Source of the DNA: a virus
DNA: 39,368 nucleotides
UHGV virus genome: UHGV-0015773
Direction: 5' to 3' (one strand)
A model generated the notes under the pieces. That model made no database searches. It saw only the letters and a list, made by a program, of their open reading frames with translations, and was not told where the DNA came from. A program made the position numbers and the translations under genes. Shown in pieces: positions 1-39,368 of the stretch; position 1 is the stretch's first letter; each line of letters opens with the position of its first letter.

Positions 1-14
1 AGAGAGAGAGAGAG
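1..14 (+). repeat. (AG)7 dinucleotide microsatellite immediately downstream of the phiOL start
   Basis: Sequence agagagagagagag at the window start. It is contiguous with the taatacgactcactaa that ends the window. Confidence 0.9.
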
Positions 15-66
15 ACTACTTAAAGATACCTTAAAAGAGAAATTAAAGAATTTTAAAAAAAGAGTA

Positions 67-95
67 TTGACTTAAAGGGTCAAAGGTTTTACTAT
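67..95 (+). promoter_or_regulatory. A1: Early E. coli sigma70 promoter A1: -35 TTGACT (67-72), 17-bp spacer, -10 TACTAT (90-95)
   Basis: Near-consensus -35/-10 hexamers with 17-bp spacing, at the position of T7 A1 (aaaaagagtattgacttaaag...). Confidence 0.8.
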
Positions 96-192
96 TCATC
101 TCGTCAACGGGACAACGGCCTAAAGCCACTCTCTGAGATACCGGGGTCAACCGGATAAGTAGACAGCCTGATAAGTCATACGAAAACAGGCA

Positions 193-222
193 TTGACAAC
201 ATGAAGTAACATGCAGTAAGAT
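193..222 (+). promoter_or_regulatory. A2: Early sigma70 promoter A2: -35 TTGACA (193-198), 18-bp spacer, -10 TAAGAT (217-222)
   Basis: Matches the remembered T7 A2 region caggcattgacaacatgaagtaacatgcagtaagat. Confidence 0.8.
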
Positions 223-298
223 ATTAAGCGTCAACCGGACGCACGGTGTCTTCTAGGTGACTTGAGCGCACCACGGCACATAAGGTGAAACAAAACGG

Positions 299-327
299 TT
301 GACAACACGAAGTAAACACGGTACGAT
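299..327 (+). promoter_or_regulatory. A3: Early sigma70 promoter A3: -35 TTGACA (299-304), 17-bp spacer, -10 TACGAT (322-327)
   Basis: Matches the remembered T7 A3 region cggttgacaacacgaagtaaacacggtacgat. Confidence 0.8.
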
Positions 328-444
328 GTACCACGAAATGACGGAACAGTGAGTCACCACACTGAAAGGTGATGCGGTCTAGCGAAACCTGACCAAAGAC
401 GCTCTTTAACAATCTGGTAAATAGCTCTTGAGTGCATGACTAGC

Positions 445-490
445 GGATAACTCAAGGGTATCGCAAGGTGCCCTTTATGATATTCACTAA
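445..490 (+). promoter_or_regulatory. R0.3: RNase III processing hairpin R0.3
   Basis: taactcaagggtatcgcaaggtgccctttatgatattcac has the ACTCAAGG...CCTTTATGAT imperfect-hairpin signature of T7 RNase III sites, and lies upstream of gene 0.3. Confidence 0.7.
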
Positions 491-512
491 TAACTGCACG
501 AGGTAACACAAG

Positions 513-875
513 ATGGCTATGTCTAACATGACTTACAACAACGTTTTCGACCACGCTTACGAAATGCTGAAAGAAAACATCCGTTATGATGACATCCGCG
601 ACACTGATGACCTGCATGATGCTGTTCACATGGCTGCCGATAGCGCCGTTCCGCACTATTACAGTGACATTTTCAGCGTAATGGCAAGCGAGGGCATTGA
701 CCTTGAGTTCGAAGACTCTGGTCTGATGCCGGACACCAAGGACGTAATCCGTATCCTGCAAGCGCGTATCTATGAGCAACTCACGATTGACCTCTGGGAA
801 GACGCTGAGGACTTACTGAACGAATACCTTGAGGAAGTTGAGGAAGAGGAAGACTACGAAGAGGATGAAGAGTAA
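513..875 (+). CDS. 0.3: Gene 0.3 Ocr, a DNA-mimic anti-restriction protein (120 aa)
   Basis: [33 protein letters not shown]... with an acidic C-terminus, essentially collinear with T7 Ocr. It is the first gene after A1-A3 and R0.3. Confidence 0.95.
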
Positions 876-1027
876 TGGCTAACAGCACGCAATACGGTCT
901 GACCGCTCAAACTGTACTGTTTTATAGTGACATGGTGCGCTGCGGGTTTAACTGGTCGCTCGCAATGGCACACCTTAAGGAACTGTACGAAAACAACAAG
1001 GCAATAGCTTTGGAATCTGCTGAGTGA
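875..1027 (+). CDS. 0.4: Gene 0.4 (50 aa), the FtsZ-inhibitor homologue of T7 gp0.4
   Basis: The ATG overlaps the 0.3 stop codon (taATG). Translation [50 protein letters not shown] matches T7 gp0.4. The ORF is below the 60-aa track cutoff and was located by hand. Confidence 0.8.
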   Translation: MANSTQYGLTAQTVLFYSDMVRCGFNWSLAMAHLKELYENNKAIALESAE

Positions 1028-1071
1028 TAGGCTCAAGGTCGCTCCTAACGAGTGGCCTTTATGATTATCAC
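1026..1071 (+). promoter_or_regulatory. RNase III-type hairpin, copy 1 (R0.5-like)
   Basis: gataggctcaaggtcgctcctaacgagtggcctttatgattatcac. A 42-bp core (1032-1073) is repeated, with one mismatch, at 1309-1350. Confidence 0.7.
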
Positions 1072-1095
1072 TTAACTTGCAATAGGACTAACACC

Positions 1096-1296
1096 ATGAG
1101 TAAACTTCTGGCAACCTCCAAAATCAAAGGCCAATGCACTGTGACACTGCGCGAGTATTACCACGGGTCCATGGGGAGCACCTACGTTGTGCGCTACGGC
1201 AAACAGGTCACACATTGGGTAAACCCGATTTTAGCGCAAGAGGAGTATCAAGCCTGTGTGATACACCAAGCAACATGCGCTGGCTGGAATGATTGA
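1096..1296 (+). CDS. Hypothetical early protein (66 aa) with no T7 counterpart at this position
   Basis: ATG at 1096 (MSKLLATSKIKGQCTVTLREYYHGSMGSTYVVRYGK...) preceded by AGGA. The track ORF 1024-1296 would begin inside the RNase III hairpin, so the internal ATG is preferred. The ORF is bracketed by duplicated RNase III-site repeats. Confidence 0.55.
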   Translation: MSKLLATSKIKGQCTVTLREYYHGSMGSTYVVRYGKQVTHWVNPILAQEEYQACVIHQATCAGWND

Positions 1297-1302
1297 CAAC
1301 GT

Positions 1303-1348
1303 GATAAACTCAAGGTCGCTCCTAGCGAGTGGCCTTTATGATTATCAC
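1303..1348 (+). promoter_or_regulatory. R0.5: RNase III-type hairpin, copy 2 (R0.5)
   Basis: gataaactcaaggtcgctcctagcgagtggcctttatgattatcac matches the remembered T7 R0.5 sequence immediately upstream of gene 0.5. Confidence 0.75.
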
Positions 1349-1366
1349 TTTACTTAAATGGGAGTA

Positions 1367-1501
1367 ATGAATATGCTTACAATCGGCCTGCTCACCGCTC
1401 TTGGTCTAGCTGTAGGTGCATCCTTTGGGAAGTCTTTGGGTGTAGCTGTAGGCGCTTACTTGGTCGCTTGTATCATCACGGGAGCACTGCGCAAATGCTG
1501 A
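1367..1501 (+). CDS. 0.5: Gene 0.5 small hydrophobic membrane protein (44 aa from ATG 1367, 42 aa from ATG 1373)
   Basis: [44 protein letters not shown] matches remembered T7 gp0.5 (MLTIGLLTALGLAVGASFGK...). Located by hand, below the track cutoff. Confidence 0.75.
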   Translation: MNMLTIGLLTALGLAVGASFGKSLGVAVGAYLVACIITGALRKC

Positions 1502-1632
1502 AACACTACGTCATGCCTATCCATACACGCAACGGGTCTACTGTATGCACACCTGATGGGTTCGCAATGAAACAGCGAATCGAACGCCTTAAGCGTGAAC
1601 TGCGAATCAACCGCAAGATTAACAAAATCTAA
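1495..1632 (+). CDS. 0.6: Gene 0.6 (45 aa)
   Basis: The ATG overlaps the 0.5 stop. [45 protein letters not shown] matches remembered T7 gp0.6A. Confidence 0.75.
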
Positions 1633-1649
1633 CTTTGGAGAATATGCAA

Positions 1650-2729
1650 GTGAACATTACCGACATCATGAACGCTATCGACGCAATCAAAGCACTGCCA
1701 ATCTGTGAACTCGACAAGCGCCAAGGTATGCTTATCGACCTGCTGGTTGAGATGGTCAACAGCGAAACATGCGATGGCGAGATAACCGAACTGAATCAGG
1801 CACTTGAGCACCAAGATTGGTGGACTACCTTGAAGTGTCTCACGACTGACGCAGGGTTTAAGATGCTTGGTAATGGTCACTTCTCGGCTGCTTATAGTCA
1901 CCCGCTGCTGCCCAACAGAGTGATTAAGGTGGGCTTTAAGAAAGAGGACTCAGGCGCTGCGTATACCGCATTCTGCCGCATGTATCAGGGTCGCGCTGGT
2001 ATCCCTAACGTCTACGACGTTCAGCGCCATGCAGGATGCTATACGGTGGTTCTTGATGCACTCAACGACTGTGAATCGTATGATAATGAGGTGCACGATA
2101 AATATGCTGGGATTGCAAGCGATATTATTGATTACAAATCGGCTGCATATGATAAGCGTACCGGATGGGATGGGGAGTTCGTCGAGACTTGCAAGCTAAT
2201 CCGCAAGTTCTTTGAGGGCATCGCCTCGTTCGATATGCATAGCGGTAACATCATGTTCGACGATAACGATGTACCGTACATTACTGACCCTGTGTCATTC
2301 TCACACAAGAAAGACGGTGGCGCTTTCAGTATTGACCCTGAGGAACTCATTAAGGAAGTCGAGGAAGTAGCGATACAGAGGGCAATCGACCGCGCTAAGG
2401 CACGCAAGGTACGCCACGAGGGGCGCTTAGAGAAGCGTAGAATGAAACGTCGCAACCGTAAGGCACGCAAAGCACACCGCGAAAAATGCCAACGCAAAGT
2501 TGCACTGATGAACATAGCAAGAGGCCAGGACTGGCGCAATCACGTCAGAGTAAGGGATGCCATTGGTACAGTCAGACACGCAAACGCATGGGCACAAATG
2601 CAGCTTGCGGACTTTAAGGCGCTTGAAGAACGCATAGCGGCCCATTGGTTCAACGCTGACAGAGTGGCTATAGCTAACGGTCTACCGCTGAACATCGACA
2701 AGAAACTTGATGCAATGTTTATGGGCTGA
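1650..2729 (+). CDS. 0.7: Gene 0.7 Ser/Thr protein kinase and host-transcription shut-off protein
   Basis: Track ORF 1635-2729. The GTG at 1650 gives [32 protein letters not shown]..., collinear with T7 gp0.7, with GGAG 9 nt upstream. An in-frame ATG at 1644 is the alternative start. Confidence 0.9.
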
Positions 2730-2799
2730 TAGTCTTATCTTACAGGTCATCTACGGGTGGCCTGAATAGATACGATTTACTAACCGAAAGAGGCGCTAA

Positions 2800-5451
2800 A
2801 TGAACACGATTAACATCGCTAAGAACGACTTCTCTGACATCGAACTGGCTGCTATCCCTTTCAATACTCTCGCTGACCATTACGGTGAGCGTTTAGCTCG
2901 TGAGCAACTAGCTCTTGAGCATGAGTCTTACGAAATGGGTGAGGCACGTTTCCGCAAGATGTTCGAGCGTCAACTTAAGGCGGGTGAGGTTGCTGATAAT
3001 GCTGCTGCAAAGCCTCTGATTACTACCCTTCTCCCTAAGATGATTGCACGCATCAACGATTGGTTTGAGGAAGTGAAAGCTAAGCGCGGCAAGCGTCCAA
3101 CAGCTTTCCAATTCCTGCAAGAAATCAAGCCGGAAGCCGTAGCGTACATCACCATTAAGACAACGCTGGCTTGCCTAACTAGCGCAGACAATACAACCGT
3201 TCAGGCTGTAGCAAGTGCAATCGGTAGAGCTATTGAGGACGAGGCGCGCTTTGGTCGAATCCGTGACCTTGAAGCTAAGCACTTCAAGAAAAACGTTGAG
3301 GAACAACTAAACAAGCGCGTAGGGCACGTCTACAAGAAAGCATTCATGCAGGTTGTAGAAGCGGACATGCTCTCTAAGGGTCTACTGGGTGGCGAGGCGT
3401 GGTCTTCGTGGCACAAGGAGGACTCCATTCACGTAGGTGTGCGCTGCATTGAGATGCTCATTGAGTCAACCGGAATGGTTAACTTACATCGTCAGAACGC
3501 TGGCGTTGTGGGCCAAGACTCTGAGACTATCGAACTCGCACCGGAATACGCTGAGGCTATCGCCACTCGCGCGGGTGCATTGGCGGGTATTTCCCCAATG
3601 TTTCAACCTTGTGTAGTTCCTCCTAAGCCTTGGACTGGTATTACTGGAGGTGGCTATTGGGCTAACGGTCGCCGCCCTCTGGCACTGGTGCGCACTCACA
3701 GTAAGAAAGCACTGATGCGCTACGAAGATGTTTACATGCCTGAGGTGTACAAGGCGATTAACATTGCGCAAAACACAGCATGGAAAATCAACAAGAAAGT
3801 CCTAGCGGTCGCCAACGTAATCACCAAGTGGAAGCACTGCCCTGTAGAGGACATCCCAGCGATTGAACGCGAAGAACTCCCGATGAAACCGGAAGACATC
3901 GACACGAATCCTGAGGCACTCACCGCGTGGAAACGTGCTGCTGCCGCTGTGTACCGTAAGGACAAGGCTCGCAAGTCTCGCCGTATCAGCTTAGAGTTCA
4001 TGCTTGAACAAGCCAACAAGTTCGCTAACCATAAGGCCATCTGGTTCCCTTACAACATGGACTGGCGCGGTCGTGTTTACGCTGTGTCAATGTTCAACCC
4101 GCAAGGTAACGATATGACCAAGGGTCTGCTGACGCTGGCTAAAGGTAAACCAATCGGTAAAGAAGGTTACTACTGGCTGAAAATCCACGGTGCAAACTGT
4201 GCTGGTGTCGATAAGGTTCCGTTCCCTGAGCGCATCAAGTTCATTGAGGACAACCACGAGAACATCATGGCTTGCGCTAAGTCTCCTCTGGAGAACACTT
4301 GGTGGGCTGAGCAAGATTCGCCGTTCTGCTTCCTCGCGTTCTGCTTTGAGTACGCTGGGGTGCAACACCACGGCCTAAGCTACAACTGCTCGCTGCCACT
4401 GGCGTTCGATGGGTCTTGCTCTGGTATCCAGCACTTCTCCGCGATGCTTCTCGATGAGGTAGGCGGTATGGCTGTTAACCTGCTGCCTAGTCCTACCGTT
4501 CAGGACATCTACGGGATTGTCGCTAAGAAAGTCAACGTGATTCTGCAAGAAGACGTAATCAACGGGACCGACAACGAAGTAGTTACCGTGACCGATGAGA
4601 ACACTGGGGAAATCTCTGAGAAAGTCAAGCTGGGCACTAAGGCACTGGCTGGTCAATGGCTGGCTTACGGTGTTACTCGCAGTGTGACTAAGCGTTCAGT
4701 CATGACGTTGGCTTACGGGTCCAAAGAGTTCGGCTTCCGTCAGCAAGTACTGGAAGATACCATTCAGCCAGCTATCGATTCCGGCAAGGGTCTGATGTTT
4801 ACTCAACCGAATCAGGCTGCGGGGTACATGGCTAAACTGATTTGGGAAGCTGTGAGCGTGACTGTAGTCGCTGCTGTAGAGGCTATGAACTGGCTTAAGT
4901 CTGCCGCTAAACTTCTGGCTGCTGAGGTTAAAGATAAGAAGACTGGAGAGATTCTTCGCAAGCGTTGCGCTGTGCATTGGGTAACTCCTGATGGCTTCCC
5001 TGTGTGGCAGGAATACAAGAAGCCTATTCAGACTCGCTTGAACCTGATATTCCTTGGTCAGTTCCGCCTACAACCGACCATTAACACAAACAAGGATAGC
5101 GAGATTGATGCACACAAACAGGAGTCCGGCATCGCTCCTAACTTTGTACACAGCCAAGATGGTAGCCACCTGCGTAAAACCGTAGTATGGGCGCACGAGA
5201 AGTACGGAATCGAATCGTTTGCACTGATTCACGACTCCTTCGGGACCATTCCGGCTGACGCTGCCAACCTGTTCAAAGCTGTGCGCGAAACTATGGTTGA
5301 CACTTATGAGTCTTGTGATGTACTGGCTGACTTCTACGACCAGTTCGCTGACCAGTTGCACGAGTCTCAATTGGACAAAATGCCAGCACTTCCGGCTAAA
5401 GGTAACTTGAATCTCCAAGACATCCTTAAGTCAGACTTCGCGTTCGCGTAA
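2800..5451 (+). CDS. 1: Gene 1, T7-type single-subunit DNA-dependent RNA polymerase (883 aa)
   Basis: MNTINIAKNDFSDIELAAIPFNTLADHYGERLAREQLALEHESYEMGEARF...DFAFA is nearly identical to T7 RNAP over its full length. The T7-type promoters found throughout the window match its specificity. Confidence 0.99.
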   Translation: MNTINIAKNDFSDIELAAIPFNTLADHYGERLAREQLALEHESYEMGEARFRKMFERQLKAGEVADNAAAKPLITTLLPKMIARINDWFEEVKAKRGKRPTAFQFLQEIKPEAVAYITIKTTLACLTSADNTTVQAVASAIGRAIEDEARFGRIRDLEAKHFKKNVEEQLNKRVGHVYKKAFMQVVEADMLSKGLLGGEAWSSWHKEDSIHVGVRCIEMLIESTGMVNLHRQNAGVVGQDSETIELAPEYAEAIATRAGALAGISPMFQPCVVPPKPWTGITGGGYWANGRRPLALVRTHSKKALMRYEDVYMPEVYKAINIAQNTAWKINKKVLAVANVITKWKHCPVEDIPAIEREELPMKPEDIDTNPEALTAWKRAAAAVYRKDKARKSRRISLEFMLEQANKFANHKAIWFPYNMDWRGRVYAVSMFNPQGNDMTKGLLTLAKGKPIGKEGYYWLKIHGANCAGVDKVPFPERIKFIEDNHENIMACAKSPLENTWWAEQDSPFCFLAFCFEYAGVQHHGLSYNCSLPLAFDGSCSGIQHFSAMLLDEVGGMAVNLLPSPTVQDIYGIVAKKVNVILQEDVINGTDNEVVTVTDENTGEISEKVKLGTKALAGQWLAYGVTRSVTKRSVMTLAYGSKEFGFRQQVLEDTIQPAIDSGKGLMFTQPNQAAGYMAKLIWEAVSVTVVAAVEAMNWLKSAAKLLAAEVKDKKTGEILRKRCAVHWVTPDGFPVWQEYKKPIQTRLNLIFLGQFRLQPTINTNKDSEIDAHKQESGIAPNFVHSQDGSHLRKTVVWAHEKYGIESFALIHDSFGTIPADAANLFKAVRETMVDTYESCDVLADFYDQFADQLHESQLDKMPALPAKGNLNLQDILKSDFAFA

Positions 5452-5459
5452 CGTCAAAT

Positions 5460-5482
5460 TAATACGACTCACTATAGAGGGG
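5460..5482 (+). promoter_or_regulatory. T7-RNAP promoter phi1.1A
   Basis: taatacgactcactatagagggg, with +1 G at 5477. Confidence 0.9.
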
Positions 5483-5485
5483 ACA

Positions 5486-5523
5486 AACTCAAGGTCATTC
5501 GCAAGAGTGGCCTTTATGGTTGA
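5486..5523 (+). promoter_or_regulatory. R1.1: RNase III site R1.1
   Basis: aactcaaggtcattcgcaagagtggcctttatggttga carries the hairpin signature and sits between phi1.1A and phi1.1B. Confidence 0.7.
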
Positions 5524-5535
5524 CCTTCTTCCGGT

Positions 5536-5558
5536 TAATACGACTCACTATAGGAGAG
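5536..5558 (+). promoter_or_regulatory. T7-RNAP promoter phi1.1B
   Basis: taatacgactcactataggagag, with +1 G at 5553. Confidence 0.9.
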
Positions 5559-5636
5559 CCTTAAGGTTTAACTTTAAGACCCTTAAGTGTTGATTAAAGA
5601 TTTAAATTAAAGAATTACTAATAGAGGACTTTAAGT

Positions 5637-5765
5637 ATGCGTAACTTCGAAAAGATGACCAAACGTTCTAACCGTAACGCTCATGACTTCGAGGCAACCA
5701 AAGGTCGCAAGTTTAATAAGCCATTGCGCACCCGTGCTCATAAACGCTGCTGGGAGGGTCAATAA
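5637..5765 (+). CDS. 1.1: Gene 1.1 small basic protein (42 aa)
   Basis: MRNFEKMTKRSNRNAHDFEATKGRKFNKPLRTRAHKRCWEGQ matches remembered T7 gp1.1. Located by hand. Confidence 0.75.
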   Translation: MRNFEKMTKRSNRNAHDFEATKGRKFNKPLRTRAHKRCWEGQ

Positions 5766-5766
5766 G

Positions 5767-6039
5767 ATGGGACGTTTATACAGTGGTAATCTGGCAGCAT
5801 ACAAAGATGCTATCGAGCGACTCAGAGAAGACCACGATGTTGATGTGGTCACTGAGACTTATCGCTATGAGAACTACGCACTGCGCCGATGGGTAGCTGG
5901 AGAGACTCTTCGAGTGGTCTTACGGAGTGGCGTAGAGCTAACATCCAAGAGGTTCGAACACGATGACGAAGATGTGCGCTGTAATGCACAGACCGAATGG
6001 TTACGCAAGGTGCATAGTGATTTGAAGCACTGGGAGTAA
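5767..6039 (+). CDS. 1.2: Gene 1.2 homologue (90 aa), presumed inhibitor of host dGTP triphosphohydrolase
   Basis: The internal ATG of track ORF 5683-6039 gives MGRLYSGNLAAYK... Its N-terminus and C-terminal HDDEDV...W..DLKHW motifs match T7 gp1.2, but the middle is divergent. Confidence 0.75.
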   Translation: MGRLYSGNLAAYKDAIERLREDHDVDVVTETYRYENYALRRWVAGETLRVVLRSGVELTSKRFEHDDEDVRCNAQTEWLRKVHSDLKHWE

Positions 6040-6059
6040 TACGACTCAGTATAGGGACA
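6037..6059 (+). promoter_or_regulatory. T7-RNAP promoter phi1.3 (variant CAGTATA)
   Basis: taatacgactcagtatagggaca, with +1 G at 6054. It is followed by the R1.3 hairpin gcttaaggtcgctctcaatgagtggcctt (about 6062-6097). Confidence 0.8.
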
Positions 6060-6122
6060 ATGCTTAAGGTCGCTCTCAATGAGTGGCCTTAGTCATTTAA
6101 CCCAAACATGGAGATAAACATT

Positions 6123-7145
6123 ATGACGAACATTAAGACCAACCCATTTAAAGCTGTGTCTTTCGTAGAGTCTGCCATTAAGAAGGCTCTGGATAACGCT
6201 GGGTATCTTATAGCTGACATCAAGTACGATGGTGTACGTGGGAACATCTGCGTAGACAATACCGCTAACGGTTGCTGGCTCTCTCGTGTGTCTAAAACGA
6301 TTCCGGCACTGGAGCACTTAAACGGATTTGATGTTCGCTGGAAGCGTCTGCTGAGCGATGACCGTTGCTTCTACAAGGACGGCTTTATGCTTGATGGGGA
6401 ACTCATGGTCAAAGGTGTAGACTTCAACACAGGGTCCGGCCTACTGCGCACCAAATGGACCGACACTAAGAACCAAGAGTTCCACGAAGAGTTATTCGTT
6501 GAACCAATCCGTAAGAAAGATAAGGTTCCCTTTAAGCTGCACACTGGGAACATCCACGTCAAACTGTACGCTATCCTCCCGCTGCACATCGTAGAGTCTG
6601 GAGAAGACTGTGATGTCATGACGTTGCTCATGCAGGAACACGTTAAGAACATGCTGCCTCTGCTACAGGAATACTTCCCTGAAATCGAATGGCAAGCGGC
6701 TGAGTCTTACGAGGTCTACGACATGGTGGAACTCCAGCAATTGTACGAGAAGAAGCGTGAAGAAGGTCATGAGGGTCTCATTGTGAAAGACCCAATGTGT
6801 ATCTATAAGCGCGGTAAGAAGTCCGGCTGGTGGAAACTTAAGCCAGAGAACGAAGCAGATGGCATCATTCAGGGTCTTGTATGGGGAACCGAAGGTTTAG
6901 CTAATGAAGGTAAAGTAATTGGATTTGAGGTGCTTCTTGAGAGTGGTCGTGTAGTTAACGCCACAAACATCTCTCGCACCTTAATGGATGAATTTACCAA
7001 CACAGTTAACATTGAAGGTGAAACCTATTACAACGGACACGCTTGTCAGATTGCGTACATGGAGGAAACACCTGATGGCTCGCTGCGTCACCCATCGTTC
7101 GTAATGTTCCGTGGCACAGAGGATAATCCTCAAGAGAAAATGTAA
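6123..7145 (+). CDS. 1.3: Gene 1.3 ATP-dependent DNA ligase (340 aa)
   Basis: MTNIKTNPFKAVSFVESAIKKALDNAGYLIADIKYDGVRGN... contains the KYDG adenylation motif and is collinear with T7 ligase. The start was chosen at ATG 6123, which has GGAG 9 nt upstream. Confidence 0.95.
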   Translation: MTNIKTNPFKAVSFVESAIKKALDNAGYLIADIKYDGVRGNICVDNTANGCWLSRVSKTIPALEHLNGFDVRWKRLLSDDRCFYKDGFMLDGELMVKGVDFNTGSGLLRTKWTDTKNQEFHEELFVEPIRKKDKVPFKLHTGNIHVKLYAILPLHIVESGEDCDVMTLLMQEHVKNMLPLLQEYFPEIEWQAAESYEVYDMVELQQLYEKKREEGHEGLIVKDPMCIYKRGKKSGWWKLKPENEADGIIQGLVWGTEGLANEGKVIGFEVLLESGRVVNATNISRTLMDEFTNTVNIEGETYYNGHACQIAYMEETPDGSLRHPSFVMFRGTEDNPQEKM

Positions 7146-7152
7146 CCAAACT

Positions 7153-7183
7153 GGCTCACCTTAGGGTGGGCCTTTCTGCGTTT
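7153..7183 (+). terminator. TE: Early terminator TE for host RNAP (rho-independent)
   Basis: GC hairpin ggctcacc-ttag-ggtgggcc followed by tttctgcgttt, directly after ligase as in T7. Confidence 0.8.
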
Positions 7184-7205
7184 AATACGACTCACTATAG
7201 GAGGT
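7183..7205 (+). promoter_or_regulatory. T7-RNAP promoter phi1.5
   Basis: taatacgactcactataggaggt, with +1 G at 7200. Confidence 0.9.
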
Positions 7206-7212
7206 ACACAAC

Positions 7213-7302
7213 ATGATGTACGTAATGCCATTACTAATCATCATCATAGGATGCCTTGCGCTCACCTGTAGCGATGATGATATGCCAGATGGTCACGCTT
7301 AA
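7213..7302 (+). CDS. 1.4: Gene 1.4 small membrane protein (29 aa)
   Basis: MMYVMPLLIIIIGCLALTCSDDDMPDGHA matches remembered T7 gp1.4. Located by hand. Confidence 0.65.
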   Translation: MMYVMPLLIIIIGCLALTCSDDDMPDGHA

Positions 7303-7322
7303 TACGACGCACTAAAGGAGAC
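7300..7322 (+). promoter_or_regulatory. T7-RNAP promoter phi1.6 (variant)
   Basis: taatacgacgcactaaaggagac, with +1 G at 7317. Confidence 0.75.
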
Positions 7323-7327
7323 ACTAT

Positions 7328-7588
7328 ATGTTTCGACTTCATTACAACAAAAGCATTAAGAATTTCACGATTCGCCGTGCTGACCGTTCAATCGTATGTG
7401 CGAGCGAGCGCCGAGCTAAGTTACCTCTTATTGGTAACACAGTTCCTTTGGCACCGAGCGTCCACATCATTATCACTCGTGGTGACTTTGAGAAAGCAAT
7501 AGACAAGAAACGTCCGGTTCTTAGTGTGGCAGTGACCCGCTTCCCGTTCGTCCGTCTGTTACTCAAACGAATCAAGGAGGTGTTCTGA
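7328..7588 (+). CDS. 1.6: Gene 1.6 (86 aa)
   Basis: [31 protein letters not shown]... is collinear with T7 gp1.6. Confidence 0.85.
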
Positions 7589-8119
7589 TGGGTTGCATAG
7601 CTTGCTTAGAGAAAGACGACCGTTATCCACACACCTGCAACACAGGAGCCAATAACATGACTGAACATGAACAAGCCATGATTATGAAGCTGGTAGACAA
7701 CAACGTAGGTAGACCAGATTACTTAGAGGGCTGCAACATGCTCTGCTCTAATGTCCCTTGTCACCTATGTCCAGCAAATAACGATCAAAAGATAACCTTA
7801 GGTGAAATCCGAGCGATGGACCCACGTAAGTCTAAGCCGGAGGAACCGGAGGTAACTCCTACAGATGACCAGCCTTCCGCTGAGACAATCGAAGGTGTGA
7901 TTAAGCCTTCCCATTACATGCTGTTCGACGACATTGAGGCTATCGAAGTGATTGCCCGTTCGATGACCCGTGAGCAGTTCAAAGGGTACTGCTTCGGGAA
8001 CATCCTTAAGTACCGCCTACGTGCTGGTAAGAAGTCCGAACTGGCTTACTTAGAGAAGGACATGGCGAAAGCGGGGTTCTATGGTGAACTGTATGAGAAA
8101 CACAAGGACAAGTGCTACG

Positions 8120-8127
<8 letters not shown>
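7588..8127 (+). CDS. 1.7: Gene 1.7 nucleotide kinase (179 aa)
   Basis: The ATG overlaps the 1.6 stop. The protein is Cys-rich ([20 protein letters not shown]...) and is homologous and collinear with T7 gp1.7. Confidence 0.85.
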
Positions 8128-8432
<305 letters not shown>

Positions 8433-8435
<3 letters not shown>

Positions 8436-8455
8436 TACGACTCACTATTGGGGAA
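8433..8455 (+). promoter_or_regulatory. T7-RNAP promoter phi2.5
   Basis: taatacgactcactattggggaa, with +1 at 8450 and a T at -1. Confidence 0.85.
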
Positions 8456-8496
8456 GACCCTGAGAAACTAAACGAAACCGAAAGGAGACTAACATT

Positions 8497-9198
8497 ATGG
8501 CTAAGAAGATTTTCACCTCTGCGCTGGGTACTGCTGAACCTTACGCTTACATCTCCAAGCCTGACTACGGCAACGAAGAGCGTGGCTTTGGGAACCCTCG
8601 TGGTGTTTATAAAGTTGACCTGACCATTCCTAACAAAGACCCGCGTTGTCAACGTATGGTCGATGAAATCGTGAAGTGTCACGAAGAGGCTTATGCTGCT
8701 GCCGTTGAGGAATATGAGGCCAACCCGCCAGCCGTAGCCCGTGGTAAGAAACCGCTGAAACCGTATGAAGGTGACATGCCGTTCTTCGATAACGGTGACG
8801 GTACGACTACCTTTAAGTTCAAATGCTACGCGTCTTTCCAAGACAAGAAGACCAAAGAGACCAAACACATCAATCTGGTAGTGGTGGACTCCAAGGGCAA
8901 GAAGATGGAAGACGTTCCGATTATCGGTGGTGGCTCTAAACTGAAAGTCAAATACTCTCTGGTTCCGTACAAGTGGAACACCGCTGTGGGTGCAAGCGTT
9001 AAGCTGCAACTGGAATCCGTAATGCTGGTCGAACTGGCTACCTTTGGTGGCGGTGAAGACGATTGGGCCGATGAAGTCGAAGAGAACGGCTATGTTGCCT
9101 CTGGTTCTGCCAAAGCGAGCAAACCACGCGACGAAGAAAGCTGGGACGAAGACTACGCTAATGAGTCCGAAGAAGCAGACGAAGACGGAGACTTCTAA
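8497..9198 (+). CDS. 2.5: Gene 2.5 single-stranded DNA-binding protein (233 aa)
   Basis: MAKKIFTSALGTAEPYAYISKPDYGNEERGFGNPRGVYKVDL... ends in the acidic tail ...EEADEDGDF, which is diagnostic of T7 gp2.5. Confidence 0.97.
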   Translation: MAKKIFTSALGTAEPYAYISKPDYGNEERGFGNPRGVYKVDLTIPNKDPRCQRMVDEIVKCHEEAYAAAVEEYEANPPAVARGKKPLKPYEGDMPFFDNGDGTTTFKFKCYASFQDKKTKETKHINLVVVDSKGKKMEDVPIIGGGSKLKVKYSLVPYKWNTAVGASVKLQLESVMLVELATFGGGEDDWADEVEENGYVASGSAKASKPRDEESWDEDYANESEEADEDGDF

Positions 9199-9654
9199 GT
9201 GGCTGGCGCATATGCTGCGCGTGGAATCCGAAAGGTCGGGACATTCCGTTCCGGCCTAGAAGATAAAGTCTCTAAGCAGCTAGAGGGTAAGGGCATCAAG
9301 TTCGACTATGAACTGTGGAAAATCCCTTACGTTGTCCCTGCGAGCAACCATGTGTATACTCCAGACTTCCTGCTGCCGAACGGAATCTTTATTGAAACCA
9401 AAGGTTTATGGGAGAGTGACGACCGAAAGAAACACTTACTGATTCGCGAACAGTTTCCCGAACTAGACATTCGTCTGGTGTTCTCAAGCTCCCGCACCAA
9501 GCTGTACAAAGGGTCTCCGACCAGTTACGGTGAGTGGTGCGAGAAGCACGGTATACTGTTTGCTGACAAATTAATTCCTGTAGAATGGCTCAAAGAACCT
9601 AAAAAGGAGGTGCCATTTGACAAGTTAAAGCAATCTAAGGGAGGAAAGAAATAA
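9199..9654 (+). CDS. 3: Gene 3 endonuclease I, a Holliday-junction resolvase (151 aa)
   Basis: A GTG start immediately follows the 2.5 stop, with GGAG upstream. MAGAYAARGIRKVGTFRSGLEDKVSKQLEGKGIKF... is collinear with T7 endo I. Confidence 0.9.
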   Translation: MAGAYAARGIRKVGTFRSGLEDKVSKQLEGKGIKFDYELWKIPYVVPASNHVYTPDFLLPNGIFIETKGLWESDDRKKHLLIREQFPELDIRLVFSSSRTKLYKGSPTSYGEWCEKHGILFADKLIPVEWLKEPKKEVPFDKLKQSKGGKK

Positions 9655-10109
9655 TGGCTCGTGTACAGTTTAAACAGCGTGAATCTACTGACGCAATCTT
9701 TGTTCACTGCTCAGCTACTAAACCTAACCAGAACGTAGGTGTCCGTGAGATTCGCCAGTGGCACAAAGAGCAAGGTTGGCTTGATGTGGGGTATCACTTT
9801 ATCATCAAGCGCGATGGTACTGTAGAGGAAGGCCGAGACGAGATGGCTGTAGGTTCTCATGTTAAGGGTCACAACCACAACTCAATCGGTGTCTGCCTTG
9901 TTGGTGGTATTGACGATAAAGGTAAGTTAGACGCTAACTTTACGCCAGCCCAAATGCAATCCCTCCGCTCACTGCTTGTCACACTTCTGGCTAAGTACAG
10001 AGGCGCTGTGCTTCGCGCGCATCACGATGTGGCACCTAAGGCTTGCCCTTCGTTCGACCTTAAGCGTTGGTGGGAGAAGAACGAACTGGTCACTTCTGAC
10101 CGTGGATAA
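9654..10109 (+). CDS. 3.5: Gene 3.5 lysozyme, an N-acetylmuramoyl-L-alanine amidase and T7 RNAP inhibitor (151 aa)
   Basis: MARVQFKQRESTDAIFVHCSATKPNQNVGVREIRQWHKEQGWLDVGYHFII... is essentially T7 lysozyme. Confidence 0.97.
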   Translation: MARVQFKQRESTDAIFVHCSATKPNQNVGVREIRQWHKEQGWLDVGYHFIIKRDGTVEEGRDEMAVGSHVKGHNHNSIGVCLVGGIDDKGKLDANFTPAQMQSLRSLLVTLLAKYRGAVLRAHHDVAPKACPSFDLKRWWEKNELVTSDRG

Positions 10110-10110
10110 T

Positions 10111-10133
10111 TAATTGAACTCACTAAAGGGAGA
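10111..10133 (+). promoter_or_regulatory. T7-RNAP promoter phi3.8
   Basis: taattgaactcactaaagggaga, with +1 G at 10128. Confidence 0.85.
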
Positions 10134-10172
10134 CCACAACGGTTTCCCTTTGTTCGCATTGGAGGTCAAATA

Positions 10173-12213
<2,041 letters not shown>

Positions 12214-12231
12214 CAGGATTCTTGACGATTT

Positions 12232-12254
12232 TAATACGACTCACTAAAGGAGAC
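12232..12254 (+). promoter_or_regulatory. T7-RNAP promoter phi4.3
   Basis: taatacgactcactaaaggagac, with +1 G at 12249. Confidence 0.85.
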
Positions 12255-12259
12255 ACACC

Positions 12260-12472
12260 ATGTTCAAGCTGATTAAGAAATTAGGCCAACTGCTGGTTCG
12301 TATGTACAACGTGGAAGCTAAGCGTCTGAACGACGAGGCCCGTAGCGAGGCAACGCAATCACGCGCTCTGGCTATCCGCTCTAACGAACTGGCTGACAGC
12401 GCATCAAATAAAGTTACCGAGGCCGCTCGCGTAGCTAACCAAGCTCAACAGCTTTCCAAATTCTTTGAGTAA
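12260..12472 (+). CDS. 4.3: Gene 4.3 (70 aa)
   Basis: MFKLIKKLGQLLVRMYNVEAKRLNDEARSEATQSRALAIR... is collinear with T7 gp4.3. Confidence 0.85.
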   Translation: MFKLIKKLGQLLVRMYNVEAKRLNDEARSEATQSRALAIRSNELADSASNKVTEAARVANQAQQLSKFFE

Positions 12473-12491
12473 TCAAACAGGAGATACAATT

Positions 12492-12755
12492 ATGTCTAAC
12501 GTAGCTGAAACTATCCGTCTATCCGATACCGCTGACCAGTGGAACCGTCGAGTCCACATCAACGTTCGCAACGGTAAGGCGACTATGGTTTACCGCTGGA
12601 AGGACTCTAAGTCCTCTAAGAATCACACTCAGCGTATGACGTTGACAGATGAGCAAGCACTGCGTCTGGTCAATGCGCTTACCAAAGCTGCCGTGACAGC
12701 AATTCATGAAGCTGGTCGCGTCGATGAAGCTATGGCTATCCTAGATAAGATTTGA
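12492..12755 (+). CDS. 4.5: Gene 4.5 (87 aa), reported in T7 to bind and inhibit Lon protease
   Basis: The internal ATG, with AGGAG upstream, gives MSNVAETIRLSDTADQWNRRVHINVRNGKATMVYRWKD..., collinear with T7 gp4.5. Confidence 0.85.
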   Translation: MSNVAETIRLSDTADQWNRRVHINVRNGKATMVYRWKDSKSSKNHTQRMTLTDEQALRLVNALTKAAVTAIHEAGRVDEAMAILDKI

Positions 12756-12764
12756 TAGCTAAGA

Positions 12765-12806
12765 GTGGTATACTCAAGGTCGCCCAAGTGGTGGCCTTCA
12801 TGAATA
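12765..12806 (+). promoter_or_regulatory. R4.7: RNase III site R4.7
   Basis: gtatactcaaggtcgcccaagtggtggccttcatgaatact carries the hairpin signature. Confidence 0.7.
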
Positions 12807-12829
12807 CTATTCGACTCACTATAGGAGAT
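12807..12829 (+). promoter_or_regulatory. T7-RNAP promoter phi4.7
   Basis: ctattcgactcactataggagat, with +1 G at 12824. Confidence 0.8.
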
Positions 12830-12835
12830 AATGTT

Positions 12836-13243
12836 ATGCGTGACCCTAAAGTTATCCAAGCAGAAATCGCTAAACTGGAAGCTGAACTGGAGGACGTTAA
12901 GTACCATGAAGCTAAGACTCGCTCCGCTGTTCACATCTTGAAGAACTTAGGCTGGACTTGGACAAGACAGACTGGCTGGAAGAAACCAGAAGTTTCCAAG
13001 CTGAGCCACAAGGTGTTCGATAAGGACACTATGACCCACATCAAGGCTGGCGACTGGGTTAAGGTTGACATGGGAGTTGTTGGTGGATATGGTTACGTCC
13101 GCTCAGTGAGTGGCAAGTATGCACAAGTGTCGTACATCACAGGTGTTACTCCACGAGGTGCAATCGTCGCTGATAAGACCAACATGATTCACACAGGTTT
13201 CTTGACAGTTGTTTCATACGAAGAGATTGTTAAGTCACGATAA
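12836..13243 (+). CDS. 4.7: Gene 4.7 (135 aa)
   Basis: The internal ATG of track ORF 12752-13243, downstream of phi4.7 and AGGAG, gives MRDPKVIQAEIAKLEAELEDVKYHEAKTRSAVHILKNLGW..., collinear with T7 gp4.7. Confidence 0.85.
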   Translation: MRDPKVIQAEIAKLEAELEDVKYHEAKTRSAVHILKNLGWTWTRQTGWKKPEVSKLSHKVFDKDTMTHIKAGDWVKVDMGVVGGYGYVRSVSGKYAQVSYITGVTPRGAIVADKTNMIHTGFLTVVSYEEIVKSR

Positions 13244-13261
13244 TCAATAGGAGAAATCAAT

Positions 13262-15376
13262 ATGATCGTTTCTGACATCGAAGCTAACGCCCTCTTAGAG
13301 AGCGTCACTAAGTTTCACTGCGGGGTTATCTACGACTACTCCACCGCTGAGTACGTAAGCTACCGCCCGAGTGACTTCGGTGCGTATCTGGATGCGCTGG
13401 AAGCCGAGGTTGCACGAGGCGGTCTTATTGTGTTCCACAACGGTCACAAGTATGACGTTCCCGCATTGACCAAACTGGCAAAGCTGCAATTGAACCGAGA
13501 GTTCCACCTTCCTCGTGAGAACTGTATTGACACACTTGTACTGTCACGCCTGATTCACTCTAACCTCAAGGACACCGATATGGGTCTTCTGCGTTCCGGT
13601 AAGTTGCCTGGGAAACGCTTTGGGTCTCACGCTCTGGAGGCGTGGGGTTATCGCTTAGGCGAAATGAAGGGCGAATACAAGGATGACTTTAAGCGTATGC
13701 TTGAAGAGCAAGGTGAAGAATACGTTGACGGAATGGAGTGGTGGAACTTCAACGAAGAGATGATGGCCTATAACGTTCAGGACGTTGTGGTCACTAAGGC
13801 TCTCCTTGAGAAGCTACTCTCTGACAAACATTACTTCCCTCCTGAGATTGACTTTACGGACGTAGGCTACACTACGTTCTGGTCAGAATCACTTGAGGCC
13901 GTTGACGTTGAACATCGCGCTGCATGGCTGCTCGCTAAGCAAGAGCGCAATGGATTCCCGTTTGACACGAAAGCAATCGAAGAGTTGTACGTAGAGTTGG
14001 CTGCTCGCCGCTCTGAGTTGCTCCGTAAATTGACCGAAACGTTTGGCTCGTGGTATCAGCCCAAAGGTGGCACCGAAATGTTCTGCCATCCGAGGACTGG
14101 TAAGCCATTGCCTAAATACCCTCGCATTAAGATACCTAAAGTTGGTGGTATCTTTAAGAAGCCTAAGAACAAGGCACAGCGAGAAGGCCGTGAGCCTTGC
14201 GAACTGGATACCCGCGAGTACATTGCAGGTGCTCCTTACACCCCAGTTGAGCACGTAGTGTTTAACCCAGCGTCTCGTGACCACATTCAGAAGAAACTCC
14301 AAGAGGCTGGGTGGGTCCCCACGAAGTACACCGATAAAGGGGCTCCTGTGGTGGACGATGAGGTACTCGAAGGAGTACGTGTAGATGACCCTGAGAAGCA
14401 AGCTGCAATCGACCTCATTAAAGAGTACCTGATGATTCAGAAGCGAATCGGACAGTCTGCTGAGGGTGATAAGGCTTGGCTTCGTTACGTTGCTGAGGAC
14501 GGTAAGATTCATGGTTCTGTTAACCCTAATGGAGCAGTTACGGGTCGTGCGACCCATGCGTTCCCCAACCTTGCGCAAATTCCGGGTGTACGTTCTCCTT
14601 ATGGAGAGCAGTGTCGCGCTGCTTTTGGCGCTGAGCACCATTTGGATGGGGTAACTGGTAAGCCTTGGGTTCAGGCTGGTATCGACGCATCCGGTCTGGA
14701 GCTACGCTGCTTGGCCCACTTCATGGCTCGTTTCGACAACGGTGAGTACGCTCACGAAATCCTGAACGGTGATATCCACACGAAGAACCAGATGGCTGCT
14801 GAGTTACCAACTCGTGATAACGCTAAGACGTTCATCTACGGGTTCCTCTACGGTGCTGGTGACGAGAAGATTGGACAGATTGTTGGTGCTGGTAAAGAGC
14901 GCGGTAAGGAACTCAAGAAGAAATTCCTTGAGAACACCCCAGCGATTGCTGCATTACGTGAGTCTATCCAACAGACACTTGTGGAGTCCTCTCAGTGGGT
15001 TGCTGGTGAGCAACTAGTCAAGTGGAAACGCCGCTGGATTAAAGGTCTGGATGGTCGTAAGGTACACGTTCGTAGCCCACATGCTGCACTGAATACCCTA
15101 CTGCAATCTGCTGGTGCTCTCATCTGCAAACTGTGGATTATCAAGACAGAAGAGATGCTCGTAGAGAAAGGCTTGAAGCATGGCTGGGATGGGGACTTTG
15201 CGTACATGGCATGGGTACATGACGAAATCCAAGTAGGTTGCCGTACCGAAGAGATTGCTCAGGTTGTCATTGAGACAGCACAAGAAGCAATGCGCTGGGT
15301 CGGAGACCACTGGAACTTCCGGTGTCTTCTGGATACAGAAGGTAAGATGGGTCCTAACTGGGCCGTATGTCACTGA
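13262..15376 (+). CDS. 5: Gene 5 DNA polymerase, a family A enzyme with a thioredoxin-binding domain (704 aa)
   Basis: [50 protein letters not shown]... shows exonuclease and polymerase motifs and is near-identical to T7 gp5. Confidence 0.99.
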
Positions 15377-15395
15377 TTCTATAGGAGAAATTATT

Positions 15396-15695
15396 ATGGC
15401 TATGACAAAGAAATTTAAAGTGTCCTTCGACGTTACCGCTAAGATGACATCTGACGTTCAGGCAATCTTAGAGAAAGACATGCTGCACCTGTGCAAGCAG
15501 GTTGGCTCTGGTGCTATCGTCCCTAACGGTAAACAGAAAGAAATGATTGTCCAGTTCCTGACACACGGCATGGAAGGCTTGATGACATTCGTGGTACGTA
15601 CAGCATTCCGTGAGGCAATCAAGGACATGCACGAAGAGTACGCCGATAAGGACTCCTTCAAACTCTCTCCTGCAACAGTACGGGAGGTGTTCTGA
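15396..15695 (+). CDS. 5.5: Gene 5.5 (99 aa), the H-NS-binding protein of T7
   Basis: The internal ATG of track ORF 15255-15695 gives MAMTKKFKVSFDVTAKMTSDVQAILEKDMLHLCKQVGSG..., matching T7 gp5.5. It follows gene 5 after only 19 nt, so no 5.3 is present. Confidence 0.9.
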   Translation: MAMTKKFKVSFDVTAKMTSDVQAILEKDMLHLCKQVGSGAIVPNGKQKEMIVQFLTHGMEGLMTFVVRTAFREAIKDMHEEYADKDSFKLSPATVREVF

Positions 15696-15904
15696 TGTCT
15701 GACTACCTGAAAGTGCTGCAAGCAATCAAAAGTTGCCCTAAGACTTTCCAGTCCAACTATGTACGGAACAATGCGAGCCTCGTAGCGGAGGCCGCTTCCC
15801 GTGGTCACATATCGTGCCTGACCACTAGTGGGCGCAATGGTGGCGCTTGGGAAATTACAGCTTCCGGTACTCGCTTTCTGAAACGAATGGGAGGGTGTGT
15901 CTGA
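15695..15904 (+). CDS. 5.7: Gene 5.7 (69 aa)
   Basis: The ATG overlaps the 5.5 stop. MSDYLKVLQAIKSCPKTFQSNYVRNNASLVAEAASRGH... is collinear with T7 gp5.7. Confidence 0.85.
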   Translation: MSDYLKVLQAIKSCPKTFQSNYVRNNASLVAEAASRGHISCLTTSGRNGGAWEITASGTRFLKRMGGCV

Positions 15905-16062
15905 TGGTTCGTGACACTGTAACAATTCCTCGTGATGCGTGGAACGATATGCAGGGCTACATCGACTCTCTGGAACGTGAGAACGATAGCCTTAAGAATC
16001 AACTGATGGAAGCTGACGAGTACGTAGCTGAGCTAGAGGAGAAACTTAATGGCACTTCTTGA
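15904..16062 (+). CDS. 5.9: Gene 5.9 (52 aa), the RecBCD inhibitor of T7
   Basis: The ATG overlaps the 5.7 stop. MVRDTVTIPRDAWNDMQGYIDSLERENDSLKNQLMEADEYVAELEEKLNGTS matches T7 gp5.9. Confidence 0.85.
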   Translation: MVRDTVTIPRDAWNDMQGYIDSLERENDSLKNQLMEADEYVAELEEKLNGTS

Positions 16063-16951
16063 CCTAAAACAATTCTATGAGTTGCGCGAAGGGTGCGACG
16101 ATAAAGGTATCCTTGTGATGGACGGCGACTGGCTGGTCTTCCAAGCTATGAGTGCTGCTGAGTTTGATGCCTCATGGGAGGAAGAGATTTGGCACCGCTG
16201 CTGTGACCACGCTAAGGCGCGTCAGATTCTTGAGGATTCCATCAAGTCCTACGAGACCCGCAAGAAGGCTTGGATAGGCGCTCCGATTGTCCTTGCGTTC
16301 ACCGATAGTGTTAACTGGCGCAAAGAACTGGTGGACCCGAACTACAAGGCTAACCGTAAGGCAACTAAGAAACCTGTAGGGTACTTTGAGTTCCTTGACG
16401 CTCTCTTTGAGCGCGAAGAGTTCTATTGCATCCGTGAGCCTATGCTTGAGGGTGATGACGTTATGGGAGTTATTGCTTCCAATCCGTCTGCCTTCGGTGC
16501 GCGTAAGGCTGTAATTATCTCGTGCGATAAGGACTTTAAGACAATCCCTAACTGTGACTTCCTGTGGTGTACCACTGGTAACATCCTGACTCAGACCGAA
16601 GAGTCCGCTGACTGGTGGCATCTCTTCCAGACCATCAAGGGTGACATTACCGATGGTTACTCAGGGATTGCCGGATGGGGCGATACCGCCGAGGACTTCT
16701 TGAATAACCCGTTCATAACCGAGCCTAAAACGTCTGTGCTTAAGTCTGGTAAGAACAAAGGCCAAGAGGTTACCAAGTGGGTTAAGCGCGCCCCTGAGCC
16801 TCATGAGACGCTTTGGGACTGCATTAAGTCCATCGGCGCGAAGGCTGGTATGACCGAAGAGGATGTTATCAAGCAGGCTCAGATGGCTCGCATCCTGCGG
16901 TTCAATGAGTACAACTTTATTGACAAGGAGATTTACCTGTGGAGACCGTAG
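16049..16951 (+). CDS. 6: Gene 6, a 5'-3' exonuclease of the FEN/RNase H family (300 aa)
   Basis: MALLDLKQFYELREGCDDKGILVMDGDWLVFQAMSAAEFDASWEEEIWHRCCDH... is near-identical to T7 gp6. Confidence 0.97.
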   Translation: MALLDLKQFYELREGCDDKGILVMDGDWLVFQAMSAAEFDASWEEEIWHRCCDHAKARQILEDSIKSYETRKKAWIGAPIVLAFTDSVNWRKELVDPNYKANRKATKKPVGYFEFLDALFEREEFYCIREPMLEGDDVMGVIASNPSAFGARKAVIISCDKDFKTIPNCDFLWCTTGNILTQTEESADWWHLFQTIKGDITDGYSGIAGWGDTAEDFLNNPFITEPKTSVLKSGKNKGQEVTKWVKRAPEPHETLWDCIKSIGAKAGMTEEDVIKQAQMARILRFNEYNFIDKEIYLWRP

Positions 16952-17052
16952 CATATATTGGTATTGGTCTTTGTGTCCTAGGAATGTGCCTCATTGCGTG
17001 GGGCCTTTGGGACTTAGCCCGAATAATCAAGGCGTTACAAGACTCTAAGTGA
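16939..17052 (+). CDS. 6.3: Gene 6.3 (37 aa) small membrane protein
   Basis: A GTG start overlaps the end of gene 6. (M)ETVAYIGIGLCVLGMCLIAWGLWDLARIIKALQDSK has the length and position of T7 gp6.3. Located by hand. Confidence 0.6.
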   Translation: METVAYIGIGLCVLGMCLIAWGLWDLARIIKALQDSK

Positions 17053-17072
17053 TAAACTCAAGGTCCCTAAAT

Positions 17073-17095
17073 TAATACGACTCACTATAGGGAGA
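17073..17095 (+). promoter_or_regulatory. T7-RNAP promoter phi6.5, embedded in RNase III site R6.5
   Basis: taatacgactcactatagggaga, with +1 G at 17090. It is flanked by gataaactcaaggtccc...ggggcctttatgattattac (about 17052-17118). Confidence 0.9.
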
Positions 17096-17149
17096 TAGGG
17101 GCCTTTATGATTATTACTTTAAGATTTAACTCTAAGAGGAATCTTTATC

Positions 17150-17404
17150 ATGTTAACACCTATTAACCAATTACTTAAGAACCCTAACGATATTCCAGAC
17201 GTGCCTCGTGCAACCGCTGAGTATCTACAGGTTCGATTCAACTACGCGTACCTCGAAGCGTCTGGTCATATAGGACTTATGCGTGCTAATGGTTGTAGTG
17301 AGGCCCACATCTTGGGTTTCATTCAAGGCCTACAGTATGCCTCTAACGTCATTGATGAGATTGAGTTGCGCAAGGAACAACTAAGAGATGATGGGGAGGA
17401 TTGA
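17150..17404 (+). CDS. 6.5: Gene 6.5 (84 aa)
   Basis: [42 protein letters not shown]... is collinear with T7 gp6.5. Confidence 0.85.
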
Positions 17405-17408
17405 CACT

Positions 17409-17675
17409 ATGTGTTTCTCACCGAAAATTAAAACTCCAAAGATGGATACCAATCAGATTCGAGCCATCGAGCCAGCGCCTCTGACCCAAGAAGTGTCAAG
17501 CGTAGAGTTCGGCGGGTCTTCTGATGAGACGGATACCGAAGGCACCGAAGTGTCTGGACGCAAAGACCTCAAGGTCGAACGCGACGATTCCGTAGCGAAG
17601 TACAAAGCCAGTGACAATGGCTCCGCTCGTATGAAATCTTCAATCCGTAAGTCCGCATTCGGAGGCAAGAAGTGA
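17409..17675 (+). CDS. 6.7: Gene 6.7 (88 aa), a small virion protein
   Basis: The internal ATG, with GGAGG upstream, gives MCFSPKIKTPKMDTNQIRAIEPAPLTQEVSSVEFGG..., collinear with T7 gp6.7. Confidence 0.85.
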   Translation: MCFSPKIKTPKMDTNQIRAIEPAPLTQEVSSVEFGGSSDETDTEGTEVSGRKDLKVERDDSVAKYKASDNGSARMKSSIRKSAFGGKK

Positions 17676-18076
17676 TGTCTGAGTTCACATGTGTGGAGGC
17701 CAAGAATCGCTTCCGTGCAATCCGGTGGACTGTGGAACACCTTGGGTTGCCTAAAGGATTCGAAGGACACTTTGTTGGTTACAGCCTCTACGTAGACGAA
17801 GTAATGGACATGTCTGGTTGTCGTGAAGAGTACGTTCTGGACTCTACCGGAAAACATGTAGCGTACTTCGCGTGGTGCGTAAGCTGTGACATTCACCACA
17901 AAGGGGACATTCTGGACGTTACGTCCGTTGTCATTAATCCTGAGGCAGACTCTAAGGGCTTACAGCGATTCCTAGCGAAACGCTTTAAGTACTTTGCTGA
18001 ACTCCACGATTGCGATTGGGTGTCTCGTTGTAAGCATGAGGGCGAGACAATGCGTGTATACTTTAAGGAGGTATAA
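17675..18076 (+). CDS. 7: Gene 7 (133 aa), a virion protein that T7 needs for infectivity
   Basis: The ATG overlaps the 6.7 stop. MSEFTCVEAKNRFRAIRWTVEHLGLPKGFEGHFVGYSLY... is collinear with T7 gp7. Confidence 0.9.
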   Translation: MSEFTCVEAKNRFRAIRWTVEHLGLPKGFEGHFVGYSLYVDEVMDMSGCREEYVLDSTGKHVAYFAWCVSCDIHHKGDILDVTSVVINPEADSKGLQRFLAKRFKYFAELHDCDWVSRCKHEGETMRVYFKEV

Positions 18077-18079
18077 GTT

Positions 18080-18379
18080 ATGGGTAAGAAAATCAAGAAG
18101 GCCGTTAAGAAAGTCACTAAGGCCGCTAAGAAAGTCGTTAAGGAAGTGACCCGCCCAGTTAAACAGGTTGCAGGTGGTCTGGCTGGCGGTTCTGGTGAAG
18201 CACAGGTAGTGGAAGTACCACAAGCCGCCACTCCTGCTGCACAGATTGTTGACGTACCTGAGAAAGATGTTTCCACTGAGGACGAAGCACAGACCGAAAG
18301 CGGACGTAAGAAAGCTCGTGCTGGCGGTAAGAAGTCCCTGAGTGTAGCCCGTAGCTCCGGTGGCGGCATCAACATTTAA
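18080..18379 (+). CDS. 7.3: Gene 7.3 (99 aa), a tail/adsorption protein
   Basis: The Lys/Ala-rich MGKKIKKAVKKVTKAAKKVVKEVTRPVKQVAGG... is collinear with T7 gp7.3. Confidence 0.9.
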   Translation: MGKKIKKAVKKVTKAAKKVVKEVTRPVKQVAGGLAGGSGEAQVVEVPQAATPAAQIVDVPEKDVSTEDEAQTESGRKKARAGGKKSLSVARSSGGGINI

Positions 18380-18393
18380 ACAGGAGGTGACAC

Positions 18394-20004
18394 ATGGCTG
18401 AGAAGCGTACAGGTCTAGCCGAGGAAGGCGCGAAGTCCGTTTATGACCGATTGAAGAACGACCGCGCTCCTTATGAGACTCGTGCTCAAAACTGCGCTCA
18501 GTACACCATTCCGTCCCTCTTCCCTAAGGATTCCGATAACTCATCCACAGACTACACGACTCCGTGGCAAGCTGTGGGTGCTCGCGGTCTCAATAACTTG
18601 GCCTCTAAGCTCATGTTGGCGCTCTTCCCGATGCAAACGTGGATGAAGCTGACCATCTCTGAGTATGAGGCAAAACAGTTACTGAATGACCCCGATGGAC
18701 TCGCTAAGGTTGATGAGGGTCTATCGATGGTAGAGCGTATCATCATGAACTACATTGAGTCTAACAGCTACCGAGTGACGCTCTTTGAGGCTCTCAAGCA
18801 GTTAGTCGTAGCGGGTAACGTCCTGCTGTACCTACCGGAACCAGAAGGGTCAAACTACAATCCCATGAAGCTGTACCGATTGTCTTCTTATGTGGTCCAA
18901 CGAGACGCATTCGGCAACGTTCTGCAAATGGTGACTCGTGACCAGATAGCTTTTGGTGCTCTCCCTGAGGACATCCGTAAGGCTGTAGAAGGTCAAGGTG
19001 GTGAGAAGAAAGCCGATGAGACCATCGACGTGTACACTCACATCTATCTGGACGAGGACACAGGCGAATACCTCCGGTACGAAGAGGTCGAGGGCATGGA
19101 GGTACAAGGCTCCGATGGGTCTTACCCTAAAGAGGCTTGCCCGTACATCCCGATTCGGATGGTTCGACTTGACGGAGAATCCTATGGTCGTTCTTACATT
19201 GAGGAATACTTAGGTGACTTACGGTCCCTTGAGAATCTCCAAGAGGCTATCGTCAAGATGTCAATGATTAGCTCTAAGGTTATCGGCTTAGTGAATCCTG
19301 CTGGTATCACCCAGCCACGCCGACTGACCAAAGCTCAGACTGGTGACTTCGTTACTGGTCGCCCAGAAGACATCTCATTCCTTCAACTGGAGAAGCAAGC
19401 AGACTTTACTGTAGCCAAGGCTGTCAGTGACGCGATTGAGGCTCGCCTTTCGTTTGCCTTCATGTTGAACTCCGCTGTTCAGCGCACAGGTGAACGTGTG
19501 ACCGCCGAAGAGATTCGGTACGTTGCGTCAGAACTTGAAGATACTTTAGGCGGTGTCTACTCTATCCTTTCTCAAGAATTACAATTGCCTCTGGTACGAG
19601 TGCTCTTGAAGCAACTACAAGCCACGCAACAGATTCCTGAGTTACCTAAGGAAGCCGTAGAGCCAACCATTAGTACAGGTCTGGAAGCAATTGGTCGAGG
19701 ACAAGACCTTGATAAGCTGGAGCGTTGCGTTACTGCGTGGGCTGCTCTTGCTCCTATGCGTGATGACCCTGATATCAACCTTGCGATGATTAAGCTCCGC
19801 ATTGCTAACGCTATCGGTATCGACACTTCTGGTATCCTTCTCACCGAAGAACAGAAGCAACAGAAGATGGCGCAACAGTCTATGCAGATGGGTATGGACA
19901 ATGGTGCCGCTGCGTTGGCTCAAGGTATGGCTGCACAGGCCACAGCTTCACCTGAGGCTATGGCTGCTACTGCTGATTCCGTGGGTCTACAGCCAGGCAT
20001 TTAA
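18394..20004 (+). CDS. 8: Gene 8 head-tail connector (portal) protein (536 aa)
   Basis: MAEKRTGLAEEGAKSVYDRLKNDRAPYETRAQNCAQYTIPSLFPKDSDN... is near-identical to T7 gp8. Confidence 0.98.
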   Translation: MAEKRTGLAEEGAKSVYDRLKNDRAPYETRAQNCAQYTIPSLFPKDSDNSSTDYTTPWQAVGARGLNNLASKLMLALFPMQTWMKLTISEYEAKQLLNDPDGLAKVDEGLSMVERIIMNYIESNSYRVTLFEALKQLVVAGNVLLYLPEPEGSNYNPMKLYRLSSYVVQRDAFGNVLQMVTRDQIAFGALPEDIRKAVEGQGGEKKADETIDVYTHIYLDEDTGEYLRYEEVEGMEVQGSDGSYPKEACPYIPIRMVRLDGESYGRSYIEEYLGDLRSLENLQEAIVKMSMISSKVIGLVNPAGITQPRRLTKAQTGDFVTGRPEDISFLQLEKQADFTVAKAVSDAIEARLSFAFMLNSAVQRTGERVTAEEIRYVASELEDTLGGVYSILSQELQLPLVRVLLKQLQATQQIPELPKEAVEPTISTGLEAIGRGQDLDKLERCVTAWAALAPMRDDPDINLAMIKLRIANAIGIDTSGILLTEEQKQQKMAQQSMQMGMDNGAAALAQGMAAQATASPEAMAATADSVGLQPGI

Positions 20005-20024
20005 TACGACTCACTATAGGGAGA
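20002..20024 (+). promoter_or_regulatory. T7-RNAP promoter phi9
   Basis: taatacgactcactatagggaga, with +1 G at 20019, overlapping the gene 8 stop. Confidence 0.9.
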
Positions 20025-20103
20025 CCTCATCTTTGAAATGAGCGATGACGAGAGGTTGGAGTCCTCGGTCTTCCTATAGGTTAACTTTAAGGAGATAACA
20101 ATA

Positions 20104-21027
20104 ATGGCTGAATCTAATGCTGATGTATATGCGTCCTTCGGCGTAAACTCCGCTGTGATGTCTGGTGGTTCCGTTGAGGAACATGAACAGAACATGCTGG
20201 CTCTTGATGTTGCTGCCCGTGATGGCGATGATGCAATCGAGTTAGCGTCCAACGAAGTGGAAACAGAACGCGACCTGTATGATAACTCTGACCCATTCGA
20301 TCAAGAGGATGATGAGGGCCGCATTCAGGTCCGTATTGGTGATGGCTCCGAGCCGACCGATGTGGACACTGTAGAAGAAGACTTTGAGGGCACCGAAGGT
20401 TCCGAAGAGTTTACACCTCTTGGTGAGACCCCAGAAGAACTGGTAGCTGCCTCTGAGCAACTTGGTGAGCACGAAGAAGGCTTCCAAGAGATGATTAACA
20501 TCGCTGCCGAGCGTGGTATGAGCGCCGAGACCATTGAGGCTATCCAGCGTGAGTACGAGGAGAATGAAGAGTTGTCCGCTGAGTCCTACGCTAAGCTGGC
20601 TGAAATTGGCTACACTAAGGCTTTCATCGACTCATACATTCGCGGTCAAGAAGCTCTGGTGGAGCAGTACGTAAACAGTGTCATTGAATACGCTGGTGGT
20701 CGTGAGCGTTTTGACGCACTGTATAGTCACCTTGAGACGCACAACCCTGAGGCTGCACAGTCGCTGGACAATGCGTTGACCAATCGTGACCTAGCGACAG
20801 TTAAGGCTATCATCAACTTGGCTGGTGAGTCTCGCGCTAAGGCGTTTGGTCGTAAGCCAACTCGTAGTGTAACTAATCGTGCTATTCCGGCTAAACCTCA
20901 GGCTACCAAGCGTGAAGGCTTTGCGGACCGTAGCGAGATGATTAAAGCTATGAGCGACCCTCGGTATCGCACAGACGCCAACTACCGTCGTCAAGTCGAA
21001 CAGAAAGTAATCGATTCGAACTTCTGA
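20104..21027 (+). CDS. 9: Gene 9 capsid assembly (scaffolding) protein (307 aa)
   Basis: The acidic MAESNADVYASFGVNSAVMSGGSVEEHEQNMLALDVAARDGDDAIELAS... is collinear with T7 gp9. Confidence 0.95.
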   Translation: MAESNADVYASFGVNSAVMSGGSVEEHEQNMLALDVAARDGDDAIELASNEVETERDLYDNSDPFDQEDDEGRIQVRIGDGSEPTDVDTVEEDFEGTEGSEEFTPLGETPEELVAASEQLGEHEEGFQEMINIAAERGMSAETIEAIQREYEENEELSAESYAKLAEIGYTKAFIDSYIRGQEALVEQYVNSVIEYAGGRERFDALYSHLETHNPEAAQSLDNALTNRDLATVKAIINLAGESRAKAFGRKPTRSVTNRAIPAKPQATKREGFADRSEMIKAMSDPRYRTDANYRRQVEQKVIDSNF

Positions 21028-21040
21028 TAGACTCTGAAAT

Positions 21041-21063
21041 TAATACGACTCACTATAGGGAGA
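21041..21063 (+). promoter_or_regulatory. T7-RNAP promoter phi10 (strong class III), with the gene 10 leader
   Basis: taatacgactcactatagggagacaacaacggtttccctctagg... is followed by aagaaggagatacacatATG. This is the classic phi10 promoter and s10 translational-enhancer arrangement. Confidence 0.92.
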
Positions 21064-21123
21064 CAACAACGGTTTCCCTCTAGGAATAACTTTGTTTAAC
21101 TTTCTTAAGAAGGAGATACACAT

Positions 21124-22155
21124 ATGGCTAACATGACTGGTGGACAGCAACTGGGTACTAACCAAGGTAAAGGTGCAAGTACTTCTGATAAACTGGCGTT
21201 GTTCTTAAAGGTATTTGGTGGTGAAGTTCTGACTGCATTTGCTCGTACCTCCGTGACGACTTCTCGCCACATGGTCCGCTCCATCTCAAGCGGTAAATCT
21301 GCTCAGTTCCCTGTACTGGGTCGCACTCAGGCAGCGTATCTGGCTCCGGGTGAGAACCTCGATGATAAACGTAAAGACATCAAACACACCGAGAAGGTAA
21401 TCACCATTGATGGTCTCCTGACGGCTGACGTTCTGATTTACGATATTGAGGACGCGATGAACCACTATGACGTTCGCTCTGAGTATACCTCTCAGTTGGG
21501 TGAATCTCTGGCGATGGCTGCTGATGGTGCGGTTCTGGCTGAGATTGCTGGCCTGTGTAACTTGGCAAGCACCTCTGACGAGAACATTGCAGGTCTGGGC
21601 ACTGCCACTGTGATTGCGACCACTCAGGCCAAGACTGCACTTACCGACCAAGTTGCTCTGGGTAAGGAGATTATTGCGGCTCTGACTAAAGCTCGTGCAG
21701 CTCTGACCAAGAACTATGTTCCAGCTGCTGACCGTGTGTTCTACTGCGACCCTGATAGCTACTCTGCTATTCTGGCAGCACTGATGCCGAACGCGGCAAA
21801 CTACGCTGCACTGATTGACCCTGAGAAGGGTTCTATCCGCAACGTTATGGGCTTCGAGGTTGTTGAGGTTCCGCACCTGACCGCTGGTGGTGCAGGTACT
21901 GCCCGTGAGGGCGTAACCGGTCAGAAGCACGTCTTCCCAGCAACGGCTACTGGTAATGACAAGGTTGCTAAGGACAACGTTATCGGCCTGTTCATGCACC
22001 GCTCTGCGGTAGGTACTGTTAAGCTGCGTGACTTGGCTCTGGAGCGCGCTCGCCGTGCTAACTTCCAAGCTGACCAGATTATCGCTAAGTACGCAATGGG
22101 CCACGGTGGTCTGCGCCCAGAAGCTGCTGGTGCGGTGGTTTTCAAGGGGGAGTAA
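21124..22155 (+). CDS. 10A: Gene 10A major capsid protein (343 aa)
   Basis: MANMTGGQQLGTNQGKGASTSDKLALFLKVFGGEVLTAFARTSVTTSRHMVRS... is near-identical to T7 gp10A. Confidence 0.99.
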   Translation: MANMTGGQQLGTNQGKGASTSDKLALFLKVFGGEVLTAFARTSVTTSRHMVRSISSGKSAQFPVLGRTQAAYLAPGENLDDKRKDIKHTEKVITIDGLLTADVLIYDIEDAMNHYDVRSEYTSQLGESLAMAADGAVLAEIAGLCNLASTSDENIAGLGTATVIATTQAKTALTDQVALGKEIIAALTKARAALTKNYVPAADRVFYCDPDSYSAILAALMPNAANYAALIDPEKGSIRNVMGFEVVEVPHLTAGGAGTAREGVTGQKHVFPATATGNDKVAKDNVIGLFMHRSAVGTVKLRDLALERARRANFQADQIIAKYAMGHGGLRPEAAGAVVFKGE

Positions 22156-22310
22156 TGCTGGGAGTGGCCTCAACGGTAGCTGCTAGTCCCGAAGAGGTGA
22201 GTGTTACTTCAGCCGAAGAAACCTTAACGCCAGCACAGAAGGCCGCACGCACCCGCGCTGCTAACAAAGCCAGAAAGGAAGCTGAGTTAGCTGCCGCTGC
22301 TGGGCAATAA
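21124..22310 (+). CDS. 10B: Gene 10B minor capsid protein, made by a programmed -1 ribosomal frameshift at G GUU UUC (about 22138-22143)
   Basis: The -1 frame after gtg gtt ttc reads QGGVMLGVASTVAASPEEVSVTSAEETLTPAQKAARTRAANKARKEAELAAAAGQ* and ends at 22310, collinear with the T7 10B extension. The frame offset was checked: (22308-21124) mod 3 = 2. Confidence 0.75.
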
Positions 22311-22319
22311 CTAGCATAA

Positions 22320-22357
22320 CCCCTTGGGGCCTCTAAACGGGTCTTGAGGGGTTTTTT
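22320..22357 (+). terminator. Tphi: Tphi, the T7 RNAP class I terminator
   Basis: aaccccttggggcctctaaacgggtcttgaggggttttttg forms a GC-rich hairpin followed by a U6 run, essentially identical to T7 Tphi. It lies directly after 10B. Confidence 0.95.
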
Positions 22358-22375
22358 GCTTAAAGGAGGAACTAT

Positions 22376-22966
22376 ATGCGCTCATACGATATGAACGTTG
22401 AGACTGCCGCTGAGCTATCCGCTGTGAACGACATTCTGGCATCTATCGGTGAACCTCCGGTATCGACACTGGAAGGTGATGCTAACGCAGACGTAGCGAA
22501 CGCTCGGCGTATTCTCAACAAGATTAACAGACAGATTCAGTCTCGTGGCTGGACGTTCAACATTGAGGAAGGTATCACACTTCTTCCAGATGTTTACTCC
22601 AACCTGATTGTATACAGCGACGACTACCTATCACTAATGGCTACTTCCGGTCAATCCATCTACGTTAACCGAGGTGGCTATGTGTATGACCGAACGAGTC
22701 AAACAGACCGCTTTGACTCTGGTATTACCGTGAACATTATCCGTCTCCGAGACTACGATGAGATGCCTGAGTGCTTCCGTTACTGGATTGTCACTAAGGC
22801 TTCCCGTCAGTTCAACAACCGATTCTTTGGGGCACCAGAAGTAGAAGGTGTACTACAAGAAGAGGAAGATGAGGCTCGACGGCTCTGCATGGAGTACGAA
22901 GTGGACTACGGTGGATACAACATGCTTGACGGCGATGCGTTCACTTCTGGTCTACTGACTCGCTGA
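22376..22966 (+). CDS. 11: Gene 11 tail tubular protein A (gatekeeper) (196 aa)
   Basis: [50 protein letters not shown]... is near-identical to T7 gp11. Confidence 0.97.
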
Positions 22967-22987
22967 TTAATAAATAAGGAGGCTCTA

Positions 22988-25378
22988 ATGGCGCTCATTA
23001 GCCAATCAATCAAGAACTTGAAGGGTGGTATCAGCCAACAGCCTGACATCCTTCGTTATCCAGACCAAGGGGCACGACAAGTTAACGGTTGGTCTTCGGA
23101 GACCGAGGGCCTCCAAAAGCGTCCACCTCTGGTTTTCCTTAAGACACTAGGAGGAAGCGGTGACTTGGGACAAGCACCTTACATTCACCTGATAAACCGT
23201 GACGAGTACGAGAGGTACTACGCAGTGTTTACAGGAAGTACCATCCGAGTTTTTGACTTATCTGGTAACGAGAAACAAGTGCGTTTCCCCTCAGGGGAAG
23301 CATATATACAGACAGCTAACCCGAGGAATGACCTAAGGATGGTAACAGTTGCCGACTACACGTTTGTCGTTAACAGAAACGTCACCGTAACCGAATCCAC
23401 AGAAATTTCAACTGGTGGTAACTTTCGGGATAAAGGTGACGCGCTGATTAACGTGCGAGGTGGTCAGTACGGAAGAACGTTGAAGGTTCTTATTAATGGT
23501 GTAGTATTTGCATCGTACACAATCCCTAACGGGTCCGCTCCAGAACATGTCAACAATACCGATGCTCAATGGCTGGCTAACGAGTTGGCTACTCAACTCA
23601 GGAACAACCTAGGAACAAGCGGGTGGACATTCAACGTTGGTCAGGGGTTCATTCATGTGATAGCTCCTGCCAACAGTGAGGTAGAAAGCATATCAACCGA
23701 GGATGGGTACGCAGACCAGCTAATTAACCCAGTCACTCACTACGCTCAGTCGTTCTCTAAGTTACCGCCAAACGCTCCAGATGGCTACATGGTTAAGATT
23801 GTAGGAGATTCCTCAAAGTCCGCTGACCAGTATTACGTTCAATATGATGCCGTTCGTAAGGTATGGAAGGAAGTTGTAGGATGGAACACCAAGCTATACT
23901 ATAACCGCGATTCGATGCCTCACGCCCTCATTAGGGCCTCTGACGGTAACTTTGAGTTCAAGGTAATCTCGTGGAACCCTAGGGTGTGCGGTGATGCTGA
24001 TACTAACCCGTATCCTTCATTCGTAGGCTCTACGATTAACGATGTCTTCTTCTTCCGTAACCGTTTAGGATTCCTTAGCGGAGAGAACATCATATTGAGT
24101 CGTACTGCAAAATACTTCAACTTCTTCCCGGCGTCGGTTGCTAACCTAAGTGATGACGACCCTATAGACGTAGCTGTGAGTACCAACCGAATAGCAATCC
24201 TTAAGTACGCCGTTCCGTTCTCAGAGGAGTTACTCATCTGGTCCGATGAAGCACAATTTGTCCTGACTGCTTCCGGCACTCTCACGTCGAAATCGGTTGA
24301 GTTGAACCTAACGACTCAGTTTGACGTACAGGACCGAGCGCGACCTTATGGAATTGGGCGTAATGTCTACTTTGCTAGTCCAAGGTCCAGCTTCACATCC
24401 ATCCACAGGTACTACGCTGTGCAGGATGTAAGTTCCGTCAAGAACGCTGAGGACATCACAGCGCACGTACCTAACTACATACCTAATGGTGTATTTAGTA
24501 TTTGTGGTAGTGGTACAGAAAACTTCTGTTCGGTACTATCTCACGGGGACCCTAGCAAAATCTTCATGTACAAATTCCTGTACCTGAACGAAGAGCTAAG
24601 ACAACAGTCGTGGTCTCACTGGGACTTTGGGCCAAACGTGCAGGTTCTAGCGTGCCAAAGTATCAACTCAGACATGTATGTGATTCTACGTAATGAGTTC
24701 AATACGTTCCTCGCTAAAATCTCTTTCACTAAGAACGCCATTGACTTACAGGGAGAACCATATCGTGCCTTTATGGACATGAAGATTCGCTATACGATTC
24801 CTAGTGGAACATACAACGATGACACCTATACTACCTCGATTCACCTGCCAACAATCTATGGTGCGAACTTCGGTAGGGGAAAAATCACTGTATTGGAGCC
24901 TGACGGTAAGATAACCGTCTTTGAGCAACCTACTGCTGGGTGGCATAGCGACCCTTGGCTTAGACTCGACGGTAACTTAGAGGGACGAGTGGTGTACATT
25001 GGGTTCAACATCGACTTCGTCTATGAGTTCTCTAAGTTCCTCATCAAGCAAACTGCCGACGATGGGTCTACCTCCACGGAAGACATTGGGCGCTTGCAGT
25101 TACGCCGAGCGTGGGTGAATTATGAGAACTCTGGGGCGTTCGACATTTATGTTGAGAACCAATCGTCCAACTGGAAGTACACAATGGCTGGTGCTCGCTT
25201 AGGCTCTAACACTCTGAGGGCTGGGCGATTGAACTTAGGGACCGGACAATACCGATTCCCTGTGGTGGGTAACGCCAAGTTCAATACAGTGTCCATCTTG
25301 TCTGATGAGACTACCCCACTGAACATCATTGGGTGTGGCTGGGAAGGTAACTACCTACGGAGAAGTTCCGGCATTTAA
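22988..25378 (+). CDS. 12: Gene 12 tail tubular protein B (nozzle) (796 aa)
   Basis: MALISQSIKNLKGGISQQPDILRYPDQGARQVNGWSSETEGLQKRPPLVF... is near-identical to T7 gp12. Confidence 0.97.
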   Translation: MALISQSIKNLKGGISQQPDILRYPDQGARQVNGWSSETEGLQKRPPLVFLKTLGGSGDLGQAPYIHLINRDEYERYYAVFTGSTIRVFDLSGNEKQVRFPSGEAYIQTANPRNDLRMVTVADYTFVVNRNVTVTESTEISTGGNFRDKGDALINVRGGQYGRTLKVLINGVVFASYTIPNGSAPEHVNNTDAQWLANELATQLRNNLGTSGWTFNVGQGFIHVIAPANSEVESISTEDGYADQLINPVTHYAQSFSKLPPNAPDGYMVKIVGDSSKSADQYYVQYDAVRKVWKEVVGWNTKLYYNRDSMPHALIRASDGNFEFKVISWNPRVCGDADTNPYPSFVGSTINDVFFFRNRLGFLSGENIILSRTAKYFNFFPASVANLSDDDPIDVAVSTNRIAILKYAVPFSEELLIWSDEAQFVLTASGTLTSKSVELNLTTQFDVQDRARPYGIGRNVYFASPRSSFTSIHRYYAVQDVSSVKNAEDITAHVPNYIPNGVFSICGSGTENFCSVLSHGDPSKIFMYKFLYLNEELRQQSWSHWDFGPNVQVLACQSINSDMYVILRNEFNTFLAKISFTKNAIDLQGEPYRAFMDMKIRYTIPSGTYNDDTYTTSIHLPTIYGANFGRGKITVLEPDGKITVFEQPTAGWHSDPWLRLDGNLEGRVVYIGFNIDFVYEFSKFLIKQTADDGSTSTEDIGRLQLRRAWVNYENSGAFDIYVENQSSNWKYTMAGARLGSNTLRAGRLNLGTGQYRFPVVGNAKFNTVSILSDETTPLNIIGCGWEGNYLRRSSGI

Positions 25379-25408
25379 TTAAACGTTCTCCCTGTGGTGG
25401 CTCGAAAT

Positions 25409-25431
25409 TAATACGACTCACTATAGGGAGA
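25409..25431 (+). promoter_or_regulatory. T7-RNAP promoter phi13, with flanking inverted repeat (R13 region)
   Basis: taatacgactcactatagggaga has +1 G at 25426. The upstream gttctccct and the transcribed agggagaac form an inverted repeat. Confidence 0.88.
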
Positions 25432-25458
25432 ACAATATGACTACGGGAGGGTTTTCTT

Positions 25459-25875
25459 ATGATGATTATAAGACCTACTAAAAGTACAGACTTTGAGGTA
25501 TTCACTCCGGCTCACCATGACATTCTTGAAGCTAAGGCTGCTGGTATTGAGCTGAGTTTCCCTGATGCTTCCGAGTGTGTCACGTTGAGCCTACATGGGT
25601 TCCCTCTAGCTATCGGTGGTAACTGTGGGGACCGGTGCTGGTTCGTTACGAGTGACCAAGTGTGGCGACTTAGTGGAAAAGCTAAGCGAGAGTTCCGTAA
25701 GTTAATCATGGAGTATCGCGATAAGATGCTTGAGAAGTATGATACTCTTTGGAATTACGTATGGGTAGGCAATACGTCCCACATTCGTTTCCTCAAGACT
25801 ATCGGTGCGGTATTCCATGAAGAGTACACACGAGATGGTCAATTTCAATTATTCACAATAACGAAAGGAGGATAA
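25459..25875 (+). CDS. 13: Gene 13 internal virion/assembly protein (138 aa)
   Basis: MMIIRPTKSTDFEVFTPAHHDILEAKAAGIELSFPDASECVTLSLHGFPLA... is collinear with T7 gp13. Confidence 0.93.
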   Translation: MMIIRPTKSTDFEVFTPAHHDILEAKAAGIELSFPDASECVTLSLHGFPLAIGGNCGDRCWFVTSDQVWRLSGKAKREFRKLIMEYRDKMLEKYDTLWNYVWVGNTSHIRFLKTIGAVFHEEYTRDGQFQLFTITKGG

Positions 25876-25879
25876 CCAT

Positions 25880-26470
25880 ATGTGTTGGGCAGCCGCAATT
25901 CCTATCGCTATAGCTGGTGCTCAGGCTATCAGTGGTCAGAACGCTCAGGCCAAAATGATTGCCTCTCAGACCGCTGCTGGTCGTCGCCAAGCTATGGAAA
26001 TCATGAGGCAGACGAACATCCAGAATGCTGACCTATCGTTGCAAGCCCGAAGTCGCCTTGAGGAAGCGTCCTCTGAGTTGACCTCTCAGAACATGCAGAA
26101 GGTCCAAGCTATGGGGTCTATCCGAGCGGCTATCGGAGAGAGTATGCTTGAAGGTGCCTCAATGGACCGCATTAAGCGAGTCACAGAGGGGCAGTTCATT
26201 CGGGAAGCCAATATGGTGACTGAGAACTATCGCCGCGACTACCAAGCAATCTTCGCACAGCAACTGGGTGGCACTCAAAGTGCTGCAAGCCAGATTAACG
26301 AAATCTATAAGGGTGAGCAGAAGCAGAAGAGTAAGCTACAGATGGTTCTGGACCCTCTGGCTATCATGGGGTCTTCCGCTGCGAGTGCTTACGCATCCGG
26401 TGCGTTTGACTCTAAGTCCACAAACAAGGCACCTATTGTTGCCGCTAAAGGAACCAAGACGGGGAGGTAA
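25880..26470 (+). CDS. 14: Gene 14 internal core protein A (196 aa)
   Basis: MCWAAAIPIAIAGAQAISGQNAQAKMIASQTAAGRRQAMEIMRQTNIQNAD... is collinear with T7 gp14. Confidence 0.95.
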   Translation: MCWAAAIPIAIAGAQAISGQNAQAKMIASQTAAGRRQAMEIMRQTNIQNADLSLQARSRLEEASSELTSQNMQKVQAMGSIRAAIGESMLEGASMDRIKRVTEGQFIREANMVTENYRRDYQAIFAQQLGGTQSAASQINEIYKGEQKQKSKLQMVLDPLAIMGSSAASAYASGAFDSKSTNKAPIVAAKGTKTGR

Positions 26471-26476
26471 TGAGCT

Positions 26477-28720
26477 ATGAGTAAAATTGAATCTGCCCTT
26501 CAAGCGGCACAACCGGGACTCTCTCGGTTACGTGGTAGCACTGGTGGTATGGGCTATCGTGCCGCAACCACTCAGGCTGAGCAACCAAAGTCCAGCCTAT
26601 TGGACACCATTGGTCGGTTCGCTAAGGCCGGTGCTGATATGTACACCGCTAAGGAGCAACGAGCACGCGACCTCGCTGACGAACGTTCCAACGAGATTAT
26701 CCGTAAGCTGACTCCTGAGCAGCGCCGAGAGGCTCTCAACAAAGGAACCCTTCTGTATCAGGATGACCCATACGCTATGGAAGCACTACGAGTCAAGACT
26801 GGTCGTAACGCTGCGTACCTTGTGGACGATGACGTTATGCAGAAGATTAAAGAGGGTGTCTTCCGTACTCGTGAAGAGATGGAAGAGTATCGCCATAGTC
26901 GTCTTCAAGAGGGCGCTAAGTCATACGCTGAGCAGTTCGGTATTGACCCTGATGACGTTGATTATCAGCGTGGGTTCAATGGGGACATCACCGAGCGTAA
27001 CATCTCACTGTATGGGGCACACGATAGCTTCTTGAGTCAACAGGCTCAGAAGGGTGCCATCATGAACAGCCGAGTGGAACTCAACGGTGTCCTCCAAGAC
27101 CCTGATATGCTTCGCCGCCCAGACTCTGCTGACTTCTTTGAGAAGTACATCGACAACGGTCTGGTCACTGGTGCAATCCCGTCTGACGCTCAGGCCACAC
27201 AGCTTATCAGCCAAGCATTCAGTGATGCTTCTAGCCGCGCTGGTGGTGCTGACTTCCTGATGCGAGTGGGCGACAAGAAGGTAACACTTAACGGTGCCAC
27301 TACGACTTACCGCGAGTTAATGGGCGAAGAGCAGTGGAATGCTCTCATGGTGACAGCGCAACGTTCTCAGTTTGAGAATGACGCTAAGCTGAACGAGCAG
27401 TATCGCTTGAAGATTAACTCTGCGCTGAACCAAGAAGACCCTCGTACTGCGTGGGAGATGCTTCAAGGTATCAAGGCTGAACTCGATAAGGTGCAACCTG
27501 ATGAGCAGATGACACCGCAACGTGAGTGGTTAATCTCAGCACAGGAGCAAGTTCAGAATCAGATGAACGCATGGACGAAAGCTCAGGCCAAGGCTCTGGA
27601 TGACTCTATGAAGTCAATGAATAAACTTGACGTAATCGACAAGCAGTTCCAGAAGCGAATCAACGGAGAGTGGGTCTCAACGGACGTTAAGGATATGCCA
27701 GTCAACGAGAACACTGGTGAGTTCAAGCATAGCGATATGGTTAACTACGCCAATAAGAAGCTCGCCGAGATTGACCGTATGGACATCCCAGATAGTGCCA
27801 AGGACATGATGAAGTTGAAATACCTTCAAGCTGACTCTAAGGACGGTGCATTCCGTACAGCAATCGGAACTATGGTGACTGACGCCAGTCAAGAGTGGTC
27901 TGCCGCCGTGATTAACGGTAAGTTACCTGAACGAACACCAGCTATGGATGCTCTACGCAGAATCCGCAATGCTGACCCTCAGTTGATTGCCGCTCTGTAT
28001 CCTGACCAAGCTGAGTTATTCCTGACTATGGACATGATGGACAGGCAGGGTATTGACCCTCAGGTTATTCTTGATGCTGACCGACTGACTGCCAAACGTT
28101 CCAAAGAGCAACGCTTCGAGGACGATAAGGCGTTCGAGTCTGCATTGAATAGCTCTACGGCTCCTGAGATTGCCCGTATGCCAGCGTCACTTCGTGAATC
28201 TGCACGCAAGATTTATGACTCCGTTAAGTTCCGCTCAGGTAACGAAAGCATGGCTATGGAGCAGATGACCAAGTTTCTTAAGGAATCTACCTACACGTTT
28301 ACTGGTGACGATGTTGACGGTGATACCGTTGGTGTAATTCCGAAGAACCTGATGCAAGTCAACTCTGACCCAAAATCGTGGGAGCAAGGTCGTGATATTC
28401 TGGAGGAAGCACGTAAGGGAATCATTGCGAGCAACCCTTGGATAACCAACAAGCAACTGACCATGTACTCACAAGGTGACTCCATCTATCTTATGGATAC
28501 CACTGGTCAAGTCCGAGTCCGGTACGACAAAGAGTTACTCTCGAAGGTCTGGAGTGAGAACCAGAAGAAACTCGAAGAGAAAGCTCGTGAGAATGCTCTG
28601 GCTGAGGCCAACAAGCGAGCACCTATCGTTGCCGCTAAGAAGGCCCGTGAAGCTGGTGCTAAACGAGTCCGAGAGAAACGTAAACAGACTCCGAAGTTCA
28701 TCTATGGACGTAAGGAGTAA
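26477..28720 (+). CDS. 15: Gene 15 internal core protein B (747 aa)
   Basis: MSKIESALQAAQPGLSRLRGSTGGMGYRAATTQAEQPKSSLLDTIGRFAK... is collinear with T7 gp15. Confidence 0.96.
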   Translation: MSKIESALQAAQPGLSRLRGSTGGMGYRAATTQAEQPKSSLLDTIGRFAKAGADMYTAKEQRARDLADERSNEIIRKLTPEQRREALNKGTLLYQDDPYAMEALRVKTGRNAAYLVDDDVMQKIKEGVFRTREEMEEYRHSRLQEGAKSYAEQFGIDPDDVDYQRGFNGDITERNISLYGAHDSFLSQQAQKGAIMNSRVELNGVLQDPDMLRRPDSADFFEKYIDNGLVTGAIPSDAQATQLISQAFSDASSRAGGADFLMRVGDKKVTLNGATTTYRELMGEEQWNALMVTAQRSQFENDAKLNEQYRLKINSALNQEDPRTAWEMLQGIKAELDKVQPDEQMTPQREWLISAQEQVQNQMNAWTKAQAKALDDSMKSMNKLDVIDKQFQKRINGEWVSTDVKDMPVNENTGEFKHSDMVNYANKKLAEIDRMDIPDSAKDMMKLKYLQADSKDGAFRTAIGTMVTDASQEWSAAVINGKLPERTPAMDALRRIRNADPQLIAALYPDQAELFLTMDMMDRQGIDPQVILDADRLTAKRSKEQRFEDDKAFESALNSSTAPEIARMPASLRESARKIYDSVKFRSGNESMAMEQMTKFLKESTYTFTGDDVDGDTVGVIPKNLMQVNSDPKSWEQGRDILEEARKGIIASNPWITNKQLTMYSQGDSIYLMDTTGQVRVRYDKELLSKVWSENQKKLEEKARENALAEANKRAPIVAAKKAREAGAKRVREKRKQTPKFIYGRKE

Positions 28721-28745
28721 CTAAGGCTACATAAGGAGGCCCTAA

Positions 28746-31700
28746 ATGGATAAGTACGATAAGAACGTACCAAGTGAATATGATGGTCTGTTCCAGAAGG
28801 CGGCTGATGCCAACGGGGTCTCTTATGACCTTTTACGTAAAGTAGCTTGGACGGAATCACGGTTTAAACCTACAGCAAAATCTAAGACAGGACCGCTCGG
28901 TATGATGCAGTTCACCAAGGCCACAGCTAAGGCCATGGGACTACGTGTTACCGACGGTCCAGATGATGACCGATTGAATCCTGAGTTGGCTATCAACGCT
29001 GCCGCTAAGCACCTTGCGAATCTGGTTGGTAAGTTTGATGGAGATGAACTTAAAGCTGCCCTTGCGTATAACCAAGGCGAGGGACGCTTGGGTAATCCAC
29101 AACTTGAGGCGTACTCCAAGGGAGACTTCGCGGCTATCTCTGAGGAAGGGCGTAACTACATGCGTAGCCTTCTTGATGTCGCTAAGTCACCGATGGCTGG
29201 ACAGTTGGAAACTTTTGGTGGTATCACCCCAAAGGGTAAAGGCATTCCGGCTGACGTTGGACTAGCTGGAATCGGCCACAGTCAGAAAGTAACACAGGAA
29301 CTTCCTGAGTCCACAAGTTTTGACGTTAAGGGTATCGAACAGGAGGCTCCGGCGAAACCATTCGCCAAGGACTTTTGGGAGACCCACGGAGAAACACTTG
29401 ATGAGTACAACAAGCGTTCCACCTTCTTCGGATTCAAAGATGCTGCCAAAGCTGAACTCTCCAACTCAGTCGCTGGGATGGCTTTCCGTGCTGGTCGTCT
29501 CGATAATGGTTTTGATGTGTTTAAAGACACCATTACGCCGACTCGCTGGAACTCGCACATCTGGACTCCAGAAGAGTTAGAGAAGATTCGAACCGAGGTT
29601 AAGAACCCTGCGTATATCAATGTGGTAACTGGCGGTTCTCCTGAGAACCTTGATGACCTCATAAAGCTGGCTAACGAGAACTTTGAGAATGACTCCCGTG
29701 CTGCCGAAGCTGGTCTAGGTGCTAAACTTAGTGCTGGCGTTATCGGCGCTGGCGTGGACCCACTCAGTTATGTTCCTATGGTCGGCGTGACTGGTAAGGG
29801 CTTTAAGTTAGTCAATAAGGCCCTTGTGGTTGGTGCCGAAAGTGCTGCACTGAACGTTGCATCCGAAGGTCTCCGTACCTCCGTAGCTGGTGGTAACGCT
29901 GACTACTCAGGTGCTGCTTTAGGTGGCTTTTTGTTTGGTGCCGGTATGTCCGCAATCAGTGACTCTGTAGCTGCTGGGCTGAAACGTAGTAAGCCAGAAG
30001 TTGAGTTCGACAATGAGTTCATTGGTCCTATGATGCGAATGGAATCCCGTGAGACAGCACGCAACGCAAACTCTACGGACCTCTCTCGGATGAACACTGA
30101 GAACATGAAGTTTGAAGGCGAACACAACGGTATTCCCTATGAGGACTTACCTACCGAGAAAGGTGCCGTGGTGTTACATGATGGCTCCGTTATAAGTGCA
30201 AGCAACCCAACCAACCCTAAGACCCTCAAAGAGTTCTCAGAGGTTGACCCTGAGAAGGCTGCGCGAGGAATCAAACTTGCTGGGTTCACAGAGATTGGAT
30301 TGAAGACCTTGGGGTCTGACGATGCTGACATCCGTAGAGTGGCTATCGACCTCGTTCGCTCACCTACTGGTATGCAGTCTGGTTCCTCAGGTAAGTTCGG
30401 TGCAACAGCTTCGGACATCCACGAGAGACTTCATGGTACTGACCAGCGCACTTACAATGACCTGTACAAAGCGATGTCTGACGCGATGAAAGACCCTGAG
30501 TTCTCTACTGGTGGTGCTAAGATGTCTCGCGAAGAGACTCGATACACTATCTACCGTAGAGCGGCATTAGCCATTGAGCGTCCAGAGTTGCAGAATGCAC
30601 TCACTCCGTCTGAGAGAGTAGTCATGGACATCATTAAGCGCCACTTTGACACCAAGCGTGAACTCATGGAGAACCCAGCAATCTTCGGCAATACGAAGGC
30701 TGTTAGTATCTTCCCTGAGAGTCGTCACAAAGGGACTTACGTTCCTCATGTCTACGACCGACACGCTAAGGCGCTGATGATTCAACGCTACGGTGCCGAA
30801 GGTTTACAGGAAGGGATTGCTCGCTCATGGATGAACAGCTACGTCTCCAGACCTGAGGTCAAGGCGAGAGTCGATGAGATGCTTAAGGAATTACATGGGG
30901 TGAAGGTAGTAACGCCAGAGATGGTGGAGAAGTACGCTATGGATAAGGCGTATGGTATCTCCCACTCCGACCAGTTCACCAACAGTTCCATAATCGAAGA
31001 GAACATTGAGGGCTTAGTAGGTGTTGAGAATAACTCATTCCTTGAGGCACGTAACTTGTTTGATTCGGACTTATCCATCACTATGCCAGACGGACAGCAA
31101 TTCTCAGTGAACGACCTAAGGGACTTCGATATGTTCCGCATCATGCCAGCGTATGACCGCCGTGTCAATGGTGACATCGCCATCATGGGGTCCACTGGGA
31201 AAACCACTAAGGAACTTAAGGATGAGATTTTGGCTCTCAAAGCGAAAGCTGAGGGTGACGGTAAGAAGACTGGCGAGGTTCATGCTCTTATGGATACCGT
31301 TAAGATTCTTACTGGTCGTGCTCGACGCAATCAGGACACTGTGTGGGAAACCTCGATGCGAGCCATCAATGACCTAGGGTTCTTCGCTAAGAACGCCTAC
31401 ATGGGTGCTCAGAACCTTACCGAGATTGCTGGGATGTTTGCCACAGGTAACGTGCGTGCTATCAGTCACGGTATCCCAATTCTGCGTGATACACTCTACA
31501 AGTCTAAACCAGTTTCCGCTAAGGAACTCAAGGAACTACACGCGTCTCTGTTCGGGAAGGAGGTGGACCAGTTGATTCGCCCTAAACGTGCTGACATTGT
31601 ACAGCGCATAAGGGAAGCGACTGATACCGGACCTGCTGTGTCGAACATCGTAGGGACCTTGAAGTATACCACACAGGAACTGGCTGCTAGCTCTCCGTGG

Positions 31701-32702
31701 ACTAAGATGCTGAACGGAACCACTAACTACCTTCTGGATGCTGCGCGTCAAGGTATGCTTGGGGACGTTATTAGTGCCACCTTAACAGGTAAGACTACCC
31801 GCTGGGAGAAAGAAGGATTCCTTCGTGGTGCCTCTGTGACACCTGAGCAGATGGCTGGCATCAAGTCTCTAATCAAGGAACACATGGTACGTGGTGAGGA
31901 CGGGAAGTTTACCGTTAAGGACAAGCAAGCGTTCTCTATGGACCCTCGCGCTATGGACTTATGGCGACTTGCTGACAAGGTAGCTGATGAAGCGATGCTG
32001 CGTCCACATAAGGTGTCCTTACAGGATTCCCATGCGTTCGGAGCATTAGGTAAGATGGTTATGCAGTTTAAGTCTTTCACCATTAAATCCCTTAACTCTA
32101 AGTTCATGAGAACCTTCTACGATGGCTACAAGAACAACCGAGCGATTGACGCTGCGCTGACTAGTATCATCTCTATGGGTCTCGCTGGTGGTTACTACGC
32201 TATGGCTGCACACGTCAAAGCGTATGGAATGCCTAAGGAGCAACGTAAAGAATACTTGGAGCGCGCATTGGACCCAAACATGATTGCCCACGCTTCGTTG
32301 TCTCGTAGTTCTCAATTAGGTGCGCCTTTGGCTATGGCTGACCTAGTCGGTGGTATCTTAGGGGTAGAGTCCTCCAAGATGGTTCGCTCCACGATTCTAC
32401 CTAAGGACACCATGAAGGAGCGTGACCCAAATAAACCGTACACCTCAAGAGAGGTAATGGGAGCTATGGGTTATAACCTTCTGGAGCAGATGCCTTCCGC
32501 TGGCTTTGTGGCTAACGTAGGGGCTACCCTGATGAACGCTGCTGGTGTGGTTAACTCACCTAACAAAGCAACCGAGCAGGACTTCATGACTGGCTTAATG
32601 AACTCTACCAAAGAGTTAGTACCTAACGACCCTCTTACTCAACAGCTTGTGTTGAAGATTTATGAGGCCAACGGTGTTAACTTGAAGGAGCGTCGGAAAT
32701 AA
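28746..32702 (+). CDS. 16: Gene 16 internal core protein D, with an N-terminal lytic transglycosylase domain (1318 aa)
   Basis: The N-terminus ...LLRKVAWTESRFKPTAKSKTGPLGMMQF... has the SLT-domain catalytic-Glu context. Length and sequence match T7 gp16. Confidence 0.97.
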   Translation: MDKYDKNVPSEYDGLFQKAADANGVSYDLLRKVAWTESRFKPTAKSKTGPLGMMQFTKATAKAMGLRVTDGPDDDRLNPELAINAAAKHLANLVGKFDGDELKAALAYNQGEGRLGNPQLEAYSKGDFAAISEEGRNYMRSLLDVAKSPMAGQLETFGGITPKGKGIPADVGLAGIGHSQKVTQELPESTSFDVKGIEQEAPAKPFAKDFWETHGETLDEYNKRSTFFGFKDAAKAELSNSVAGMAFRAGRLDNGFDVFKDTITPTRWNSHIWTPEELEKIRTEVKNPAYINVVTGGSPENLDDLIKLANENFENDSRAAEAGLGAKLSAGVIGAGVDPLSYVPMVGVTGKGFKLVNKALVVGAESAALNVASEGLRTSVAGGNADYSGAALGGFLFGAGMSAISDSVAAGLKRSKPEVEFDNEFIGPMMRMESRETARNANSTDLSRMNTENMKFEGEHNGIPYEDLPTEKGAVVLHDGSVISASNPTNPKTLKEFSEVDPEKAARGIKLAGFTEIGLKTLGSDDADIRRVAIDLVRSPTGMQSGSSGKFGATASDIHERLHGTDQRTYNDLYKAMSDAMKDPEFSTGGAKMSREETRYTIYRRAALAIERPELQNALTPSERVVMDIIKRHFDTKRELMENPAIFGNTKAVSIFPESRHKGTYVPHVYDRHAKALMIQRYGAEGLQEGIARSWMNSYVSRPEVKARVDEMLKELHGVKVVTPEMVEKYAMDKAYGISHSDQFTNSSIIEENIEGLVGVENNSFLEARNLFDSDLSITMPDGQQFSVNDLRDFDMFRIMPAYDRRVNGDIAIMGSTGKTTKELKDEILALKAKAEGDGKKTGEVHALMDTVKILTGRARRNQDTVWETSMRAINDLGFFAKNAYMGAQNLTEIAGMFATGNVRAISHGIPILRDTLYKSKPVSAKELKELHASLFGKEVDQLIRPKRADIVQRIREATDTGPAVSNIVGTLKYTTQELAASSPWTKMLNGTTNYLLDAARQGMLGDVISATLTGKTTRWEKEGFLRGASVTPEQMAGIKSLIKEHMVRGEDGKFTVKDKQAFSMDPRAMDLWRLADKVADEAMLRPHKVSLQDSHAFGALGKMVMQFKSFTIKSLNSKFMRTFYDGYKNNRAIDAALTSIISMGLAGGYYAMAAHVKAYGMPKEQRKEYLERALDPNMIAHASLSRSSQLGAPLAMADLVGGILGVESSKMVRSTILPKDTMKERDPNKPYTSREVMGAMGYNLLEQMPSAGFVANVGATLMNAAGVVNSPNKATEQDFMTGLMNSTKELVPNDPLTQQLVLKIYEANGVNLKERRK

Positions 32703-32722
32703 TACGACTCACTATAGGGAGA
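32700..32722 (+). promoter_or_regulatory. T7-RNAP promoter phi17
   Basis: taatacgactcactatagggagaggtgaaagaatcttctccc has +1 G at 32717, with a small stem-loop GGGAGA...TCTCCC in the leader. Confidence 0.9.
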
Positions 32723-32774
32723 GGTGAAAGAATCTTCTCCCTGTAGTCTCTTAGATTTACTTTAAGGAGGTCAA

Positions 32775-35507
32775 ATGGCTAACGTAATTAAAACCGTTTT
32801 GACTTACCAGCTAGATGGCTCCACTCGTGATTTTAATATCCCGTTTGAGTATCTAGCCCGTAAGTTCGTAGTGGTAACTCTTATTGGTGTAGACCGTAAG
32901 GTCCTTACACTTAATACAGACTATCGCTTTGCTACACGTACTACCATCTCTCTGACCAAGGCTTGGGGTACATCCGATGGATACACGACCATCGAGATAC
33001 GTCGAGTAACCTCCACGACTGACCGCTTGGTTGACTTTACGGACGGCTCAATCCTCCGTGCGTATGACCTTAACGTTGCTCAGGTTCAAACGATGCACGT
33101 AGCGGAAGAGGCCCGTGACCTTACTGCTGATACTATCGGTGTCAATAACGATGGTCACTTGGATGCTCGTGGTCGTCGAATTGTGAACCTAGCGAACGCT
33201 GTGGATGACCGTGACGCTGTTCCGTTTGGTCAACTTAAGACCATGAACCAGAACTCGTGGCAGGCTCGTAATGAGGCCTTACAGTTCCGTAATGAGGCTG
33301 AGACTTTCAGAAATCAAGCGGAGGGCTTTAAGAACGAGTTAAGTACTAACGCTACGAACACAAAGCAGTGGCGGGATGATGCTAAGGGGTTCCGAGATGA
33401 AGCCGAGCAGTTCAAGAATACTTCTGGACAATATGCTACATCTGCTGGGAACTCTGCTGGCAATGCTAAGGATAGTGAGGACGAAGCACGACGAATCGCT
33501 GCGAGTATCAAGGCAGCTGGTAGAATTGGCTATATTACCCGTCGCTCCTTCGAGAAAGGCTTCAACGTTACAACATGGAACGAGGTCCTGCTATGGGAAG
33601 AGGATGGTGAGTACTACCGCTGGGATGGGGAGCTTCCAAAGAACGTTCCTGCTGGCTCAACTCCTGAATCATCTGGTGGTATTGGGCTGGGTGCGTGGGT
33701 TAGTGTTGGTGATGCCTCATTGAGAACAATGCTGTCTTCCCCTTCAGGGTCCACGTTGGTCGGATATAGATATAAGTCAGAAGATTCAGCAAGCGTCAGG
33801 AATGTTGCTGATGTTCTTGATGAGCGTGTGAGCCTGTGGGATTTTCATTGTGACTCATCCGGCAATGTAATTCAGCCAGGACCAAACGTTGACAGTCGCC
33901 AATATCTACAAGCAGCAATTGATTATGTATCGTCTAATGGAGGTGGAACAATCACCATTCCAGCAGGCTATACGTGGTATCTTGGATCTTATGGTGTTGG
34001 AGGAATTGCAGGGCATAGTGGAATTATTCAGTTGCGCAGCAATGTTAATCTAAATATTGAAGGTAGAATTCATCTTTCTCCATTCTTTGACCTTAAGCCA
34101 TTTCAGGTGTTTGTAGGCTTTGATAATGGCGATCCCGCAAGCTCTGGTAATCTGGAGAACTGCCATATTTATGGGCATGGTGTAGTGGACTTTGGTGATT
34201 ATGAGTTTGGAGCATCCAGTCAACTACGTAATGGTGTTGCTTTTGGACGTAGTTACAATTGTTCTGTAACAGGTATTACTTTCCAGAATGGTGACGTTAC
34301 TTGGGCTGTTACCTTAGGCTGGAATGGGTACGGGTCTAACTGCTACGTGCGCAAGTGCCGCTTTATCAACTTAGTGAACAGCAGTGTCAATGCAGACCAC
34401 AGTACAGTGTACGTCAACTGCCCCTACAGCGGAGTTGAGTCCTGCTACTTCAGTATGTCTAGTTCATTCGCGCGTAACATCGCGTGCTCTGTAGAGTTGC
34501 ACCAACATGATACCTTCTACCGCGGAAGTACTGTAAACGGATACTGCCGTGGCGCATATGTAGTTATGCACGCAGCAGAGGCTGCTGGTGCAGGTTCTTA
34601 TGCTTACAACATGCAGGTTGAAAACAACATCGCGGTCATTTACGGCCAGTTCGTTATATTAGGCTCTGACGTAACTGCTACAGTCTCTGGACATCTTAAT
34701 GACGTCATCGTATCTGGTAACATCGTAAGTATTGGTGCGCGGGCTGCGTTCTCAGCTCCGTTTGGGGCATTTATTGATATTGGCCCGGACAATAGCGGGG
34801 CTAGTAATGTACAAGATATCCGGCGAGTGCTTGTAACAGGCAACAGTTTCTATGCGCCTGCTAACATCACTGATAGTGCTGCAATTACCCTGCGATCCAA
34901 TCTTAATGGTTGCACCTTTATCGCTAACAATTTTGATTGCCGTTACATGGTCTACAACGCCCCCGGTACTACAAGCCCTGTAGTTCAGAATCTGGTATGG
35001 GATAAGTCCAATGTTATCGGCGGGACTCACGCGAATCAACGTGTAGGACAGAATCTATTTGATATGCAGTTTGCATCTGTAGTAAACAGCACTATAGAAG
35101 TACAGCTTAGCTGTGAAGATCTGAGCATGTTTAGCTGCATACTCTTCCCTGCATCATGTCAGTTGTCGTACTCGAAGATAACGGTAGATTCTGCATGGAC
35201 AAAAAGCATGTCAAATACCGCGGTATTTGAAGGTAATCAACAAACCGGAGCTAACGTATACGTCTCCTATCCAGCCACAGTAAACCTAACCAGTTATAAC
35301 ACTACAGGTGCCGTTCCTTTTTTCAGCGGTACTGGATATGAATGGGTTACTAGTGCGTATCTACTCCACACCGTAGGCGGCAGTAACTTTTCTGTTCCAA
35401 GTAGTTATTCATCAAAACCTAACGGACAATTAGTAGGGTTAGGGTATGCAGACGTCGGGGAGGTTCGTACGGTATCGGCACGTTTAATGCTGCGCCGTGG
35501 TTTGTAA
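32775..35507 (+). CDS. 17: Gene 17 tail fibre/tailspike (910 aa): a T7-like N-terminal tail-attachment domain fused to a long, non-T7 C-terminal module predicted to be a beta-helix tailspike or polysaccharide depolymerase
   Basis: Residues 1 to about 220 (MANVIKTVLTYQLDGSTRDFNIPFEYLARKFVVVTLIGVDRKVL...FRNQAEGFKNE...YATSAGNSA) are collinear with T7 gp17. The remainder (GYITRRSFEKGFNVTTWNEVLLWEEDGEYYRWDGELPKNVPAGSTPESSGGIGLGAWVSVGDASLRTMLSSPSGSTLVGY... plus many G/N/V/I-rich rung-like repeats) is unrelated to the T7 fibre and resembles tailspike proteins. Confidence 0.9.
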   Translation: MANVIKTVLTYQLDGSTRDFNIPFEYLARKFVVVTLIGVDRKVLTLNTDYRFATRTTISLTKAWGTSDGYTTIEIRRVTSTTDRLVDFTDGSILRAYDLNVAQVQTMHVAEEARDLTADTIGVNNDGHLDARGRRIVNLANAVDDRDAVPFGQLKTMNQNSWQARNEALQFRNEAETFRNQAEGFKNELSTNATNTKQWRDDAKGFRDEAEQFKNTSGQYATSAGNSAGNAKDSEDEARRIAASIKAAGRIGYITRRSFEKGFNVTTWNEVLLWEEDGEYYRWDGELPKNVPAGSTPESSGGIGLGAWVSVGDASLRTMLSSPSGSTLVGYRYKSEDSASVRNVADVLDERVSLWDFHCDSSGNVIQPGPNVDSRQYLQAAIDYVSSNGGGTITIPAGYTWYLGSYGVGGIAGHSGIIQLRSNVNLNIEGRIHLSPFFDLKPFQVFVGFDNGDPASSGNLENCHIYGHGVVDFGDYEFGASSQLRNGVAFGRSYNCSVTGITFQNGDVTWAVTLGWNGYGSNCYVRKCRFINLVNSSVNADHSTVYVNCPYSGVESCYFSMSSSFARNIACSVELHQHDTFYRGSTVNGYCRGAYVVMHAAEAAGAGSYAYNMQVENNIAVIYGQFVILGSDVTATVSGHLNDVIVSGNIVSIGARAAFSAPFGAFIDIGPDNSGASNVQDIRRVLVTGNSFYAPANITDSAAITLRSNLNGCTFIANNFDCRYMVYNAPGTTSPVVQNLVWDKSNVIGGTHANQRVGQNLFDMQFASVVNSTIEVQLSCEDLSMFSCILFPASCQLSYSKITVDSAWTKSMSNTAVFEGNQQTGANVYVSYPATVNLTSYNTTGAVPFFSGTGYEWVTSAYLLHTVGGSNFSVPSSYSSKPNGQLVGLGYADVGEVRTVSARLMLRRGL

Positions 35508-35549
35508 CAACTTTGGGTCACGGACGACCCGCTTTAAACTGGAGGTTTT

Positions 35550-35753
35550 ATGCTTTCATTAGATTTCAATAATGAGTTAGTCAAGGCTGCACCTATTGTT
35601 GGCACAGGTGTGGCTGATGGCGCTGCGAGGCTTTTCTTCGGGCTGAGTCTTAATGAGTGGTTCTATGTTGCCGCTATCGCCTATACAGTGGTTCAGATTG
35701 GTGCCAAGGTAGTCGATAAGATGATTGACTGGAAGAAAGCCAATAAGGAGTGA
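35550..35753 (+). CDS. 17.5: Gene 17.5 class II holin (67 aa)
   Basis: MLSLDFNNELVKAAPIVGTGVADGAARLFFGLSLNEWFYVAAIAYTVVQIGAKVVDKMIDWKKANKE is near-identical to T7 gp17.5. Confidence 0.95.
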   Translation: MLSLDFNNELVKAAPIVGTGVADGAARLFFGLSLNEWFYVAAIAYTVVQIGAKVVDKMIDWKKANKE

Positions 35754-35758
35754 TGTGT

Positions 35759-36028
35759 ATGGAAAAAGATAAGAGCCTTATCACGTTCTTAGAGATGTTG
35801 GACACTGCGATGGCACAGCGTATGCTTGCGGACCTTTCGGACCCTGAGCGTCGTTCTCCACAACTCTATAACGCCATCAACAAACTGTTAGACCGCCATA
35901 AGTTCCAGATTGGTAAGCTGCAACCTGATGAGCACATCTTGGGTGGGCTTGCTGGTGCTCTGGACGAGTACAAGTCTAAAGTTGGAGACGATGGTCTCAC
36001 TGATGACGATATTTACACTTTACAGTGA
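35759..36028 (+). CDS. 18: Gene 18 terminase small subunit (89 aa)
   Basis: The internal ATG, with AAGGAG 8 nt upstream, gives MEKDKSLITFLEMLDTAMAQRMLADLSDPERRSPQLYNAINKLLDRHKFQ..., collinear with T7 gp18. Confidence 0.93.
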   Translation: MEKDKSLITFLEMLDTAMAQRMLADLSDPERRSPQLYNAINKLLDRHKFQIGKLQPDEHILGGLAGALDEYKSKVGDDGLTDDDIYTLQ

Positions 36029-36070
36029 TATACTCAAGGCCACTACATATAGTGGTCTTTATGGATGTCA
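36028..36070 (+). promoter_or_regulatory. R18.5: RNase III site R18.5
   Basis: gatatactcaaggccactacatatagtggtctttatggatgtca carries the hairpin signature. Confidence 0.7.
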
Positions 36071-36122
36071 TTGTCTATACGAGATGCTCCTACGTGAAAT
36101 CTGAAAGTTAACGGGAGGCATT

Positions 36123-36566
36123 ATGCTGGAATTTTTACGTAAGCTGGTCCCTTGGGTTCTCGCTGGGATGCTATTCGGATGGGGATGGCAACTTGGGGAA
36201 GACTCCATGGACGCTAAGTGGAAGCAGGAGGTACAGAATGAGTACGTCAAGAGAGTTGAGGCTACGGCAAGCACTCAAAGAGCAATCAATGAAATATCGT
36301 CTAAGTATCAAGCAGACCTTGCCGAGTTGGAATGGAGCACTGATAGGATTATTTCTGATTTGCGTAGCGACAATAAGCGGTTGCGCGTCAGAATCAAAAC
36401 TACCGGAACCTCCGATGGTCAGTGTGGATTCGAGCCTGATGGTCGAGCCGAACTTGACGAGCGAGATGCTAAGCGTATTCTCGCAGTGACCCAAAGGGGT
36501 GACGCATGGATTCGTGCGTTACAAGATACTATTCGTGAACTGCAACGTAAGCAGGAAATCAAGTAA
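36123..36566 (+). CDS. 18.5: Gene 18.5 Rz-like i-spanin (147 aa)
   Basis: An N-terminal transmembrane segment ([22 protein letters not shown]) is followed by a coiled-coil periplasmic domain, collinear with T7 gp18.5. Confidence 0.93.
36238..36489 (+). CDS. 18.7: Gene 18.7 Rz1-like o-spanin lipoprotein (83 aa), embedded in the +1 frame of 18.5
   Basis: The internal ATG of track ORF 36193-36489 gives [59 protein letters not shown]..., with a lipobox [10 protein letters not shown] and a Pro-rich mature part, as in T7 gp18.7. Confidence 0.85.
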   Translation: MSTSRELRLRQALKEQSMKYRLSIKQTLPSWNGALIGLFLICVATISGCASESKLPEPPMVSVDSSLMVEPNLTSEMLSVFSQ

Positions 36567-36577
36567 GGAGGAACCCT

Positions 36578-38338
36578 GTGTCCGCTCAAGCCAATCGTAA
36601 TGCGCTCGTTGTGGCGCAACTGAAAGGTGACTTCGTGGCGTTCCTGTTCGTCTTATGGAAGGCGTTAAACCTTCCTGTACCGACTAAGTGCCAGATAGAC
36701 ATGGCTAAGGTACTGGCGAACGGGGACAACAAGAAGTTCATACTACAGGCTTTCCGTGGTATCGGTAAGTCATTCATAACCTGTGCGTTCGTTGTGTGGT
36801 CCTTATGGAGAGACCCACAGTTGAAGATACTTATTGTATCAGCCTCTAAGGAACGTGCAGATGCTAACTCCATCTTCATCAAGAACATCATCGACCTGCT
36901 GCCGTTTCTCAGTGAGCTAAAGCCAAGACCCGGACAGCGCGATTCTGTGATTAGTTTCGACGTAGGCCCAGCTAAGCCTGACCACTCTCCTAGTGTGAAA
37001 TCGGTAGGTATCACTGGTCAGTTAACTGGTAGCCGTGCTGACATTATCATTGCGGATGACGTTGAGATTCCGTCTAACAGTGCAACTATGGGTGCCCGTG
37101 AGAAACTATGGACTCTCGTTCAGGAGTTCGCTGCGTTACTTAAACCGCTGCCCACTTCTCGTGTTATCTACCTCGGTACACCTCAGACTGAGATGACTCT
37201 CTATAAGGAACTTGAGGATAACCGTGGGTACACCACTATCATCTGGCCTGCCCTGTATCCAAGGACTCCTGAAGAGAACCTTTACTACTCTCAGCGTCTG
37301 GCACCAATGCTCCGTGCGGAGTACGAGGAGAATCCTGAGGCGCTGGCTGGGACTCCTACAGACCCTGTTCGATTCGACCGTGATGACCTCCGTGAACGTG
37401 AGTTGGAATACGGCAAGGCTGGCTTTACGCTACAGTTCATGCTTAACCCGAACCTGAGTGATGCCGAGAAGTACCCTCTGAGGCTCCGTGACGCTATCGT
37501 AGCGGCCTTAGACTTAGAGAAGGCCCCGATGCATTACCAGTGGCTTCCGAACCGTCAGAACATCATTGAGGACCTTCCTAACGTTGGCCTTAAGGGTGAT
37601 GACCTTCATACTTATCATGATTGCTCCAACAACTCAGGTCAGTACCAACAGAAGATTCTGGTCATTGACCCTAGTGGTCGCGGTAAGGACGAAACAGGTT
37701 ACGCTGTTCTGTACACCCTGAACGGTTATATCTACCTTATGGAAGCTGGAGGTTTCCGTGATGGCTACTCCGATAAGACCCTTGAGTTGCTCGCTAAGAA
37801 AGCTAAGCAATGGGGAGTCCAGACGGTAGTCTACGAGAGTAACTTCGGTGACGGTATGTTTGGTAAGGTGTTCAGTCCTATCCTTCTTAAACACCACAAC
37901 TGTGCAATGGAAGAGATTCGTGCCCGTGGTATGAAGGAGATGCGTATTTGTGATACCCTTGAGCCAGTCATGCAGACTCACCGCCTTGTCATTCGCGATG
38001 AGGTCATTAGGGCCGACTATCAGTCCGCTCGTGACGTAGACGGTAAGCATGACGTTAAGTACTCACTGTTCTACCAGATGACTCGTATCACTCGTGAGAA
38101 AGGCGCTCTGGCTCATGATGACCGATTGGACGCCCTTGCGTTGGGCATTGAGTACCTACGTGAGTCCATGCAGTTGGATTCCGTTAAGGTCGAAGGTGAA
38201 GTGCTTGCTGACTTCCTTGAGGAACACATGATGCGTCCTACGGTCGCTGCTACGCATATCATTGAGATGTCTGTGGGAGGAGTTGATGTGTACTCTGAGG
38301 ACGATGAGGGTTACGGTACGTCTTTCATTGAGTGGTGA
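36578..38338 (+). CDS. 19: Gene 19 terminase large subunit (DNA maturase B) (586 aa)
   Basis: A GTG start follows [58 protein letters not shown]... is near-identical to T7 gp19 and has a Walker A-like ATPase motif. Confidence 0.97.
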
Positions 38339-38419
38339 TTTATGCATTAGGACTGCATAGGGATGCACTATAGACCACGGATGGTCAGTTCTTTAAGTTA
38401 TTGAAAAGACACGATAAAT

Positions 38420-38442
38420 TAATACGACTCACTATAGGGAGA
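38420..38442 (+). promoter_or_regulatory. T7-RNAP promoter phiOR
   Basis: taatacgactcactatagggaga, with +1 G at 38437. Confidence 0.9.
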
Positions 38443-38596
38443 GGAGGGACGAAAGGTTACTATATAGATACTGAATGAATACTTATAGAGTGCATAAAGT
38501 ATGCATAGTAGTGTACCTAAAGTGACCTCTAAGAATGGTGATTATATTGTATTAATATCACCTTAACTTAAAGTCCAACATAAAGGGAGGATACTC

Positions 38597-38746
38597 ATGT
38601 TCCGCTTATTGTTGAACCTACTGCGGCATAGAGTCACCTACCGATTTCTTGTGGTACTTTGTGCTGCCCTTGGGTACGCATCTCTTACTGGAGACCTCAG
38701 TTCACTGGAGTCTACCGTTTGCTCTATACTCACTTGTAGTGATTAG
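38597..38746 (+). CDS. 19.5: Gene 19.5 (49 aa)
   Basis: MFRLLLNLLRHRVTYRFLVVLCAALGYASLTGDLSSLESTVCSILTCSD matches T7 gp19.5. The RBS AAAGGGAGG lies upstream. Located by hand. Confidence 0.75.
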   Translation: MFRLLLNLLRHRVTYRFLVVLCAALGYASLTGDLSSLESTVCSILTCSD

Positions 38747-38799
38747 GGTCTTCCTGACCGACTGATGGCTCACCGAGGGATTCAGCGGTATGATTGTAT

Positions 38800-38985
38800 C
38801 ACACCACTTCATCCCTATAGAGTCAAGTCCTAAGGTATACCCTTAAAGAGCCTCTAATGGTCTATCCTAAGGTCTATACCTAAAGATAGGCCATCCTATC
38901 AGTATCACCTAAAGAGGGTCTCAGAGAGGGCCTAAGGAGTTCCTAGAGGGTCCTTTAAAATATACCATAAAAATCTGAGTGACTA
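38800..38985 (+). repeat. Right-end array of short degenerate direct repeats (CCTAAGG / CCTAAAG / CCTATAG family), preceding the terminal repeat
   Basis: Repeated cctaaggtatac, cttaaagagcc, cctaaggtctatacctaaagatagg, cacctaaagaggg, gcctaaggag and cctagaggg. In T7 this region is essentially identical and takes part in concatemer processing and packaging. Confidence 0.7.
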
Positions 38986-39145
38986 TCTCACAGTGTACGG
39001 ACCCAAAGTTCCCCCATAGGGGTCCCTAAAGCCCAGCCAATCACCTAAAGCCAACCGAAGGTTGACCTTGAGGGTTCCCTAAGGGTTGGGGTTGACCCTT
39101 TGAGTTGTCCTTGGGGTGTTACCTTGAGTGTCTCTTCTTGTCCCT
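38986..39145 (+). repeat. TR: 160-bp terminal repeat (direct terminal redundancy), present as a single collapsed copy
   Basis: tctcacagtgtacggacccaaagttcccccatagggg...gtgtctcttcttgtccct matches the T7 TR (TCTCACAGTGTACGGACCTAAAGTTCCCCCATAGGGGG...) apart from a few substitutions. Its location shows the assembly is circularly permuted. Confidence 0.85.
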
Positions 39146-39335
39146 ATCTGTTACAGCCTCCTAAAGTATCCTCCTAAAGTCACCTCCTAACGTCATTCCT
39201 AAAGCCTACACCTAAAGACTACACCTAAAGACACCATGAGTCAATCCCATCTTAAAGTATCTTCTAAAGACCATCCTAAAGACCATCCTAAAGCCTATCC
39301 TATAGATGCCTTGTTGTTACCTATAAAGAGATAAT
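39146..39335 (+). repeat. Left-end array of CCTAAAG-type heptamer direct repeats (at least 10 copies)
   Basis: cctcctaaagtatcctcctaaagtcacctcctaacg...cacctaaagactacacctaaagacacc...atcttaaagtatcttctaaagaccatcctaaagaccatcctaaagcctatcctatag. This is the known T7 left-end feature between TR and phiOL. Confidence 0.8.
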
Positions 39336-39352
39336 CTTCAATCATTGTCTTC

Positions 39353-39368
39353 TAATACGACTCACTAA
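39353..39368 (+). promoter_or_regulatory. T7-RNAP promoter phiOL (5' part); the remaining bases, including the +1 G at window position 2, continue at positions 1-6
   Basis: The window ends taatacgactcactaa and begins agagag.... Joined, they give TAATACGACTCACTAAAGAGAGA, a T7 promoter with an A-rich -3 to -1 segment. Confidence 0.75.

Follow-up and report, generated by a model that had tools for sequence, protein, structure and literature searches.

Gene 17 and its genomic setting

Gene 17 of the virus genome UHGV-0015773 (the window, that is the whole analysed stretch of 39,368 nucleotides) encodes a tailspike of 910 amino acids, and the open reading frame listing together with a comparison with T7, whose gp17 has 553, confirmed the length given by a first-pass annotation of the DNA. 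The backbone of the genome is of Teseptimavirus type and collinear with T7; two query pieces align with T7 across 84-95% of their length, at 92-93% identity. The gene occupies the same position as the T7 fibre gene and is served by the same phi17 promoter, one of six perfect copies of the T7 promoter consensus in the window where none is expected by chance. This promoter ends 52 nt before the ATG, and a ribosome-binding site (AAGGAGG) lies between them at 32764-32770. A scan of positions 32600-35700 for promoters and terminators gave no signal exceeding shuffle expectation; a small hairpin without a T-run is found 3′ of the stop codon. The protein is a mosaic of segments with different relatives, whose limits are collected in Table 1.

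Table 1. Features of gene 17 and its surroundings (window positions; HK620 residues in published numbering)
Feature	Position	Strand	Evidence
phi17-type T7 RNA polymerase promoter, driving gene 17	32700..32722	+	23/23 match to TAATACGACTCACTATAGGGAGA
Gene 17, whole ORF, chimeric tailspike, 910 aa	32775..35507	+	ORF listing; Pfam PF03906 + PF18668 + PF18781 + PF22424
N-terminal T7-type segment (aa 1-228), made up of the tail-attachment domain (PF03906, aa 1-162) and the beginning of the coiled-coil shaft	32775..33458	+	93.3% nt identity to T7 gene 17 nt 1-684
Portable adaptor (aa 229-348), in which the coiled coil continues, followed by Tail_spike_N and neck	33459..33818	+	86-98% nt identity to P0001 spike gene
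Tail_spike_N domain (PF18668), aa 254-313	33534-33713	+	Pfam E 7e-21
HK620-type beta-helix block, aa 349-823, predicted receptor-binding and catalytic domain	33819..35243	+	11 mismatches/1424 nt vs HK620 gene 9
Left crossover interval, in conserved DVLDERVSLWDF motif	33819..33829	+	last P0001-type site nt 1044 (33818); first HK620-type nt 1056 (33830)
Widely shared catalytic core within the block, aa 463-752, gene nt ~1387-2257	34161..35031	+	few mismatches across phage lineages
Catalytic Asp codon GAC, D541 = HK620 D339	34395..34397	+	identical context NSSVNADHSTV
Catalytic Glu codon GAG, E574 = HK620 E372	34494..34496	+	identical context NIACSVELHQH
Putative glucose-pocket Gly codon GGC, G670 = HK620 G468	34782..34784	+	sole HK620-Gly/EP75-Phe column
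Right crossover interval, in conserved NTAVFEGNQQ motif	35230..35242	+	last HK620-type site nt 2455 (35229); first P0001-type nt 2469 (35243)
C-terminal domain, aa 824-910 + stop codon; HK620_9_C family, T7-like-lineage allele	35244..35507	+	PF22424 aa 831-908, E 1.5e-29

A T7 anchor with a foreign distal part

The N-terminal part of the protein is that of T7 gp17, to which it is 91-96% identical over residues 1-228 (96% for residues 1-160 and 91% for 161-228). The tail-attachment family is recognised with an E-value of 2.8e-71, and residues 1-249 match the solved N-terminus of T7 gp17 (PDB 7boz/8e4g, E 1.5e-140). The peptides quoted in the first-pass annotation were all found in gp17 where it had placed them; the heptad region FRNEAETFRNQAEGFKNE (aa 171-188) occupies a position equal to that in T7 and is collinear with it. 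Likeness to T7 ends abruptly after YATSAGNSA (aa 220-228), at residue 228 or gene nucleotide 684; the following GNAKDSEDEARR (aa 229-240) is absent from T7, and identity falls to 33% over residues 229-252. The break noted earlier is thus real and lies at 33458/33459, while the start given for the foreign module, 33441, falls 18 nt too early. Other sequence takes the place of the whole distal shaft and LPS-binding tip of the T7 fibre (T7 aa ~229-553), and the Pfam family of the T7 fibre C-terminus finds no match in gp17.

Fusion of the T7 tail-attachment domain to a foreign module, of ~680 residues, is thereby confirmed. This module had been described as one block, a view that does not hold, since crossovers within it, at ~33819-33829 and ~35230-35242, make it a nested mosaic.

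Adaptor and C-terminal domain shared with T7-like and Kayfunavirus spikes

Both outer portions of the foreign part, the adaptor and the C-terminal domain, also occur in uncultivated T7-like and Kayfunavirus spikes that bear HK620-family helices. Five of these (P0001 on the T7-like contig L004, P0002 on the Kayfunavirus contig L007, P0003, P0004 and P0024) have the same four-family Pfam architecture as gp17. P0001 is 90-100% identical to gp17 over residues 1-345 and 92% over residues 852-910, whereas its beta-helix is another allele, 44-69% identical across residues 346-851. P0002 is 92-100% identical over residues 229-345 (92-97% in DNA across the adaptor), with a helix allele that reaches 94% at residues 501-700 and 75-76% in the segments on either side. 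The adaptor is absent from T7 and from HK620, its apparent identity to the latter being only 28-42%; the neck (aa 316-348) is 33% identical to that of HK620. For the C-terminal domain, a family alignment gives 93% amino acid identity to P0001 versus 67% to HK620 (54-67%, varying with the alignment), and DNA identity to P0001 is 91-96%. The P0001 contig was considered as the parental genome and ruled out: outside gene 17 it shows 81-93% identity, no closer than T7, and therefore only the spike flanks are shared.

The adaptor matches PDB 9vvr_A and the N-terminal domains of the CBA120 spikes TSP1, TSP3 and TSP4. As in spikes of lytic phages, a Tail_spike_N (TSP1/Gp66) linker separates anchor and enzymatic domain. 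The motif block recognised earlier at the start of the foreign module is a genuine tailspike element, but it corresponds to this generic linker and carries no capsule-specific signature.

The HK620-type beta-helix and its two crossovers

Between these outer portions lies a block that is nearly identical to the tailspike gene 9 of HK620, a temperate P22-like phage (99.2% in DNA and 98.5% in protein by tblastn; 97.8% in DNA over the longer gene interval 1036-2552). PF18781 is recognised with an E-value of 1.9e-53, and residues 316-908 match crystal structures of the HK620 tailspike (PDB 2vji and others) with E=0, which confirms the beta-helix that had been expected from the pattern of short rungs. 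The nearest solved homologue of the helix is the HK620 tailspike with its O18A1/O18A specificity. When gp17, HK620 and P0001 are compared at three-way informative sites, 589 of the 593 between gene nucleotides 1056 and 2455 are of HK620 type, while the flanks are of P0001 type. At the two switches, the stretches in which gp17 equals both parental proxies are 11 nt (33819-33829) and 13 nt (35230-35242).

HK620 gp9 (Lederbergvirus; PDB 2vji, 2vjj) resembles gp17 in the helix and in the Pfam family of its C-terminal domain, and differs in its P22-type head-binding domain (PF09008), in place of which gp17 has the T7 anchor and Tail_spike_N, as well as in its carrier, temperate and P22-like versus virulent and T7-like. 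PF09008 has no Pfam match in gp17, whose apparent identity to HK620 residues 1-113 is 20%. From these relationships, gp17 is predicted to work like the HK620 enzyme, yet to attach unlike a Lederbergvirus-type tailspike.

A natural mosaic or an assembly artefact

An alternative origin of this structure is the joining, during metagenome assembly, of a P0001-type T7-like phage to an HK620-like prophage of the same sample. The window does match metagenome scaffolds, both parental sequence types are found in public metagenomes, and the junctions sit in motifs conserved in both parents. On the other hand, the parent-identical stretches of 11-13 nt are far under the usual k-mer sizes of assemblers, and two in-frame switches leave the open reading frame intact. 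The same sequence was also obtained by two assembly pipelines (although their samples may coincide), with 100% identity to the window over 8733 nt in an ENA scaffold (L009) and over 3515 nt in a Logan contig (L010), and an exact-protein look-up found the identical 910-residue protein on at least five metagenome contigs. Exact searches with the junctions gave no match, for a 40-mer of the left one in viral_contigs, metagenome_contigs and genome_contigs, and for a 50-mer of the right one in viral_contigs. An assembly chimera appears unlikely because the identical gene is present on separately assembled metagenome contigs, and we give it very little weight.

Proposed nested assembly of the spike and probable direction of transfer

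Direct observation covers the mosaic and its breakpoints, the near-identity with an enzyme whose structure and biochemistry are known, and the retention of catalytic and pocket residues (see below). The reading that we favour, with a probability of about 0.85, is that gene 17 encodes a trimeric, O18-cleaving tailspike assembled in nested layers by recombination, into which an HK620-type helix was swapped. Through the first layer (aa 1-228), formed by the genus-specific T7 anchor and the proximal coiled coil, six trimers would be attached to the gp11/gp12 tail as they are in T7, an arrangement suggested by the 96% identity of this layer to the solved N-domain of T7 gp17. The second would be the portable linker, Tail_spike_N and neck (aa 229-348) with the C-terminal domain (aa 824-910). 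In the third (aa 349-823), two crossovers would have exchanged the resident helix for the allele of a phage like HK620; the most plausible source would be a prophage encountered while infecting an O18 lysogen. By endo-N-acetylglucosaminidase cleavage, such a spike would let the virion cross the O-antigen layer and reach the outer membrane, standing in for the rough-LPS-binding tip of the T7 fibre. Folding and trimer behaviour of the chimera are assumed, given that its neck and C-terminal domain are 33-67% identical to those of HK620.

Transfer probably ran from HK620-like to T7-like phages, as judged from the distribution of alleles among lineages rather than from a rooted phylogeny. The crossover pattern by itself is symmetric and the catalytic core circulates in lytic phages too (e.g. 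in contigs L005 and L007), as would be the case if the block had been born in T7-like phages and then gained by HK620-like temperate ones. This reverse course is nevertheless quite improbable. Eight alleles of P22-like prophages (P0009-P0016) are HK620-type without interruption from the anchor through neck and block to the C-terminus, at 85-100% identity apart from a single neck and a single C-terminus, and therefore represent a diversified resident lineage, whereas gp17 is HK620-type only in the block. Among T7-like contigs the block is found in this one only, P0001 and P0004 being 44-69% identical there, and neither the phage collection nor IMG/VR holds another T7-like carrier; the 18 phage records that carry the HK620-type helix family include no T7-like phage. 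In the IMG/VR survey, only HK620 itself reaches 99% over the block, the next match being at 84%. A better donor was sought in E. coli and rejected: the best of 5,426 complete genomes gives 88% over 64% of the query, and one partial match 96.4%, so that HK620 remains the closest match.

Base composition

The first-pass annotation had estimated about 42% GC for two stretches and had taken this as a sign of recent acquisition. The estimates are accurate: windowed computation gives 42.5% for 33750-34300 (lowest 0.8% of same-size windows) and 42.6% for 35040-35450 (lowest 2.3%), against 48.85% for the genome. Among ORFs of at least 100 residues, GC3 is lowest in gene 17 (0.425), and for residues 349-823 both the GC3 (0.411) and the codon fit are lower than in any of 236 in-frame windows of equal length taken from other ORFs. 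These deviations are not chance effects. The conclusion drawn from them fails, however, since homologous spikes in other phages are equally AT-rich (45.4% GC in the P0001 helix; 44.6% GC and a GC3 of 0.377 in EFA-2 gp17), which rules out low GC as evidence of recency. Low GC and atypical codons mark an exchangeable pool of spike genes. It is the 99.2% nucleotide identity to HK620, and not composition, that shows the exchange to be recent.

Catalytic residues and predicted specificity

The HK620 tailspike is an endo-N-acetylglucosaminidase that cleaves the E. coli O18A1/O18A O-antigen (PMC6024685, PMC8217332), with release of oligosaccharide repeat units (PMC6024685). Its catalytic residues, Asp339 and Glu372, are named in PMC8217332, citing Barbirz 2008. 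Both are kept in gp17, as D541 and E574, and in each of the 20 family members compared; the E372Q mutant structure (PDB 2x6w) departs from gp17 at exactly E574, and the family alignment recovers the published catalytic residues D384 and E417 of EP75. A Gly-to-Phe change in the glucose pocket has been invoked for EP75 without a residue number (PMC8217332); in the family alignment, the column of G670 is the sole one with glycine in HK620 and phenylalanine in EP75, and G670 is thus a putative pocket residue. We infer enzymatic activity, O18 specificity and host range of gp17 from these correspondences, and it is predicted to bind and cleave the O18A1/O18A O-antigen through D541 and E574. The earlier expectation that the module should set host range is, in its core, supported.

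The fold had been proposed as that of a glycanase or a lyase, directed at a capsule or an O-antigen. Of these options the data retain the glycanase, an HK620-type hydrolase helix, and by homology the O-antigen; no pectate-lyase Pfam family accompanies the helix, and the capsule target is not supported. Capsule depolymerases do occur in many T7-like and Klebsiella phages in which the anchor is followed by Tail_spike_N, examples being P0030 and P0033, which have PF12708, and P0040, which has endosialidase domains, so that layout alone would agree with a capsule depolymerase or polysaccharide lyase. This is extremely improbable for gp17, where Pectate_lyase_3 and related lyase beta-helix families give no Pfam match at E<=0.1 and where the helix shares 98.5% identity with an endoglycosidase that acts on O-antigen and has the Asp/Glu pair of a hydrolase.

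Relative to HK620, the block has seven amino acid substitutions (P159S, G273D, I310V, E453A, Q481R, A506S and A555V in published numbering), eight of the 11 nucleotide differences being nonsynonymous. Together with the foreign neck and C-terminal domain, they could have changed or abolished specificity, leaving, for instance, a spike that acts on O18A alone or on another O18 variant, or one that binds without cleaving. Small pocket changes are able to switch O18 subtype in the HK620 family, as in the Gly-to-Phe case of EP75 (PMC8217332), three substitutions (G273D, E453A and Q481R) alter charge, and one of the seven could touch the binding groove. The arginine at gp17 position 683 is absent from the 20 other family members compared, one of which has lysine. 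Such a shift is nonetheless unlikely: the catalytic pair and the pocket glycine are kept, all but one of the seven variants are seen in other natural alleles as well, as fits tolerated polymorphism, and HK620TSP itself already takes both O18A1 and O18A (PMC6024685).

Related systems, host and significance

HK620-family helices behind non-P22 anchors are also found in EP75 TSP1 (Kuttervirus) and in the K1ind1-3 tailspikes (Kagunavirus), which are O18-associated and keep the catalytic pair. Unlike gp17, these are far more divergent (~50-54% identical), have phenylalanine at the pocket column and belong to myovirus and siphovirus contexts. EP75 TSP1 is specific for O18A only (PMC8217332), the K1ind1-3 phages grow on O18:K1:H7, and a search of E. 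coli genomes found a homologous prophage spike (H74) in an O18ac strain. The joining of a gp17 anchor specific to the genus to an exchangeable C-terminal module that targets a glycan is known from K1F (endosialidase), the O16-dependent Teseptimaviruses Bas102-104 and vB_EcoP_S37A, the last combining gp17 anchor, Tail_spike_N and enzymatic domain (PMC11990801; PMC13611991; PMC10408124). Their catalytic modules and targets are different, and none is reported with an HK620-type helix. Gene 17 thus illustrates the already known principle of host-range module swapping; it appears to unite known modules in a new combination, no annotated T7-like phage carrying the HK620 helix.

For this uncultivated phage, found in several metagenome assemblies, the predicted host is an E. 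coli whose O-antigen is O18A1 or O18A. UTI89 and other ExPEC model strains of type O18:K1:H7 belong to the O18 serogroup (PMC11990801), and an obligately lytic T7 chassis with a well-characterised O18 tailspike could therefore serve typing or therapy. The mosaic would also record a very recent exchange (0.8% divergence) between temperate P22-like and virulent T7-like phages, with crossovers inside the receptor-binding domain and not at its boundary with the anchor. An earlier survey had described conserved recombination motifs around the receptor-binding domain in lytic genera only, not in Lederbergvirus/Uetakevirus prophages (PMC10408124). The two motifs in which the crossovers lie may offer ready chimera junctions for engineering T7 host range.

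A catalytic core common to several lineages

Within the block, the core has spread more widely than its surroundings. Over gene nucleotides 1396-2250 it shows five mismatches to a Skatevirus-like siphovirus contig (L005), nine to HK620 and 44 to the Kayfunavirus contig L007; core DNA is thus >99% identical in three unrelated lineages (temperate P22-like podovirus, virulent T7-like podovirus and Skatevirus-like siphovirus) and 95% identical in a fourth. The parts of the block that flank it differ from L005 and L007 at ~30-38% of positions. These adjacent rungs (aa 349-462 and 753-823) form discrete alleles, with about one-third of nucleotides differing and 62-72% protein identity. It is possible, though we hold this only tentatively, that the HK620-family helix is modular at the sub-domain level, with flanking rungs swapped at motif homologies of 11-13 nt and tuning recognition of O18 subtypes. 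If so, tailspike specificity could be engineered rung by rung, with natural crossovers within the beta-helix as a guide.

Architecture of the gene 17 product

Gene 17 encodes a single protein of 910 aa, against 553 aa for T7 gp17, as the first-pass annotation had read it. Its start is of T7 type. The promoter that precedes it is one of six perfect T7 copies in the window, where none is expected by chance; ten T7-promoter-like sites, including these six, occur in the whole window. The first 684 nt of the gene share 93.3% DNA identity with T7 gene 17, and the match ends there, in agreement with the abrupt stop noted earlier after ~220 collinear residues. At the protein level, identity to T7 gp17 is 96% over aa 1-160, 91% over aa 161-228 and 33% over aa 229-252, and aa 1-249 match T7 gp17 in a PDB search. 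All peptides quoted in that annotation are present in the product: FRNEAETFRNQAEGFKNE (aa 171-188) is shared with T7 at the same position, YATSAGNSA occupies aa 220-228, and GNAKDSEDEARR, absent from T7, begins at aa 229.

Beyond the anchor, the motif block previously recognized by eye proves to be the Tail_spike_N domain. The predicted beta-helix glycanase is also borne out, as aa 316-908 match more than 20 crystal structures of the HK620 tailspike (E=0), and gene nt 1036-2552 are 97.8% identical in DNA to gene 9 of HK620, a temperate P22-like Lederbergvirus. A capsule depolymerase or lyase, towards which the earlier reading leaned, is not what is found: by homology the enzyme is an O-antigen hydrolase, and the Pfam search of gp17 matched no lyase family. 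The HK620 tailspike degrades the E. coli O18A1 O-antigen as an endo-N-acetylglucosaminidase, its catalytic residues being Asp339 and Glu372 (PMC8217332); O18A is also cut, while O18B and O18B1 are not (PMC6024685). When 5.8 billion proteins were searched, other spikes with this four-domain layout turned up on contigs of ~40 kb: P0001, P0002, P0003, P0004 and P0024.

Gene 17 also contains short ORFs (65-115 aa; 33314-33723 and 34640-35039) in other reading frames or on the minus strand; nothing independent supports them, and in all likelihood they are spurious. A hairpin (GGGTC-acggac-GACCC, 35516-35531) lies 9 nt past the stop codon, in the 42-nt spacer that leads to the holin gene; it is small, lacks a T-run and was not called by the terminator scan. 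This spacer is common to phage EFA-2 and P0001-type phages, and T7 homology restarts only at 35551.

Features of gene 17 and its surroundings
Feature	Gene or protein position	Window position	Strand	Remark
T7 promoter, perfect 23-nt consensus	52 nt upstream of gene 17	32700-32722
Gene 17, one ORF	910 aa	32775-35507	+	ORF listing
PF03906, T7 tail-fibre N-domain	aa 1-162			Pfam
PF18668, Tail_spike_N	aa 254-313			Pfam
PF18781	aa 701-776			Pfam
PF22424, HK620 tailspike C-terminal domain	aa 831-908			Pfam
Left segment	nt up to 1044	up to 33818		informative sites P0001-type
Middle segment	nt 1056-2455	33830-35229		589 sites HK620-type, 2 P0001-type, 2 private
Right segment	nt from 2469	from 35243		informative sites P0001-type
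Catalytic core	nt ~1387-2257, aa 463-752	34161-35031		holds both catalytic residues
Catalytic Asp	D541 (HK620 D339)	34395-34397		same sequence context
Catalytic Glu	E574 (HK620 E372)	34494-34496		same sequence context

A nested mosaic

The view of gene 17 as an anchor fused to one foreign module is only partly sustained: the protein is foreign to T7 beyond aa 228, but segment identities and informative sites reveal a nested mosaic instead of a single insertion. The analysis combined segment-wise identities, 90-nt sliding windows and a three-way alignment that set the window against HK620 and P0001, the spike of a T7-like contig. P0001 is the best match for aa 1-345 (90-100%) and aa 852-910 (92%). 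For aa 346-851 the best match is HK620 (97-99%), P0001 reaching only 44-69%. The informative sites form a clean two-crossover pattern, and both crossovers sit within short motifs kept in the two parents, DVLDERVSLWDF and NTAVFEGNQQ. Between them (gene nt 1045-2468), 11 mismatches separate the window from HK620 (99.2% identity); they change seven amino acids and include three synonymous differences.

Such a mosaic could arise as an assembly chimera, which is unlikely here: the identity shared at the junctions spans only 11 and 13 nt, the reading frame is unbroken, and the same 910-aa protein occurs on at least five contigs. For an ENA scaffold (L009) and a Logan contig (L010), identity to the window is 100% over 8733 and 3515 nt, although the samples may not be independent.

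P0002 is a spike of L007, a Kayfunavirus contig with 95% identity to EcoDS1. Its anchor shares only 29% identity with that of the window, but over the linker, Tail_spike_N and neck (aa ~211/229-348) the two spikes are 92-100% identical. This region therefore behaves as a portable adaptor.

Mosaicism apparently extends into the helix. Over gene nt 1396-2250 the catalytic core differs from L005, a Skatevirus-like siphovirus contig, at 5 positions, from HK620 at 9 and from L007 at 44, with nucleotide identities above 99% to L005 (10001-12166) and of 95% to L007 (6001-8430). In the parts of the HK620 block that flank the core, ~30-38% of positions differ from both contigs; the flanking rungs are discrete alleles, with roughly one nucleotide in three different, and the contrast with the core suggests exchange within the domain. 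On these counts, the immediate donor was probably not HK620 itself but an HK620-like phage with some L005-type polymorphisms in its core. Modularity of the HK620-family helix may reach the sub-domain, rung level.

Composition, recency and direction of transfer

Recomputed against same-size windows, the GC figures reported earlier are accurate: 42.5% at 33750-34300 (lowest 0.8%) and 42.6% at 35040-35450 (lowest 2.3%), for a whole-genome value of 48.85%. The HK620 block (aa 349-823) has a GC of 45.4% (lowest 0.7%), and its GC3 (0.411) and codon fit fall under those of all 236 same-length in-frame windows of other ORFs. This AT-richness is real but does not date the acquisition, because homologous spikes are equally atypical. 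The same odd composition is seen at aa 229-348 and 824-910, which are older foreign segments, and in the spikes of other phages (P0001 helix, GC 45.4%; EFA-2 gp17, GC3 0.377); composition marks membership of a mobile spike pool. Recency is shown instead by identity, as the helix diverges by only 0.8% from HK620 while the backbone diverges by 7-8% from T7. Elsewhere, the lowest GC (0.39) of the profiled last 9.4 kb is found at 38250-38700, near the right end and just after the terminase gene, overlapping a perfect T7 promoter (38420-38442).

The spikes of P22-like prophages (P0009-P0016) are HK620-type without break over anchor, neck, block and C-terminus, while that of the window is HK620-type in the block only. 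No HK620-type helix was found in T7-like phages among 50,697 phage genomes or among IMG/VR T7-like contigs. These distributions favour a P22-like phage or prophage as the source of the block and a T7-like phage as its recipient.

Functional residues and predicted host recognition

Residues were matched after correcting for the initiator Met, which published HK620 numbering leaves out. In HK620, the E372Q mutant has lost cleavage and gained affinity for the oligosaccharide. The catalytic Asp and Glu are kept in 20 of the 20 family members examined, and the family alignment recovers the published catalytic residues D384 and E417 of the Kuttervirus spike EP75 TSP1. In O18A-only EP75 TSP1, a Gly-to-Phe switch has been proposed to shut the glucose pocket (PMC8217332). 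Exactly one alignment column has Gly in HK620 and Phe in EP75, that of HK620 G468 (published numbering), and it is taken to be this switch; the window has Gly (G670) and the Kagunavirus K1ind2 has Phe. Six of the seven substitutions relative to HK620 (P159S, G273D, I310V, E453A, Q481R, A506S and A555V, published numbering) also occur in other natural alleles.

The mechanism proposed here builds on what is well established for T7 and for P22-like tailspikes. The T7-type N-domain would be the point of attachment for six gp17 trimers, with the coiled coil, Tail_spike_N and neck holding out a trimeric beta-helix. The helix would bind O18A1/O18A O-antigen and hydrolyze it via D541 and E574, bringing the particle to the membrane surface. 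As the rough-LPS-binding tip of T7 is missing from gp17, the phage is predicted to depend on smooth O18 hosts and to be unable to infect the rough laboratory strains on which T7 grows.

Relatives and novelty

The whole window is T7-like (~92-93% identical to T7, N30, NC-A and EFA-2). No phage record reaches 95% genome-wide identity, the best being T7, N30, NC-A, Pila and EFA-2 at ~92-94%, and the phage is probably a new species within Teseptimavirus. Glycan-specific Studiervirinae are already documented (K1F, the O16-dependent Teseptimaviruses Bas102-104, and vB_EcoP_S37A with its anchor, Tail_spike_N and enzymatic domain), as are HK620-family helices on non-P22 anchors (EP75 TSP1, K1ind1-3) and cross-genus RBD exchange (PMC10408124). 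What is new is the combination of a T7-like phage with an HK620-type helix, which no annotated T7-like phage carries, together with the very recent and probably temperate-to-virulent transfer and the location of the crossovers inside the receptor-binding domain.

Several records deserve mention. Positions 25001-39253 match MT350293.1, 'Enterococcus phage EFA-2', at 93.7% identity over 86% of a 14.4-kb query. EFA-2 is a T7-like Studiervirinae genome whose spike joins a gp17 anchor to Tail_spike_N, and Enterococcus faecalis, its recorded host, seems an unlikely one for a relative of this T7-like coliphage kind. HK620-family spikes in the GenBank records of K1ind1-3 and EP75 are labelled 'tailspike 63D sialidase', which looks like a mis-annotation. 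In the K1ind2 spike (NC_041898.1, 21832-23997), the Phe at the pocket column, as in O18A-specific EP75 TSP1, fits its O18:K1:H7 host. Finally, in E. coli strain 873.10 (O18ac:H14; NZ_CP061754.1, 1561977-1564843) an IS3-family transposase interrupts a prophage tailspike that shares 83% identity with the window helix; a helix relative in an O18ac strain fits the O18 association of the spike family.
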